DNA from: an uncultured delta proteobacterium
GTDB taxonomy: Bacteria > Myxococcota_A > Polyangia > Polyangiales > Polyangiaceae
DNA: 64,000 nucleotides
Assembly: GCA_963850305.1 (NCBI GenBank)
Contig: CAWKKR010000009.1
Span: 50,720-114,719, forward strand
Reading direction: 5' to 3'
Shown: positions 1 to 64,000 of the stretch, piece by piece
Position numbering within the stretch: the first letter of the stretch is position 1
Layout: each line of letters starts with the position of its first letter
Notes under the pieces: generated by a model
What the model was told of the DNA's origin: nothing
Databases searched by the model: none
The model's input: the letters and a program-made list of their open reading frames with translations, nothing else
Position numbers and translations under genes: made by a program

Positions 1-2
1 TT

Positions 3-560
3 GCGTGGACTGACGAAGCACGAGTCGGCGATCTTGCGCGCGCCATGGCTCAACGTGAAGCGATCCGGTTCGAAGCTGCCGCTGGAGGTCAGCGGATTCT
101 GCTCGACGGAAGGGACGTCTCGAGCGCCATCCGAACGCAGGACATAGCGGAGGGGGCGAGCCAGGTGAGCGCCCTGGCTCCGGTGCGCGAAGCTCTGCTC
201 GACATGCAGCGAGCCGCGGCTCGCGCGGGTGGCGTGGTCCTCGAAGGGCGCGACATAGGCACGGTCGTCCTCCCGGACGCGGAAGCGAAGTTTTTTCTGA
301 CCGCCTCGCTCGAGATCCGGACGGCCCGGCGCGTTCGCGATCTCGAAGAGCGTGGCCAACATGCCGTGCCGGAGGACATCGAACGCGAGGTCCGCCAGCG
401 GGACGCGCGCGACACGATGCGAGCGGTCGCGCCGCTTCGGCAGGCGACGGATGCCTTTCTCGTCGACAGCACTCACATGACGATCGAAGAGGTTGTCGAT
501 GCGATTGTCTCTCGCATCGCGGAAATCCGGTTCGCGCGGGCGTCCGAGAAGGCCGAGTGA
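3..560 (+). CDS. cmk: Cytidylate kinase (5'-partial, begins upstream of the window)
   Basis: Motifs GVVLEGRDIGTVVLPDA..KFFLTAS and RDARD..RAVAPL; lies upstream of rpsA. Confidence 0.95.
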   Translation, partial: AWTDEARVGDLARAMAQREAIRFEAAAGGQRILLDGRDVSSAIRTQDIAEGASQVSALAPVREALLDMQRAAARAGGVVLEGRDIGTVVLPDAEAKFFLTASLEIRTARRVRDLEERGQHAVPEDIEREVRQRDARDTMRAVAPLRQATDAFLVDSTHMTIEEVVDAIVSRIAEIRFARASEKAE

Positions 561-1504
561 CGCTCGCGTCGCGTCCGGCTCGCATTGTGGCGGCGGGGGC
601 GCTCATGATCGGGGTCGTCTCCTGTGTGGCGCGGATCCCGCCGCCACCCGCGGCTGCACCGTCCCTGGACCGGCCGAGCGCCGCGATCCCAGCAGATCTC
701 GACGTCGCATTCCGGGTGGATCTCGACGCGGCGAAGCGATTCTTCGGGCCGAGCGTCGCTCGAGCGCTGCGGGTCAATCTGGTCGATCCTGCGACGGATC
801 CCGCCATGGCAGCCTTTCTCGCCGACGCACTCGCAAGGACATCGACGGTGTGGGTCGCGCTGCGCCCGGGGCTCGCGGCCGATGCAGCGGACAACGTCCT
901 GATTCTTCGAGGCGCGTTTGGACAGCTCGAGCCAGGCGCGGACAGCGGCTTCGAGCCGCCCGTGGATCTGGGTGCGGCATTCCGGAGGTACGATCGCCCC
1001 GTTCCGAAGCGCCGCTCGGCGCCGGCTCGCGTCTATGCGCGCGCGAACGACTGGCTCGTCTTCGTGTCGAGCGCGGAGCTCGACAGCACCGCGCGCTCGC
1101 TCGATCGAGGGAGCAGTGATCCTCACCTCGATCCTCCGGATCGCGGCCTGTTCTCGCTGTCGGCGCGCGTCCCGCCGCTGGTCCCATTGCTCCTGCCGGG
1201 TTACCGTCCGCTCGCGGAGGCGCTCGCGGGCGCGACGATGCTCGACGCCAGCGTGCTCGCGGACGATCGCGGGCTGCGCGTGAACGTCGATGTTCGCTTC
1301 GAAACCGGCGGTGCGGCCGTCGAGGCTCGCGATCGCGCTCGGCTTCTGTTGGCGGTGCTCGGTCGCGCGACGGGGCTCGTCGGAAAACTTGCCCGAGGAG
1401 CCGTCGCAGACGCGGAAGCGACTACGCTTTTCGTGAAGATCGAGCTCGATGCCAGGGGTTTGTCCGAGGTAATAGGTTGCCTCACCGGAGCGAGCTGCGA
1501 ATAG
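557..1504 (+). CDS. Hypothetical lipoprotein
   Basis: Overlaps the cmk stop (GTGA); hydrophobic N-terminus ending VVSC. Confidence 0.7.
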   Translation: MTLASRPARIVAAGALMIGVVSCVARIPPPPAAAPSLDRPSAAIPADLDVAFRVDLDAAKRFFGPSVARALRVNLVDPATDPAMAAFLADALARTSTVWVALRPGLAADAADNVLILRGAFGQLEPGADSGFEPPVDLGAAFRRYDRPVPKRRSAPARVYARANDWLVFVSSAELDSTARSLDRGSSDPHLDPPDRGLFSLSARVPPLVPLLLPGYRPLAEALAGATMLDASVLADDRGLRVNVDVRFETGGAAVEARDRARLLLAVLGRATGLVGKLARGAVADAEATTLFVKIELDARGLSEVIGCLTGASCE

Positions 1505-2511
1505 TGCCCGCGCCGAGCCATTTGCCCGCCAACGGAACACCCCATCGAGATCGGCGCGGGCATTCGTTCCGGACGGTGGCAATCGGCGGAGGGGTGCTCG
1601 CGGCCGTGATCGTGTCGGTGCTGATCGCTCTCTACGTCCGGTTCCTTCGCTACGAGCGCGTCGCGGTCCGTCACGTTCCCGAGGGGGCCGCATTTGTCGT
1701 TCGTCTCGACGTTGCGCAGGCGCCCCTCTATGAGCCCGTGCGACGGCGTCTGCTACCGCTGCTCGGTGGTCCGCTCTCCCTGCCGTCGGAAGGGGACGCT
1801 CGACTGTTCCGGATCGAGGAGCGCACCGATCTGCATTCCAGCGATCTGCGGGAAGTCGTCGTCGCGTTCGGGCCTGCCACGGCCGATTGGGTGATCGTGC
1901 TCGGCGGCATCTTTCCCGCGGGGCCGGGGATGGCCGTTCTCGCGGCGGCCCTGCACGCCGAGAGCCCGCGGTGGGCGGCGAGCTCGGACGGCGTGGCTTC
2001 GGTCTTCGACGGTCGAACCGCGATTGGTCGTGGGCGGGACGCCACCGTCGTGATCGCTTCGAGCGAGGCGTTGCTCCGGCGCGCCCTCGTTCCAGGGGGG
2101 GCGTACTCGGAGCTCGGTCTGTCGAACGAGGGCGCGGGAGCCCTGGCCGCCACGGCCGCGGGCGTGGGCGCTTTAACCAGGATGGTGGGGTTGTTGCCTG
2201 CGCTCACCACCGGGCTCACGCACCTCACCGGCCAGCTGACGCTCGGCAATCGGCTAGAGTTGAAGCTCGTGGGGACGGACTCCGGCGACGGACACGCCGG
2301 CCGCGACGCTCGCGACGCCCTGGCCCGCGCGCGGGACTTCCAGCGCGGCGACTCTTCGCCCACCTCCACGTTGGTGGGCGCTCTGGCAGACCGAGCGGTG
2401 CTCCTCGCTCCCACGCCCCGCTCCTCGGCGGTTGTCCTCGTTTGGGAGCTGGAAGAGGTGGATCAGGCGTTTTCCTTGCTGGCCGACTCCGTTCGTGACC
2501 GATGGCGATAG
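1504..2511 (+). CDS. Hypothetical membrane-anchored protein
   Basis: GTG start overlaps the previous stop; one N-terminal TM segment; same-strand operon context. Confidence 0.65.
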   Translation: MPAPSHLPANGTPHRDRRGHSFRTVAIGGGVLAAVIVSVLIALYVRFLRYERVAVRHVPEGAAFVVRLDVAQAPLYEPVRRRLLPLLGGPLSLPSEGDARLFRIEERTDLHSSDLREVVVAFGPATADWVIVLGGIFPAGPGMAVLAAALHAESPRWAASSDGVASVFDGRTAIGRGRDATVVIASSEALLRRALVPGGAYSELGLSNEGAGALAATAAGVGALTRMVGLLPALTTGLTHLTGQLTLGNRLELKLVGTDSGDGHAGRDARDALARARDFQRGDSSPTSTLVGALADRAVLLAPTPRSSAVVLVWELEEVDQAFSLLADSVRDRWR

Positions 2512-2652
2512 GCCTGGCCGGCGGTCCGAGCTGTTGACTCGACCGGGGGCGTGGGGTACCTGAGCCCCGCCGGCTCTTCGACCCTCTCGAGCTCCGACTC
2601 GAGGCGGCTTCGCTCACGCCGAGATTCCGACGGAAGGTTCTCTACAATATCC

Positions 2653-4398
<1,746 letters not shown>

Positions 4399-4474
4399 TC
4401 GCGCTCGACGAACACCCCTGTGGATGGCCCGCCGGGGAAGACGGGGCGAAGGAGAGCTTGTCGATGCGGCCACG

Positions 4475-5767
4475 ATGACCGAAAGCTCTTTGCCGCCACC
4501 CCTGTCCGGCTGGACGCGACGGCGCATAGTCTTTCTTGCCGTCAGCGGAGTCATCACCGTCGCGGTGCTCGTCGCCACGTCGGAAGTGCTGTTGCCGTTC
4601 CTGCTCGCGTGCATCACGGCGTACGTCCTCACCCCTGCCGTGGCGGCTGCCGAGCGCTTCAAGATACCGCGAGGGAGCTCGATTCTCCTGGTTTACGCCG
4701 TCACGCTCGGCGCCCTCTACGGTGGGATTGCGACGATCGCGCCGCGGATTTCGTCGGAGACGGAGAACCTCGTCGAGGAGATGCCGACGATGATCCGTCG
4801 TCTCGTCGCCGAGTGGGCGCCCATGCTCGAACGCCGTGCGCGCGTCGTGCTGGACCCCGTCGGTGAACCCGTGCCCGAGCCGGCGGACTCCGCGCCCGCG
4901 TTCGAAATATCGAAGGGCCCCGACGGTTCGGTGAGTGTCCGCATCACGGGCGGCATGGACATCGTCCAGGATGGACCGAAGGTCTGGAAGCTGAAGCCGT
5001 CACGACACCGCTCCGAGACGTTCAGCGTGGCCGGGTTCGTCAGTGAAGCGATTGCGGATACCGCCAGCTACTTGCGGCGAAACGCACTCGAGTTGCTCCG
5101 GGTCGGACAGGCCGTCGTGGGGAAGGTGACTCACGGCATCTTCCTGACCTTCATGACGCTCATGGTCGCAGCGTACGTGATGTACACGCGCGAGGGCATC
5201 ATCGAATTCTTCCGGTCCCTTGCCCCGCCATCCGCGAGAGAGAGCTTCGATCGGCTTCTCTACCGGGTCGACCGGGGGTTTTCGGGCGTCGTTCGTGGGC
5301 AACTCGTCATCATGCTCCTGAACGGTCTGCTGTCGGCGGTCGGGTACTGGATGTTCGGGCTCAAGTACTGGCCGATCCTCGCGCTGGTATCGGGGCTCAT
5401 GAGCATCATTCCGATCTTCGGCTCGATCATGAGCAGCGTGCCCGTCGTCATGGTGGGTCTCACGCAGAATTTCTGGACGGCCCTGTGGGTCCTCCTGTGG
5501 ATCCTCGGTATCCATCAGGTCGAGGCGAATCTCTTGAATCCCAAGATCATCGGCGCAGCCGCGAAGCTCCATCCGGTGCTGATCATTTTTTCGCTGCTGG
5601 TCGGCGAGCACTTTTATGGAATCTGGGGCGCGCTCCTCGCGGTCCCGGCGCTCTCGCTCGCGCAGAGCATCTTCAATCATTTCCGCTTCGAGTCTTTGCC
5701 GGACGCCGCGCCGGACAGCGTTATGCTTCACGCTGCGCTGCGTTCCCGAGCGACTCCGCGCGAATAG
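4475..5767 (+). CDS. AI-2E (PerM) family transporter
   Basis: Multi-TM protein; IHQVEANLLNPKIIG..LHPVLIIFSLLVG..GIWGALLAVP signature. Confidence 0.9.
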   Translation: MTESSLPPPLSGWTRRRIVFLAVSGVITVAVLVATSEVLLPFLLACITAYVLTPAVAAAERFKIPRGSSILLVYAVTLGALYGGIATIAPRISSETENLVEEMPTMIRRLVAEWAPMLERRARVVLDPVGEPVPEPADSAPAFEISKGPDGSVSVRITGGMDIVQDGPKVWKLKPSRHRSETFSVAGFVSEAIADTASYLRRNALELLRVGQAVVGKVTHGIFLTFMTLMVAAYVMYTREGIIEFFRSLAPPSARESFDRLLYRVDRGFSGVVRGQLVIMLLNGLLSAVGYWMFGLKYWPILALVSGLMSIIPIFGSIMSSVPVVMVGLTQNFWTALWVLLWILGIHQVEANLLNPKIIGAAAKLHPVLIIFSLLVGEHFYGIWGALLAVPALSLAQSIFNHFRFESLPDAAPDSVMLHAALRSRATPRE

Positions 5768-5830
5768 CTTTTGGCCCGGTTCCGGCCCGGGGTTGCGCGC
5801 GGCCGGCTCCCGGAGCTAAACACCCCTCAG

Positions 5831-6736
5831 ATGTCCAACAAGGCGAAGCGGAAGCTCGCGCAAAAGCCCGCTCAGCGCGTCGAAGTCCCGGACCCGTTCA
5901 GCCGGGACAACATGAGGCAGGTCGCGCTCCGCCTGGGACTGCCGCTCATGGCCGTCTGGATCATTGGCGGGTGCATCGCGGGCATCAGTCAATCTCATGG
6001 CACCATCGTCGCCGCCCTCGCGATTCCGGGTGTCATCACCGTCTTGCTCGCCGGGATCCTCGTGTGGGGCGTCGGCCAGGCGCGTAAAACGAAGAGCGTC
6101 GCCGGGCTCCTCTCCAAGGCGGAGACCGCGGAAGACCGCAAGGCAGCGCTCGAGAAGTTGGACCAGGACTACGGGAAGAAGGATCCGGCCGCCGTATTCG
6201 CCAAGGCGCAGCTCTTCTTGCAGGATAACGAGCCGCGGAAGGCGCTGGAGGTGCTCGAGCAGATCGAGCTCGGCAAGGTGCTAGCCCCTGTTGCGGATGA
6301 AGCGCGTGCCCAGCGCGCCATGATCCATCTTCTCATAGGTGAGGTGACGCCGGCTCGCGACCTTGCGGACGGAATCGATCTCTCTCGGCAGCAGGACGCG
6401 AAGGCGCGCGCCATGATGGCGTCGGTCGTCGCCGAAGCGTGGGCCCGGACCGGACAGGCCAGGAAGGCGGCCGAGACCATCGAGCTCTTCAATCCGGACG
6501 ATCCCGAGTTCGAGCCCATCCGGGCGCAGCTCTACCGGGCACGCGCCTACGTCTTTGCTGCGACCGGGGACGCGAAAGGCATGCGACGGGCGCTGAAGAA
6601 GCTGATCGAGCAGGACGCACGCCTGCTCGGCGGTTTCATGACGAAGCGCACACATCCCTTGCTTCAAAAGGAAGCGAAGAAGATGCTGGAACAATCCGGC
6701 CAGGCGCCGCGCAAGATGATCATGCAGCGACACTGA
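5831..6736 (+). CDS. Membrane-anchored TPR-like protein
   Basis: Two N-terminal TM helices followed by Ala/Leu-rich helical repeats. Confidence 0.65.
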   Translation: MSNKAKRKLAQKPAQRVEVPDPFSRDNMRQVALRLGLPLMAVWIIGGCIAGISQSHGTIVAALAIPGVITVLLAGILVWGVGQARKTKSVAGLLSKAETAEDRKAALEKLDQDYGKKDPAAVFAKAQLFLQDNEPRKALEVLEQIELGKVLAPVADEARAQRAMIHLLIGEVTPARDLADGIDLSRQQDAKARAMMASVVAEAWARTGQARKAAETIELFNPDDPEFEPIRAQLYRARAYVFAATGDAKGMRRALKKLIEQDARLLGGFMTKRTHPLLQKEAKKMLEQSGQAPRKMIMQRH

Positions 6737-6804
6737 CCCTGAAGCTCGCGCCGACGAGGCGCGATGAGCGGGGTTCTCGGCGACATGTCGAGCCCCGTCC
6801 GGTG

Positions 6805-8715
6805 TCACAGACCCGCGAGCGTCGCCCGGGCGCGCGGCGCAATGGTCACTTCCGGCAACAGCTCCGCGAACGATACGACGCGCACTCGCGGGAGCTCCGC
6901 TTCGAGCAGATGGCGCACGAACCGACGGATGTCCGGGCGGGTGAGCACGATGGGGTGCTCGCGCCCGATGCTGTCCGCGCACTCGATCGCACGGCGGACG
7001 GCGCTCACGATGTCGCGTGCCGCCGCGGGCGCCATCGCCAGGAAGCGTCCCGACGAGGTGTTCGAGATCGCAGACCTTATGGCTTCTTCGACGCCCGGAT
7101 CGAGCAAGATGACGCCGAGCTCGGGCGCGCCGCGCATCAGTGTGAAGGTGAGGGGTCGTTTGAGCTCCGCTCGGACGTGTTCGGCGAGGGATGCGGGATC
7201 GCGCTCGTTCGGCCGTGCACGCGGCAACGCCTCGAGGATCGCCTTGAGATCGCGAATGCTCACGCCTTCGCCGACCAGCCGCCGCAGAACTTCGGACAGA
7301 TCGGCGACGTCGACGACCCTGGGAACGATCTGACGGACGGTCGTCGGCGCGATGCGCTCGAGCCCGTCGAGTAGCGCCTTCGTCTCGCTGATGCCGACGA
7401 AATCCGAAGCGCGATCGAGCAGTATCGCCCTGCACTCCTCCTCGATCGAGCGCACCAGGCTCTCGTCGGAAACGCCCATCGACGCCGTCCGCACGAGCGC
7501 CGGCACCTCGTGGATCGAGAGTACGAAGGCCCCGTGGGCAAGACCGTCATCCACGAACACCCGGCACTCGGGAAGCGGGACCCCTCGCTCGCGTTCGACG
7601 CCGCTCCTGAGCCGCTCGGCGAGCTCGTCCAGGGCTCGGGCGCCGATCCTGGCGGCAAGCCCGGCGCTCGCGGCGAGTGACCAGGGGGTGATGGGGTTTG
7701 CTGGTGCGTCGTGGAGAGCGGCGGGCCCCCGGTACCTCGACCGTGCCGGCCCACGTCGCGAGAGCGCGATGAGGACGATTCCGATGACGAGAAAAGGCAG
7801 CGTCGGTAGCCCCGGTACCAGCGCGAAGCCGAGCACGAGAACACCCGCGACCCCGAGAGCCCGCGGCACGCCGAGCAACTGCGCCGAGAGCTCCGAGCCG
7901 AGCGCGGTCCGAGGATCGTCGCTCGCCACGCGGGTGACGAGGATGCCCGCCGACGTCGCGAGCAGCAGGGCCGGGATCTGCGTCACGAGGCCATCTCCGA
8001 TGGTGAGCAGCCCGAAGCGACGCAGCGCCGCGCCGAAGTCGAGCCCGCGTTGCCCGACGCCGATGGCGACGCCGCCCACGAGGTTCACGATCGCGATGAG
8101 CACCGTCGCGATCACGTCGCCCTTGACGAATTTCACCGCGCCGTCCATGGCGCCGTAGAAATGACTCTCGCGTTCCAGCTCCCGGCGAAGGCGCTGCGCC
8201 TCCCCCGGTTCGAGGTTTCCGGCACGGAGATCGGCGTCGATCGACAGCTGCTTTCCCGGCAATGCGTCCAGCGTGAACCGCGCCCCCACCTCGGCAACCC
8301 GCTCGCTCCCTTTCGCGACGACCACGAACTGGATGATCGTGAGAATCAGGAAGATGACGGCGCCGACGGCGAAATTGCCGCTCACGACGAACGTACCGAA
8401 CGCGCGAATGACGGCGCCAGCGTCCGCGTGGAGCAAGATCAATCGCGTCGAGGACACGTTCAACGCGACGCGCACCAGCGTCGTGATGAGCAGCAGGGTG
8501 GGAAAAGCGCTGATCTCGAGCGCGCTCCCCACGTAGAGGGTCACGAGCAGAACCGCGACCGAGAAGGCGAGATTCCCCGCGAGCAATATGTCGAGGAGCC
8601 ACGTCGGCAGCGGCACAACCATGAGCGCGACGATCGCGACGACGACGACGGCGAGAGCGGCGTCCGCGGTCCGGAATCCGAACGGGGTCGACGACGACCG
8701 ACGATGATTCGCCAT
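6805..8715 (-). CDS. FHIPEP family (FlhA/SctV-like) export apparatus protein
   Basis: FPTLLLITTL.R.ALNVSSTRLIL, KGSERVAEVGARFTLDALPGKQLSIDADL, FYGAMDGAVKFVKGD, TIGDGLVTQIPALL. Confidence 0.93.
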   Translation of the reverse strand: MANHRRSSSTPFGFRTADAALAVVVVAIVALMVVPLPTWLLDILLAGNLAFSVAVLLVTLYVGSALEISAFPTLLLITTLVRVALNVSSTRLILLHADAGAVIRAFGTFVVSGNFAVGAVIFLILTIIQFVVVAKGSERVAEVGARFTLDALPGKQLSIDADLRAGNLEPGEAQRLRRELERESHFYGAMDGAVKFVKGDVIATVLIAIVNLVGGVAIGVGQRGLDFGAALRRFGLLTIGDGLVTQIPALLLATSAGILVTRVASDDPRTALGSELSAQLLGVPRALGVAGVLVLGFALVPGLPTLPFLVIGIVLIALSRRGPARSRYRGPAALHDAPANPITPWSLAASAGLAARIGARALDELAERLRSGVERERGVPLPECRVFVDDGLAHGAFVLSIHEVPALVRTASMGVSDESLVRSIEEECRAILLDRASDFVGISETKALLDGLERIAPTTVRQIVPRVVDVADLSEVLRRLVGEGVSIRDLKAILEALPRARPNERDPASLAEHVRAELKRPLTFTLMRGAPELGVILLDPGVEEAIRSAISNTSSGRFLAMAPAAARDIVSAVRRAIECADSIGREHPIVLTRPDIRRFVRHLLEAELPRVRVVSFAELLPEVTIAPRARATLAGL

Positions 8716-8719
8716 GGAT

Positions 8720-9856
8720 TCAGCTCGGCGCTGCGAAGAGCGCAAACACGCCGGTGTAAAGGTGCATCGTAGGCCGTCCGGAATACGGCGCGATCTCGAA
8801 CGACGAGGAGAGTCCGGCGAACGGCAAGCCCGGGAACCGAGCCCGGAGGATCTTGGTGTCCACGTCGGGGGCGCCGTACAAAGTCGATCCCCGACCACTG
8901 CAGTTGACGTAGATGCCGAACCGCGGCGCCGCGCCGGCGATATCGCGCTCGAGCTCACGGGTCATCGCTTCGAAGTCCTCGCGCGCCGCTCGTCCGTCGC
9001 GCACCGCAAAGGTGACGCGCATGCCCTCCCGCAGCTCGTCCGACACGACGATGGCGCCGCGGTCGGGATCGACGCCCTGGATCCCCCGGACGACCAGGGA
9101 CGGCCGGGCGCCCTCGCTCGGCTCCGGCTCGTCGGCGAGGACCAAGAGGAGCAGCGGATGGTCCGCGAGCCCCTCGGCATGCCGCGCGAGCACGTCGAGG
9201 GCCGGCTCGCCGTCGATACCAGCGAGCAAGGCCCCGCGGCATTCCGTCACGCGACGGAGCGGCCCGAGCAGCCGGCATGAGTGCGTCGTGCGAATCGCCG
9301 GAGTTGGCATGCCGCGCAGGATCATGGCGATCGAGCCGCTCAGCCGGCGCCCGGTTTCGTCGATACCGAGCACCCCCGGACGGCCGAGGCTACCAGCGCC
9401 GAACACGTAGCGAGTGGTTCGCAAGTCGCGGAGGGGCACGAGTGTCGAGGGGCTGAAACCCTCCGGATCGAGAAGGAGCAGCACAGTCGGGGTGGTCTTT
9501 CCGGTGCGGTCGCCGAGGACGTGCGCGAGGGATTCCCCGACGTCACCGTCGTCGGAGACAATTTCCGTGAGCTCCACGCGGCCACCCGACCACACCAGGC
9601 CCGCCGCTGCCGTCTGATCTTCGATCTCGCCGCGCTCGGTCAGCACGCCCCCACCTCCGGCCAGCGCGATGGGGATCTTCGGATGCAGCCCGGCGAGCGC
9701 ACCGGCGATGGACTCGAGGTTGTCGGCAAGTCGTCCGCTAGCGAACACGAGCGCGCCCGAGGGAGCCCGGATCTGGCCGAGCGCGTGCGAAAACACGCTC
9801 GCCACCCGTTCTGGGCTGGCGGTCTTCACGTCCCAGCTCGCCGCTCCGGCGCCCAT
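8720..9856 (-). CDS. FIST N/C domain signal-transduction protein
   Basis: C-terminal YVNCSGRG..LYG and GL.SSFEIAP...HLYTGV motifs. Confidence 0.85.
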   Translation of the reverse strand: MGAGAASWDVKTASPERVASVFSHALGQIRAPSGALVFASGRLADNLESIAGALAGLHPKIPIALAGGGGVLTERGEIEDQTAAAGLVWSGGRVELTEIVSDDGDVGESLAHVLGDRTGKTTPTVLLLLDPEGFSPSTLVPLRDLRTTRYVFGAGSLGRPGVLGIDETGRRLSGSIAMILRGMPTPAIRTTHSCRLLGPLRRVTECRGALLAGIDGEPALDVLARHAEGLADHPLLLLVLADEPEPSEGARPSLVVRGIQGVDPDRGAIVVSDELREGMRVTFAVRDGRAAREDFEAMTRELERDIAGAAPRFGIYVNCSGRGSTLYGAPDVDTKILRARFPGLPFAGLSSSFEIAPYSGRPTMHLYTGVFALFAAPS

Positions 9857-9972
9857 CCGGGGACCGACGCTAACATTAAGTTGGGGTCCGGTGGGAGAAG
9901 GGCAGAATCCCCTCCGGGGAGGCTTCTTTCGCTTCCAGGACGAAGGCGATTTCTCTAGCCTATAGCCTGGCC

Positions 9973-10737
9973 ATGAGCGCGACCGCCCTGATGATTCGAT
10001 CGGTCGGCGGCTCGGACGTCGGTCGCAGGCGCCAGAGCAACGAAGACGCCTACCTGCGAGACGACGAGCTTGGGCTCTGGATCGTCGCCGACGGCATGGG
10101 CGGTCACGCTGCCGGCGAAGTGGCGAGCCAGGAGGCGGTCGATACCATCTACGGCATGGTCAAGCGGGGGAAGCGCGCGTCCGTGGCCACGGGGGATCTC
10201 GATTCGAGGTTGCGCGCGGGCGCGCGGTTGCTGGAGGGCTCGGTGCAGGCCGCGACGTACATGATTTACGCCATGAGCGAGCTCGATGCGCGAAAGTCGG
10301 GGATGGGCACGACCATCAGCGCCATGATGACGATGCATGGTTACGTCATCACCGCGCAGGTCGGCGACAGTCGAATCTACCAGGTGCGCGAAGGTTCGGC
10401 GATGCAGCTCACGGAGGACCACACCCTCATCAACTGGCAGCTCAAGCGTGGGATCATCACCGAGGAAGAAGCGAAGACCAGCCGCCACAAGAACGTGATC
10501 ACCAGGGCCGTCGGCAACCGTGATTACGTGCAGGTCGACACCGGGATGGTCGAGGTCGCCCCCGGCGATCGGTATCTGCTCTGTTCGGACGGCCTGCACG
10601 GCTATCTGCGCACCGAGGAGATCCCGGACCTGGCGGCGCTCGGCGGACGGGAGTCCGTGCGGCGCCTCATCGATCTCGCGAACAATCGGGGCGGCAAGGA
10701 CAACATCACCGCCGTGCTCGTCGAAGTCGACCTCTGA
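9973..10737 (+). CDS. PP2C-family Ser/Thr phosphatase
   Basis: SDVGRRRQSNED, VADGMGGHAAGEVAS, VGDSRIY, LLCSDGL, GGKDNIT. Confidence 0.95.
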   Translation: MSATALMIRSVGGSDVGRRRQSNEDAYLRDDELGLWIVADGMGGHAAGEVASQEAVDTIYGMVKRGKRASVATGDLDSRLRAGARLLEGSVQAATYMIYAMSELDARKSGMGTTISAMMTMHGYVITAQVGDSRIYQVREGSAMQLTEDHTLINWQLKRGIITEEEAKTSRHKNVITRAVGNRDYVQVDTGMVEVAPGDRYLLCSDGLHGYLRTEEIPDLAALGGRESVRRLIDLANNRGGKDNITAVLVEVDL

Positions 10738-10830
10738 TCGCGTAGCGTCGCGGAAGCGCCGGGGCCGCATCGGCGTTCCTGACGGCATCGTGCCTACTTT
10801 TTTGGCCCTCCAGCGTGCGTTTCAGTACGG

Positions 10831-11847
10831 ATGGGCGTGATGAAAAGCCCCCGAATCGGCGTTCTGATGGGAGGAACCTCGGCTGAACGGGAGGTGTCGC
10901 GGCGCTCCGGCGAAGCCGTTCTTGCCGCTCTCGTCGATGCGGGGCGCGACGCGGTCGCCGTGCTTCTCGGGGACGGGATCGACCCCCTCCGCGCCATCGC
11001 GAGCGCGGGCATGGACGTCGCGTTCCTCGCGCTTCACGGCCGTCATGGCGAGGACGGCTGCGTTCAGGGCCTGCTCGAGATCCTGGGGATCCCGTACACC
11101 GGGTCCAGCGTCATGAGCAGCGCCCTGGCGATGGATAAGCTGAAGGCCAAGGAGCTGTTTCGCCTGCACAACGTCCCCACACCCCCCTACTACGTGCTCG
11201 AAAGTCGCGGTGCGTTGAAGGACCTGGCGGAGATCCACGGCTCGTTCGGATTTCCGGTGGTCGTGAAGCCGCGCAGGGAAGGCTCGAGCATCGGCGTGTC
11301 CAAGGCGCACGACGCCATCGAGCTCGAGGCCAGCGTGACGCGCGCGTTCGAGCACGACGATTCGGTGCTCGTGGAGCGGTTCATCGCGGCCAGGGAGATC
11401 GCCGTGGGGCTCCTCGACGGTCGGGTTCTCGGTGCCGTGGAGATCGTCCCCAAGAGCGGCTTCTACGATTACGCGGCGAAATACACGTCGGGTGCCACGG
11501 AGTACTATTGCCCCGCGCGCCTGCCGCCGACCCGCATTCGCGGAGTCCTGAACCTCGGTGAACGAGCGGCTCAGGCGCTCGAGACGTCCGGCGCGGTGCG
11601 GGTCGATCTGCTCGTCACGGAGGCGCAGAACGAATACGTGCTCGAAGTGAACACCCTCCCGGGCATGACACCCACGAGTCTCTTCCCGAAGATTGCGGCG
11701 TCCGTTGGCTTCTCTTTCCCGCAACTCTGCGTCGAGATGGCGGACCGAGCACGCCTTCACACGATGCCCGCCACCCGGCCCGCGACGTTGGTGACGGCCC
11801 TGCCGGAGCCCGTCGCGCCCACGTTGCACGACGTCAGAGTCGCGTGA
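10831..11847 (+). CDS. ddl: D-alanine--D-alanine ligase
   Basis: GGTSAEREVS, LHGRHGEDGCVQGLLE..IPYTGS, EGSSIG, YDYAAKY, LEVNTLPGMT. Confidence 0.95.
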   Translation: MGVMKSPRIGVLMGGTSAEREVSRRSGEAVLAALVDAGRDAVAVLLGDGIDPLRAIASAGMDVAFLALHGRHGEDGCVQGLLEILGIPYTGSSVMSSALAMDKLKAKELFRLHNVPTPPYYVLESRGALKDLAEIHGSFGFPVVVKPRREGSSIGVSKAHDAIELEASVTRAFEHDDSVLVERFIAAREIAVGLLDGRVLGAVEIVPKSGFYDYAAKYTSGATEYYCPARLPPTRIRGVLNLGERAAQALETSGAVRVDLLVTEAQNEYVLEVNTLPGMTPTSLFPKIAASVGFSFPQLCVEMADRARLHTMPATRPATLVTALPEPVAPTLHDVRVA

Positions 11848-11928
11848 TCGCGGGGTTCACGGTGAGGCGGCGGCGCAGGCGCGCCGCACGGCCCGGTTGT
11901 GCTTCTCGGTGAGCTCTTCGACGGCCTT

Positions 11929-12519
11929 TCAATCGTCGGGAGGGTCCAGGAACACGTAGCGCGTCGCCTGCGCGTCGGTTCGCTCGGCATTCGACGGATT
12001 GACCACGAGCCCGCCGATGCCGAGGCCGAAGCCGACACCGACCAGGGTGCCGCCCCAGGCTGCCTTCGTGCCATCCACCGGGTTCGAATCGTGTCGATTC
12101 CCTTGGGCGTCGACGGTCGTCTTGCTGCCGAATGCGTTCACGAACAACACCGTACCGATCGCAATCGCAGCCACACTCGCGACGCCGAGCGTCCCGGCGA
12201 TGATCTGCCGTCGATGGTACGCCGCGAGGGCATCGCGCTTCCGCTCGATGAGCTCCGATTCGGGAAAATCCGACAGCGAGGGAATCGACTCGGGATCGTC
12301 GCTGCCGACGTGATACAGGCCGAGCCCGTTCACCGCGTGACTCGTCCCCCTGGGTTCATCCGCGACCCGGGCGCGCGTGGGTGCGAGAACCAGCCAGTCC
12401 CTGGCCTCACAGGGCGTCTCTGCCTCGCCCGCGGGAGTGATGGGTGCCCCTTCCATGCGGAACACCGTCGTCCCGCAACCCGGGAGTCCGAGCGCCGCGA
12501 CGGCCAGTAGTAACCGCAT
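11929..12519 (-). CDS. Hypothetical lipoprotein with C-terminal TM helices
   Basis: MRLLLAVAALGLPGC lipobox-like start; two hydrophobic segments. Confidence 0.6.
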   Translation of the reverse strand: MRLLLAVAALGLPGCGTTVFRMEGAPITPAGEAETPCEARDWLVLAPTRARVADEPRGTSHAVNGLGLYHVGSDDPESIPSLSDFPESELIERKRDALAAYHRRQIIAGTLGVASVAAIAIGTVLFVNAFGSKTTVDAQGNRHDSNPVDGTKAAWGGTLVGVGFGLGIGGLVVNPSNAERTDAQATRYVFLDPPDD

Positions 12520-12616
12520 TTCGGGGCACCGTAACATGTCGAGATCCGTCCGTCATGCTGGTCGCGCCGCGGCCCGAGCACGAGGATCGTGCGTGCGAGA
12601 GCGAAACTCCGGGACA

Positions 12617-15103
12617 TTACTTTGCGAGTGGACTCGAACCCGTGACCTCGAGCGCGGCGACCTCATTCGCGTCTCGGTAGGTCCTGATCTTCGCGACGAG
12701 CTCCTCGCGGGCCCCCCACGGGAGCACGTTTCCGCGCGGCGTTTCGTACTCCAGAAACAGGTTGTCGTCGGTCGACACCATGTCCGAGAGCGACTCTCCC
12801 GAGTCCTTCGCCGCATCCTCCAGGAATCGATCGAGCGCGCCGTCGATCACCAGCATGTCGTCGGCGAGCACGGTCAGCGGGCGTCCATCGGGCAGCGTCG
12901 CGGCCACGCCGGGCGTCGCAGTCAACCGCGCGGCGCGCTCGTAGGACCACCCGAGGGGCTTCTCGGACGCGACCAGGATGCCCTGTCCGCCTCCGAGGAA
13001 CAGCGCAACGTGCGAAAACTCGCGCCGGAGCGTGTTCACGAGCGTCGCAAACACCGGACGATAGACGTGGTGGAGCTGCACCCATTGCTGGAACACGCCG
13101 TGCTCCTTCAAGTGTGCGTGGACCAGCTTGTAGTACTCGGCGCTGTAGAGCGACGACGCGCCCGCGAACCAGACGCTCGAGAGCTCCATGCTCACCAGAT
13201 CGTACTTCCCGTCGTGGACGAGCAGGTGGTTCCGCGCATCGTCGAGCGTCACGTGCACGCGGGGGTCTTCGAGCACGCCGCGGTTCAGATGGCGGAAGTA
13301 CTTGTCCGCGGCCTCGACGATGGCCGGCGAGATCTCGACCACGTCGAGCCGCTTCCACGGATACGTGGCGAGCGTGCCGAGCGTCGTCCCGGTGCCCATG
13401 CCGATGATGAGGGCCTGATCGAAGTCCTCGACGAACAGACAGGGGTAATGCGCGAAATATCGCTGCGCGTTCACCTCCCAGCCGTCGTTGCCCTGGAACT
13501 TCCCGTTCGTGTAGAGCGTGTGCACGCCATCGTGCACCGTGACGGTCGTGATGCCGCCGTGCACGTCCTCGCGGACGCTGAGTAGCTCGTCCGCCGGGTT
13601 CGGCGCGTCGAAGTAGACGTTCGTGCCGGCGGTGAGCCTCTCGATGTCCCAGCGCGGTGCGGCGGCGCTGATCAGGAGCGCGGCACCTGCGAGAGCCGCC
13701 GGCAACCGGTCGAACGCCGCGCCGCGCCGCTTCGCACCCCAGAGTGCGAGCGCCGCGAACGCTGCGCCGACGGCCAGCAGCGAGCGCTCCGAACCGAGCG
13801 CCGGAATCACCACGTAGCCGGCGGCGAGTGCGCCCACCACCGCGCCGATCGTGTTCACCGCCGTGAATCGCCCCACGAGACGGCCCACGTCGGCGTGCTT
13901 TGCCGCGGACCGCAGGAGCAGCGGGAACGTCAGCCCCATCGCCGTCACCGGCAAACCGAGGATACCGAACGCGATCGCGCCGCGCATCGCCTCGCGGCCT
14001 CCGAACGTCGTCACGTACTCGCCGAGACCCTTGAAAGCGTACGGCAGGTCGTCCCAGAACGGCAGCGTGAGCATCATCGCGAGCGCCGCGAGCGACAGGC
14101 TCGTCGACAGCGCTCTCGCGCCGAGCCTCTTCTCGAACCAGGGCGTGAGCGACGCGCCCGCGAAGAGCCAGGTCAGAAACGCCGCGAGGATCGACCCGAA
14201 TGCGAACGCGCTGTTGCCCACGATGACCGCCAGCAGGTGCGTCGCGACGACCTCCGCGGTGAAAACGAGCAACCCCGACGCGAACGCGAGCACGAGCAGG
14301 AACGGTGCACGAGCCGTCTCCGCGCCGCCGCGGTCCGCGGAGGGCGCCCCATCCCAGATCGAAACATCCTGGCTCGCGCTGCCCGGCTTCGCGTTGGTTG
14401 GTGCGGATCCGAGACGACCGAGCCACACGGCGACGGAACCGGTGAGCGCGCTCGTCGCCGCGGCTGCATACACAGCCTTCGACAGCCCGAGCGCCGGCAG
14501 GATCGCGTAAGCCCCCGCCAGAGCTCCCGCGGCGCCTCCGAACGTATTCGCGGCGTACAGAATCGACAATCGATGTTGTCGAACCGCACTGGCGGCATCC
14601 GGCGTCTCACCCTCCGCGAGTGCGGCGGACACGAGAGGAAGCGTTGCGCCCATTGCTGCCGTCGGAACCGCCACGAACGACATCGCGACGCACCAGCGGA
14701 GCGCGGAAAGCACCGCGAGCGAGCCGTGCAGATGCCGCGCGGTGACCACGTAGAGCGGTGTGAGCCACGCGAAGGCGAGGGGAGTCGCGGCCACGGCGAG
14801 CCCCACCGACAGCTCCGCGATACCGTACGCGACGAGCGGCCGGCGCAGCTTGCCCGACCATCGCCCGCCGATGGCCGCGCCGACCGCGAGCCCCGTCATG
14901 AACGCGGCGAGGACTGCGCTGACCGCGTAAGCCGTCGCCCCCACCACGTAGGAGAGGTACCTCGAAAAGCAAACCTGATCGACGAGCCCCGCCGCGCCCG
15001 AGACCGCGAACAGCCCCGCCAGCGCATGGAATCCACGGCTTCCGAGGCTCCCGGCCGACCCCGGACGACGTTCCGTGCCGCAGTCCGACTCCTGGCTCGC
15101 CAA
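12617..15103 (-). CDS. Fused MFS-like membrane domain / spermidine synthase-like SAM-binding protein
   Basis: Many TM helices followed by ALIIGMGTGTT..DVVEISP..DDARNHL; start codon uncertain. Confidence 0.88.
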   Translation of the reverse strand: MASQESDCGTERRPGSAGSLGSRGFHALAGLFAVSGAAGLVDQVCFSRYLSYVVGATAYAVSAVLAAFMTGLAVGAAIGGRWSGKLRRPLVAYGIAELSVGLAVAATPLAFAWLTPLYVVTARHLHGSLAVLSALRWCVAMSFVAVPTAAMGATLPLVSAALAEGETPDAASAVRQHRLSILYAANTFGGAAGALAGAYAILPALGLSKAVYAAAATSALTGSVAVWLGRLGSAPTNAKPGSASQDVSIWDGAPSADRGGAETARAPFLLVLAFASGLLVFTAEVVATHLLAVIVGNSAFAFGSILAAFLTWLFAGASLTPWFEKRLGARALSTSLSLAALAMMLTLPFWDDLPYAFKGLGEYVTTFGGREAMRGAIAFGILGLPVTAMGLTFPLLLRSAAKHADVGRLVGRFTAVNTIGAVVGALAAGYVVIPALGSERSLLAVGAAFAALALWGAKRRGAAFDRLPAALAGAALLISAAAPRWDIERLTAGTNVYFDAPNPADELLSVREDVHGGITTVTVHDGVHTLYTNGKFQGNDGWEVNAQRYFAHYPCLFVEDFDQALIIGMGTGTTLGTLATYPWKRLDVVEISPAIVEAADKYFRHLNRGVLEDPRVHVTLDDARNHLLVHDGKYDLVSMELSSVWFAGASSLYSAEYYKLVHAHLKEHGVFQQWVQLHHVYRPVFATLVNTLRREFSHVALFLGGGQGILVASEKPLGWSYERAARLTATPGVAATLPDGRPLTVLADDMLVIDGALDRFLEDAAKDSGESLSDMVSTDDNLFLEYETPRGNVLPWGAREELVAKIRTYRDANEVAALEVTGSSPLAK

Positions 15104-15208
15104 GATCCGCGCACCATAATCGGGCGGACCGTCTCTTGCGAAGCCTCCTTTTCGAGAACCTCCCCCTTTCTCGAGCCCCCGCTTCCGACTATGTTCCGCG
15201 CCTCTTCC

Positions 15209-15282
15209 GTCCCCATCGTCTAGCTGGACCAGGACACGGCCCTTTCAAGGCTGCGACACGGGTTCGAATCCCGTTGGGGACG
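15209..15282 (+). tRNA. tRNA-Glu(TTC)
   Basis: Acceptor stem GTCCCCA/TGGGGAC, anticodon arm CGGCC-CTTTCAA-GGCTG, T-loop GGTTCGAATCC; followed by CTA rather than CCA. Confidence 0.96.
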
Positions 15283-16901
15283 CTACATTAGGAAACTGGC
15301 CTTCGATGGCCAGGAACCTGCCGATGACGGCTTCACCCTCGACCTGAAAACGAGGGCCGTCGGGTGTCTGGATGCCGTGAACGTGAGCTTGTCGGGGAAC
15401 AGTTCGCGGAGGGCTTCACGAGCGTCGTCGGGGTTTCTCTCGAACACGCCTGCCAGGTCGGAGAGACGTTTCTTCGCCTCCGCCTCCATCCGGCGAAGCT
15501 CCAGGTTGATCGCCTCGGGGGCGGCCTGGGCGGCTCGTAGGCGGCTCTCAATTTGGCTGAGCCGCTCTTGTCGTTCACCGATGGCGCGGACGAGAGGCTC
15601 GGGCTTGTCGTTTGCCGTCGCGATGGCGGTCACGAGTCGATCGATCTCGATGCGAAGCTCACGGGCTTCGTCTGCGAGCTTCGGAAGGTCGGTGGTCGTA
15701 GCAACATGACGCTCTTCGAGGCGTCGTCGGGCTTCTTGCAGAGCCAGGACGATGAACTCCTCGGTGAGCACCTTCGCCTTCAGCACCTCGATCAGCGTGG
15801 CGTTTACGTTCGCCACTGGCCTACGCAGCGTGCTCCCGCAGACCTCTGGCCCGCGCTCTTTGTGCCACGAACAGGTGTAGACCTTGATGATCGTCTTGCC
15901 CGCCTTGCTGTTCGTGACCTTGATGGGCCCGCCGCACTGGCCGCACCGCCCGAGCTGGGAGAGCATGTACTTGGGCTTTCGGCCGGAGGGCTTGCGCTTG
16001 CCGGGCTCTTCCTCCGCCCGCGGGATGCGGGCGTGCGCCGCTTGCCAGAGTGCATCGGAGACGATTCGCAGCTCGGGTAGCTCGACCTGGATCCAGTCGC
16101 ACTTCGGTCGCGGGATCCGGACCTTCGTTCCGCCCTTGTAGGTCTTCTGCGTCCGATTCCAAATGGGGCGACCGAGGTACCGCTCGTTTCGGAGCATCGA
16201 GCGGACCGCCGACTGCGACCACGAACCCGTGCCCCTCTTTCCGGCTTGGGGTGAGGGGATACGCCTCGCATTCAATGCTTTCGCGATCGTACGAAGGCCG
16301 TCTCCGCCCGCGTAGCGCTCGAAGATCTCTCGCACAATATCCGCTTGGACCTCGTTGACTACGTCCTCGGCGTGGCTGCGACGGTCACCTTCACGAACCT
16401 CTTTGCTGCCGTACCCAAAGCACCAACCGCCGACCTTCCGTCCCTTGCGCGCCTTTGCGAGCAGATGCTCGAAGGTCCGCTGCGAGATCTTCTCCCGTTC
16501 GAGTTCGCTCGCGAAGTTCTTCGCAGCCATCAGGAACTTGTCGGTCGCGTTGTCGAGAACGACTTCACGGCCCTCGAAGTAGAACCAGAGCTGCACGCCC
16601 GCATCGAGCAGGTTAGACGATGATCAAACCCGTTCGGGATCATGTCCCCACCAACGCGCGTTTCGTCTCGCGTGACGACCACGTCGAATTCGTGGGCTTC
16701 GGCCGCATTGATGAGCTTCAAAAGGGCCGGACGCTTCTTGAATTCGGCTCGGCTGACGGCGTCTTCGAGGTAAATATGGGACTCGGAGAAGAGTTTCCAT
16801 CCTCGCGCTTCAACGAATCGCTTGGCCTCGCCGAGTTGCACGTCGAGCGAGGACATTTGGTGCTCATCCGTGCTCCGGCGAGCGTAGATTGCAGCCCTCA
16901 T
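15245..16901 (-). CDS. Large serine recombinase (apparent frameshifts near 16620 and 15375)
   Basis: N-terminal AAIYARRSTD catalytic motif; recombinase domain; Zn ribbon (CGQCG...YTC..C); coiled coil; alternative frame ends VASPTGFEPVSQP* inside the tRNA antisense strand. Confidence 0.88.
15264..15284 (+). repeat. att core, copy 1 (tRNA-Glu 3' end), TCGAATCCCGTTGGGGACGCT
   Basis: Exact 21-bp direct repeat with 22521-22541. Confidence 0.93.
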
Positions 16902-17122
16902 TTGTCCTCCGGTAGCAACGGGTGACGGAGCACATCGAGCGCCAGGAGGCGTCCAACGGCCGCGCGAACGGACGAAGCCGCGGGGTCCATCGGCCGCTCA
17001 CGAAGGTGCTTGGTGGCCCGTTGTGCTTGAGCCGCCACGCGCGGAGCCCGCGGAGCATCTGGCTGCTCCGACGCGACGTTCGCCGGAGTGTGCTTGCCCC
17101 CTCTTCGAGGGGCCGCGCGCAA
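16898..17122 (-). CDS. Small hypothetical protein overlapping the recombinase start
   Basis: ATGA stop/start overlap with the recombinase; start uncertain. Confidence 0.4.
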   Translation of the reverse strand: MRAAPRRGGKHTPANVASEQPDAPRAPRVAAQAQRATKHLRERPMDPAASSVRAAVGRLLALDVLRHPLLPEDK

Positions 17123-18634
17123 GACTGAAGGAACGCAACGGGGTAGGGTTCGCCCCCCGGTCGGACGAGGGCACCAGCCAGAGTACTGGTCGAGCGTGGG
17201 AAGCGAGGTACACGTTGGGCTTCGTCGTCGTGCGTGTCACCTCTTGGCGGTATCACGAGCGCACCGGGAGGAGCGAGCTCGCGTGCACGAACGCTACACG
17301 CTCGTTTCTGTCGTAGTTTTGATCGGAGACGCTGCGAGTTGCTACTCGGATGGAATGCGCGATACCCTCGCCGAACGCGCTCGAGATCTGCTTCTCGCGA
17401 GAGAACTTCCCGCGGGACGTACGTGTGAGATCGCTACCGCCGTTACGCTCGTTGCGGCGGCTGATCTAGGCGTCGCTCCTCGGGGAACTGCCGTGGCGCT
17501 CTGGAGGTTCATCGGGGAGCAGCCCGAAAGTGAGTGGGCTAGAAAAGCGGCGGACACCATCGGGAAGCTCCCGTTCGACGCAAACATCGACAACGAAACG
17601 GTGAACGTCGTGCGCATGAGGGACACGCCCGCGGAGCTGGTTCGAGCAGGCCGTTCAGGTCCTCGGTGGCCCGAGCTACGCCCCGAGGGTCACGTCCGAA
17701 ATGATTCTCGGGGGCGGCCGAGCGCGGCATCAATCACTACGCCTGCTTCTTGGTGACGGAACTTGTGGGTGCTGCCCACCGTTGCGGCGGGATCCCCACC
17801 GTCGTCATCACCGCCATCATGCACGGCTGGTCCAACGGGAACGACGCTCGTCGTGAGCGGGCTCCGGATCTCGCCATGCTCTTGCCGGTCACCGAAACGA
17901 AGTGGCTCACCAAGATGCTCACCGACACCAGCAGCACCGTTAGAAGGAACATGGCCCGGGTGCTGGCGCATCTATCGGAGGCCGAGAACCTGCTCGATCT
18001 CATCGACGAGCGCCTTGGAGTCGAGACGCACCGGGCCGTCACGGCGGCGCTGTTGGCAGCGAAGGCCGAGATCATGAGAGCGGATGAGATCGTCGTTCAC
18101 CTTGGTAACCCGCAGAACCGGGCGTTTATAGGATCGAGTCGTCCACCGTCGCCGCGAACCCGAGGCCCAATGGAACTGCGGAGAAGAGCTTTCGGTGAGC
18201 GGCGGAAATGCCGTATCCCCCTGGCCTGCTCAAACGGGGTCAAGGGCCCCGGCCACATACGAGAATTTTTCCCGGTGGCTTCTCTTGGCCAAGCACGGGA
18301 AATCCTCGTGACTCCCGACGAGTCGTTCCACAACGCACCAAAAGCCCCCGGGGCGAGTCTGGAACACGACGACGGGCCATCGGGTCGTCCCCTTCGTCCC
18401 GCGCTTCCTGGCCCGTCCTGGACGGTTCTCTCGGGCTGCCGTCGTTCGACGGTGTGTGGGGCGACTAGGGCCCTGACGAGTTCCTTCGGCGGGGGCCCTC
18501 TGCCCGATGGTAGGGCGACGCTTCAAGCCGACAATCACGGCACAGACATGGGCGTTCGTCCGAGGGATCGTTTTTGCCGTCGGCCCGGGACGCGACGGCG
18601 CGCCTCCGTCCACGACAAGGAAGTGTCCCCGGAG

Positions 18635-18889
18635 CTACTTCTTCCGGCCCACGGACGGTCCGAAGTTGACCGTTAGCTCAAGGCCGAGGCCTGCGGATAC
18701 CCGCATGAGAGTATCCACCGTCACGTTCAGTTTTCCCTGTTCGATGCGGGCGTAGTTCGTCGGCAGCATGCCGACCCGCTCCGCCATCACCCGCCGCGAT
18801 AGTCCAGCACGTCGGCGTGCGAGGCGGATCCTCTCGCCCAATTCAACGAGCGTCGCCCGAGTTCGCGGGCTGATCTTCGCGGAAGCCAC
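18635..18889 (-). CDS. XRE-family HTH regulator
   Basis: LGERIRLARRRAGLSRRVMAERVG...YARIEQGKLNVTVDTL. Confidence 0.88.
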   Translation of the reverse strand: MASAKISPRTRATLVELGERIRLARRRAGLSRRVMAERVGMLPTNYARIEQGKLNVTVDTLMRVSAGLGLELTVNFGPSVGRKK

Positions 18890-18986
18890 GCCGCCACGTG
18901 ACTCCCTTGCGTCCCATCGCCGGAAGGACTCATATAAGACTGCTACTCCTATACGACTCCACCTTCGCGGCCTCGGGGAGGCTCAA

Positions 18987-20453
18987 ATGAACTCGACCTG
19001 GATTGGACGGCAGTTCCTCTCTTCGTTTCGGACCGCGGCGTCATCGGCCTTCTTGCTCTGCCTGCTCGTCGGGTGCGGCGGTGCTCAACCCGCGCCACCG
19101 CCCAAGTGGACGACGTGGGTCGAAGAGGACAATCGGTGCTCCGCCGACATCGCCGGTTGCGTGAGCCGATGCGACGCCGAGGAGGCTGTGAAGCCGGGGG
19201 CGGGTGGAGCGGGGGAAACGCCGACGTGCGACCTCCTCCTGGTCAACTGGATCGGCGGGAACGTGGACCCGACAAGCTGGGATGTCACTGGGAACGCCGC
19301 GTACTCGACTTGGCGGGCCCATCACGGCCTTCCGGATCGCGTTGACCAGGCTCCGGGTCGGCTTGAGCTGTTGCGGGAACGCGCCCACGGAATCTGCAAG
19401 CGCGGAGAGGCGCGGGGGTGCCAAGCCGAAGAAGCCGTTTCCGCGAGGATGAACAGCACCCCCTCCAGGACGGACACGGCATCCACGAACGAACAGGCCG
19501 TGGAGATCATCCGTCGGGCCGCGAAGGCGAAGGACCGGGCCAACGCGGCCGTCTCGCTCGACGGCACCGACGACGCGAACAACATCAAGGACGACTTGGC
19601 ATCGTGCACTCGGAGCAGAACCGCGTGCGTCAATGCAGCCGAAGCCGAACAACGCTCTCTTGTTGGGGCATACGCGGGCCTCGCGGTGTACCTCGCGAAC
19701 CTCGTACCCGACGAGCGGAACTACTCGCACGACCCGATGGCGAACCCGGCCCGCGTCGTCGCGATGGAACCGAACATCGCCCGGGCCGAGAAGCTTGCTG
19801 AGCAAGCCGAGCAGGAGGCCGAGAAGGCGGCGGCTTCGAAGCACGAAGCGTCGAGGGCGGTAGACGCCGAGGCCGACGTGATGCTCGAAGCGAAGCACGC
19901 ATGCGACACCGATGCCGCCGTCTGCAAGCACCGATGTGACGGTGGCAATCAACCATACTGCGTTCAACTTGGGGTCCGCGCGTGGAAAGCCGCGCCCCCA
20001 CGTCTCTCGGAAGCGAAGGCGGTTCTTGAGAAGGCGTGTAGCTCGCATGTTCAGACGGCGTGCGCTCTGATGGAGCCCCTCGCGAAGGACATTCAGAGAT
20101 TCGACGCGAAGACGGACGAGTTGTGGGGGCTCGTGACGGACCACGTGGACGACATCGCTCGAAAGCGAAACTTGGTCGCGCTGGCACGAAGGCGGGCTGC
20201 CCCGACGGCGGTGAACGTCGGCGGCTTCATGAGGGCCGACTCCGACCTTGCGGCGTACACCCTCACGACGTACTGCCCCGCCGCGAACGACTTCCTTGCC
20301 CACGCGGGTGTCGCCGAATTCCGCCGACGAGCCAAGCTCAAGTGCACCGATGACCAAGCTCCGACGGGCACGGGCGGGAACAACGACGAGGTCTTCCTCA
20401 CGAGCCAGTGCCGCGCGGTCCTAGCTACGTCGTGCCCCGCACCCCCAAAGTGA
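18987..20453 (+). CDS. Cys-rich secreted lipoprotein of unknown function
   Basis: LLCLLVGC lipobox; many paired Cys; divergent from the XRE gene. Confidence 0.7.
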   Translation: MNSTWIGRQFLSSFRTAASSAFLLCLLVGCGGAQPAPPPKWTTWVEEDNRCSADIAGCVSRCDAEEAVKPGAGGAGETPTCDLLLVNWIGGNVDPTSWDVTGNAAYSTWRAHHGLPDRVDQAPGRLELLRERAHGICKRGEARGCQAEEAVSARMNSTPSRTDTASTNEQAVEIIRRAAKAKDRANAAVSLDGTDDANNIKDDLASCTRSRTACVNAAEAEQRSLVGAYAGLAVYLANLVPDERNYSHDPMANPARVVAMEPNIARAEKLAEQAEQEAEKAAASKHEASRAVDAEADVMLEAKHACDTDAAVCKHRCDGGNQPYCVQLGVRAWKAAPPRLSEAKAVLEKACSSHVQTACALMEPLAKDIQRFDAKTDELWGLVTDHVDDIARKRNLVALARRRAAPTAVNVGGFMRADSDLAAYTLTTYCPAANDFLAHAGVAEFRRRAKLKCTDDQAPTGTGGNNDEVFLTSQCRAVLATSCPAPPK

Positions 20454-20556
20454 ACGGGGTGCGCTCGTTCGCCTGAAGGTTCGGCCGCAACGTCTGTAGA
20501 CGAAGAACGGGGGCGTTTTCTATTTCGGTTCGGTCGAGTGCGTTCCGGACAGCACG

Positions 20557-20656
20557 GGCCGTCCCCACCCCCCAGGCCGAGCCCGTAGTCGTGGGCTCCG
20601 CTCCCGAGGCCGACCCCTCCTCACTGCGTGTGCCGCGGGAGCGTGTGCGACGCGGT
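20557..20656 (+). other. Conserved two-hairpin non-coding motif, copy 1
   Basis: Similar to the reverse complement of 32753-32856, with a compensatory stem change. Confidence 0.75.
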
Positions 20657-20972
20657 GGCGACCGCAACGAATCTCGCTCCGCCGAGTAGGACTTGGACAC
20701 CCCCTCGGCCCGATGCAGCGCGCGTCGGTCGCTGACCGCGTAGCGTGCGGAAGGCACAAATGGCGGTCATGGACCCAAAGAATCTCGCGAATACCATGGG
20801 TTGCGCCTTCGCGGAACGTACTTTCCGGCCACCGTGGGCAGGTGATACGTTCACCGTCATGCTGAGTTCGGGGCGTTCGGAGTGATTTAGCGGGCAACGT
20901 GCACCGACCGTGAGCGTCGAGTCGAAGCTCTTCGGAAGCGCTCAATTACGAATTTCGGGGTCACAACTGTAA

Positions 20973-21143
20973 ATGGACATACCGCCGGTCCTGCTCGACC
21001 ACGTGCGCCAAGGTCAAGTCGTCTTGTTTCTCGGTGCTGGCGCGACGCGCGGTGCCGTCCACCCGACCGCCGGGCCTCCTCCAGATGGTCAGAAGCTCGC
21101 GGACCTCCTTGCAGCGCGCTTTCTTCCGCCCAAGTATTCCGGC
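20973..21143 (+). pseudogene. SIR2-like protein, N-terminal fragment truncated by an IS remnant
   Basis: GQVVLFLGAGA...PDGQKLADLL resembles the SIR2_2 N-terminus; stops at the IS fragment. Confidence 0.65.
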
Positions 21144-21658
21144 CAGCATCCGCGTCGAGAAAGCCGCGAGCACGCGCCGAGCTCGCGATCGATGGGAAGG
21201 TCGGTGCAGCGGCGACCTCCGATTGGACGACCCACGGGTCGTACGAACGCGACCTTGCCGAACCGCGTGCCGATCTCGCTCCGACGCCGCGTGTCCGTGT
21301 CGAGCGCGAATCGCCCGCCGTCATGCTCGTAGGTCGATGGTTGCGGACGGGCAGCGTATCGCACGAGAAACAGGGCCATTACCGCACGCCCGAGATGAAG
21401 CAGCGCTGTCCAGAGTTCTCGCTCGACAGCAGAAAGCGTCGTCGCGTCCTTCGTTTCCGCGCATCTACGAACTCGCTCGCTCGCGCTCTGGACATCCCGT
21501 TCGGCGCGCTCGATAGTCGTCGCCATGGGGCTCCTTCCGGTTGGTGTTCTTGTTTTAGCAACCGGATATCTGCCGCGAATGAGCCCCTCCTTTCAACCTA
21601 CGCGTCGTAACCGATCGATCTCGCTTTGTTTTTCGTCAGCAGATCGGGAACTGCACCC
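21144..21658 (-). mobile_element. Partial copy (left end) of the ISKra4-like element at 48093-49733, internally deleted
   Basis: Matches 48093 onward including the GGGTGCAGTTCCCGATC end; deletion between GCTCG microhomologies. Confidence 0.92.
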
Positions 21659-22347
21659 ACCAAAGTTCTATCCGACGTGCTCGAAGCGAGCGAAGACAGC
21701 CTGTTCCCCCTCCAGGGTGCGCTTGGGTACGAGATTCATCAAACGCTCTTCGTCGGACCGAACTCCCTCATCGTCGAAGGCGTCTCCGACCTCCTCTACA
21801 TCCAGGTTGTGTCGGGTGCCCTGCGGAAGCAGGGTCGTTCCGGGCTCGACGAGCGCTGGACGATCACGCCCGTGGGAGGCTCGACGAAGGTTCCGACGTT
21901 CGTTTCGCTGCTGGGTTCCCAACGGAACATGAAGCTTGCCACGCTTATCGACATCCAGAAGCGGGACGTCCAGACCATCGAGAACCTTCACAAGCGGAAG
22001 CTCCTGGAGAAGAAGCATGTGCTCACATTCGCGAACTTCACCGGCACTCAGGAAGCGGACATCGAGGACATGTTCGACGAAGAGTTCTACTTGACCCTCG
22101 TGAACGGAAGAGTTCTCGAAGTCCCTCCAGACGAAGCTCGCCCCGAGCTCGTTCAAGAGCCAGGCTCCCCGAATCCTCGTCCGCCTCAAGGATCACTTCG
22201 AGGCGAACCCCATGAAAGACGGGGCACGATTCGACCACTACCAGGCCGGCACGCTATCTGACCGAGCACATCGGTGATGTCGCGATACCCGAAGCCACGC
22301 TCGGCCGCTTTGAGGCGGCGTTTGGTGCCCTCAACAAGCTCCTGTAA
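21659..22347 (+). pseudogene. C-terminal TOPRIM part of an OLD-like/AAA ATP-dependent nuclease, 5' part lost
   Basis: LIVEGVSD..ITPVGG..TLID..DIEDMF TOPRIM motifs; begins at the IS end; frameshift near 22105. Confidence 0.75.
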
Positions 22348-22423
22348 GGAGGTGGCCGGGTTCCTCAAGTCTGCGATGGCAGGGCGAACCCCGGGAGCTC
22401 CTGGCCCCGATTGCCGGGCTGCC

Positions 22424-23884
22424 CTACGCCACGTACCTCACGGGGAAGGACAGAAGGAAGCCGGCCCGGGAAGGGGCGGACGGCGGGTTTTCTGCGGGAA
22501 ATCCCGGGTTTCCCAACGTATCGAATCCCGTTGGGGACGCTGACAATGCCTTATTTGTGACTGAATTACGAGATGAAATAGCGCCCGGGGCGATTCGGGG
22601 CGATTCGTCCCCGACTAGGTCGGAGGGCAACGGAGGAAGCGGGGCGCCGATGCGGCGAGCCTCCACGCGCCCGCGGTCGATGTAGCCCTGCGTAGTCTTG
22701 AAATCGCTGTGCCCGCCTGCCCATTGGATCGCGATCGGTGCATCGCCTCTCACGGCCATGTGTGTCAGGCCCGTGTCGCGTAGATCGTGGAAGAGGATCG
22801 AGCGGCGCAGCGGGTCGCCCTCGATGTGGAGCGCTTTGCGTGTGACCCCCACGTGAACGAGATCCCGGCGGAGCTGCTCCGCGCGGTCCTCAGGCCGCGG
22901 CATATGAAGCAAGCGGCTCTTCTTCCCTGCGGGGTGCGCGACGAGATGCTCAAGTAGCGGACGAAGATGCGGCTCGACATCGATCACCCGTACGCGCTTG
23001 GTCTTCGTTGCCTTCGTCTTTGCTCGACCCTTGCTCTTGCGATCCGACTGCTTGTCGATGGTGATGGTGCCGTGTGCCAGATCGATATCGCTGGCCGTGA
23101 GCGCTTCGAGTTCCGACGCACGCGCCTTCGTGTAAGCGGCCATCGCGTAGCACTGGCGCCGATACAGCGGAACCGGGGGCGCGTCGGGGTCGACGGGAAT
23201 GCCCCGAAGCAAGGCGAGTAACTCATCGCTGTACAAGATCTGGCCTTCGCGCTCTTCGCCGCTATCGGGGCCACGCACATCCCGCCAAGGGTTGGCCGTG
23301 AGGACGCGAAGCGATGCATCCTTGGATCGCACGGCCTCGTCGAGAGCGTGCATCGCGTCGCCCCACACGTTCCTTGCGGTCGAGGGCGATAGCCTCCCTT
23401 CTCCGGGGCCTTTCTTGGCGAACTCTGCGACTGCTCGATCGAGTCGCGTAACGATTCGCTCCCCGTCCTCGATGGAGAGAGAGCCGTCACGCATCGTCTT
23501 CTGCTCGATGCCGGGAAGGATCCAGTTGCGGGCGCGCCCGCGCATGTCGCCCACGGTCGCGAGGCCCTTCGCCTCCTTCGCGGCGTGCAGACGAGCGAAC
23601 CACTTCCCAACCGTCTCGCCCTCGCCGCCGTTGTTCACGCTTGCCGCGCGAACCTTCGGCGCCATTCTCGCGGCGCACGCCTTCGCTCCGGCCTCGTCGT
23701 CGAGCGAGATGCGGCCCGGCAGCGGTAGCCACTCGGAGCGCGTTCCGTCGGCCCTTGTCCACCTGCCGTGCCATACCGGCTTGCCGTCCTCACCGTTCAG
23801 GATGCGGACGGTACCTGTTGCCGTGCGGCCCACGGCTACCACCCTCCTGGCGCGTGACGTATTGTTTCTCTCATCGGAACTCAA
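22424..23884 (-). CDS. Tyrosine integrase of element 2; ORF reads through the att core
   Basis: YTKARASEL, FHDLRDTG, AGHSDFKTTQGY catalytic motifs; SASPTGFD encoded across the att core. Confidence 0.92.
   Translation of the reverse strand: MSSDERNNTSRARRVVAVGRTATGTVRILNGEDGKPVWHGRWTRADGTRSEWLPLPGRISLDDEAGAKACAARMAPKVRAASVNNGGEGETVGKWFARLHAAKEAKGLATVGDMRGRARNWILPGIEQKTMRDGSLSIEDGERIVTRLDRAVAEFAKKGPGEGRLSPSTARNVWGDAMHALDEAVRSKDASLRVLTANPWRDVRGPDSGEEREGQILYSDELLALLRGIPVDPDAPPVPLYRRQCYAMAAYTKARASELEALTASDIDLAHGTITIDKQSDRKSKGRAKTKATKTKRVRVIDVEPHLRPLLEHLVAHPAGKKSRLLHMPRPEDRAEQLRRDLVHVGVTRKALHIEGDPLRRSILFHDLRDTGLTHMAVRGDAPIAIQWAGGHSDFKTTQGYIDRGRVEARRIGAPLPPLPSDLVGDESPRIAPGAISSRNSVTNKALSASPTGFDTLGNPGFPAENPPSAPSRAGFLLSFPVRYVA
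22521..22541 (+). repeat. att core, copy 2 (junction of elements 1 and 2)
   Basis: Identical to 15264-15284. Confidence 0.93.
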
Positions 23885-23907
23885 CTCCGGTCACGGCCCT
23901 CGGCGCG

Positions 23908-24558
23908 TTACGACCGCGCGCGGGGGCCTTCTAATTCGTCTGCAAGGCTACACCAGCGCGAAGCCGCCCGCACTCCGCGCCTCGCTGGACGCCAGCCCCG
24001 CGCCGCGGCGAGCTGCCGCCGGAAGACGACGAGCGTCAGCACGAAACCCGTGACGAAGCCGCCGATGTGCGCGGCCGTCGCGACATCGCCGCCAGTTCCC
24101 GTGACCGTGTGCCAGATGTTGAGCGCCGCGAAGGCCGCGACGAACCCGAGCAGGCGCGGGTAGAGCATCGCGGCGGCCGCCATGACGGCGAAGATCGATC
24201 CCGACGCGCCGACCTCGGGCACGAGGGATCCCGGATTCGCGAGCATGTGAAACGCAGCCGCGCCGACACCCCCGAGTGTGAACAGCACGACGAAGCGCAC
24301 GTGCCCGATGGAGCGCTCGACGAGCGCCCCGAAGAACGCCAAGGCGAGCACGTTGCCGCCCACGTGCCAGAGGTTGCTCGCGTCGTGGAGGAACAGCGAG
24401 CTGAACGCCGTGCCGAGGCTCGGGTGCTCCGGCACGAAGCCGAAACGCTGGCAGAGCCCCATGCCCTCGCCCCGGAGTTCGACAGCGAAAACCCCGAGGA
24501 TCGCGGCCGTGAGCGCGACGGTCACGACCGGGAGCGGGGCTCGGGCGTGGCGGTTCAT
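23908..24558 (-). CDS. Rhomboid family intramembrane serine protease
   Basis: SLFLH...WHVGGN, GASGSI, AHIGGF. Confidence 0.9.
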   Translation of the reverse strand: MNRHARAPLPVVTVALTAAILGVFAVELRGEGMGLCQRFGFVPEHPSLGTAFSSLFLHDASNLWHVGGNVLALAFFGALVERSIGHVRFVVLFTLGGVGAAAFHMLANPGSLVPEVGASGSIFAVMAAAAMLYPRLLGFVAAFAALNIWHTVTGTGGDVATAAHIGGFVTGFVLTLVVFRRQLAAARGWRPARRGVRAASRWCSLADELEGPRARS

Positions 24559-24606
24559 GGGCTTTCGGTCATACGTCGTCGGCCGAGCGTCCTTCCTTAG
24601 CCGGGC

Positions 24607-25611
24607 TCAGACGCTCCCCCGCGTGCCAGCGGAGTCCGGTGGCGGCGCCGTGGCCGGATATTGTCGGTCGTCGGCGGCTCGCGCCGCCGAATATCCGGCC
24701 ACGCGATCCTTGAGCTCCGCCAGCGAGTGCCCGGCGGCGAGATAGTCGTCTAGCCCCATGTTCGACGGCAGGACAGCGACGCGCACGTTCGCCCCAAGCT
24801 CCGTCAGAAACTCCCAGAGCTTGCGCTCCTGCTCGCGCACTTCGTCATTCGTGCTCGCGTCGCCGTCGAAGGCAATGACAACGTCTCGCCCTCCTACGCC
24901 GATGTAGTTCCACTCTTCACGGACGAACGAGATCATGCGGACACCTTGCACCGCCACACAGGCCCAGCCGAGCGAGACCGCCGCATCGGCCTTCCTGGGG
25001 CTTTCGCTCACGTACAAAGTGCAGTCGTGGTCGAGCACACGCGTGCGAGCGTACGGCGATACATCGACCACCGCGACTGCCCCGCGCTCGTTGCGGTAGC
25101 GATCTCGCCGTTTCCTGGGGTTGTCGACGCGAACCTGGGCCCAGATTTTATTGCCTTGTGGGTTCCAGATCGGGATCACGAGCCCATCGGGACCGGAGGC
25201 GTAACCGCGCATCCTTGCGACCTCCGGTGAGACTCCGCTCCGATGCAGCAGCGCACAGTGTTCGGGGCTCATGCGTCCGTAGGCGAAGACGTACGCCGGG
25301 ATCGGTTCACGAGCGAGATACTCCTGCAACGTTGTCCGTGGCACCCCCGCATGGCGAGCAGCTGCGCGCACGTTGCCGCGAGTTTCTTGCATGGCGACGA
25401 TGACGCTATCGCGATTGAGCCCGCGCCTAGGTCTGCCGCGCCTACGAGCCCGTTTCTTCTCCGGTGGCGCAGGCAGCTTCAGATCGCTGGGAGACGTGAT
25501 GCCGAGCAGGGTAGATAGTTCGTGCGGCCTCAGGCCGAGGCAGTGACGCAGCGCGCTCAGACACCGCCGGTGGTTTTCGATCCACCACGCTCGCAACTCG
25601 TCGTCGATCAC
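24607..25611 (-). CDS. HTH + DUF3854-like (TOPRIM/primase-like) protein
   Basis: GNVRAAARHAGVPRTTL HTH; ESPRKADA, RDVVIAFDGDASTN, GLDDYL. Confidence 0.78.
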   Translation of the reverse strand: MIDDELRAWWIENHRRCLSALRHCLGLRPHELSTLLGITSPSDLKLPAPPEKKRARRRGRPRRGLNRDSVIVAMQETRGNVRAAARHAGVPRTTLQEYLAREPIPAYVFAYGRMSPEHCALLHRSGVSPEVARMRGYASGPDGLVIPIWNPQGNKIWAQVRVDNPRKRRDRYRNERGAVAVVDVSPYARTRVLDHDCTLYVSESPRKADAAVSLGWACVAVQGVRMISFVREEWNYIGVGGRDVVIAFDGDASTNDEVREQERKLWEFLTELGANVRVAVLPSNMGLDDYLAAGHSLAELKDRVAGYSAARAADDRQYPATAPPPDSAGTRGSV

Positions 25612-26590
25612 CTGCTCTGCTTCCTTCGCTGGGTATCTGGCTCTAGCTCCGGCGTGATGGCGCCCGCTCGCGCCGCGCCGTCAAGCTCGGTGGAGAGCAT
25701 CTCGACGGCCGCGCAGGCGCGGTCGAGAGCGTGCGCGACGGTAGGTAGGGATCCAGCAGGGCGCTTCATCTGCATTCGATCTACCTACGTCGACTGCTGC
25801 GCGTTCCTTCCCTCCCGCGCGGCACGCCCTGGCGGTAAGCCTCCGCACCGCCCGCGACGCAGATCGACCCGGGTGGCGGAAACGACGGACCGCACGATCC
25901 CTGGTCCCGCGCGACGGCTTTCCGCGGCGCTACTTCACCGCCGGACCTTCCTCCGCACCTCCGCTGCCATCTTCGGCACTCCAAGATCGTTCGCGACGTA
26001 GGCCGCCATCGGCGGCACCGCGACCAAGACCCCGAACGATTCGGTGACGGTGGATCTCTCGACGCGGAAGCGGACGCTAGCCGTGAACGTCGAGCCATTC
26101 GTAGATCAACTCGTGACGTCACCAAGTAGTATCCGCGATCAACGCGGGCCAATCACCCCCACCCCCTCCGATCGGCCGAGTCCAAAGCCGTGGACTCCGC
26201 TCCATTTGACCGCCTCCTCACTTTGACCAAATGGAGCGCGCGGGACGCGATCCTCAGTTGATCAGCGCGATGGAACACGTCTACGCCGACAGGGAACTCG
26301 CGCGCCCGGGTCGCTTCTGTTCCGGCCGGCGCCGACCCGCGACCTCCTGCATCGTCACGGACGGCGCGTCTGTCGGAGGTGAGGAGCCGCGGCTCTTCTA
26401 TTACTGGCAACGGCAGCTCTTCGAGAACGCCGGCACAACGCTCGGAACGCCTCGAAGGGGACACCGAGCCGCGAGCGCGAGCTCGAAGCCAACGTCGGCG
26501 CAGCTCGAGGCCAAGCTCGCGAAGAAGGACGCGGTGAATCCGGGCGGTGATCTTTCGGGCGCCACCTCGTAGAGGCGCCCTCGAATGGCG

Positions 26591-26911
26591 CTATGCCTTC
26601 GGCGAGCGAGAGCGACGCCCAATCCGCCCGCGCTCAGCGGCGATCGGTTCAGCATGTGGGCGACCGGGGCGCCGCCCCACTCGCGAAGCAGGTGGTGCAA
26701 ACAGGTCGGAAACGCTCACATTGAAGGCTCTTGCGATTGTGACCACGCTTTCGATCGTCAAGTTACGGGCTCCGAGCTCTACAGCGCGGTAGTCGCGTAC
26801 ACCCCATCCAAGCCGCTCCGCCGCAGCCTGCTGCGTCCAGCCGTGCTCCCCTCGGAGCTCGACGAGGCGGAACCCAAGATCCGCGAGCACACGAGCAAGC
26901 GGCCGTTGCAC
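26591..26911 (-). CDS. XRE-family HTH regulator
   Basis: LRGEHGWTQQAAAERLG...VELGARNLTIESVVTIARAF; start uncertain. Confidence 0.82.
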   Translation of the reverse strand: MQRPLARVLADLGFRLVELRGEHGWTQQAAAERLGWGVRDYRAVELGARNLTIESVVTIARAFNVSVSDLFAPPASRVGRRPGRPHAEPIAAERGRIGRRSRSPKA

Positions 26912-27000
26912 GAGGCGGCACGTTCGCCTTGCCCCAGGCCACTAAAAAGGTGATCATGATCGCCTCGTCCGCGAGCCGAGGAGATCGGCTGGATTGGGGA

Positions 27001-28491
27001 ATGACCGCGACGGACCACGACGACAAAACGACCGAGCTGCTCGACCCCCTCGTCGCGCGGGCCCGCCAGCGCGTCGGCAGCGTGCTCAAAGAGAAGTGGC
27101 GCCTCGACGTCCTTCTCGGTGTCGGCGGCATGGCGGCCGTCTATGCAGCCACGCATCGCAACGGCAGTCGCGTGGCGATCAAGATCCTTCACCCGGAGCT
27201 GAGCGTCAGCGCCGATGTGCGCACGCGCTTCATGCGCGAGGGCTACGCGGCGAACGCCGTCGGTCACGACGGGGTCGTTCGCGTCTCTGACGACGATGTC
27301 GCCGAGGATGGGTCTGCGTTCCTCGTCATGGAACTCCTCGACGGCGAAACGCTCGAAGATCGCCGCCAACGTAACGGAGGCCGACTCAGCGAGGACGAAG
27401 TGCTCTCTGTCGCCGACCAACTCCTCGATGTGCTCGTGGCCGCGCACGCCAAGGGGATCATCCACCGAGACCTCAAGCCCGAGAACGTCTTCATTGCCCG
27501 CGATGGCCGCGTGAGGGTTCTCGATTTCGGAATCGCGCGCCTCAGGGAGATGTCCGGCGCGAGCCACGCGACGCGCACCGGCTTCTCGATGGGCACGCCC
27601 GCATACATGGCGCCCGAGCAAGCGCGGGCGCTTTGGAATGAAGTGGATGGGCGAACCGATCTGTGGTCGCTCGGTGCGACGCTGTTCTCGCTTCTTTCAG
27701 GCAGAGAAGTTCATTCCGGGCGCACCGCCAACGAGGTCCTCATCATGGCAGCGACGCAGCCCGCGCCGCCGCTCGCGTCGGTTTTACCGACGGTGAGCCC
27801 CGCAGTCGCGCGCGTCGTGGACAAGGCCGTCGCGTTCGAGCGCGAGCATAGGTGGCGAGATGCCGCGACGATGCAAGAAGCCGTGCGGTCCGCGTACCAC
27901 GATCGGCACGGCACGCCGTTCCCCACGGCTTCGCAGCTCACGGTTCCGCCGACGGTCGTGAATCGGACGTTGGCTTCGGCGGCGGTGAGCGCCGTGTCAC
28001 CCGGGGCACCGACAACGAACCGCGCGGTCGCGACTTCTCATATCGGTGCGTCGCTCGCGTCTCTTGCTGCGCGCTTCCCGAGCCTGAGCCCAATCGCCCT
28101 TGGCGTCGGTGGCGCTGTGATCGTCGCCGCGATTGTTGTTGGCGTAGTTCTCGTGTCAAGCGGAAGCAAAGCCCCGGCGTCACCGGCGGCGGCGACAACG
28201 ACGGTTGCCGCTAGACCCGAGCCATCGGTCCCGAGAATCGCCTCGAGCTCGCCCGCGACGGCAGCGGCTCCCGAACCGAATGCCGCGCCGACAATCGCGG
28301 TGACTGATTTGCCGACGGAGACGGCTCCGGCGGTAACAATCGTGAAGCCGGCACCAAAGCCTCGAGTCCTGGCCCCGGCGCCTCCGACTCCGACGGCGGC
28401 AGCCGCGAAGACGGCAAAACCCGACTGTAGCCCGCCGTATGTGCTCGACCCCGTGACTGGAACGAAAAAATGGAAGCCAGCATGTTTCTAG
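27001..28491 (+). CDS. Hanks-type Ser/Thr protein kinase with TM helix and Pro/Ala-rich tail
   Basis: LGVGGMAAVY, VAIK, HRDLKPEN, DFG, GTPAYMAPE. Confidence 0.96.
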   Translation: MTATDHDDKTTELLDPLVARARQRVGSVLKEKWRLDVLLGVGGMAAVYAATHRNGSRVAIKILHPELSVSADVRTRFMREGYAANAVGHDGVVRVSDDDVAEDGSAFLVMELLDGETLEDRRQRNGGRLSEDEVLSVADQLLDVLVAAHAKGIIHRDLKPENVFIARDGRVRVLDFGIARLREMSGASHATRTGFSMGTPAYMAPEQARALWNEVDGRTDLWSLGATLFSLLSGREVHSGRTANEVLIMAATQPAPPLASVLPTVSPAVARVVDKAVAFEREHRWRDAATMQEAVRSAYHDRHGTPFPTASQLTVPPTVVNRTLASAAVSAVSPGAPTTNRAVATSHIGASLASLAARFPSLSPIALGVGGAVIVAAIVVGVVLVSSGSKAPASPAAATTTVAARPEPSVPRIASSSPATAAAPEPNAAPTIAVTDLPTETAPAVTIVKPAPKPRVLAPAPPTPTAAAAKTAKPDCSPPYVLDPVTGTKKWKPACF

Positions 28492-29351
28492 CGGCGCGAA
28501 CCCGAACGGCGCTTCTCGCTGCGGCGACGATGATCGCGGCCAGATCCGGGGTCGCTGCCGAATCGGCGCCGACGAAGGCGGAATGCATCGCGGCGAGCGA
28601 ATCTGGCCAGGACCTTCGCCACGCGGGGAAGCTCAACGATGCCCGCACGCAGTTCGCGGTCTGCGTGGCGGCGAGCTGCCCGGGACCGATCCGCGATGAC
28701 TGCGCACAGCGCCGGAACGAGATCGCGAAGGCGATGCCTTCGGTCGTGTTCGAGGTGAAGGACGCGACCGGCAACGACGTGCCGGGCGTGGCGATTACGA
28801 TGGACGGGCAGTCCGTTGCGGGCGTCGGCACGGCTATCGAGCTCGACCCCGGGGAGCACAACTTCACCTTCGAGGCGCAGGGGCTCCCGAATATCGAAAA
28901 GCGACTCTTCATTGCCGAGGGCGTGAAGCAACGGCGCGAGGTCGTCATCATGTCCCGCGGTGAGACGGCGCAGCCCGTGAACACGGCCTCACCGACAACG
29001 GGCGAAGCGTCCGAGCGATCGGCCCCGCTGCCGACTCTGGCCTGGGTGGCGTTCGGAGTCGGTGGGGCGGGGTTGCTGCTCGGCATGACTGCCGGTCTGG
29101 TCGCCGGAGCGAAGCACTCCTCGCTTTCGAACGTCTGCAACGACACCGCCGGCACCTGCCCACCGACGTACAGCGACGACCTCGACTCGTTCCACACGTG
29201 GCGAACGGTTTCGACCGTTGGTTACGTTGTCGGCGTGCTCGGCGTCGCGGGCGGTACAGTCCTGTGGCTGACAGCGCCGAAGGCGGCGAGCACGATGACG
29301 GCGCGTGTGTGGCTCGGACCTGGGTCGGCAGGGATCGCGGGGAGGTTCTGA
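28482..29351 (+). CDS. Secreted PEGA-like kinase-associated protein
   Basis: Signal peptide, Cys-paired helical region, LDPGEHNFTFEA, C-terminal GIAGRF; overlaps the kinase stop. Confidence 0.72.
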   Translation: MFLAARTRTALLAAATMIAARSGVAAESAPTKAECIAASESGQDLRHAGKLNDARTQFAVCVAASCPGPIRDDCAQRRNEIAKAMPSVVFEVKDATGNDVPGVAITMDGQSVAGVGTAIELDPGEHNFTFEAQGLPNIEKRLFIAEGVKQRREVVIMSRGETAQPVNTASPTTGEASERSAPLPTLAWVAFGVGGAGLLLGMTAGLVAGAKHSSLSNVCNDTAGTCPPTYSDDLDSFHTWRTVSTVGYVVGVLGVAGGTVLWLTAPKAASTMTARVWLGPGSAGIAGRF

Positions 29352-29809
29352 TGCGCGCGTGGTTGCCCGTCGTGCTGACGGTGCCCTTCGCGCTCGCGGG
29401 CTGCCCGGCGGTGCTTAGCGACTGGACGATCAGCGGCAGCGACGCGGGTGATGCTTCGCCCGGCGCCTCACCGAATCCGGACGCCGGGGGAGGCGGCGCA
29501 GGGGGTGCCCTGGTCGATGCCGGGATGCCAGGCGCGTCAGGCGGCTCAGGATGTCCGACCGGCGCTGTTCGCTGCTCAGGGATCCAACCGCAGGCGTGCA
29601 TCAGCGACGTGTGGCTCGCCAATGGTTCGGCTTGTCCGGAGGCTTGCCTTAACGGCGCCTGCGCGACGCGGTCAGAAGGCGGTAGCTGCAACCCCGCGGT
29701 CTGTCCTGCGCCCGGCACCGGAACCGCTTGTTGCACTACTACCGACCAGTGCGGCACCGACTTCGGCCACGGCTGCGTACCGGCCGCGCAAATAGACGCC
29801 GGGGCCTGA
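29351..29809 (+). CDS. Cys-rich lipoprotein
   Basis: MRAWLPVVLTVPFALAGC lipobox; TGATG coupling with the upstream gene. Confidence 0.72.
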   Translation: MRAWLPVVLTVPFALAGCPAVLSDWTISGSDAGDASPGASPNPDAGGGGAGGALVDAGMPGASGGSGCPTGAVRCSGIQPQACISDVWLANGSACPEACLNGACATRSEGGSCNPAVCPAPGTGTACCTTTDQCGTDFGHGCVPAAQIDAGA

Positions 29810-29827
29810 ATTACTCGAGGGATATTG

Positions 29828-31114
29828 ATGCGCGCGTGGCTACCAATCGTTTTCATTCTATCGGCTGCGCTCACGGGGTGCCCGGCGCTGCTCAGCGATT
29901 GGACGGTCACCGGTGGCGGCGCGGGCGATGCCGGTCGTGATGTTGCCGGTGGCGGCGCGGGCGACGGTGGCGGCAGCGGCTCGTCGGGCTCGAGCTCGAC
30001 GGGCGGCGCTTCGAGCACAGGCGGAGATAGCGAAGTGGGCTCATCGTCGGGCGGCTCGACCAGCTCCGGTCCTTGCGCCGACGGCAAAACGACGACGGAC
30101 TGCACGAACCAGTGCAGTCTCGCAGGACCGGTCAAGTGCTGCTCTGGCATCGGCAAATGCGGCTGCACCTGGTCGCCGGGCGCGTACTGCACCGGCACAA
30201 CGGCGAGCGGTGGAACCGATGGCGGTGCGGCGCCTCCGAGCTGCAACGGCCTTCCCGCCACGTGCGGCCCTTCGGGGAACGAGTCGTGCTGCGCGAGCCT
30301 GCTGGTGACGGGTGGGACGTTCTATCGGAGCTACGACGGCGTCAGCTACACGAGCCAAGCGTACCCCGCGACGGTGAGCAATTTCTTGCTCGACCGGTAC
30401 GAAATCACCGTGGGGCGGTTCCGGAAGTTCGTGGCGGCGTATTCGCAGAGCATGATCGTGGCTGGTGCTGGCAAGAATCCGAACAATGCCAGCGATCCCG
30501 GCTGGGACACGACGTGGAACGCGAGCCTTCCGGCAAACGCGACAGCGCTCACGACGGTCATTCAATGCAACCCGACGTATCAGACGTGGACCGCGAGCGC
30601 GGGGTCGAACGAGGACCGGCCGATGAACTGCATCGACTGGTACGAGGCGAATGCGTTCTGCATCTGGGACGGCGGGAGGCTGCCGACGGAGGCGGAGTGG
30701 AACTACGCGGCGGCGGGAGGTACAGACCAGCGGGTGTACCCGTGGGGAGCCACGGCGCCGGACTGCACTTATGCGAACTACTATGGAGCCGCGGGCGGTA
30801 CGGATTTCTGCGTGTTGCCCGGGACGGGCTCGACGAACAACGTGGGCTCGGAATCTCCGAAGGGCGACGGCAAGTATGGGCAGGCGGACCTTGCCGGCAA
30901 CGTCTGGGAGTGGACGCTGGACTGGTTTGCGAATCCGTACTCGCAAACGTCCTGCACAAACTGTGCCGATACAACAGCAGCCACGTCCCGGATCCTCCGC
31001 GGCGGGAGCTTCTTCGACAGTGCGTCGTTCCTGCTCTCGTCGTACCGCGGCGACCTCGTCCCGACGTCCCGCAGCTACAACTTCGGTTCCCGGTGCGCCA
31101 GGAGTGCGCCGTAA
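29828..31114 (+). CDS. Lipoprotein with FGE-sulfatase (SUMF1/C-lectin fold) domain
   Basis: LDRYEITVGRF, RLPTEAEWNYAA, DLAGNVWEW, RGGSF..GSRCAR. Confidence 0.92.
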   Translation: MRAWLPIVFILSAALTGCPALLSDWTVTGGGAGDAGRDVAGGGAGDGGGSGSSGSSSTGGASSTGGDSEVGSSSGGSTSSGPCADGKTTTDCTNQCSLAGPVKCCSGIGKCGCTWSPGAYCTGTTASGGTDGGAAPPSCNGLPATCGPSGNESCCASLLVTGGTFYRSYDGVSYTSQAYPATVSNFLLDRYEITVGRFRKFVAAYSQSMIVAGAGKNPNNASDPGWDTTWNASLPANATALTTVIQCNPTYQTWTASAGSNEDRPMNCIDWYEANAFCIWDGGRLPTEAEWNYAAAGGTDQRVYPWGATAPDCTYANYYGAAGGTDFCVLPGTGSTNNVGSESPKGDGKYGQADLAGNVWEWTLDWFANPYSQTSCTNCADTTAATSRILRGGSFFDSASFLLSSYRGDLVPTSRSYNFGSRCARSAP

Positions 31115-31390
31115 AAATCGGTAGGAAGAGGACACGATGGCACCGAGTCGTACGCTGGCGACGTTCAGCGATGGGTCGGCCCGTCGCGATGATCGTGAAA
31201 GGATGAGCGACGCGGACAGAGTGACCGCCCTCTCGATCAGTCGCTACACGCTCTTGGAGACTGTGGCGTTCGCTTGAAGCTTCGCTCGCCCACGATCGGA
31301 CGTCGACGAATGGAACAACTTCGCGGACTTGCTCTGCGTCCGCGAGCGGGCGCGTCTTGCGCAACTTGCGCAACACGGAAAACGAGCTAA

Positions 31391-31780
31391 ATGCCGCCCC
31401 TTCCATGGCAGCCAAAGATCTGTCCCGCACCGTCATCGAAGGCGGTCGGCGCGCGAGTAATCAGATCGACCGGCGTGCTGCGCGTTCACTTGAAACCGAC
31501 CGAGCCGATCCCCGACGAGGTCCGCGCCGCGGTCCGCCACGCCGTGGGCGAGAGCCACCGGACGTGCGAAGGGTGCGGAGCTGCCGGACAACCGCGCCGG
31601 CTCCGCTGGCGTCGAACGCTCTGTGCCGATTGCGCGACGTTCGCAGAGGAGTTCGAGCGACGGCGCTTCGAGCGCACACCCGCTGACGAGGAGTGGCTGG
31701 CGCAGTTTCGAGACGAATCGGGGGGAATCCTCCACTTCGAGGACGCGCTGCGCCGGTGGCGCGCCGGGGAGAAACGATAA
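31391..31780 (+). CDS. Hypothetical protein with two CxxC pairs (phage-like); start uncertain
   Basis: ESHRTCEGCG...RTLCADC; stop abuts the next start. Confidence 0.55.
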   Translation: MPPLPWQPKICPAPSSKAVGARVIRSTGVLRVHLKPTEPIPDEVRAAVRHAVGESHRTCEGCGAAGQPRRLRWRRTLCADCATFAEEFERRRFERTPADEEWLAQFRDESGGILHFEDALRRWRAGEKR

Positions 31781-32101
31781 ATGGACCAGGTCAAGGTTAT
31801 TCGCGTCTGGCTCGACGACGTGCGCGACGCGCCCGACGGATGGACGCGCGTGTTCACCGCGCACGAGGCCATCTCCCTCCTCGAAGCGGGCGGCGTCGTT
31901 GAGATCAGCCTCGACCACGATCTCGGCGACGATGAGAGGCACGGGACCGGCTACACCGTTGCGTGCTGGATCGAGGAAGCGGTCGCGACACGGGGGTTCG
32001 AACCGCCGACGATCAAGATCCACTCGGCGAACAGCGTCGGGCGCGAACGAATGCAACGCGCGATCGAGAGCATCGAGCGGCTGAAGCGGCGGGAGCCATG
32101 A
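31781..32101 (+). CDS. Cyclic-phosphate-processing receiver-like domain protein
   Basis: VWLDDVRDAP..ISLDHDLG..TGY..IHSANSVG. Confidence 0.85.
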   Translation: MDQVKVIRVWLDDVRDAPDGWTRVFTAHEAISLLEAGGVVEISLDHDLGDDERHGTGYTVACWIEEAVATRGFEPPTIKIHSANSVGRERMQRAIESIERLKRREP

Positions 32102-32670
32102 CCGCCCCGCGCTTCTACCTCGTCATCGATCTCGAGGCGACGACCAGCGACGACGGCTCGCTACCGCCCTCGCAGATGGAGACCATCGAGATCGGCGCCG
32201 TGCTCGCGGACGCGCAGACGCTAGCCGTCGTGGACGAGTTCCAGTCTTTCGTGAGGCCAGTGCGGCGCCCGAGGCTTCTCCCCTTCGTGACGACGCTCAC
32301 GGGGATCACCCAAGCGATGGTGGACGGCGCGCCGCTCTTCCCCGAAGCGTTCACGGCCCTCCGCGCTCGCCTCATCGACCACCGGCATCCGCTCGTATTC
32401 GGGTCGTGGGGCCGCTTCGATCGCATCCAGTTCGAACGCGACTGCACGCTGCACGGCGTGCCGAACAACATGCCGCCGCACCTGAATCTGAAGACGGAGT
32501 TCACGAAAGTGCAAGGGCTGAAGAAAAAGCCCGGGATGGCTGAGGCGCTGAAGCTCTGCGGCCTTCCGCTCGAGGGCGCGCATCACCGTGGCATCGACGA
32601 CGCGCGTAACATCACGCGGATGCTGCCGTGGATCGTGGGCGAACGGCGGATCGAGCAAGGCAAACGATGA
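32098..32670 (+). CDS. DEDDh 3'-5' exonuclease (ERI-1/KapD-like)
   Basis: VIDLEAT, EIGAV, SWGRFD, HHRGIDDARN; ATGA coupling. Confidence 0.9.
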   Translation: MTAPRFYLVIDLEATTSDDGSLPPSQMETIEIGAVLADAQTLAVVDEFQSFVRPVRRPRLLPFVTTLTGITQAMVDGAPLFPEAFTALRARLIDHRHPLVFGSWGRFDRIQFERDCTLHGVPNNMPPHLNLKTEFTKVQGLKKKPGMAEALKLCGLPLEGAHHRGIDDARNITRMLPWIVGERRIEQGKR

Positions 32671-32752
32671 GCGCGGCGACGACCCCTTGCGGAGCGGCGG
32701 TCCGGCAAAACCGACGAACGTCTCGAGCAGCTTGAGCTGTGGTGAGCGGAGA

Positions 32753-32856
32753 ACCGCGCCGCGCACGCTCCCGAGGCACACGCAGTGAGGAGGGGGTCGG
32801 CCTCGGGGAGCGGAGCTCGCGTCTTCGAGCTCGGCCTAAGGGGGGTGGGGGCGGCC
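32753..32856 (-). other. Conserved two-hairpin non-coding motif, copy 2
   Basis: Reverse complement aligns to 20557-20656. Confidence 0.75.
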
Positions 32857-32969
32857 TGGCGCTACCGCGAGCGTAGCGCACGAAGAAACGCTGCGCCGAT
32901 CGCTTTGGAGGACGACACGCGGGCCCAACATTTCGGGCGTTGAGCGCGCGTGCGCCTCGACAGGGTTGC

Positions 32970-33155
32970 TCAGCGCGGCCCGTTGCCGCGCCCGCCACCC
33001 GACGGGTTGCCCGTCGTGCTCGGGTAGTTGCCGCCCGAGCTCCCGCCTCCGCGCGTCCCTCCGCCGCCGGAGCCGCCCTTGCTCCCGCCGCCGGAGCTGC
33101 CGCCCTTGGAGCCACCACCACCCTTGCCACCGCCGCCGCCTTTTCCGCCGCTCAT
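32970..33155 (-). CDS. Small Gly/Ser/Lys-rich protein
   Basis: SD-like GAAAGGA upstream; ends NYPSTTGNPSGGGRGNGPR. Confidence 0.6.
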   Translation of the reverse strand: MSGGKGGGGGKGGGGSKGGSSGGGSKGGSGGGGTRGGGSSGGNYPSTTGNPSGGGRGNGPR

Positions 33156-33425
33156 TTGGACCGATCCTTTCACGAGGGCAGAAAGCCCGCCCTGATACCG
33201 GTCTGACGGTGCGTCACGGGCACGGATTCACCGATGCGGCCCAGCGCGCTTGCATCGCGACCGCTGGCGTCCCGATCCGAAAGCCGTCGGGGGGCGGCTG
33301 GCTCCGGGATCCGGGCACTCATAGTTAGCTCGTCGAGCCCGAGCCCAGAAGACGGCCTGCTTGTGCCCGAACAAAAATCGCGTACAGTAGTGAATGTCCG
33401 GCGCGAGCGCTCCGTCGTACTGATT

Positions 33426-33555
33426 GCCCGCGGAGAGGCTTCGTATCTCCGATGAAAAGCCCGCGGAGAGGCTTCATATCTCCGACAAAGCCCGCGGAGA
33501 GGCTTCGTATCTCCGACAAAGCCCGCGGAGAGGCTTCGTATCTCCGACAAAGCCC
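33426..33555. repeat. 4 x 31-bp tandem repeat GCCCGCGGAGAGGCTTCGTATCTCCGACAAA
   Basis: Four head-to-tail copies, each containing a CGGAGA/TCTCCG inverted pair. Confidence 0.93.
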
Positions 33556-33624
33556 CCGGTCGGCTTCGGTCGAACGGGGGCGCACTTTTGCGTGCTGGAG
33601 TTGCGAGTTGCGATCGTCGTGAGC

Positions 33625-33747
33625 TCGAGCTCGGCGAGCGTCGTCCGCGTGCGCGGTCGCCCCGGACCGCGGCGTTCCGAGCCGTCATACTTCGCAGCCA
33701 CCAGGTTCCGGTACCAGCCGAGCAGAGTGTCCGGGCGAGCAAGTGCT
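33625..33747 (-). pseudogene. Short internal fragment of an rve/integrase-core transposase
   Basis: Translates LARPDTLLGWYRNLVAAKYDGSERRGPGRPRT; abuts unit copy A. Confidence 0.65.
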
Positions 33748-33836
33748 CCAAACCCCGTCCCCGTCGTCGACCCGCCGCTCCCCGCCGTCCACGACGGCCC
33801 CGGGCCGTCAAGGACGGGGATTTTCGGTACATTTTG
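33748..33836 (+). repeat. 105-bp unit copy A (5'-truncated)
   Basis: AACCCCGTCC...AAGGACGGGGATTTTCGGTACATTTTG. Confidence 0.93.
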
Positions 33837-35298
33837 AGCGCGCGTGCAGAGTCGCGAGGAGGAGCATCTGGGAGCCGCGCGCGGGTTCGGTCGATCTCGG
33901 GAGGGGTCGCTTCAAGAACGCGATGCAGAGCCGCGGGTGTGCGCGCAGTGTCGCCTCCAGATCCACGAGCGACCCGGGCAGGGTCTTGCTGGGCGGCAGA
34001 GGACGTTGGACGAGCATCGGCCGGACGTCGTTCGACAGCAGGCTGCAGACTCTGGCAGGCGGCACTCGCGCGGCGAGAGCCTGCCAGCGTGGCGCGGAGA
34101 ATTCTCTGGGTAGTCGCGCCGACGGGAAGTGGGCATTCGCTGCCGACGCGAAGCGGCACAGGCAGACCAGGCCGAGAATGACGATGGGCCCCGTGAACGC
34201 GAGTTGCCATTTCGTCCGGGCGCGGCCGACGACGCGGCTGGCGAGGACGGCTCCCAACGCCCACGTCGGCACCCAGAAGCGGACTTCGGTCAAAGGATTG
34301 AAGTCGCTGAACGTCGCTGCAACGACCATCGTCGCGACGTAACCCGCGAAGGTGAGGGCTATCAGGCGCACGTAGTTCGAGCGCCAGATGCGCATGCCGA
34401 CGCACAGCACGCAGAAGCACAGGACCGGCACGGCCACCTCGAGGCGTTCGGTCCATGACGGTCGTCCGGGTAAGAGCCCGGCATCTGCGAGCCACTGCAC
34501 GGAACCCGCGGCCGCGCGCACGATGTTCTCGTGAAATCCGTTGTAGTGCACGCTCCGATCCCCCATGAGAGATCCGGAGACGAGTCGATTTCTGACGAGA
34601 AGCGGTACGGTGACGGCTGCGAGCGCCGCAAACAGCGGCACGAACTGCGTCAGGCGGGTCCAGAGGGAGCCGCGGCGCGCCGCGAGGAGCCCGAGGACGA
34701 CTCCCAGAATGACGCCCTGGCCGGCGTAGCGGAACAGAAACGTCACGCCGAGCGCGACGCCACAGGCCACCTGAAGCCGGGGTCGTCTCTCTCGGACGAG
34801 TGCCGTTGCTAGCAGGACCGAGCAGAGCGTCGCGGCGGCAAAGGGCAAGTCGCTCAGCACGGCGTCGACCGTGACGAGCGTGCTCGGCTGAAGCGCGACG
34901 CAGAGCGTGAACAACGTGACGACGGGCCACGCCTTTGCCCCAGCAACGCGGCACCCGAGGCCGAAGAGAGCGGCAACGAAGACGACATACGCGATGCCGA
35001 GGACCACTGGCGCCCCTGATAGCGGACTTGCCCCGAACCATACAGGCACGGCCAGGCACGCCGAGAAGGCTGGGGGCCACGGCGTGATGGGGTCGAAGGC
35101 ACTCGACCCGACGAGCGCGCCGCGGGAGGTGACATACCCCTCGAAAGCTGCCAGGTATCGAGCGCCATCGATGTACGTCGCGCTGTCCCACGAAGCGCTT
35201 CCGCCCGGCCCCCACAGCCACGCGACCCAGATCGCGACGGCGATCGTTCCTACACCCGCCGCCGCAGCCCTCATTCGGTTCGATGATGCACGAGTCAC
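33837..35298 (-). pseudogene. Multi-TM GT-C-type (ArnT/PMT-like) glycosyltransferase, 3' end cut by unit A
   Basis: WDSATY..A, PWPP, LSDLPF, FRYAG motifs; ORF runs into the repeat and ends KCTENPRP. Confidence 0.65.
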
Positions 35299-35302
35299 GG
35301 GA

Positions 35303-35737
35303 TCAAAGAGGTGCGGATTCCTGGCCTCCCAAGAGATGCGTCATCGCAGAAAGTAGCGGATCGAGCGCGGTTGGCTTGGTCAAAACGGCGTCGAAAGGGC
35401 CGCGTTCGCGCTCGCCGAGCGGGCGACCCGTGAGCGCGATGAGCCCAGTCGCGTGCGTGTCTTCTTGGGCCCGGAGCGCATGAGCGACGTCGATGCCGGA
35501 CATGCCCGGTAGCGTCACGTCGAGGAGAATGAGCCGAGGATGTCGTGAGCGCGCGAGCCGCATCGCCTCTTCTCCGGTCTCCGCCGTCATCACGTCCCAG
35601 CCCCCGAGGCGGAGAAGCTCCGACAGGGCTTCGCGAGAATCCGCGTCGTCGTCCACGATCAGTACGCCGACGCCTCCGCCTGCGTTCTTCTCGAAGCGCG
35701 ACTCATCCACGACGCGCTCCTGGCCCATGCCCGACAC
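35303..35737 (-). CDS. Single-domain response regulator (receiver)
   Basis: LIVDDD, ILLDVTLPGMSG, IALTG, LTKP. Confidence 0.9.
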   Translation of the reverse strand: MSGMGQERVVDESRFEKNAGGGVGVLIVDDDADSREALSELLRLGGWDVMTAETGEEAMRLARSRHPRLILLDVTLPGMSGIDVAHALRAQEDTHATGLIALTGRPLGERERGPFDAVLTKPTALDPLLSAMTHLLGGQESAPL

Positions 35738-36124
35738 CGGTACCTGCGTTCAAGGGACGCTCCACGAAACACTCATTAGGAGATGATGACGGCAGGTCAA
35801 CTCGCACCTCATGGTCATGAGCAGCGTGCATCGTGCGCGAGGACGCAGGAATTGCGTCCAGCTTGGGCGCTCTTGGACATGATGCGATCATTCGATCACG
35901 GGCCTGGTCAAGCAACCGGGCCGCGCACCGGGAACTGCGCGCACCCTCGTGACGCCGTGGAGACATCAAAGATCTTCCTACGACCATCGTGGTGGTCACG
36001 TGCGAGGCTCCATTTTCGGTGAGGCACTTTGCCACAAATACTGGAGCCGTGCTCACGCACGTCCCGAGGGCCTGAACTTTTCCGATGTAGATGCGTCTGG
36101 ATCGCCTATCATTGCCCTTCGACG

Positions 36125-36229
36125 CCGGAGACCAGGGCGACCAACCCCGTCCTCGTCGTCGACCCGCCGCTCCCCGCCGTCCCACGACGGCCCCGGGCCG
36201 TCAAGGACGGGGATTTTCGGTACATTTTG
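36125..36229 (+). repeat. 105-bp unit copy B
   Basis: CCGGAGACCAGGGCGACC...GGTACATTTTG. Confidence 0.95.
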
Positions 36230-36230
36230 A

Positions 36231-36431
<201 letters not shown>

Positions 36432-36766
36432 GGGATGAGGACGGCCGAGCCGCCTCGGCTGGCACAGGCCCGGACGAGCGCGTCCAGTGCGGCCTCGGTC
36501 CGTCGAAGGAGATCGACCTGAACGGGGCGGCCGCGGTCGACCCCTGAGTAGCGCCGTTTCGGCGTCTTTCCGCTCCCAGAGCGCCGCTTTGGCGAGACCC
36601 CTGTCGCGGCATCCGGCGGCTCGGAGGTGGAGACGATCACGCGTAAGCGCGGCGTTTCGATCGCGCTCGGCGCGATCGTTTCTGGGCCCGAACGCACGAC
36701 GACGTAGCCCCCGGGTGAGCGGGAGCCACGTCGTCACGGCAAGCTGAGCGGCGGCGTGTTCGGAGG

Positions 36767-37588
36767 CTATTCCACCTCCTGGTCGGAGCGGCGGGACTTG
36801 CCGGTGATGCGGACGAGGAGGCCCTTGTGGACGAGGCGGTCGGCGATGGCGGAGGCGGCGGCGCTGTTGTGGAACAGCGTGCCCCAGTCCTTGAAAGGGA
36901 GATTGGTGGTGACGATGGTGGAGACGCGCTGGTAGCGCTTGTTGAATACCTGGTAGAGGAGGTCGGCGCCGCGGGCGTCGAAGCTCAGGTAGCCGAGCTC
37001 GTCGATCAGGAGAAGGTCGGGTGTGGACCAGGCAGCGAGGCGACGATGCAGGGTATTTCGGGCCTGCGCGGCGACGAGGTCGTTGACGAGATCGGCGGCG
37101 AGGACGAAGCGGACGCGGTGCCCGCGGAGGCAAGCGAGCTGGCCGATGGCGTTGGCGAGGTGGGTCTTGCCGACGCCGCTGGGGCCGAGGAAGACGCAGT
37201 TGGCCTTGTCGCGAATGAATTCGAGGGAAGCGGCGCGGATGACGATGTCGCGATCGATGGTCTTGGGGTAGTCGAAGTCGTAGGTGTCGACGGTGGTGAG
37301 GGGGAAGATGGCGGAGCGCTTCAGGGCGGCGCGAGCGCGGCCTTCGAGCTGCACGCGGAGCTGCTCTCTCATCAGGTGGTCGAGGAGAGCGGTGGGCGAC
37401 TCGTTGCGGGTGATGGCCTTCTGGGACGCCGCGTCGAGCTCGCCCGCGGCGTGGTCGAGGCCGAGGGTGCGGAGCACGTCCTCGAGGGACAGGGAGGTGG
37501 CGACGTCATCCGTCGCCATCGGAGGGATCGGAGTCGGGGGGGTCTCGGTCGGGGATTTCGAATGTTTCGGGGGTTTCGAAGAGGGCAT
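36767..37588 (-). CDS. istB: IS21 helper ATPase
   Basis: GPSGVGKTHLA, LLLIDELGY, TTNLPF..W, DRLVH. Confidence 0.95.
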   Translation of the reverse strand: MPSSKPPKHSKSPTETPPTPIPPMATDDVATSLSLEDVLRTLGLDHAAGELDAASQKAITRNESPTALLDHLMREQLRVQLEGRARAALKRSAIFPLTTVDTYDFDYPKTIDRDIVIRAASLEFIRDKANCVFLGPSGVGKTHLANAIGQLACLRGHRVRFVLAADLVNDLVAAQARNTLHRRLAAWSTPDLLLIDELGYLSFDARGADLLYQVFNKRYQRVSTIVTTNLPFKDWGTLFHNSAAASAIADRLVHKGLLVRITGKSRRSDQEVE

Positions 37589-39047
37589 CGTAGGTCTCCA
37601 GTGGATGGGGCTCGACGATGATCTCGTCGGCCGTGGTGTTGCCGGTGACGATGGGCTCGGGGGGCTCGCCGAGGCCGCGAGCGAAGCGGCTCTGGTCGAT
37701 GAGGGCGCGGACGTTGCGGACGCCGAAGGTGCGAGCGGCGAGCGCGCGCTTCATGCCCTCGGCGACGTCGGCCTCGCCGTAGAGCACGACGAGGCGCTGG
37801 AGCTTCTGGATCTCGCCTTCGAGATCGATGCGCCGCCGTGCGATCTCCTGGAGGTAGACGCGGGATTCCGGCGAGAGAGCGGCGAGGCGATCGCGCCGAC
37901 GTGGGGCGTGCGCCGCGGGGCGCTTTTCGAGCATCGCATCGATGTGAGCCCGGTCTTCGATAGGTTGCCGACGCCCCCAGCAGCGCGCGTGCTCGGCGAC
38001 GACGGCGCCGCCGGCGACGATGCGCACGGTGGTGTCGTCGGCGCGAAGATGAACGCTCTGCCCAACGAGGCGATGGGGAACGGAGTAGGTGTTGGTGTCG
38101 AGGTGGACGCGGGCCTCCTTCGAGACGACCATCGGCAGGACGAGGTCGGTGTCGAAGGTGTGCTCCGGCAGGGGGCGGAGACGGGGCCGCTCGAGGAGGA
38201 GGCGCTCCAGCGGGCGCTCCCGCGTGGTGCCGTGAATGCGGGCGTTGGCGGTGTGCTCGGCCCAGGCGGAGACCTGGGCGCGCAGATCGGCGAGAGACGA
38301 GAAGGTCCGGCCGTAGAAGAAGGAGTGGCGGATGTATTTGATGGCGGCCTCGACGCCGCCCTTGAACTCCGGGTAGCGAACGGGGGCTGCGACGGGCTCG
38401 AAGAGGTAGTGGCCGGCGAAGCCGAGGAACGCCGGGTTGAACTGCACGGTGGAGCCGACGTGGTGCAGGACGACGCTCTTGAGATTGTCGTAGACGATGC
38501 GCTTCGGGACGCCGCCGAAGAACGCGAGGGCGCGCTGGTGCATGCGCAGGAACGTGTCCATGCGCATGTCGAGGGAGAAGTCGACGTAGATGGCGCGCGA
38601 CCAGCGCATCACCATCGCGAACGCGGAGAGGGGGCGCTGTGTGTTACCGACACGCCAGTGCCCGAACGAGCCCCAGTCGACCTGGGCCTGCTCGCCCGGC
38701 TCGGTCTCGATGCGGAGGTAGGCTTTGCGGGCGCGCGGGGCTCGGACCTTGGCGACGTAGCGGCGGAGCTGCGCGATCCCTCCTTTGAACCCCGCGCCCT
38801 GGAGCTCCATGAAGAGGCGGACGGCGGTGAGATCCGGGTGCTCGGTGAGGCGCCGGATGATGTGCTCCCGGAATGGATCGAGCTCGGAGGGGGCCGGAGG
38901 ACGATGCTCGGTCACGCCATCCGGATCGCGGATGGCGCGACGGACGACGGAGTGATGGACGCCGAAGCGCCGGGCGGCGGTCTCGATCTTCCACCCCTCC
39001 CGGAGGACGAGCCGTCGCATCGCGGCGCGGATCTCCGGGGTGATCAT
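37506..39047 (-). CDS. istA: IS21 transposase
   Basis: ETEPGEQAQVDWG, FFGGVP..IVYDNLK, KGGVE, NTYSVP. Confidence 0.95.
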   Translation of the reverse strand: MITPEIRAAMRRLVLREGWKIETAARRFGVHHSVVRRAIRDPDGVTEHRPPAPSELDPFREHIIRRLTEHPDLTAVRLFMELQGAGFKGGIAQLRRYVAKVRAPRARKAYLRIETEPGEQAQVDWGSFGHWRVGNTQRPLSAFAMVMRWSRAIYVDFSLDMRMDTFLRMHQRALAFFGGVPKRIVYDNLKSVVLHHVGSTVQFNPAFLGFAGHYLFEPVAAPVRYPEFKGGVEAAIKYIRHSFFYGRTFSSLADLRAQVSAWAEHTANARIHGTTRERPLERLLLERPRLRPLPEHTFDTDLVLPMVVSKEARVHLDTNTYSVPHRLVGQSVHLRADDTTVRIVAGGAVVAEHARCWGRRQPIEDRAHIDAMLEKRPAAHAPRRRDRLAALSPESRVYLQEIARRRIDLEGEIQKLQRLVVLYGEADVAEGMKRALAARTFGVRNVRALIDQSRFARGLGEPPEPIVTGNTTADEIIVEPHPLETYDALFETPETFEIPDRDPPDSDPSDGDG

Positions 39048-39427
39048 CGCTGGCCCGTCGCCGCGAACGAGATGAGCTGCCGGGCGTCGGTGAAGGAGCC
39101 CATGCCTTCCAGGAACCGGTCGTGTTTGCGGCAGGGCGGGACGGCGACCCACTCGACGCGCACGGCGCGCTCCGGTGCGTCACCGAGGAGTAGGGCCCAG
39201 TGCTCGGGGCGGCGGCGCACGTCCCCGGCATCCGCATCGAGCACAGCGTGCAACGGCAGGCCGTACCAGAGGGAGAGCGCCTCGAGCAGCATCATCAGGG
39301 CTCGCCCGTCGGCGGGCTCGGGCGGCAGTCGGGCTTTCAGCGACGTGCCGGCAGAGGGCTCCGAGAGCAGGAGCCGGATCTCCGAGCCCTCGGGCTCGAT
39401 CGACAACCACAGCGGGAGGGACGACAT
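39044..39427 (-). CDS. IS21-associated hypothetical protein
   Basis: Stop overlaps the istA start; lies inside the element ends. Confidence 0.6.
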   Translation of the reverse strand: MSSLPLWLSIEPEGSEIRLLLSEPSAGTSLKARLPPEPADGRALMMLLEALSLWYGLPLHAVLDADAGDVRRRPEHWALLLGDAPERAVRVEWVAVPPCRKHDRFLEGMGSFTDARQLISFAATGQR

Positions 39428-39716
39428 CGATGTGAATCTCCAGCGCGGTCGTCGGTGCCGCGGGCGTCGTGCCCGCAGCCGTGACCGGCACCTCGACGGG
39501 TACAGGTGGGCACTCGGCCGCGGAATGTTGTGGAGTCACGCCCCGGGCGGCTTTCTTCCGGTCCCGGTATTCCTGCTGCCGATCCCGATGGTTTCCCGGG
39601 CCCCACTCCGTCTTCCGTTGCTTCTTGCTCGCCGTCCGCCACTGCGCCCGGCGCGCGACCCGTGCGCATTTCGGCGAGCAGTACCGGCATCGCCGGTCGC
39701 ACCGTCGGCAGAGCAA
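39180..39716 (-). CDS. IS21-associated Cys-rich (Zn-finger-like) ORF; boundaries uncertain
   Basis: CPICGG..LCRRCDRRCRYCSPKC followed by a basic helix. Confidence 0.55.
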   Translation of the reverse strand: MLCRRCDRRCRYCSPKCARVARRAQWRTASKKQRKTEWGPGNHRDRQQEYRDRKKAARGVTPQHSAAECPPVPVEVPVTAAGTTPAAPTTALEIHIDVVPPAVVVDRARGLGDPAPALGALCRHVAESPTAARARRRASPDDAARGALPLVRPAVARCARCGCRGRAPPPRALGPTPR

Positions 39717-40014
39717 GAAGTCGCCGCCGCAGATGGGGCAGAGGCGCTCCGCGAGCTCGTCCAGGTGGGCACGGCGACCCCCGCGAAGTGGACAGCCCAG
39801 CCTCGCCCATGCGATGCACCGCGCCGCAGCGGACGGCCTATTCCGTCCTGCCGGACGGCTCGGAGCGGGAACTCTGGGCCGTCCCCCTTTCGAGGGCGCG
39901 CCGAGCTACGCGACGCCCGTCAGGCTGGCCAAGAAACTCGAGCCCGCGCTACGAGTCGAACCCCGCGCTCGCCGTGATCGGGAACCCGCGCTTCGGCGTG
40001 ATCGTCTCCACTCA

Positions 40015-40710
40015 GTCTCTTGCCTGGACACCAGGCCCACGAGATCCCTGTCGTCATCCACGACAAGGAACGAGACCAGAAGATCGCTGGTCGGCTCGTA
40101 GTGATGCGTCTCCCGGAGGCGCAAGCCGAGAAGGCTCGCGCTCGACTCGTTCGCGAGCGAGGCACGCGCGTCTCGGACCTCGACCGAGAAGCGGCAAGCT
40201 ATGTTGTCTTGTTCACCACGGTGCCGAAGTCCCGACTCGACGCCGAGCGTTGCCTCGCGCTCTACCGCCTGCGCTGGCAAGTCGAGTTGCTCTTCAAACG
40301 ATGGAAGTCTCTGTGCGGCCTCGATCGCCTGCCGAACTACCTCGACGAGACGATACACGCCTGGCTCTACGGAAAAGTGCTTCTCGCACTTCTGATGCAG
40401 CGGATGGCGGCCTCCGCGCTTTCCCCCCGGAGCCGTCGAATTCGTCTCGACGCCGACGACCCGCCGTGGACGCACCAACCGTGGAAGCTGACCTCGCTGC
40501 TGTGGGCGGCGCTCATCCGCTCGCTGCTCCCCCTCACGCTGCATGACCTGCTCGCTCGCCTCCCCGGGATCCTCGAACGCCTCGACCACGCAGACGAGGA
40601 AGGAAACTGGCGAGCTGACACCGACCGCTCCCGTCCACGTCAGATCCACGACTTCCGCTCATGCCTGCCGGCGCGGCTCCGACGTGCGGCCTGAGGTGAT
40701 AACGGCGATG
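40015..40710 (+). mobile_element. 3' half of the IS4-family element (same element as 54070-55478)
   Basis: Near-identical to the reverse complement of 54070-54766; YRLRWQVELLFK motif; end GATAACGGCGATG. Confidence 0.93.
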
Positions 40711-40803
40711 GCGACCAACCCCGTCCTCGTCGTCGACCCGCCGCTCCCCGCCGTCCCACGACGGCCCCGGGCCGTCAAGGACGGGGATTTTCGGTACATT
40801 TTG
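40711..40803 (+). repeat. 105-bp unit copy C (5' end replaced by IS4)
   Basis: GCGACCAACCCC...GGTACATTTTG directly follows the IS4 end. Confidence 0.95.
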
Positions 40804-40894
40804 GTTGGGGTGTCCACGAAAGCGGGGGATCATCAGGGCGGTGCCGCTGGTAGCCGCCAGCACGCTGGCCGTCGAGAGGAACGGCGGGAGCTAC

Positions 40895-41425
40895 TCATCC
40901 CTTGTCACATCCTGGATCGAGCAGCGTTGCTAGGGGGGCGCAAAAAGCGCTTAACTGCGGCGCGCCGCAGGGCAGAGTCGCCGTCGCGCAAGCCATGATC
41001 TCGCTACGGTGGGCCACGTAAAAATCCAACATACCCTTGCAACAGCTCGTGATCTGCACGTCCGGCTCGTTCTCCTCGCACGCAGCACTCGAAGGAGCCC
41101 CAATGCATGCATTCACCTGTCCACAGAACACATCGTACAAGGACTGTGCGAGTCCGCTCATTTCGTCGAAGGTGACCGCCACCGAAGGTGAGCCAGGTCC
41201 CGCACTCAACGTCCGGCCGTCAATCCCCGCTTGGGTCGCGCAAAGGGTGCCGGCACCGACGCAAGATCCGCCTGGCGTACATTTTGCCGAACTTCCATAG
41301 ACCGCACAGTCCGTGTCCTTCGCGCAGGGGTACTCATTCGTCTTGCTCCCAGAGCACGACGCAATGACCGCAAGTACGCCTACGGCAATACTTGCGCGCA
41401 CGGCGCTTATCAAAAAAACGCGCAA
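40895..41425 (-). CDS. Cys-rich lipoprotein
   Basis: VLAVIASC lipobox; many Cys. Confidence 0.7.
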   Translation of the reverse strand: MRVFLISAVRASIAVGVLAVIASCSGSKTNEYPCAKDTDCAVYGSSAKCTPGGSCVGAGTLCATQAGIDGRTLSAGPGSPSVAVTFDEMSGLAQSLYDVFCGQVNACIGAPSSAACEENEPDVQITSCCKGMLDFYVAHRSEIMACATATLPCGAPQLSAFCAPLATLLDPGCDKG

Positions 41426-42354
41426 CGTTCCCCCTGTTTGCAGTTTTGGAAACTCATTAGCAATGACCCATCAGCGAGCGGCTGCGCCGTGGCCGCCGAC
41501 GACGAGAGGGCCGGAGCTGGTTGCGTGGTCGCCTGCACCGACCCATCAGGCACCGCCTGCGTGCTCGACGCGAACACCGGCCTCACCATGCCTGGATGAC
41601 CATACGCGGCCTTCATGGCGGCTGGCACAAGCCGACTGATCTTTGCTCCGCTACCAGAAGAAAGCGACAGACTTACCCCGTGAACAAGCATGCTGCCTGT
41701 TGTGAGGCACTTGCCACTCGATGGCAAGCACGCCGATATCGGGTTGCCCGCAGCATCCTCAAAGATATGGCTCGAAGAACTTGCATCGAAATTTACCGGT
41801 TGCGAGAATAGCAAAGTTACTTCGTCCTGTTTGGACGGATCATTGGACTGACTTACGCTTTCAATATACACGATGTCTCCAGTGTAGACACTTAACGAAA
41901 ATCCAGCACATCCGAGAATTGCAACGCTGTCGGGCACCGAAGAAGCCACTACGGAGTACCAGGCCCCCTGCAGCAGCGGCGCTACAGAAGCGATATCAAT
42001 TTGCGTGGCACCGTTGTTACCGAACGCACCACTAACCTGCACCGGCACCGCCTTTCCTGAACTATCAGAGACCGATACTGCAGTCGCCACTCGGGCCGCA
42101 ACATCGCTCGCCGACATCAATCCGTTCGCCAACAACTGGACATGAAGGTTTACGCCGAGCCCGCTCTGTACCAAATACGTCGGCTGATATAAATATACCA
42201 TGTATGGAAGAATCGCCGACGCCGCTTGACTGCTCGGTGATGCCGCGAGAATTGCTGGCTGTCCAGACCGCGGCGACGATTGCCCGGTGCCGCACGCCGG
42301 GCCGCCAGAAATAGCTAAACAAGCACAGACGGCCAATTTCCAAAACTTTCGCAT
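41410..42354 (-). CDS. Hypothetical lipoprotein (lower GC)
   Basis: MRKFWKLAVCACLAISGGPAC signal peptide. Confidence 0.7.
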   Translation of the reverse strand: MRKFWKLAVCACLAISGGPACGTGQSSPRSGQPAILAASPSSQAASAILPYMVYLYQPTYLVQSGLGVNLHVQLLANGLMSASDVAARVATAVSVSDSSGKAVPVQVSGAFGNNGATQIDIASVAPLLQGAWYSVVASSVPDSVAILGCAGFSLSVYTGDIVYIESVSQSNDPSKQDEVTLLFSQPVNFDASSSSHIFEDAAGNPISACLPSSGKCLTTGSMLVHGVSLSLSSGSGAKISRLVPAAMKAAYGHPGMVRPVFASSTQAVPDGSVQATTQPAPALSSSAATAQPLADGSLLMSFQNCKQGERCAFF

Positions 42355-42374
42355 GTTCGTCCCCTTTGTGTCAT

Positions 42375-43889
42375 TCACGGTGTGACAGTAACCCCGTTTG
42401 CATAAAACTGGGCGCTTGTACGCAACGAATCCCATTGATCAGGCAGCACCCCAGCAGGCGGCCGTGAATACGGCACTAAACCAGCCGCAGCAAGGAGACT
42501 CCAATTGTCCTGTCCGGCGGCACAGCGACCGGCCGGCGGCACTCCGCCCGCAACCGGATCCAAGCAATGATCAGTCGCAGTACAAAGGGTATGCGAATCG
42601 TATGGGCCGTCCATGATGGTATGGCCGCACCATGGTTCATTGCCGTTAATGTATTCATCACCAAACGACAGCATGCTATGCCCAAACTCATGAGCAATGT
42701 AGAAGGAAATGCTATCCACATTACTGTATTGCGTGCAACCCCTGGCAGGATCAGGAATGTAAGTTCGGTAACCCGGAATGCTCTTGAAGCCACAACCGTC
42801 CACGGGCTTTAATACGAAATCACAGCCGGCCACCGGACCACAGTACGGATAAAGACTAGGATCCCCGCTACTGGAGCACGTACCGGTTGGAACGATTTTA
42901 TGAGTCCAAGTCATCGGCCAAATACCGCCGTTAGTATATTGAGCGACGCGCCCGGAGAGCTCCTTAAGGAACTGAACATAAGGAGCCCAGTAGGGCGCTG
43001 TTGTACTTAATGGTATCTCACCGCAGATTGTATAAGCGGTCTTGGTGGTAGTCGGGTACGCCGACACGTGAAGCACATAGTGTGCTGCGCCTACGTAAGA
43101 ATGTATCCCAATATAATATGTCCCGTTCCCTTGCGACGGCAGGTTTATGAATGCTCCTCCGCCAGCAATAGTCCCAGTAGAATTCCCAGAAAAGTCAATG
43201 TAGTCGTAAGAAGTCTGGTCCGGGAACCGGTTGGTCTTGCTGACGTAAAGATCTAGATCGGGAGACGTGGTCGGGGATGCAAGAACCTCAACGGAAATCG
43301 CGACTCTTTCGTTTGGAGAATGCGAAACATTGAAGTAGTGAGTGTCCCCGGTACCTAACAGGACACCCTCGATTCTATAATTGTTACCTATGTTCCAGCT
43401 AACCGGTGGGGGAATGGTAGCCGAGCACACCAGTGCCAGTGAGTTAACTGTAGGCGTTGAGGCTTCGTTGCCTGAAGCGTCAGTCTTCCATAAAAACTGG
43501 ATGTTGTTAGGATATTGGGTAGTTGAATCTCCAATAAGAAGCGCGCCGGCAAAGCCGTTTGGGTTGTTTCCCGTGTACATGTAGCCCTCGTAGGCACTGG
43601 CTATCGACAAAAAGTCGCTACCATTTAGCCAGACGTTGTTCAGGCTGGGGACAACTATCCCAACGGTTGGCGAGAAGAACACAGACCAATATGAGTACTC
43701 ATTGTTGTTATAAAAACCAGGAGCTTGTGAATAGCGCTCGAACTCGGCGGTGCCGGTGTTTACTGGCAGGACCGTCGGGCTGTAAACGTTCGTCGAGCAG
43801 CTCTGATAGCTAAACGCCGCCCTCGCGGTAGTTAGCGGCAAGAACGTTGCCGTACACATCACAGCAGCTACGCACGTGGAGTGACGCAT
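42375..43889 (-). CDS. Secreted Zn-metallopeptidase-like protein with PPC-like domain (lower GC)
   Basis: Signal peptide; DLDLYV...GTYYIGIHSY; IAHEFGHSMLSFGDEY; SD GAGGAG. Confidence 0.8.
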   Translation of the reverse strand: MRHSTCVAAVMCTATFLPLTTARAAFSYQSCSTNVYSPTVLPVNTGTAEFERYSQAPGFYNNNEYSYWSVFFSPTVGIVVPSLNNVWLNGSDFLSIASAYEGYMYTGNNPNGFAGALLIGDSTTQYPNNIQFLWKTDASGNEASTPTVNSLALVCSATIPPPVSWNIGNNYRIEGVLLGTGDTHYFNVSHSPNERVAISVEVLASPTTSPDLDLYVSKTNRFPDQTSYDYIDFSGNSTGTIAGGGAFINLPSQGNGTYYIGIHSYVGAAHYVLHVSAYPTTTKTAYTICGEIPLSTTAPYWAPYVQFLKELSGRVAQYTNGGIWPMTWTHKIVPTGTCSSSGDPSLYPYCGPVAGCDFVLKPVDGCGFKSIPGYRTYIPDPARGCTQYSNVDSISFYIAHEFGHSMLSFGDEYINGNEPWCGHTIMDGPYDSHTLCTATDHCLDPVAGGVPPAGRCAAGQDNWSLLAAAGLVPYSRPPAGVLPDQWDSLRTSAQFYANGVTVTP

Positions 43890-43953
43890 ACCATGGTTCT
43901 CCTCATTTAGTGGCTATACCCCATTGTCGAAGAAACATTATCGCGTCGGCACG

Positions 43954-43987
43954 AGTGATGTCAACGGAGAAGTGATGTCAACGGAGA
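43954..43987. repeat. 2 x 17-bp tandem repeat AGTGATGTCAACGGAGA
   Basis: Exact adjacent duplication upstream of the metallopeptidase gene. Confidence 0.9.
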
Positions 43988-44155
43988 AATGACCATGGGG
44001 CCGGTCACAACCAATGCCCCTGCAAACGTTCTCGGTCTGCGCGTACCATTCGCGGGCCTATGAGTAACAAATCCGGTACTTGTGCTGTGTCAGGATGCCC
44101 GGAAGCGGCACGTAGGGTGGCCAGAGATCCGGTACTTTCCGGGTAACCTCTTGCC

Positions 44156-44624
44156 CAAAATGTACCGGAAATCCCCGTCCCTGACGGCCCGGGGCCGTCC
44201 GTGGACGGGTGGGGATCGCCGTCGGAGCGCGAGCACCGACGTGATCCGCGGGCCGATTTGCTGATGGGATGAGCCGAATGGAGGGGTCCCCGACGTCGAA
44301 GGGTTGCGACACACCAAGGACGAAAGGAAGCCCGATGGACATCGTGACCCGAACTGCGTTTCTCGCCAAGCCCGAAGTGAAGGAAGTCGTGTGCGATCTG
44401 CGACGACTGGTTCGAAGTGCGCTTCCGCACGGCAATTTTGCAGAACGTGAGGAGGCAGCGCTCACGATCTTCGACGAGGCAATGCGTTCGGTGCTCGAAG
44501 AGGAGCTTCAACACGTCGCCGGAGACCAGGGCGACCAACCCCGTCCTCGTCGTCGACCCGCCGCTCCCCCGCCGTCCCACGACGGCCCCGGGCCGTCAAG
44601 GACGGGGATTTTCGGTACATTTTG
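44156..44624 (+). mobile_element. Internally deleted IS: 44-bp IRL, transposase N-terminus (44335-44520) and unit copy D (44519-44624) as right end
   Basis: IRL CAAAATGTACCGGAAATCCCCGTCCCTGACGGCCCGGGGCCGTC matches the reverse complement of the unit 3' end at 42/44 positions; peptide FAEREEAAL..EEELQ tentatively resembles ISKra4-like N-termini. Confidence 0.8.
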
Positions 44625-45885
44625 GAACGAGCAGATGCTCGGGGCGTTGGGTGATCTCGGTCCCGCTCTTGGCATGACTGGAGAGCTCGGCGTAGGAGGA
44701 CGCATCGCCCACCAGAATGCCGCCGAGGACCTTCTTCCGGTCGTCGCTGAGGACGAGCTTCTTGTAGATGCCGGTGGCGCCGTCGAAGAGACTGACGACT
44801 TTCGAGCCCGCGGTCACGCCGAACGCGTCTCCGAAGCTCGCGACGTCCACGCCGAGGAGCTTGAGCTTCGTGCTCATGTCGAACCCGGTGAACGCCCCGG
44901 CGTCGCTCGCGAGCTGGGCCGCGACGACCTCGGCCATGCGGTATCCGGGGGCCACCAGACCATACGTCCGGTTGGCGAGCGCCGCGCATTCACCGATGGC
45001 GAACACGTCGGGGTCCGTGGTCCGGCAACTCTCGTCGATCGCGATGCCGCCGCGGTCGCCGAGCGCGAGTCCGGAATGGCGCGCGAGCTCGTCGCGCGCA
45101 CGGATCCCCGCCGAGAATACGACGATGTCCGCCGGGAGCTCGCCCTCGTCCTCGAACCGAACGGCGGAGACTCGCCCCTCGTCGTCCGCCAGGATCGATT
45201 GGGTCTTCGCGCTCGTGTGAACGACGATGCCGAGCGCCTCGATGCGGCTCCGGAGCACCGCGGCGCCCACGTCGTCCACCTGAAGCGGCATCAACCGAGG
45301 TGCGAACTCGATGACGTGCGTTAGGAGTCCGAGAGAATGAAGCGCCTTGGCCGCCTCCAGGCCGAGCAATCCGCCGCCGATGACGACGCCGCTCTTCGCG
45401 GTTGCAGAGGCGTCTCGAATCGCCGCGAGATCGTCGAGAGTGCGGTAAACGAAGCACCCGCGGAGATCCTTGCCGGCGATCGACGGCACGAAGGGATACG
45501 ACCCCGTCGCGAGCACGAGCTTGTCATAGTGAAGCTCACGGCCGCGATTCGTCCGGAGCGTGCGGCGAGCGCAATCGAGCTCCGACGCGGATTCGCCGAG
45601 TAGTACCTCGACGCCCCATTCGGCGTATTGCGTCGCGGAGGCGAGCGTCAGCTCGTCCTCGTGACGTCCGTCGAACCAGGCGGATAGGTTCACCCAATCG
45701 TACGCGCGGCGCGGCTCTTCCGCGAGCACCGTGACGTCGAAGGTGCCGGTCAGACCGCGCTCGGCGAGTGCTTCGACGAGGCGATGCCCGACCATCCCGT
45801 GACCGACGACGACGAGCGATGGCCTCGAGCCGAGGGGCCCTGCATGCTCGCCGGAGCCCTGGACCGGCAACACTTCCGTTTCCAT
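44625..45885 (-). pseudogene. nirB: NAD(P)H nitrite reductase large subunit, N-terminal ~420 aa only
   Basis: VVGHGMVG, LATGSYPFVP, VIGGGLLGLEAA, FAIGECA, STKLKLLGVDVASFGD; cut by unit D. Confidence 0.9.
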
Positions 45886-45990
45886 TTCAGCCTCCAGCGC
45901 TCGGGACGCCCGTCGCGAGCTCATCAATCCAATGTTCACCGTGCTGGCTCATGAGGTCCTCGAGGGCTCTGGCAGACTCGAAAGGCGGGC

Positions 45991-46261
45991 TCAGAACGAA
46001 AACGGAATGTCGAGCTGGACGATCTTGTAGCTGTTCTTCTTCATCGGATCGTCGAGCGGGAGCGTCAGCGAGATGCCAGGGTGCAGCCACTTTCCCGGTG
46101 CGACCTCGAAGTGCATCCGCGGACCGAAGGCGACCGTCGTGTTGTCGCGCAGCGTGCCCGTCTTGTCCGCGGCTACCGCCTTCGGCGTGGAGAGCCAGCG
46201 CTGGTGCCGGAGCTCCGCTCCGAGCGACAGCATCGGGATGATGAAATATCCGACGTGAACC
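45991..46261 (-). pseudogene. C-terminal fragment of a probable outer-membrane beta-barrel protein
   Basis: Amphipathic strands ending DIPFSF; 5' part cut by unit E. Confidence 0.55.
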
Positions 46262-46366
46262 CCGGAGACCAGGGCGACCAACCCCGTCCTCGTCGTCGAC
46301 CCGCCGCTCCCCGCCGTCCCACGACGGCCCCGGGCCGTCAAGGACGGGGATTTTCGGTACATTTTG
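46262..46366 (+). repeat. 105-bp unit copy E
   Basis: Identical to copy B. Confidence 0.95.
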
Positions 46367-46530
46367 GAAGGTGCCGTCATGAGCGCCTCAATCACACGTG
46401 CACGGCGCATTCTCCGGTCAACGTTTGGGCGCGCCTGCCAGTGGACATCTAACTACAGGTGGACGCTCGCCGCGAACACCATCGCGATGGCCGAGCAAGC
46501 CCGTCGCCTGGCCGCGCGAAAGGGCAGCCG

Positions 46531-48092
46531 ATGAGGCACCCGAACGACAAATGTCCGATCACGGATCCGCCCGCCAGATATCCAGCAGACCAGGAGCTCA
46601 CGGACGCACTCATCGAAGGCCCCGTAGCGAACCTCCACCGGTGCTACCGCTTCCTGGGTGTGCGCCCGGCCGAATTCCTCGAGCTCCAAGCGCTCAACGT
46701 CCCGCAAGGGAAGAGCTCCTACAAACCGAACTTCTTCGCGCACGCAGCCAACGAAGAGGAGTTCATCAGGCTGTGCGCGGAGATGGAGAATCAGGGAGCA
46801 CCGGCAGTCTACGTAGTGCTCAACCAGATCGATCCAGCGATCGTGACTCGAGCGCCGGCAGGAAAATGGAATCAGCAGCAAAAAGGTGAATCGACTACGG
46901 AAGAGGACATCCAGGTCCGACGAACGATGTACGTGGACATTGACCCCGAAACGCCCTAAGGGGACGTCGGCGACGGACGAGCAGATGAACGAGGCCCACG
47001 CCGTCGGTAAGGCAATCGAGGTTCGGCTCCGGAACATTCTCGGCGAGGATACCACGCTGCGCGGGCAGAGCGGAAATGGCTGTGCGGTCGAGGTGGCGCT
47101 CGAGTACATCGATTCAACGCCGGAAGTCACATCGACGATCCAAAGCATCCTGGAGGCACTCGACGCACTACACGGAACCGCGAGCGTCAAGATAGACCGG
47201 TCCGTTTCCGACGCAAAAAGACTCGCTCCGGCGTTCGGAACGCTCAAGAGGAAGGGGGCACCCGACGTTCCAGAACGACCTCACAGGAGGAGCGCATGCG
47301 TTTGCTCCGATTCCGTTCGCCGCATCGGCCTGGACGAGCTGACGAAGCTGCGCGACGTGCTCGTCGCAGAGGCAGGCGCGAGACCGAAGGGGGCCGCACC
47401 ACGTGCTGCGCCGAGTCCCTCACGACGGGCGGGTGCCGGTGGCGTCTTCGAGCGCGCGAACGCTGCGCCCATCAGAGATGTTGCAGAGTGGCTCGGTCTC
47501 GAGATCGACGGCAACAAGCTGAGGTGTCCTGGCTGCGGCGAGATCGACGGCACTGATCTCCTAGACCACAAAGACATCAACGGCGCCAAATGCCACCATG
47601 ATCGTTGTGCGGAGAAAGGAACGTCAGGGTTTCGCACCGCCGTCGACCTGGTCGCCGAAGCACGCGACGTCAGCCCACTTGCGGCAGCGCGGCTGATCGA
47701 AAAACAGTTCCTCAACCAAACGACGACGTCCGGCGAGGACCCGCTCGCCCGGCTCAGCGCCCTCACCGATCTGGACACGGCAGCGAAAGCGTTGAACGAC
47801 GTGACCTGGCTGGCGTCCGTCGTAGACGCGGGCGAGGGCGCGCGAGCGCGCGTCACGGAAGCCCTCGCACTACATGTCGGTAAGGCCGCGATCAACCGCG
47901 CGTTCAAGTGTGCCCAGGAGACCGCCCACGAAGAGAAGAGAGCAGCCGTGCGGGCGCAGTTCGAGGGAACGTGGCGTGAGAAACTGATCGTCCAAATCAC
48001 CAAGGACGAACAGATCGTTGTCGTTCCGATCGCGGCGAACGTGACGACGATTCTTGCGCTTCTCCGAAGAGTGGTGCGGCATCATCGCTTAC
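46531..48092 (+). pseudogene. Phage/plasmid-type primase-like replication protein, frameshifted and truncated by an IS
   Basis: YVDIDP and SGNG (AEP-like motifs), Zn finger CPGC..CHHDRC, then NVTTIL..EEWCGIIAY cut at the IS end. Confidence 0.6.
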
Positions 48093-49733
48093 GGGTGCAG
48101 TTCCCGATCTGCTGACGAAAAACAAAGCGAGATCGATCGGTTACGACGCGTAGGTTGAAAGGAGGGGCTCATTCGCGGCAGATATCCGGTTGCTAAAACA
48201 AGAACACCAACCGGAAGGAGCCCCATGGCGACGACTATCGAGCGCGCCGAACGGGATGTCCAGAGCGCGAGCGAGCGAGTTCGTAGATGCGCGGAAACGA
48301 AGGACGCGACGACGCTTTCTGCTGTCGAGCGAGAACTCTGGACAGCGCTGCTTCATCTCGGGCGTGCGGTAATGGCCCTGTTTCTCGTGCGATACGCTGC
48401 CCGTCCGCAACCATCGACCTACGAGCATGACGGCGGGCGATTCGCGCTCGACACGGACACGCGGCGTCGGAGCGAGATCGGCACGCGGTTCGGCAAGGTC
48501 GCGTTCGTACGACCCGTGGGTCGTCCAATCGGAGGTCGCCGCTGCACCGACCTTCCCATCGATCGCGAGCTCGGCGCGTGCTCGGGCTTCAGCCTCGGGA
48601 CGGTAACGGCGGTCGTGCATCTCTGCGCGCTGATGGCCTTTGGGACAGCGCGTCGCCTGTTCGCGGAGTTTCACGAGTGGGCGCCGAGCTCGCGTTCGAC
48701 GCTGCGCATGGTCGACGCGGTCGGCGCCGAAGCTCGCGGCTTTCTCGACGCGGATGCTGTGCCCGAGGACGACGGGGAAGTTCTCGTGATCCAGGTCGAC
48801 GGCCGCGGCGCACCGATGATCACCGCGACAGAGCACGCGCGACGCTGTCAGGCGCGACAGAAGGTCAAGGGAACGAAGCGACACGGGCGCCGTCTGCGGC
48901 GACGCGAGCATCCGCGTCCTCGTCGCAAGAAGGGCGACAAGAGCAAGAATGCCAAGGTCGCTTTCGTCGGCGTGATTTACACACTCCGGGCGACGCGCCA
49001 CGGATGGGAGGGACCTATCAACAAGCGCCTGATCGCGACATTCGAGAGCCACGAGGCGCTCTTTCGGTGGCTCGCCGTGCACGCGGAGCGCCGCGGTTAC
49101 GGTCGCAAGCGATGCTTCTTCCTCGCCGATGGCTCCGACCACATCTGGAGAAACCAGCAGGTCCATTTCCCGAAGGCGGTGCCCTGCATCGACTGGTACC
49201 ACGTCGCCGAGAAACTGTGGGAGGCGGGAGGCTGCCTCCATCCCGAGGGCAGCCCGCTGCTTCGTCCGTGGGTCACTGCTCAGCTCGGCAACCTGCGACG
49301 AGGCAAGGTTGCCGAGGTGCTCGAAGACATGGCCACCGCACACAACGCGATCTCGAAGACGGGCCCGGGCAACAAGGGCCGTCGCAAGCGGCTGCTCGGC
49401 ATCATCGAGTACCTCGCCACGCACGAGCAACGCATGCCGTACTGTGCACTCCGCCGTGACGACCTCGACATCGGTACCGGCGCCGTCGAAGGCGCCGTGC
49501 GCAACCTTGTCGGCCTTCGTCTCGACGGGCCCGGAATGCGCTGGGGGCGAGACCGCGCCGAGATGGTCCTCCACCTCCGTTGCATCGTCCTCAACGAGCA
49601 GTGGAGTGACTTCTGTCGCCACCTGGAACGACGCACGCTCAGGCTTGCCGCGACGCCCGTCCCCGCACGAACGCACGACGCGAAACCTCAGCAATCACGC
49701 GAGGCCGCGTGATGCAAATTGGGATCTGCACCC
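48093..49733 (+). mobile_element. ISKra4-like insertion sequence
   Basis: Ends GGGTGCAGTTCCC / GGGATCTGCACCC; no target duplication seen. Confidence 0.9.
48225..49712 (+). CDS. ISKra4-like DDE transposase
   Basis: QVDG, LADGSDHIW, IDWYHVAEKLW, IGTGAVEGAVR..GMRW. Confidence 0.92.
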   Translation: MATTIERAERDVQSASERVRRCAETKDATTLSAVERELWTALLHLGRAVMALFLVRYAARPQPSTYEHDGGRFALDTDTRRRSEIGTRFGKVAFVRPVGRPIGGRRCTDLPIDRELGACSGFSLGTVTAVVHLCALMAFGTARRLFAEFHEWAPSSRSTLRMVDAVGAEARGFLDADAVPEDDGEVLVIQVDGRGAPMITATEHARRCQARQKVKGTKRHGRRLRRREHPRPRRKKGDKSKNAKVAFVGVIYTLRATRHGWEGPINKRLIATFESHEALFRWLAVHAERRGYGRKRCFFLADGSDHIWRNQQVHFPKAVPCIDWYHVAEKLWEAGGCLHPEGSPLLRPWVTAQLGNLRRGKVAEVLEDMATAHNAISKTGPGNKGRRKRLLGIIEYLATHEQRMPYCALRRDDLDIGTGAVEGAVRNLVGLRLDGPGMRWGRDRAEMVLHLRCIVLNEQWSDFCRHLERRTLRLAATPVPARTHDAKPQQSREAA

Positions 49734-49856
49734 AAAGGACCTTCCCGCCACTCGTTTGCTTGGTAACCTGCGCCTGTGATGGTGCGCACACATCGCCCCA
49801 CGCTGGAAAGGACAATAGGAACAGCGCAACAAACACAGCGAACAATCGTCCGTTAG

Positions 49857-51297
49857 CACTACTGCCAGAAAGTTTTCCATCGATCGAGTTTCGTGAGATG
49901 GCCTCACCATGGCCCAAAAAGTCTCCGAAATCGCATCAGCGGCTCGACTCGAGCAGTTCTTCGACCGCGTCGGCACTCACCTGAAGGACTGGCGGAAGCG
50001 AGAGTCGTTCGCGATGTACGCCTTCGGGATCCTGGGGGACGGTGAGCGCAAGAGCGCCGAGCCGATCGCGGCCAGAACGTGCGCCGACCCGAGCCAGACG
50101 AACAACGTGCACAGCAAGCTCTGCTACTTCCTCGGCCGAAGCGAATGGGATGATCGTGCCGTACGCCTCGAGGCCGCTCGGTACGCAATCGACGCCGTGC
50201 AGAAGCGCGAACCCGTGACGACATGGATCGTCGACGACACGGGCTTCCTGAAGCAAGGCTCGCACTCCGTGGGCGTGCAGCGCCAATACACTGGATCGGC
50301 GGGCAAGGTCACGAACTGCCAGGTCGGGGTCAGCCTCGCGGTGGCGACGAGCAGCGAGCAGATCCCACTCGATTTCGAGCTCTATCTCCCCAAGAACTGG
50401 GCAACGGAAGCCGCCCTTCGTGCCAAGGCGCGAATTCCCGATGCGGTCACGTTCAAGACCAAGATCGAGCTTGCCATCGAGATGATCGAGCGCGCCAAGC
50501 TCGCCGAGATCCCGGGCAACATCGTTCTGGCCGACGGTGCGTACGGCGCGAGCTCGGAGTTCAGAAACGCGAGCCGGTCGATGGGATTCGACTTCGGCGT
50601 TGGCATCCCGTCGAGCCTGCGCGTGGTGCGACTCGATCGTCTGGACCGAGCGCGCGGGGACGCGATGACCGCTCTGGAATTGGCGGATGCGCTCGGTCGA
50701 AAAGCGTTCCGCAAAGTGACCTGGCGTCATGGCTCGAAGGCAAAACTGATCTCGCACTTCTGCTTCGTGCGCGTGAAGACGACGCATGACGACGGGCTCA
50801 CCCTGGCCGACCACGAGCCGCTCTGGCTCGTGGCCGAGTGGCTCGATGGCGAAACAAAGCCCACGAAATTCACGCTCACCACGCTGCCGCGACGCATGAG
50901 CCGGAAGCAGATCGTCCGGATCTTCAAGGAACGCTGGCGCACCGAACGCATGTACGAGGACCTGAAGGGCGAACTCGGACTCGACCACTTCGAAGGTCGC
51001 TCGTTCACCGGCTGGCATCACCACGTCTCCGTCGTCTTATGTTGCTACGCCTTCGTCATATCCGAGCGCGTCAGCGCTTTTCCCCCCTCGGCCGGAGGGC
51101 GCAGTCGAGACGGTCAGATCTCCGTCGCGGCCTGAGCGACACTTCGCCGACTCCTTCATCACCGCTCGCCTCGCCATCGCCCTCTTCCTCGCCCGCTGGC
51201 TCCCGCGCTGCCCCCTCTGTCACCAGCCACATCCACCTTCGCGATGCCCGCAGGAGCAACCTACCCGTGCCGCATGACGGAATTTCTGACAGTAGTG
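49857..51297 (+). mobile_element. IS701-family element with TTAG target duplication
   Basis: IRs CACTACTGCCAGAAA / TTTCTGACAGTAGTG flanked by TTAG (49853-49856 and 51298-51301). Confidence 0.93.
49909..51135 (+). CDS. IS701 transposase
   Basis: IVDDTGFLKQG.HSVGVQRQYTG..GKVTNCQ; LKGELGLDHFEGRS..GWHHH. Confidence 0.95.
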   Translation: MAQKVSEIASAARLEQFFDRVGTHLKDWRKRESFAMYAFGILGDGERKSAEPIAARTCADPSQTNNVHSKLCYFLGRSEWDDRAVRLEAARYAIDAVQKREPVTTWIVDDTGFLKQGSHSVGVQRQYTGSAGKVTNCQVGVSLAVATSSEQIPLDFELYLPKNWATEAALRAKARIPDAVTFKTKIELAIEMIERAKLAEIPGNIVLADGAYGASSEFRNASRSMGFDFGVGIPSSLRVVRLDRLDRARGDAMTALELADALGRKAFRKVTWRHGSKAKLISHFCFVRVKTTHDDGLTLADHEPLWLVAEWLDGETKPTKFTLTTLPRRMSRKQIVRIFKERWRTERMYEDLKGELGLDHFEGRSFTGWHHHVSVVLCCYAFVISERVSAFPPSAGGRSRDGQISVAA

Positions 51298-51364
51298 TTA
51301 GCCATTTGGATGGAGACCTTTGGAGGATTCCCGTTTGGACTGTTGCCGGGAGAACAACAGCTAG

Positions 51365-53097
51365 AGCGCCGATCAGGTTGATTCCGGAAGGATGTCGATC
51401 ACTTCGGCGCAGGGGGATCGACAAGCGTCCCGCGGCATGATCTCGTGGGTGCCAGAGGTGCACGACATGGAACGATGGTCGCCCCCGGTTGATCTATCAC
51501 GGCAAGAGAAGCTGCTTATGAAGCGGTTGGTTCGCGTCCGTGCGTTGTTCGGATTTCTCCGATCTGCATCGACACGAGCTGTTCGACGAGGTGTTTCAAG
51601 AGCAGCTCGAAGGCATGTATCGGACGACGGGAGCGGGCGACCCGCCCCGCTCGCCGGGGTTGCTGTGCATGGTGGTGCTGCTCCAAGGTTACGTCGGCGC
51701 CTCCGATGCCGAAGCAGTGGAGCTGTCCCTGGTGGATCTGCGGTGGCAGATGGTCCTCGACTGCATGGGAGCGGTAGAGCCACCATTTTCTCAGGGCGGT
51801 CTTCAGGCGTTCCGCGAACGTATGATCGCACACGAGATGGATCGCGTACTGCTCGATCGGACGGTCTCGCTGGTTCGCTCTGGTGCGTTGTCGGAGGGGG
51901 AAGGCCGCTCGGTGTCCAAGGCACTGCGCGCCGCCGTTGATAGCCGCCCTTTAGCGGGGGCCGGGAGGGTTGAGGACACGATCAACCTTCTCGGGCATGC
52001 CGCACGAAGCATCGTGCAACTCGTGTCGAAACTTACCGAGCGTGCGCCGGAAGAGATCTGCCGCAAAGCAGGTATCCCGCTTCTTCTCGCGTCCAGTATC
52101 AAGGCCGGGCTCGACATCGATTGGAGTGACGCCAAGCAAAAGGCGGCGGCCGTCGAGGTCGTGGAACGACAGGTGTCTTCGCTGCAGCAATGGGTCGACC
52201 GCCACCTGGACGAAGTAGTTTCGGAGCCACTGCGCCCGTACATCGACGCGATCATCCAGGTTCGCGACCAGGACCTCGAAGCCACCGCGGACGGAGGGAC
52301 TCGCGTCCGGCAAGGAGTCGCACCCGACCGACGAATCTCCATCGAGGACGCGGAGATGCGTCACGGCCGCAAGAGCAGTCGAAGCGCTTCGATGGATACA
52401 AGGAGCATATCGCACGTGATCTCGACTTCGCGGCGATCGTCGCGTGTGCCGTGACGCCAGCGAATCGACCCGAGGAGGAGGGAGTCGTCCCGCTCGCCGA
52501 CGACATCAAGCGACAGCGACTCCGTCTCATCGAATTGCACATCGACCGCGCCTACGTGAACAGTCCCGTCGTGGACGATGTATTCGCAGCGGGAGGCACG
52601 GTGTTCGCGAAGCCTTGGGACACCGCGCCCACCGCCCCGGGCTGTTTTCCAAGAGCGACTTCAAGATCGATCTGCGAGCCAAGACTCATCACCTGCCCCG
52701 CCGGCGAGATGGAGATGTTCGAGCCGGGCAACACCGTCGAGTTCGACCCCGAGGCGTGCGGCGCCGTGTCCGCTTCGCGCTAAGTGCACCCAGTCCGCCT
52801 CCGGCAGCGGAAGCACCGTTTCCATCGCCGCCGACGAAGCTCGGCAGAGGAATTTTCGCAAACTCCAACAAACGAGTTCCGGTCGAGCGACACTCCGTCG
52901 ACGCACCGCCGTGGAGCACTCGCTCGCGCACATCGCTGCCCGCAAGGGACACACCGCGCTCGCTACGTTGGCGTGCGCAGAAACCTGTTCGACCTCAGGC
53001 GGGCCGCTGCGATCCAAAATCTAGAAGGCATCCACAGACTGATTCGAGAGGCGGCGTAACTCGTTGCAATCACTGCAAGGTCAACCTGTTCGGCGCT
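51365..53097 (+). mobile_element. IS1182/IS5-like element with CTAG target duplication; transposase (about 51468-53059) has several frameshifts
   Basis: IRs AGCGCCGATCAGGTTGA / TCAACCTGTTCGGCGCT; DAEMRHGRKS..FDGYK, TCPAG, RTAVEH motifs. Confidence 0.88.
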
Positions 53098-53775
53098 CTA
53101 GGGGGTGTGGAGGCCGCAGGTGCAAGGATCCGTGGGTATCGCGGTAAAGGTCGCGTCGTAGGACAAACATGTCCCTTCGGAACCGACCTGGCCTAGCTGT
53201 TTTCCAGTGTTTTGATTGTAGAAGACGATTCTAAAGCCGTCTATCCCTACGTAGATCACCGCGTTGTAGGTACCACATCGAGTTAGTTCTGCACCTGCCT
53301 CTACGAGTTGGCTCGATGGGCAAGATGGGAACTGGGCTACGGCGTCGGTCCACGTTATAGGCGGGGATGCTTGGATGGCTTGGCCGCCGATTTGGCCGCT
53401 GAGGCACGCGCACTCGCTCGCGCTCGCCGCAAGCGTGGGATCAAAGGGGAAATAGCCTGCAAGTACGTCTACAAGCTTTGCACATGCGACGGGGGGACCG
53501 GGCGGGGGAGCCGAGCTTTCTCCGTCCGCCCCGAGGTATCCCGAGTCAGCTGCGCTGCTGCCCCCCGTGCTGGCGTTGCCCGCTAGGCTCGTTGTATCGC
53601 CCTGACCGCTGGTGCCGCCGCTGCCAGTCGCGAGACCCCCTCCCGAACCTACGGTCGCGGCAGCGTTTCCGTTCCCGTCTGGCTCAGGTAGTGGCGACGA
53701 GCACGCATCAGCTGCCACCCCGATGAAAACGAGCAGGCCGACCGCGCCCACTTCGAAAATTCTTCGCTTCGCCAT
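53098..53775 (-). CDS. Hypothetical lipoprotein
   Basis: MAKRRIFEVGAVGLLVFIGVAADAC signal, Gly/Ser linker, Cys-rich domain; stop codon lies in the CTAG target site. Confidence 0.7.
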   Translation of the reverse strand: MAKRRIFEVGAVGLLVFIGVAADACSSPLPEPDGNGNAAATVGSGGGLATGSGGTSGQGDTTSLAGNASTGGSSAADSGYLGADGESSAPPPGPPVACAKLVDVLAGYFPFDPTLAASASECACLSGQIGGQAIQASPPITWTDAVAQFPSCPSSQLVEAGAELTRCGTYNAVIYVGIDGFRIVFYNQNTGKQLGQVGSEGTCLSYDATFTAIPTDPCTCGLHTP

Positions 53776-54069
53776 GACTTTCCTCCCGAGGGGGGACACA
53801 TTCCCTCCAGTTCGCTTGTACCAGATTCGGCGTGGTAAGATTGAAGCGATTCGATGGTGCGCGCACCTCGACTCCCTCCGCCGGAGGTCATAGCTGTTTG
53901 AGGGGGACCCGATCCTTCGGACCATCAGCAGGGTGGCGTAAGGTGGAGCCTGCTCGGGTCTGAGATCACCAGAGAACACAACGTCGTCGTGGTCGTCAAC
54001 CGGAACGACGCTTCGATCATCGAAAGTAGCCATGACGTTGCAGAACGCGTGCTGAGGGGGTCCAGGGGG

Positions 54070-55478
54070 CATCGCCGTTATCACCTCAGGCCGCACGTCG
54101 GAGCCGCGCCGGCAGGCATGAGCGGAAGTCGTGGATCTGACGTGGACGGGAGCGGTCGGTGTCAGCTCGCCAGTTTCCTTCCTCGTCTGCGTGGTCGAGG
54201 CGTTCGAGGATCCCGGGGAGGCGAGCGAGCAGGTCATGCAGCGTGAGGGGGAGCAGCGAGCGGATGAGCGCCGCCCACAGCAGCGAGGTCAGCTTCCACG
54301 GTTGGTGCGTCCACGGCGGGTCGTCGGCGTCGAGACGAATTCGACGGCTCCGGGGGGGAAAGCGCGGAGGCCGCCATCCGCTGCATCAGAAGTGCGAGAA
54401 GCACTTTTCCGTAGAGCCAGGCGTGTATCGTCTCGTCGAGGTAGTTCGGCAGGCGATCGAGGCCGCACAGAGACTTCCATCGTTTGAAGAGCAACTCGAC
54501 TTGCCAGCGCAGGCGGTAGAGCGCGAGGCAACGCTCGGCGTCGAGTCGGGACTTCGGCACCGTGGTGAACAAGACAACATAGCTTGCCGCTTCTCGGTCG
54601 AGGTCCGAGACGCGCGTGCCTCGCTCGCGAACGAGTCGAGCGCGAGCCTTCTCGGCTTGCGCCTCCGGGAGACGCATCACTACGAGCCGACCAGCGATCT
54701 TCTGGTCTCGTTCCTTGTCGTGGATGACGACAGGGATCTCGTGGGCCTGGTGTCCAGGCAAGAGACTGAGCCACGGCATCAACTCGAACGACTCGTCTTC
54801 GAAGAGGATCGGCAACGATCCGCGGTTGACGCGGACGAGCACGTCAGCGCCGCGCTCGACGACGTAGCCGATGCCGGGAGCGTTGCAGTAACCGCGATCG
54901 GCCACCGCGAGCTGCCCCTGCGTCCACGAAAACCGCTTGAAGGTCTCGCCGACGCTGATGCCTTCGACGCGAGCATCGAGCACGTCGAGATCCGCGATCC
55001 GCATCTGTGTGTGGATACGAGCATCGGTGGTCTCGGCGCCCGGGCCGCAAACCGCGGTGGCGTCCACGGCCACCACGTCGTAGCCCGACCATCGCTCGGG
55101 TGCGGCCTCGGAAGTGTCCACCATCTCGCCCACCAGTCGCCGCAAGTAGGGCACCGCCCGGAGGAGCTTCTTGTGAAGCCGAACGTGGCTCACCTCGGGG
55201 CCGCCGGACTCGGCCATCAGCGCCACCGTTTGGCGAAGGGGCAGGTCTGCTCCGACGTGCAAGAGCACCAGTCGAAGCAGGTCATCGGCGGTGCGGATCT
55301 TCGCGTTGCCGTACTGCAAATTCAGCTGCTTCAGCTCGCTCGCGAGCTCTGCGTAGTTCTCCGGCAGGAAGCCGCGGATCGTGTCCCAGTCGGTCGTCAC
55401 GTTGAGGCGGGAGTTGGCCATGCCCTCGCTGGTCGCACGAGGCGGGACTTATGGAAAAGAAAACTGCTAACAGCTATG
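54070..55478 (-). mobile_element. IS4-family element with 11-bp TSD GGTCCAGGGGG; transposase 54086-55421 has one homopolymer frameshift
   Basis: Ends CATAGCTGTTA / CATCGCCGTTA; TSD at 54059-54069 and 55479-55489; VDAT, ADRGY, YRLRWQVE. Confidence 0.95.
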
Positions 55479-55532
55479 GGTCCAGGGGGAGACTGACAAC
55501 TTGTGTGGACACTCCGGAAGCTGGGGACAACA

Positions 55533-56354
55533 TCACGCTGCCCTGTGGGCGACACCGCGATAGAACACATCGGGTGTCTGGTAGCCGAGCGCCTGGTGCG
55601 GGCGTTCGAAGTTGTAGAAATGGAAGTAGCGCCTGATGCCGGTACGGGCCTCGCCGAGGTCGTCGTAGGCGTGCAGGAAGACTTCCTCGTACTTGAGCGA
55701 CCTCCAGACGCGCTCGACGAAAACGTTGTCGATACAGCGCCCCCGGCCGTCCATGCTGATGGCGATTCCGGCCCCCCGCAGGACCTTCGTGAACGAGTCC
55801 GCCGTGAACTGCGAGCCCTGGTCGGTGTTGAAGATGTCGGGCTTCTGGAAGCGGCTGAGCGCCTCCTGGAGGGCCTCGACGCAGAAGCTCGACTCCATCG
55901 TGTTCGACAGCCGCCACGCGAGCACGCGGCGGCTGAACCAGTCGATGATGGCGACGAGATACGCGAAACCGAGGGCCATGGGGATGTACGTGATGTCGGC
56001 CGCCCACACCTCGTTCGGCCTGGAAATAACGCGGTTCCTGAGCAGGTACGGGTAGACCGGGTGCTCGGGGCTGGGCTCGCTCGTACGAGGCTTCGGCGCG
56101 ACCGACACGAGCCCCATGAGCGTCATCAGACGCTGCATGTGCTTCCGGTTCACGTCGACCCCCTCGGTGTGCAGACTCGCACAGAGCTTGCGGCTCCCGT
56201 AGAACGGCCACCGGAGGTGGAGTTCGTCGATGCGCCGCATGAGAGCAAGTTCCTCGCGGCTGGTGCGCACCGGCTCGTAGTACAGGCCGGAGCGACCGAC
56301 GCCGAGAAGCTCGCACTGTCGCCGGATGGAAATCTGTTCCTGACTCTGGATCAT
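55533..56354 (-). CDS. IS3 OrfB transposase
   Basis: [37 protein letters not shown]. Confidence 0.95.
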
Positions 56355-56368
56355 GGCTCGACGCTCCT

Positions 56369-56653
56369 TCAGCGACGTCGCTCGAGCCCGTGCGATAAAA
56401 AATCGCGTTCTACCGTCAGCTCGCCGATCTTCTTCAGCAGCTCGTCCTCACGCTCCGTGCCGCCACCGGGCTCGCTGCCACGCTCGAACACGGTCGATGC
56501 TCGCTCCAGGAACTCCTTCTTCCACTTGTAGATCTGGTTGGCATGGACCCCGTGGCGTCGGGAGAGCTGCGGGACAGTCTCTTGCTCACGGATGGCGGCC
56601 AGCGCCACCTTGGCCTTGAATGCTGCGCTGTGACGGGTGCGGGTGCTTTTCAT
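56369..56653 (-). CDS. IS3 OrfA
   Basis: HSAAFKAKVALAA..GVHANQIYKWKK..KIGELTVERDFL. Confidence 0.95.
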   Translation of the reverse strand: MKSTRTRHSAAFKAKVALAAIREQETVPQLSRRHGVHANQIYKWKKEFLERASTVFERGSEPGGGTEREDELLKKIGELTVERDFLSHGLERRR

Positions 56654-56731
56654 GATTTCTGCTCCTTTTTCGAGGAGCAGGCGCCACCTACACCACCTTA
56701 GCTGCTGGTCCGAATTTTGGGGTCCACTTCA

Positions 56732-57385
56732 TTCGCCCACCGGCATACACGCCCGTTGCCCTACCTCTTCTCGGATCGCGAGATCGGGCAGCTGCTCGCG
56801 GCGACCGCCCGGCTCCGGCCCCGCGGCTCCCTCCGCCCCCTGACGTACTTCACCATCTTCGGGCTTCTGGCCGCCGCTGGATTGCGCGTCTCGGAGGCAC
56901 TCCACCTGGTCCTGGATGACATCACCGCGGACGGACTACTTGTCCGCCAGACGAAGTTCCGCAAGAGCCGCCTGGTGCCGCTCCACGAGACGACGTCGGC
57001 TGCTCTGGATGCGTACCTCGCGCAACGACGCCCCGTGGCACGCCGTGAAGCGCACGTCTTCATCTCCACGACCGGTCGGGCCCTCACGTATCCGATGATC
57101 AACGGGACGTTCCATTTCCTGCTCCGGTCCGTGGAGCTCCAGGCGCCCGCGGGCGGGCTGGCGCGCGCGCCCAGGATTCACGACCTACGCCACCGATTCG
57201 CGATGCGCGCGCTGGAGTGCGCAGCCGGCGACCGTCACCGCATGGCGCAGCATGTGCTGGCGTTGTCTACCTATCTCGGCCACGCCCACGTGGCCGATAC
57301 CTACTGGTACTTGCACGCGACCCCACACTTGATGCGCCACATCGCGGATGCCTGCGAGGCAGGCAGCGCCGGAGCCACGCCATGA
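56732..57385 (+). pseudogene. RIT-type tyrosine recombinase (second gene), 5' end truncated by IS3
   Basis: GLRVSEAL, TKFRKSRLVPLH, HDLRHRFA, LSTYLGH..TYWYL. Confidence 0.88.
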
Positions 57386-58374
57386 CGGCCCTCGCCCCCC
57401 ACATCACCGCCTTTCTCCGCCAACGCCTGCCAGTGGAGCGGGCGGCCAGTCCGCATACGTGCGACACGTACGCGTATGCGTTCCGCCTCCTGTTCGCGTT
57501 CGCGAGCCGGATGCTGCGCGTGCCCCCATCGGGTCTGCAACTCGAACACCTCGACGCGCAGCTGGTGCTCGCGTTCCTCGCAGATCTGCAGACCTCCCGG
57601 AACAACAGCCCCCGCACCCGCAACGCCAGGCTCACCGCGATCAAGTCGTTCATGCACTTCGTGGAACATCGCGTTCCCGGCTCGCTCGAACAGATCCGGC
57701 GTGTCCTGGCGATTCCAAACCAGAAGACTGACCTGCGGCTGGTCGAGCACCTCGACGCGGCGCAGTGCCAAGCCATCCTCGATGCGCCCGATCCGACGAC
57801 CCGGGCCGGAATCCGAGACCGCACGATGCTTCATGTCTGCGTCACAGCCGGATTGCGCGTGTCCGAGTTGGTCGGGCTGCGGCTCGGCGATGTGACGTTC
57901 ACCGCGCGCTACGTGGACCTGCGCGTCCGGGGCAAGGGCCGCAAGGAACGAATCCTCACTCTCTGGAAGTCCGTCGCCGATTCCGTGCGGGCCTGGTTGG
58001 CCGTGAGGGGCGAGGCACCGGTCCCCGAGCTCTTCCTCAACGCACGCGGCCGGGAGATGACACGCGCCGGCTTCGAATACCTCCTACACAAGCACGCAGT
58101 CGCCGCCGCTCGCACGCGGTGTCCCGCGCTGCGGGGCAAGCGGATCTCCCCGCACGTGCTCCGACACACCTGCGCGCTCAACGTCTTGCAGGCGACGGGC
58201 GACATTCGCCAAGTCGCCCTCTGGCTCGGGCACGAGAGCATCCAAACCACCGAGGACTACCTCCGCGTGGACGTGACACAGCGGATCAGCATTCTCGCCG
58301 CCGTGACGCCGCCCCAGCTGCGACCGGGTAAGTTCCGCCCGCCGGACGCGCTGATCGCGTCACTCACCGGCTAG
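57382..58374 (+). CDS. RIT-type tyrosine recombinase (third gene)
   Basis: TRNARLTAIKSF, GLRVSEL, GKGRKER, PHVLRHT, WLGHESIQTT..Y; ATGA coupling. Confidence 0.92.
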   Translation: MTALAPHITAFLRQRLPVERAASPHTCDTYAYAFRLLFAFASRMLRVPPSGLQLEHLDAQLVLAFLADLQTSRNNSPRTRNARLTAIKSFMHFVEHRVPGSLEQIRRVLAIPNQKTDLRLVEHLDAAQCQAILDAPDPTTRAGIRDRTMLHVCVTAGLRVSELVGLRLGDVTFTARYVDLRVRGKGRKERILTLWKSVADSVRAWLAVRGEAPVPELFLNARGREMTRAGFEYLLHKHAVAAARTRCPALRGKRISPHVLRHTCALNVLQATGDIRQVALWLGHESIQTTEDYLRVDVTQRISILAAVTPPQLRPGKFRPPDALIASLTG

Positions 58375-58460
58375 ACGAATATGCGAAGCGGTCGCCGAGC
58401 CCGATCGCCGCCCGACGCTTGGCGCTCGTGTTGCTCAGCATATTCCATCACTCCGCATAT

Positions 58461-58765
58461 CCCCTCATCTTGCACGAAAAGGCCACGACGATCTGGCGGT
58501 GACACGCGCGACATTCGGCGCGTCCGAATCCGTGCGCCAGGATCCCGCAGCGCAGGTAGGCGCGTAGCTCGCGCTCGACGTACGTCGGGAGCGGGCGATC
58601 GTGCTTCTCGCGGGATTCAGCGAGGAACGTCTCGAGGTGCTCGGCGACCAGCCGGTAGAGCAACGTCTCTTCGGGTCGGTGGCGCTCGTAGCCACGTTGC
58701 CGGCGGTCGACGGAAGACCCCGCGAGGTCGGGCACGACCGGTCTCGACAGCGAGGACCGGGCCAT
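58461..58765 (-). pseudogene. IS91-family transposase N-terminal Zn-binding fragment, interrupted by the RIT element
   Basis: YLRCGILAHGF..CRAC...VAFSCKMRG, cut before the expected CPSC. Confidence 0.85.
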
Positions 58766-59603
58766 GAACGAAGGTCAGCGATTCCCCCGTGTCTCGGGTG
58801 CCCTGACGGTGGCCAACGCCGGGGTCGCGATGGCGAGCCGCCACGACGACCTCGGAGAAAGTCGCGTGCGAGACGGGAAACGGCGGCGGCGAACTGAACG
58901 AGGGAGGGATCGCGCTCGGCGAGGGCGTCGTCGACGGAGAGAGCTTCCCGCGATGCTCGTCTCGTGCCGCCCGTGCTCGACGACGGGGCGTCAGCGACGT
59001 GACAACCGGCCAGGCAGATGGACGCGGCGCGTCGAAAAGCTAGCGTCACGGAATTCCTCCATTGCCTGGGCTCGCGTAGCTGCTGCGACGGCCGCCGAGT
59101 TCATAATGTCCCATTACCGGACAACGTCACCGCGGCGGGCTCGGGCGCCGCACACATTCCCCTACACGCCCTAATCTTAGTGCGATAAGGTTGGACGGTC
59201 AAGGGGCGATCAAGGGCAATCTAGAGCCTTCAAACGACGCTGTTCGACATCGAAACGCGAGGTAGCAAGCGAGGCTTAAACGTGGCTCGATGCGTGGCTC
59301 AAGCAAGGTAACAAGCGTGGCTTTTTGTGGCCTTTTACCACGATTTTTCCATGGATCCGGGCTTGGCTGCATTCCATCCTCGGAATGGACACTTTAAGAA
59401 CCCTTATCGAGGGCATCCGGGAGCGTACGGCAGGCCCACGACCCCCGCGCTCACGCGAGCCCGGCCTCGGCGCGCTGTCGGCGGATGTCTTTTCCGAGGC
59501 GGCGTCGCCCGCGCCGCGTCGTCGAGCGCGACGGGCGGCACGACAGCATCGCGGAAGCCGTCTCCGACGACGAGCTCGCCGGGCGCGATCCCACCCTCGC
59601 CGG

Positions 59604-62320
59604 TCAGCGCCGCATGAACCCGCTCGTGGGGCTCCCGCGCTGCGCGATCTGGACGTCGTATTGAAAGCGCATCGGGAAGTCGAGGCCGGCCTGGTCGGCG
59701 GGTACGTGCACGACCTGGACGTCGCTGGTCAGCCGGTAGGCACCGAAGGCTTCGCCGTCGTCGTTGACGTAACCGTCGTCGTCGAGATCGGTGCCTGCGG
59801 CGAGCTCATAGTCGCCGGGGGGAACGTCTGGCAGGGTGAAGGCATAACCCACACCGCCGGTCGTGCTGGTTTGGGCGACGACGACTTCTGTCTTCGGATC
59901 GACGAGAAGGACATACACGAGCCCGAGATCCCCGCCCTGGATTCCGGTAGAGGATGGCACGGTGACGCGGACCGTGACGGTCTCGGTTCCCCCGTTGCTC
60001 GTCACCGTGATGACGGCGGAATACGTCCCCGGTGCGAGCCCGGTTCGGTCGACCGTGACGGTGTTGTTCCCGGCGGCGCCCGGCGACACGCTGACCCACG
60101 GTTGATCGGCCGTCATGCTCGTCACCGCAAGCGCGCCTCTGCCGGCGTTCGTCGCATCGAGCGGAAGCGTGTCGTCGAGGACGCCGAAGTCGAGCGTCGT
60201 CGTCGACAGGATCAGGGCCGGCACCTGGGGCACCGGCATCGACGCGAGGTCGAGCGCGGCGAGGACGGCGAGGTTCGCGTTCAGGAGGCCGTAGCCGTAC
60301 GAGTCGTCTCTGCCCGGCGGTCCGAGGTCTTCGGTGATGGGCGACGTGCCGGCGGTTCCCGCGATGAGGTGGTCGAAGTCGGCGGGGCTGAGACCCGGAT
60401 AGGCGGCGCGCATCAACGCGACGATGCCGGAGACGTGGGGACTCGCCATGCTCGTGCCCTCGTAGGTCGTGTAGAGCGTCGTTCCCCCGTTGCCGTAGAT
60501 GAGGCTCATCACACCGTCCGGGACGCCGTCGCCGTTGAGGTCCGTCGAGTCGTCGCCACCCGGTCCGACGACGCCGAGCACGCTGCCATAGTTCGAGTAC
60601 CACGCGACGTGCTTCGTCAAATCGACCGCGCCCACGGCGACGACACCTGGCTCTCCCGCTGGGCTGTAATAGGTCGCGTCGGTCGTGTCGTTGCCCGCTG
60701 CCGCGACGACGATCGTCCCCGCGGCGCGAGCGGCCGCGACCGCGTCGGCCGTGACCTGACTCCTGCCGGGTGAACCCAAACTCAGGTTGATGACATCCGC
60801 ACGGTTGGCGGGGAGCACGTTCGCGTCGTTCTGCAGCCCTGCGGAATAGAGGATCCCCTGCACGATGTCGTCCGTCGTGCCGCCGCCCACGCCGAGCACC
60901 CGGACCGGAAGGATCTTCGCGAGCGGTGCGACACCCGCGCAGCCGAGGGCGTTCCCCGTCGCGGCCGCCACGGTGCCGGCAACATGAGTGCCGTGCCAGC
61001 TCGAGTCGTTCGCGAGCGCCCGATCGCCCGGGTCGTCCGAATTCGCGTCGCGCCCGTCGCCGTCGGCGGCTTCCACCGGATCCGAGATCATGTCGTAACC
61101 GGCGAGCAGCTGGCTCGACTGATCCGTGTTCACGAAATCCGGGTGCGCTTTCTTCACGCCGGTATCGAGCACCGCCACGATCGCACCGGAGCCCGTCGAG
61201 TGATCCCAGGCATCCAGCAGACTGATCTGGCCGTAGTTCCACTGGACCGGGAACAGCGGATCGTTCGGCGGCAGAGCGCTCCGCTGGCGCACGTAGTTCG
61301 GCTCCGCATGAAGGACCTCGGGCGCCCGACGGAGTCGCTTCACAGCGGAGAGCGTCGCGTCGCGTCCGAGCACGCCGCCCGCGCAGACGGATTTCGTCCC
61401 GGGTGTCGCGTCGACTGCGACGCGGTAATAGCCGATCGCGTTGCTCGCCGTGGTCAGTGGCCGCACACCGAGCCGGCTGAAGTCGCTGGAGGTTCGCGGC
61501 GCTCCCGGGCGAAACGTCACCAGCGCTTCGCCATCGACGATCGGCCACATCGCGCTCAGCCTGTCTCTCGCGGTGTCGAGCAACGCCTGCCCCGTGGGTG
61601 ACGTCCCCACCGAGAGCGTGTAGAGCCCGCTCTCCCGGGCGGCCGCGACCACGGCAAGGTAATACTTGCCCGCGGCAGGCGTTCGAACGACCTCGATCGG
61701 TCCGGTGCCCGTCGAGCTGTCGACGAGCTTCCCGTTCGCATCGTAAAGCCCGAGGTCGAAATCGGGGAGCGGCGAGCCATCGCTCGGTGCGCCGATGTAC
61801 AGAGTCGCGCTCTGACCGTTCCCGAGGTCCGCGACGTAGAAGTCGCTGGTGTCGAAATCCTTTCCGGTGGCACCGAGGAAGCCGCCAACCAGACTCTGAC
61901 TGGCGATCGGCTGCGCCGTGGCCCTCGTGTCGTTCGCGACGAACGTGCGCCCCGGATCCGCAGTGTCGCTGTCCACGAACATGAGACTTCCGGGCTGCAA
62001 TCGTCCACTGACCATGAACCCGCCCGCGTCGAGTGCCGCATCGAGGGCGGCGTGTCCGGCATCGAGCGGCCCAGCCGCTGCGCCCTCCAGGGAGGAGCTG
62101 GCGTCGTATGTCTTCGTTCCCGAGTCGACTGACTCCGTGGCGGCATCGAGTGCCGCGTCGGGGGCGATGCTGGCATCTGCGATGTGCGCGGGGGCTGCGT
62201 CCGCGGGCCGAGTGTTTCTGCCAGAATCGTAGAAGGGTCACCCGAGCACCCGACGGCGCTCAACAGCGCCGCGCACGAAAGGAGCCGTGCGCTCGACGAA
62301 AACGGCCGCACCGCGGGCAT
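59604..62320 (-). CDS. S8 subtilisin-like peptidase lipoprotein with PPC and BACON-like domains (frameshift near 62215)
   Basis: VAVLDTG, HGTHVAGT, AAAGND, GTSMASPHV catalytic motifs; lipobox LSAVGC in the upstream frame. Confidence 0.9.
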
Positions 62321-62578
62321 CGGCGCGAGCCTAGAGCGACGCGGCGCGCCGTGAAACCGATCTCTTCGCGAGCGCGGTCGAGCTTTCATTTCCCAAGTCT
62401 CGCACCTTGTTGCCCCTTGCGATCGTGCCCGTTGCAAGCCATCGGGGGACCGGATACCGTCCGCGTCGGGGAGTGGTGATGCGGGAGAAGTGGCGAGGAG
62501 CTGAGGCAGTGATCTCTGGTGGACCAGCGGTCCACGGAGGTCAGCGGCGCGTATCCCGTCTTGCGCCGCCTCGAAGCG

Positions 62579-63232
62579 GTGAAGTGCCTCGTCGTCGAAG
62601 ACGAACGCCAATCTTCGCCAGCGTCGAAAAGCGCTTTCTCGAGACGCTCGGCGCCGTCGTCACCGTAGCGCGAAGACGTCACGGTCGCCCTGCGTTCCCT
62701 GCGCGCACAACCGTGGGACTCTCGTCATCGTCAATCTTGGCCTTCCCGATGGGCGAGGGGAGATCGTCGTCGAGCACGCCGTCACGGTCAGCCCGCGCCC
62801 AGGAGTCATCGTCGTCTCCGGCATCCTCGAGCCGCATCAGCCCACGCGACTCCACGACATGGGCGCGTTCGTCGTTCAGAAGAGCGCCTACGCAGAGGAG
62901 ATCGCCGCGACGGCTCACGCCGCGCTCCTCGACGCGCGGAGCTCCGGGTCGCTCGTGCCACCCGCCGTCTCTGACGAAGATACTCATAGGCAGCAGTGTC
63001 AGGGCTTTCTGCGCTCCGTCACCAGCTCTCGCCGAAACAAGGCTGCATGCTCGCGCTCCTGGCCGCCCGTCGCAGCAACAAGCAAATCGCCACGGAGCTC
63101 GGCATCACCGAAGAAACCGTCCGCGTCCAATGGGGCCGAGTGCTCACGAAGATCGGCGTCAAAGCCGCAAGCAAATCCCGAGAAACCGTCCTGTTGGAGT
63201 TCGCGAACTACTGCGCCGAGAACCGACGCTGA
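62579..63232 (+). CDS. NarL/LuxR-type response regulator, multiply frameshifted (probably sequence errors)
   Basis: VKCLVVEDE receiver start; LSPKQ..SNKQIATELGITEETVR HTH. Confidence 0.65.
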
Positions 63233-63243
63233 GTGCGTCGGTG

Positions 63244-64000
63244 TGAGGGTGTACTCGACTCCTCGGACCATCAGCAGGGTGGCGTGAGGTGGAGCCTGCT
63301 CGGGTCTCTAGATCACCAGAGAACACAAACGTCGTCGTGGTCGTCATACCGGGAGGACGATGCTTCGACATCACCTCAAAAGTAGCGATGACGTTGCAAA
63401 GACGCGGCCTAGGGGTCCAGGGGGAGACTGACAACTTGTGTGGACACTCCGGAAAGCTGGGGACAACATCACGCCGCCCGGTGGGCGACACCGCGATAGA
63501 ACACATCGGGTGTCTGGTAGCCTGGAGCGCCTGGTGCGGGTGTCTCAAAGTTGTAGTAATGGAAGGAGGGCGCCTGACGCCGGTACGGGCCTCGCCGAGG
63601 TCGTTGTAGGCGTGCAGGAAGACTTCCTCGGTACTCTAGCGACCTCCAGACGCGCTCGACGAAAACGTTGTCGATACAGCGCCCCCGGCCGTCCATGCTG
63701 ATGGCGATCCCGGCCTCCCGTACTGGACCTTCGTGAACGAGTCTCGCCGCGAACTGCGAGCCCTGGTCGGTGTTGAAGATGTCGGGCTTCTGGAAGCGGC
63801 TGAGCGCCTCCTGGGAGGGCCTCGACGCAGAAGCTCGACTCCATCGTGTTCGACAGCTGCGAGTGCGAGCACGCGGCGGCTGAACGAGCTCGATGATGGC
63901 GAGGACACACGCGAAACCGAGGGCCTGATGGGCACGTACGCGACGTCGGCCGTCCTCGATCCTCGTTCGGCCTGGAAATAACGCGGTTCCTGAGCAGGTA
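63244..64000 (-). mobile_element. Second IS3 copy (right end and OrfB 3' part), lacking the IS4 insertion, error-rich, runs off the window
   Basis: Colinear with 53899-54069 joined to 55490-56050; single GGTCCAGGGGG site. Confidence 0.9.

Follow-up and report, generated by a model that had tools for sequence, protein, structure and literature searches.

A non-coding motif lies at 20557-20656 (+) of the 64,000-nt stretch of DNA, from an uncultured member of the Polyangiaceae, that was analysed here (the window), and recurs at 32753-32856 (-). The question that it raises is whether it represents the gene of a small RNA (sRNA) or a single-stranded DNA site, oriT-like or a packaging signal, that the integrative elements of the window would use in trans. 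Both possibilities had been put forward in an earlier note, which described two hairpins under selection at these two places.

The motif and its copies in the window

The two copies aligned with 87.5% identity over 104 columns (E 4.5e-28 against the 6.26-Mb genome), while their flanks are unalike and both are intergenic, just as first described. The first hairpin (P3 in what follows) is present in both sequences as it had been drawn. The second had been given as a 12-bp stem, which is right for copy 2 (12 bp, with one extra C), but in copy 1 it has 11 bp and one mismatch, A·G. The C-rich tract noticed upstream is also there, but a third hairpin (GGCC/GGCC, 20557-20578) has it as its loop. Both of the original hairpins are real, but with this third one and a 5-bp helix they are predicted to make up a four-way junction of ~105 nt.

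Copy 1, junction and tail included, covers 20551-20654 (+) (to 20661 by nhmmer) and scores 118.7 bits with the covariance model (CM). It contains the 5' strand of P1 (20552-20556, pairing with 20644-20648) and the hairpins P2 (20557-20578, with the C-rich loop CCCCACCCCCC), P3 (20579-20598, with the loop A-G-N-C-G) and P4 (20599-20643), the latter with an anti-Shine-Dalgarno-like (aSD) CCTCCTCAC in its loop at 20616-20624, and it ends in the 3' tail G-R-C-G-C (20649-20654). Copy 2 extends over 32755-32863 (-) (from 32748 by nhmmer; 107.9 bits). A third copy, absent from the earlier note, was found by nhmmer at 26141-26249 (+) (to 26256; 67.9 bits). It is divergent from a DUF3854 primase-like gene, and its P4 inner stem is wholly re-written with CCTCCTCAC kept.

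Distribution in the genome, the genus and beyond

Iterated nhmmer searches, run until they converged, found 7 copies in the genome, so that the motif is not confined to the two reported places. Besides the three in the window, there is one each at C5:9257-9371, C6:258024-258131, C7:572711-572822 and C7:620145-620259. With the covariance model we detected 23 copies across 7/7 genomes of this Polyangiaceae genus (2-7 per genome), and by BLAST at least 2 copies were found in 6/6 other genomes of the genus and 0 in 30 other genera of the family. One copy is located head-to-head with sucA in all seven genomes of the genus (next to our own copy sucA was identified by Pfam), and another copy of this genome, outside the window, is divergent from fusA. 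In the sister genus improved models recovered 3 divergent copies in 2/2 genomes, in tandem in one of them, 68-89 nt upstream of tRNA-Leu(TAG). The family is thus known from two genera of uncultured organisms.

Wider searches added few loci. Model R1 matched 3/121 family genomes, all of the own genus, model R2 8/40 relatives and model R3 6/150 family genomes and, at the level of the order, 1/150, which is the own genome, none being found in the 149 others; in the three large genome searches only 25-31 candidates per genome were scored, under strict filters, so that absence there is to be read as 'not found'. When the sucA loci were used as synteny anchor a significant match appeared in 1/29 genomes, belonging to the own genus, and in none of the 28 other genera, and with the tRNA-Leu loci in 1/30 (G014). 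A pattern scan of named genomes gave 81 scored loci (80 of the 92 pattern matches in the genome collection plus 1 viral), 6 of them CM-confirmed and all six titled Polyangiaceae. In metagenomes 19/62 loci were CM-confirmed, some of which duplicate genome copies. Viral contigs gave no CM-supported match, and a metagenome locus that agrees with the viral pattern match in length and range was not CM-confirmed.

A multi-copy, palindromic and intergenic sequence with 7 copies in this genome could be taken for a selfish repeat of the REP or MITE type. We consider this scarcely credible, since only 2-7 copies occur per genome and their orthologous positions are retained across the genus. Identity among the copies ranges over 58-88%, their differences include compensatory changes, and most of them follow a promoter-like box of their own. 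A genuine near-identical ~100-bp repeat found in the same window looks very different.

Predicted structure and covariation

The predicted architecture consists of P1 (5 bp) closing P2 (C-rich loop), P3 (nAGnCG loop) and P4 (CCUCCUCAC loop), followed by the tail. The junction has zero or one unpaired base, though its sequence varies. Among 31 distinct sequences 97.5% of the 832 stem cells are paired, and slid registers pair in 26-51%. Two-sided changes are found in 19/27 pairs (4/5 in P1, 5/7 in P3 and 10/11 in P4), a value that 0/500 shuffles reached, in an alignment that was fitted to the model and where much of the signal tracks the split between subtypes A and B. P2, with 97.6% of its cells paired, has only one-sided changes of the G-U type, and for P3 there is also the conservation of its columns. 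The fitting of the alignment and the A/B split are the reasons why we also applied a tree-aware test with substitution-permuted nulls. Here 7/28 proposed pairs were significant at E<0.05, distributed in P1 (one pair), P3 and P4, and none in P2. The best-scoring column pair on the tree was a non-proposed one, 81:131 (E 0.07 over all pairs), and therefore some residual phylogenetic signal is present. By parsimony we counted ~27 double and 57 single changes that preserve pairing versus 25 that break it. On the C-rich strand G·U appears in 50 cells of 17 pairs versus 8 cells of 4 pairs for A·C, a bias that points towards this strand and RNA.

The junction is the minimum free energy (MFE) and centroid fold of copy 1. 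It is also, independently of the model, the MFE of copy 3, of an own type-B copy (shifted by one pair) and of a held-out sister-genus copy. In two cases, copy 2 and the own copy at sucA, the junction is beaten in MFE by a helix between the 5' end and the tail. The z scores of single-sequence folding were -1.05 for copy 1, -2.75 for copy 2 and -3.09 for copy 3, so the structural evidence lies in the covariation and folding alone is weak for copy 1. RNAalifold on a MAFFT alignment recovered P1 and P3 and missed P2 and P4 because the type-B rows were shifted by one column.

Among the 29 rows with a P4 loop, 28 retain the CCUCCUCAC sequence; the loop is missing in 3/32 rows (L031, L045 and L046), in which the scaffold is nevertheless preserved, and the sister-genus loops differ. 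The A-G-N-C-G of the P3 loop and the CGC of the tail are invariant in 32/32 rows. Pairs can be drawn between these two parts (G72-C145, C74-G144, G75-C143 and Y76-R142). The last of them is canonical in 29/31 rows (CG 15, UA 9, UG 5), more than the 25/31 of the alternative pairing within P3, but 76:142 was not significant on the tree (E 0.73) and it is broken in 1/2 held-out copies, and we regard a putative P3-loop/tail pseudoknot as a lead only. Other contacts were inspected by eye in the alignments and rejected: a kissing pair between the P3 and P4 loops (no covariation), a conserved tail/P4-loop pair and a helix conserved between the 5' end and the tail (changes at the 5' end are not matched in the tail). 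A conserved small ORF after the tail was also discarded, as in one genome the ATG is immediately followed by a stop.

Promoter and terminator signals

Upstream sequences were taken from the 43 aligned copies; 8 were removed as near-identical and 4 as shorter than 60 nt, leaving 31. A TAnnnT -10 box ending 4-9 nt before the motif, a range picked after the genus copies had been viewed, was present in 24/31, and 16 of those 24 had a TTG 17-19 nt upstream of the box. For comparison, the genome background was 0.9%, shuffled upstreams gave a mean of 1.6 (maximum 7) and shifted windows 0-1. Furthermore, all of the 10 metagenome-only rows, which were retrieved after the pattern was first noted, contain the box. 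With its threshold of 9-of-12, a generic promoter scanner did not pick up these predicted promoters. In the window, promoter-box scoring identified TAGTAT 8 nt upstream of copy 3 (26127-26132, +) and TACGCT 6 nt upstream of copy 2 (32870-32875, -; scored on the identical upstream of its C5 duplicate, L030). Copy 1, the one originally flagged, has TGCGTT instead at this position (20539-20544, +; scored without consensus), and it may be silent.

A hairpin followed by a T-run, as in intrinsic terminators, was detected downstream of 11/31 copies versus a background of 3.8%. Ten of these 11 are within the 14 rows of type B/D, where the terminators are found ~30 nt past the tail; type-A copies are without terminator. 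The motif is intergenic and, judging by these sequence signals, has a promoter of its own and a defined 3' end, as expected for an sRNA gene. Together with the covariation and the G·U strand bias, the signals support both claims of the earlier note, a structure under selection and an sRNA. The three outcomes named there as fatal to its proposal, a REP/MITE, a match to an Rfam family and the lack of covariation, were all looked for and none was found.

A CACTGATATCGTG motif, conserved in L039, L040, L025, L037 and L200, separates the predicted promoter of the sRNA from the start of sucA and is probably the promoter of sucA or an operator.

The position of some copies invites another explanation, namely that the motif acts in cis on its host transcript as a 5' leader, a processing element or a self-cleaving ribozyme. 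Two copies, both without the aSD loop, precede an isocitrate-dehydrogenase-family gene in the same orientation by ~100 nt, the copies of the sister genus precede tRNA-Leu(TAG) also on the same strand, and a metagenome copy (L210) abuts a downstream ATG. Compact folds with invariant loop bases are in addition a trait of ribozymes. On the other hand, the order in type-B copies is promoter, motif, terminator, with no gene inside, the neighbour genes vary between loci, and no Rfam ribozyme or riboswitch matched over any tested copy with E up to 10, all of which makes a cis-acting element improbable.

Mobile elements of the window and the cis-site question

Copy 1 is contained in an att-bounded serine-recombinase element (15284-22520) recognised by the tRNA, the Resolvase and Recombinase Pfam matches and the att repeat. 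It is bounded by a tRNA-Glu (15209-15283), whose 21-nt 3'-end repeat (15264-15284) recurs at 22521-22541, and after the tRNA come a serine recombinase in two ORFs, an HTH gene, a 561-aa ORF and copy 1. The recombinase (15283-16901, -) is split in two overlapping ORFs in different frames, a resolvase part (16530-16901) and a recombinase part (15283-16596, -), and is a single ORF in two relatives. The 561-aa ORF (18768-20453, +) has a lipobox-like LLVGC and no Pfam or PHROG match; in the Atlas it gave only sub-0.9 leads, to unnamed Myxococcota and Campylobacterota clusters and a Sel1 cluster.

The second element begins with tyrosine integrase, rhomboid and DUF3854 primase-like genes (22424-25611, -; Pfam, and a PHROG match for the primase). 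After the DUF3854 gene come copy 3, a kinase cluster, an exonuclease and copy 2. A repeat search did not find its right boundary, and copy 2 is in or beside the element. Copy 2 is within a 1.84-kb cassette duplicated with 98% identity at C5:8284-10122. In the cassette a 62-codon Gly/Ser/Lys-rich ORF (33155-32970, -), identical on C5 and with no Pfam match, is located directly upstream of copy 2. Four direct repeats of 31-33 bp, iteron- or operator-like, lie upstream of this small ORF at 33423-33559 and are also duplicated (C5:8552-8694).

Other features of the region deserve mention. A block with a Ser/Thr kinase, a secreted protein and an FGE-sulfatase (26929-31114) recurs on C5, C6 and C7 at 68-93%, and on C5 it adjoins an integrase-like ORF and a rhomboid fragment, as recurring island cargo. 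A near-identical repeat of ~90-110 bp, MITE- or IS-end-like, is found at 33751-33838, 36120-36229, 40710-40804, 44520-44624 and 46262-46367, inverted at 44155-44221, and in many copies on other contigs, often edging inserted blocks. A long GAC trinucleotide tract (36311-36424) adjoins one of its copies. In G000, 22-nt units starting with TCCTCAC are regularly spaced in a CRISPR-array-like manner at C8:467953-468122 and C11:110170-110672, with weak matches to the P4 loop.

All three window copies are in or beside integrative elements, no relaxase was detected among the 52 ORFs scanned and the stems could fold as DNA too, and this is what a site acting in trans as single-stranded DNA would have in its favour. 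Such a site should be confined to, and kept in, a class of elements. What we found is that 7/7 genomes have a copy fixed in the chromosome next to sucA, in divergent orientation. Furthermore, serine-recombinase elements at the same tRNA-Glu are present in two relatives, one with a terminase and the other with a Prim-Pol, and an unfiltered CM scan of their 20-kb regions gave no copy of the motif. Because both of these sister elements lack it, the motif is most likely not an oriT or packaging site. The promoter and terminator signals and the G·U strand bias also go against such a site, as does the lack of any full-length match in 72,556 plasmids and 50,697 phages and of any CM-supported viral match. 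This half of the original proposal is therefore largely refuted, and we give it an extremely low probability. The same CM scan of three related island regions of the own genome found no copy either. The terminase-bearing sister element is itself 11.3 kb long and att-bounded (L275:8194-19544, G006), resembling a small prophage or satellite.

Mobile or duplicated DNA harbours at least four of the seven own copies, and the metagenome copy L210 is 1.7 kb from a tyrosine integrase. Those facts, and the small Gly-rich ORF that copy 2 follows, might suggest an RNA antitoxin or an antisense regulator encoded by the elements and serving them. This is very unlikely, given that no start codon follows the antisense GAGGAGG, that the small ORF, without Pfam match, is not beside the other window copies and that the conserved copies are chromosomal. 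Copy 1 is nearer in sequence to the sucA copies (87.5% identity) than to the copy-2 type (82.6%), and copy 3 is about equally far from all the others (about 60%). This agrees best with separate captures of a host gene, and we infer that the copies in elements are likely passengers, host sRNA genes carried as cargo.

Comparison with known RNA families

At gathering score the tRNA was the only Rfam match in the whole window. With Rfam 15 and E up to 10, eight copy-bearing loci gave no match over any copy (none at all for copy 1, and six at the seven further loci, none of them over a copy). A resemblance to the L3 loop of the HDV ribozyme was discarded, as the topologies disagree and Rfam gave no match. 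A search of the openly accessible literature, with few of the supplements, showed no description of the motif.

A close analogy is with the cuckoo/alpha-r14 sRNAs of Alphaproteobacteria (NfeR1, RSs0680), which are also multi-copy and have anti-SD loops on stems of variable sequence. NfeR1 silences ntrB by pairing of its aSD loop (PMC10746234). Cuckoo RNAs consist of 2-4 open hairpins, all of them with CCUCCUCCC, and lack a multiloop (PMC4615179). In contrast, our motif has one CCUCCUCAC loop and one CCCCACCCC loop and not CCUCCUCCC in every loop, and it has a closed four-way junction, with a P1 that covaries, and an invariant loop and tail that are not C-rich. Membership was rejected on both counts, the repeated loop motif and the multiloop, and on the absence of an Rfam match.

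6C, from the high-GC Actinobacteria, has C-rich loops that bind several mRNAs without RNA chaperones (PMC6486639). Our motif shares with it the C-rich loops, predicted to be single-stranded, and Hfq and ProQ were likewise not found in the 94.8%-complete genome of its host, with controls that worked. It differs from 6C in the phylum, the four-way-junction scaffold and the several paralogues per genome, and the 6C model of Rfam gave no match over the copies (E up to 10).

Pxr (RF01812), from Myxococcus and relatives, is also myxobacterial, of ~108 nt and with a C-rich first loop, and an 8-nt run, CCCCCACC, is common to it and to the P2 loop of our motif. It is described as three open stem-loops with a sigma-54 promoter behind nla19/pxrR, reported from Cystobacterineae only, with paralogues in Cystobacter (PMC5568312), and Pxr is inactivated by a C-to-A change in its SL1 loop (PMC5684412). 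The neighbours of our motif are sucA, fusA and others, not nla19/pxrR, and its boxes are sigma-70-like, a type of promoter different from that of Pxr (PMC5568312, PMC11928866). Identity with Pxr was discarded: RF01812 finds nothing in this genome with E up to 10, a Pxr-like locus reaches just 5.6 bits when scored with our model, and 0/32 copies align to that locus better than shuffles (lowest p 0.11). A phylum-wide search for Pxr found none over the cut-off in 150 genomes. By this comparison the motif represents a new RNA family that likely acts as the known C-rich-loop sRNAs do, on a different scaffold.

Mechanism and targets

The reading that we favour as the most likely, with moderate confidence, is that of a sibling family of trans-acting sRNAs, whose C-rich loops would pair with G-rich initiation regions without Hfq or ProQ. 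A sigma-70-type promoter would transcribe the C-rich strand and the RNA would fold into the four-way junction, exposing the C-rich loops. These would pair with the G-rich ribosome-binding regions of mRNAs (this organism uses SD words of the AGGAG type), so that translation would be blocked with no need of Hfq. Pairing through C-rich loops has precedents in 6C, in NfeR1 and in Pxr, where a C of the SL1 loop is essential. A small pseudoknot between the P3 tip and the CGC tail may guard the 3' end of the copies without terminator. The copies in elements would be captured genes of the host sRNA, and that of the serine-recombinase element perhaps a silent one.

The search for targets gave little to build on. 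Stretches of more than 10 nt complementary to the P4 loop were found only in the RNA genes of the motif itself, and when duplex energies were predicted for 5,000 crudely called genes no outlier emerged. A 9-nt seed was found at 1 predicted start versus 0.33 expected, and the sucA leader showed no consistent pairing with the motif RNA. The proximity to sucA and icd, at the 2-oxoglutarate node, is a neighbourhood observation only.

An RNA that acts in trans by binding a protein, as a sponge, decoy or scaffold, is a serious rival because there is no outstanding mRNA target, the aSD loop is missing from three copies and conservation is strictest in the P3 tip and the tail. A partner protein would here recognise the junction and the pseudoknot, with the C-rich loops of secondary importance. 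That the most invariant bases are those of the P3 tip and the tail and not the aSD fits protein binding equally well, and the junction keeps at most one unpaired base despite its sequence changes. Against it, CCUCCUCAC is preserved in nearly all the loop-bearing rows (28/29), even with the P4 stem re-written as in copy 3. The proteins and RNAs that could be expected do not help this case either: in five genomes SRP was found elsewhere in 5/5, 6S-like candidates, below the cut-off, elsewhere in 4/5, and Ro60/TROVE in 0/5, so that Y RNA, SRP and 6S were all rejected as identities. Overall we judge binding to a protein possible, though on the unlikely side. The below-cut-off 6S RNA candidates of these four Polyangiaceae genomes (G000 C7:307629-307819, L286; and L283-L285) are recorded here as such.

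A bolder version, which we find rather doubtful, would make the motif a new compact class of RNA. In it a pseudoknot-locked junction would provide a chassis resistant to nucleases or recognised by proteins, carrying swappable C-rich seed loops, tied to the 2-oxoglutarate node and repeatedly captured by elements that would tune translation.

Significance

Pxr is the only myxobacterial sRNA that our literature search turned up, and its targets are still unknown. The motif would add a second and unrelated myxobacterial family, a predicted sRNA from the Polyangiaceae. It is directly testable because it has precise predicted ends, a fold backed by covariation and a core locus that is fixed, and because the anti-SD loop is present in some of its natural variants and missing in others. 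If the favoured sRNA reading is true, pairing through C-rich loops without chaperones would take place in a Gram-negative lineage that lacks Hfq and on a scaffold unlike those of cuckoo, 6C and Pxr, and integrative elements would be carrying copies of a host sRNA.

Follow-up and report, generated by a model that had tools for sequence, protein, structure and literature searches.

Direct copies of a transposon origin end suggest how an IS91/ISCR-like family may gather DNA on its origin side

How does one short repeat come to lie, again and again and on the same strand, between unlike pieces of DNA? The window analysed here, a stretch of 64,000 nucleotides from an uncultured delta proteobacterium (genome G000), holds five same-strand copies of a repeat unit, all of which stop at the identical base. 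The repeat is far above chance (BLAST E 1e-36 to 1e-49). A preliminary description had claimed five direct copies with a common terminal base, no target duplication at any copy, and no left flank that continues into any right flank; re-examination of coordinates and strand, together with comparison of the flanks, bore out all of these points. The borders of the units were corrected. CCGGAG had been proposed as the shared start: GAG does form the first bases of the unit, but CCG is flanking DNA that is also present at the source loci, thus the unit comprises 102 nt and starts with GAG. Unit 1, for example, had been placed at 33748-33836 and regarded as an incomplete copy, but it extends over 33735-33836 and is a complete variant, and a sixth copy, inverted and partial, had been overlooked. 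The features concerned are as follows (mini-oriIS denotes a short copy of a transposon's origin end).

15209-15283, + strand: tRNA-Glu, left border of the island containing the array
33735-33836, + strand: unit 1, complete variant mini-oriIS
33837-36127, no strand assigned: spacer 1 (2291 bp), with a receiver gene and a putative glycosyltransferase whose frame enters unit 1
36128-36229, + strand: unit 2, 102-nt mini-oriIS
36230-36626, + strand: start-less poly-Asp coding tail between unit 2 and the IS21 element
36627-40011, - strand: IS21-family element that encodes IstA/IstB and ends in terminal inverted repeats; inserted secondarily
40011-40710, + strand: IS4-family fragment, matching the full copy at 54070-55421 with 99.9% identity
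40711-40803, + strand: unit 3, inner end intact, origin end lost, removed by an IS4 end
40804-44155, - strand: low-GC block (50-58%) with three ORFs
44156-44206, - strand: sixth unit, partial and inverted, inner end only, broken by an ISKra4-like element
44207-44521, + strand: ISKra4-like left end, in spacer 3
44522-44624, + strand: unit 4, 103 nt, with one additional C in a homopolymer
44625-46264, - strand: captured host DNA (1640 bp), the 5' half of nirB and the 3' end of the upstream gene
46265-46366, + strand: unit 5, complete 102-nt mini-oriIS
58461-59360, - strand: 5' fragment of an IS91-type transposase gene with upstream DNA, truncated by a tyrosine-recombinase (RIT-like) cluster

The unit is the oriIS end of a rolling-circle element of the IS91/ISCR type (HUH, Y2_Tnp). 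There are three Y2_Tnp genes elsewhere in the genome, all above the cut-offs for PF04986 and PF14319, and each has a related unit 82 nt behind its stop. In these transposase-linked copies, the alignment begins at the first base of the unit, the flanks are unrelated, and the unit's origin motif resembles the end of ISPps1. The transposase shows 34% identity to ISPps1 and contains Zn_Tnp_IS91 and HUH motifs. Its best NCBIfam match, ISCR clade Ia (NF052416), is below the cut-off (334 vs 925 bits), as is the match to IS91 (NF033538; 83 vs 125 bits); judged by sequence, it is a distant clade relative to both models. The three intact transposase copies carry another subfamily of the unit (77-83% identity to unit 2), and the similarity between them declines at 300-800 nt upstream of the gene, where no common end is seen. 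The transposase fragment in the window (58461-59360) has the same polarity towards the units as in the intact elements. The proposal of a non-autonomous capture unit derived from a transposon end was therefore sound, but its likening to Pack-MULEs and ISEcp1 was not, the family being IS91/ISCR rather than TIR/MULE or an ISEcp1-type DDE. The units have no terminal inverted repeats, and a MITE or Pack-MULE-like TIR element was rejected for want of these and of paired target duplications; a simple MITE with paired flanks was also rejected (0/20 testable units). The units fold no better than shuffles (z +0.7 to -1.3, not significant on 5/5 strands), so no hairpin is claimed.

The two ends of the unit follow different rules. 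Stand-alone copies in G000 stop at a fixed inner site, between TG and a purine, in 26 of 29 cases. This site resembles a second origin (TG/A-n6-CCAA in transposase-linked copies, the slash marking the stop), and the inner motif was present in 22/26 related elements, as counted with a pattern that had been fitted by eye on the same sequences. The inner end is followed by a purine in 30/30 (G122), 17/17 (G366) and 35/36 (G342) cases, and inner junctions have at most one purine in common with their sources. Unit 2 is the only non-autonomous G000 copy whose next 10 bases match those after transposase-linked copies. At the other end, YCG precedes 11 of the 19 intact origins in G000, versus a background of 7.6% (p 2e-8); this target motif is looser than CTTG/GTTC, and in relatives it is only a purine. 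A by-eye search past the origin-side source junctions found no box-like signal that was consistently present. Paired flanks were found in 0/20 testable units; none is a simple insertion. For ISPps1, none of the best 60 of 62 plasmid records stopped at a comparable inner site (0/60).

The DNA between the units is of several kinds, and, of the window's four spacers, only one is a clean capture for which a source is known. This is the nirB piece, which is 99.8% identical to C8:1694854-1696495 (three substitutions, two of them non-synonymous) and is cut exactly at the ends of units 4 and 5. The preliminary description had suggested looking for a full nirB locus, and one was found: the source lies on another contig, intact and without any unit. 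This spacer was copied recently from a host locus that is still intact, and deletion alone is insufficient to explain it. In spacer 1, 35338-36127 has 76% identity to C8:299718-298932, and the match stops at the origin junction of unit 2. The receiver gene reported there is present, but the glycosyltransferase label derives from a weak, below-cut-off match (NF047440, E 2e-5) and its 3' truncation solely from a reading frame that enters unit 1. Most of spacer 2 is the whole IS21 element plus the IS4 fragment, both previously overlooked, the end of the latter having taken the place of the first bases of unit 3; for the unique part of the poly-Asp tail, a second copy was not found in the genome. 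The lower-GC block is, like the nirB piece, present as described. Unit 3 and the inverted copy border it with their inner ends, its three ORFs have no Pfam or NCBIfam matches, and a second copy was not found in the genome. The ISKra4-like end in spacer 3, likewise overlooked, is 100% identical to the sole full copy (C8:1185989), which has an 8-bp target repeat; because the piece begins at the element's own end, it is an insertion that was later truncated, and its reading as captured host DNA was rejected. Two origin junctions in the window merely truncate resident IS elements: that of unit 1 an IS481/IS3-like transposase fragment (33626-33734), and that of unit 4 the ISKra4-like element. The term cassette-like archive was thus an overstatement, as two of the four spacers are mostly later IS insertions and no module recurs, but the nirB capture holds.

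Is this arrangement peculiar to one genome? The G000 unit itself was not found in 40 relatives, apart from five short, probably chance matches. Because the unit differs from lineage to lineage, relatives were searched a second time, each with its own end. All of the related genomes searched in this way (9/9) contain stand-alone ends that break off at a comparable inner site, and in 8/9 such ends form stacks of uniform orientation, located to the origin side of the transposase gene and on its strand. Neighbouring units in the relatives are direct in 72 cases versus 27 inverted; G000 is unbiased (8 direct, 6 inverted), and the excess is not significant in G342 (28:18) and G384 (5:2). Strand bias of replication was rejected as the sole cause of same-strand arrays, since the clusters in G122 change strand many times on one 7-Mb contig. 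G122 also holds a head-to-tail dimer of units, a joint such as a mini-circle or a concatemer would give, and three modules with the same DNA (99-100%) whose starts and ends differ. Among 68 complete units, a unit-plus-cargo module was never found twice, and non-autonomous units had no shared right flanks. A strict DNA pattern matched no locus in viral contigs and one in the species collection (L030, a Thermoleophilia MAG), where the unit stands alone and has both of the same ends; no unit was present at seven metagenome loci that encode close relatives of the transposase.

Together, the array pattern hints at how this transposon family gathers DNA on its origin side. Probably, mini-origins are made by the HUH transposase, with their two ends joined largely independently, so that modules are stacked. 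Acting in trans, the transposase would start at the origin and often halt at the inner site, yielding a 102-nt mini-origin. The 5' end of the origin would be joined to a strand with a terminal purine (here mostly YCG), and the inner TG end to a strand starting with a purine, often elsewhere or on another molecule. If this happened twice in direct orientation, the host or foreign DNA in between would be enclosed, nirB being the example, and further rounds would pile up modules to the origin side of the transposase gene, within an integrative island with which they could travel; at the island border, tRNA-Glu is followed by serine and tyrosine recombinase genes. Acting in cis, these reactions could also delete or truncate neighbours. 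Least certain is the copying itself, which may be one-step (the unit never being in the source) or two-step (insertion, read-through, and loss of the donor copy). A bolder reading, which we hold only tentatively, is that within this bacterial order some IS91/ISCR-like elements form a clade whose built-in second origin programmes release of mini-origins of ~100-180 nt; with these, the transposase would copy arbitrary host DNA in a single step, without altering the source, and pile up the modules to its own origin side.

It is unlikely, although several observations fit, that mini-origins simply inserted into a permissive island, where deletions and recombination shuffled their flanks, the gene pieces arriving otherwise and being trimmed at unit ends. 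The truncated IS elements at units 1 and 4 would be expected, as would unit 1 and its left flank occurring again at C5:8385 with a different right flank, the absence of a recurring module among the 68 complete units, and a G122 repeat copy lacking the unit, in which the left flank of one unit directly meets the right flank of another. Parts of PMC3189936 attribute most IS801 fragments to reorganisation. Against this stand the lack of simple insertions, the one-sided arrays on the transposase strand in 8/9 relatives, and nirB, which would need duplication from another contig with both borders exactly at unit ends. Deletion or recombination, the alternative raised in the preliminary description, probably contributes but cannot alone yield the nirB copy. 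Considerably less probable is a tyrosine recombinase (host XerCD or an island integrase) that forms the inner junction or integrates unit-plus-cargo circles. The units of several relatives contain an 11-6-11 site that we take, from the dif consensus, to be dif-like, and in G122 integrase-plus-Y2 elements sit within such a site; yet this site lies 30-60 nt off the junction, no evident counterpart is seen in the G000 unit, and the inner junction shares with its sources no 6-8 bp overlap, only the single purine at most. A precedent is the GIsul2 integrase, with integrase-dependent, rcr2-independent movement of CR2-sul2 in the parts of PMC9376610 available. Misassembly at the 102-bp repeat, joining unrelated contig pieces, is hinted at by homopolymer differences among copies but is highly improbable, given that the nirB copy has three substitutions relative to its source, whose contig runs uninterrupted and without a unit through the cut points and so offers no repeat for mis-joining, that the junctions follow sequence rules, and that the layout is repeated in independent assemblies.

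Transposition of ISCR elements is described in portions of PMC13393415 and PMC9376610 as not yet experimentally proven, and gene pick-up by IS91/ISCR elements as still debated. One-ended transposition accounts for terminator-side cargo but not for cargo at the origin side. The present system offers a minimal substrate of 102 nt with a defined inner cut site, a recent capture with an intact source, and junction rules drawn from dozens of natural events; origin-side capture thus becomes testable in a plasmid assay.

How does this compare with known systems? Integron arrays have an enzyme gene at one end and direct sites separating cargo, as here, with attC sites ending in GTT/AAC and the integrase IntI. 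The array in the window differs in having no IntI and in cargo that is cut mid-gene, in either orientation, and an integron cassette array was rejected: the unit ends are not GTT/AAC boxes, folding is not significant, the adjacent enzyme is Y2_Tnp, and no non-autonomous units among the 68 complete units share a right flank. Helitrons move by rolling-circle transposition with the HUH enzyme RepHel and capture fragments of host genes. As far as the accessible accounts go, they share non-autonomous copies and the lack of target duplication with the present system, but RepHel is eukaryotic and the fragments are internal to one element, not between repeated origins. IS26/IS6 pseudo-compound transposons and translocatable units, in the sections of PMC7986276 available, also form overlapping element-cargo-element arrays, mostly direct and with unpaired flanks, but with a DDE enzyme, terminal inverted repeats, 8-bp target repeats, and a full-length IS at each seam.

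The system suggests a variant of IS91/ISCR capture, with IS801 miniatures and the ISCR28 ori-ori sandwich as precedents. Parts of PMC3189936 and PMC13181058 document one-ended transposition for IS91/IS801/IS1294 and miniature right-end derivatives of IS801 of 229, 360 and 679 nt. By these accounts, the miniatures are, like the units here, origin-end fragments ending at a preferred internal site, and IS801/IS91 also share the lack of TIR and target duplication, the mobilisation of adjoining gene fragments, and a transposase in trans. However, IS801 miniatures end in a target-like tetranucleotide without other consensus, whereas here there is a conserved, origin-like inner motif; single insertions are the 26% of events reported for IS801, whereas here there are cargo-bearing stacks on the origin side; and, unlike IS801, minis here reach dozens per genome, with flanks never paired. 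The ISCR28 'sandwich' (Yuan et al. 2024, as excerpted via PMC12772301) comprises an extra-oriIS remnant, an ARG and a full ISCR28, and likewise has cargo between two direct oriIS ends on the transposase's origin side, but it has one remnant and one gene, whereas here there are many minis of fixed length, a defined inner cut, and mostly gene fragments. In the mostly open-access literature searched, no description of the conserved inner site or of such arrays was found. If the built-in second origin were true, this would be an integron-like, HUH-driven gene-capture array that would explain ISCR-linked genes beyond oriIS, and a bacterial counterpart of Helitron capture.

The plus strand of the window carries five copies of a unit of ~102 nt with a common final base, which bears out the preliminary description of five same-direction copies sharing one end. 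The copies and associated elements are:

33735-33836, plus strand, unit 1
36128-36229, plus strand, unit 2
40711-40803, plus strand, unit 3, its start removed by an IS4 fragment
44156-44206, inverted, partial sixth copy
44522-44624, plus strand, unit 4
46265-46366, plus strand, unit 5
Spacer 2 (between units 2 and 3), mostly an IS21 element and the IS4 fragment
Spacer 3 (between units 3 and 4), closed by an ISKra4-like left end
58461-59360, 5′ fragment of an IS91-type transposase gene, polarity matching the units

The island holding this array starts after a tRNA-Glu gene and, along with numerous IS elements, encodes both serine and tyrosine recombinases. RIT-like tyrosine recombinase genes in tandem (56756-58371) adjoin and truncate the IS91-type transposase fragment. 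Four tandem repeats of 31–33 bp (33423-33559) lie immediately left of unit 1 and are also present in a duplicate on contig C5. In the whole assembly (6.26 Mb, 11 contigs, 66% GC), a genome-wide search revealed ~30 unit copies belonging to several subfamilies.

The identity of the unit follows from its position beside transposase genes. A Y2_Tnp search found three intact genes, on contigs C2, C6 and C7, each followed, 82 nt after the stop codon, by a unit; alignment of the three runs inward from the unit's first base, outside which the flanks are unrelated. The transposase, 34% identical to that of ISPps1, has the IS91 zinc domain and an HUH motif; its scores are below the NCBIfam cut-offs for both IS91 and ISCR clade Ia. 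In the IS91 family, according to PMC13181058, oriIS lies at the end past the gene, the target is not duplicated, and next to the origin is a short target motif. In this genome, 11 of 19 intact origins have YCG directly in front of them, against a background of 7.6%; CCG is assigned to the flank rather than to the unit because source loci show it. The window units form a sister subfamily of the transposase-linked units (77–83% identity); the transposase of this window subfamily is absent from the assembly. Small proteins with very acidic tails, which could, speculatively, be DNA mimics, are encoded near transposase-linked copies (C6:15343-15585, C2:18304-18492) and after unit 2 (window 36230-36431).

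The inner end of the unit is TG followed by a purine in 26 of 29 curated copies, the other three being degenerate. Transposase-linked copies run on past this end as A-n6-CCAA, resembling the box of the origin itself. Among related elements with sufficient sequence past the gene, 22 of 26 have this motif 35–118 nt after the stop, compared with 0.3% in shuffles; the motif pattern was fitted by eye on the sequences in which it was counted. Only unit 2 among the stand-alone copies retains the first ten bases of the continuation, and its identical sisters may derive from it. In relatives, where junctions were located by motif patterns so that divergent copies went uncounted, a purine follows the inner end at 30/30, 17/17 and 35/36 distinct junctions and precedes the origin at 28/30 (genome G122) and 45/47 (G342). 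At three junctions whose source has G in this position, the inner end is followed by A; thus, the purine can derive from the element. G122 also has a head-to-tail unit dimer, with the inner TG joined directly to an origin. A palindrome at C8:1533495-1533558 consists of two inner unit halves fused head to head, and a Thermoleophilia MAG contig has a stand-alone unit bounded by the same ends (L030:2630-2732), placing it in a different phylum unless the contig is misbinned.

A related transposase is encoded in 156 of 401 genomes from the order, this one included. Nine genomes, selected for the closeness of their transposases and, in most cases, a low contig number, were each queried with their own origin end, and all had stand-alone copies stopping at the inner site. 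Matches, including transposase-linked and partial copies, numbered 41 (G122), 42 (G342), 27 (G366), 10 (G127), 10 (G355), 6 (G073), 3 (G145), 2 (G372) and 2 (G244). In eight of the nine, stand-alone copies lie on the origin side and strand of the transposase-linked copy (in G127, on another contig), and C2 has the same layout: three stand-alone copies followed by the full element. Within 15 kb, 72 neighbours were direct vs 27 inverted, in regions of five relatives; the regions were chosen for clusters and come from non-independent kin; the bias was not significant in G342 and G384, and in the window's genome the count was 8 vs 6.

The cargo includes one piece whose source is intact: 44625-46264 is 99.8% identical to C8:1696495-1694854, and both match limits are unit ends. 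An intact nirB elsewhere, raised as a possibility in the preliminary description, is this C8 locus, which encodes the full 871-aa NirB and has no unit nearby; the copy differs by three substitutions, two non-synonymous. The receiver region of spacer 1 matches a different C8 locus at 76% identity as far as the origin of unit 2, and units elsewhere in the genome adjoin a fragment (90%) that we take, from a motif, to be glnS-like, and further genes cut mid-frame. Neither the low-GC block nor the poly-Asp tail has a source elsewhere in the genome; three secreted-looking ORFs of the former (40898-43889; 176, 341 and 504 aa) have no Pfam/NCBIfam match. The starts of two contigs (C2:1-3252, C5:6-3259) are 99.4% identical, with a unit origin cutting C2 alone at 3253: either another source-and-copy pair or strain variants. 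Spacers in relatives (0.3–8 kb) contain a kdp operon cut in kdpD, a C-terminal piece of HMG-CoA reductase, a type I restriction system, and regulators as well as numerous unknown ORFs. The kdp and HMG-CoA reductase pieces are no more than 64–88% identical to their own-genome counterparts, an indication of foreign donors. Three G122 modules have DNA in common at 99–100%, with differing start and end bases.

Simple insertion of a stand-alone unit would make paired flanks common. Where an origin junction had a unit-free second copy and its right flank was known, pairing was seen in 0/14 (G122, G342; a further three there lacked the inner end) and 0/6 (the window's genome); the preliminary description likewise gave no target duplication and no matching flanks. 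A single cross-pair, linking two G122 units that lie far apart, shows that plain insertion can occur. Modules moving as cassettes would predict recurring right flanks; among 68 complete units, these were confined to transposase-linked copies, so each inner junction is a separate event. For this window, the cassette-like archive first proposed goes too far.

The simplest reading of these sequences is that the transposase halts at the inner, origin-like site, and that the two unit ends are joined at independent nicks, which would give both captures (nirB) and truncations (IS481-like and ISKra4-like pieces). Rolling-circle plasmids likewise terminate at a second origin. The absence of donors is best matched by one-step copying without a donor unit; insertion and later read-through would also fit, with transfer of the island from cell to cell and purging of disrupted donors. 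Transposase-driven capture as a whole is probable. That deletion and recombination alone assembled the array is unlikely, that a tyrosine recombinase was responsible is very doubtful, and misassembly is most improbable.

Some units also host other elements. On C3 of G122, several are split by a ~2.4-kb element comprising a tyrosine integrase and a second Y2 transposase (e.g. L172:11777-14190, L173:6090-8420, L173:11390-13820, L174:8336-10955), which is inserted at a dif-like site in the unit, its flanks being constant. Dif-like sites of 11-6-11 form lie between outer origin and inner site in many relatives (L032, L033, L040, L044, L054, L056, L057 (downstream of transposase)); none is evident in the unit of the window's genome.

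None of the best plasmid matches listed for ISPps1 stops at an inner site, and the literature searched, largely without subscription papers, did not describe any conserved inner site or origin-side arrays. The feature is real and the array, as read from sequence, is a variant of IS91/ISCR capture, new in form. Four things are new and directly observed: an inner cut at a fixed, conserved site, the recurrence of this cut in lineages whose unit sequences are unrelated, the array polarity, and one recent capture with its source intact. IS801 is alike in having origin-end miniatures (229, 360 and 679 nt) and in mobilising adjacent gene fragments; unlike for the units here, the authors of PMC3189936 found no motif at its miniature ends and few genomic copies. 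According to PMC12772301, a two-origin sandwich has been proposed for ISCR28; an 11-kb IS91-linked circle is reported in PMC5737581, and IS26 forms arrays (PMC7986276) that are similar to the unit arrays but arise through different chemistry.
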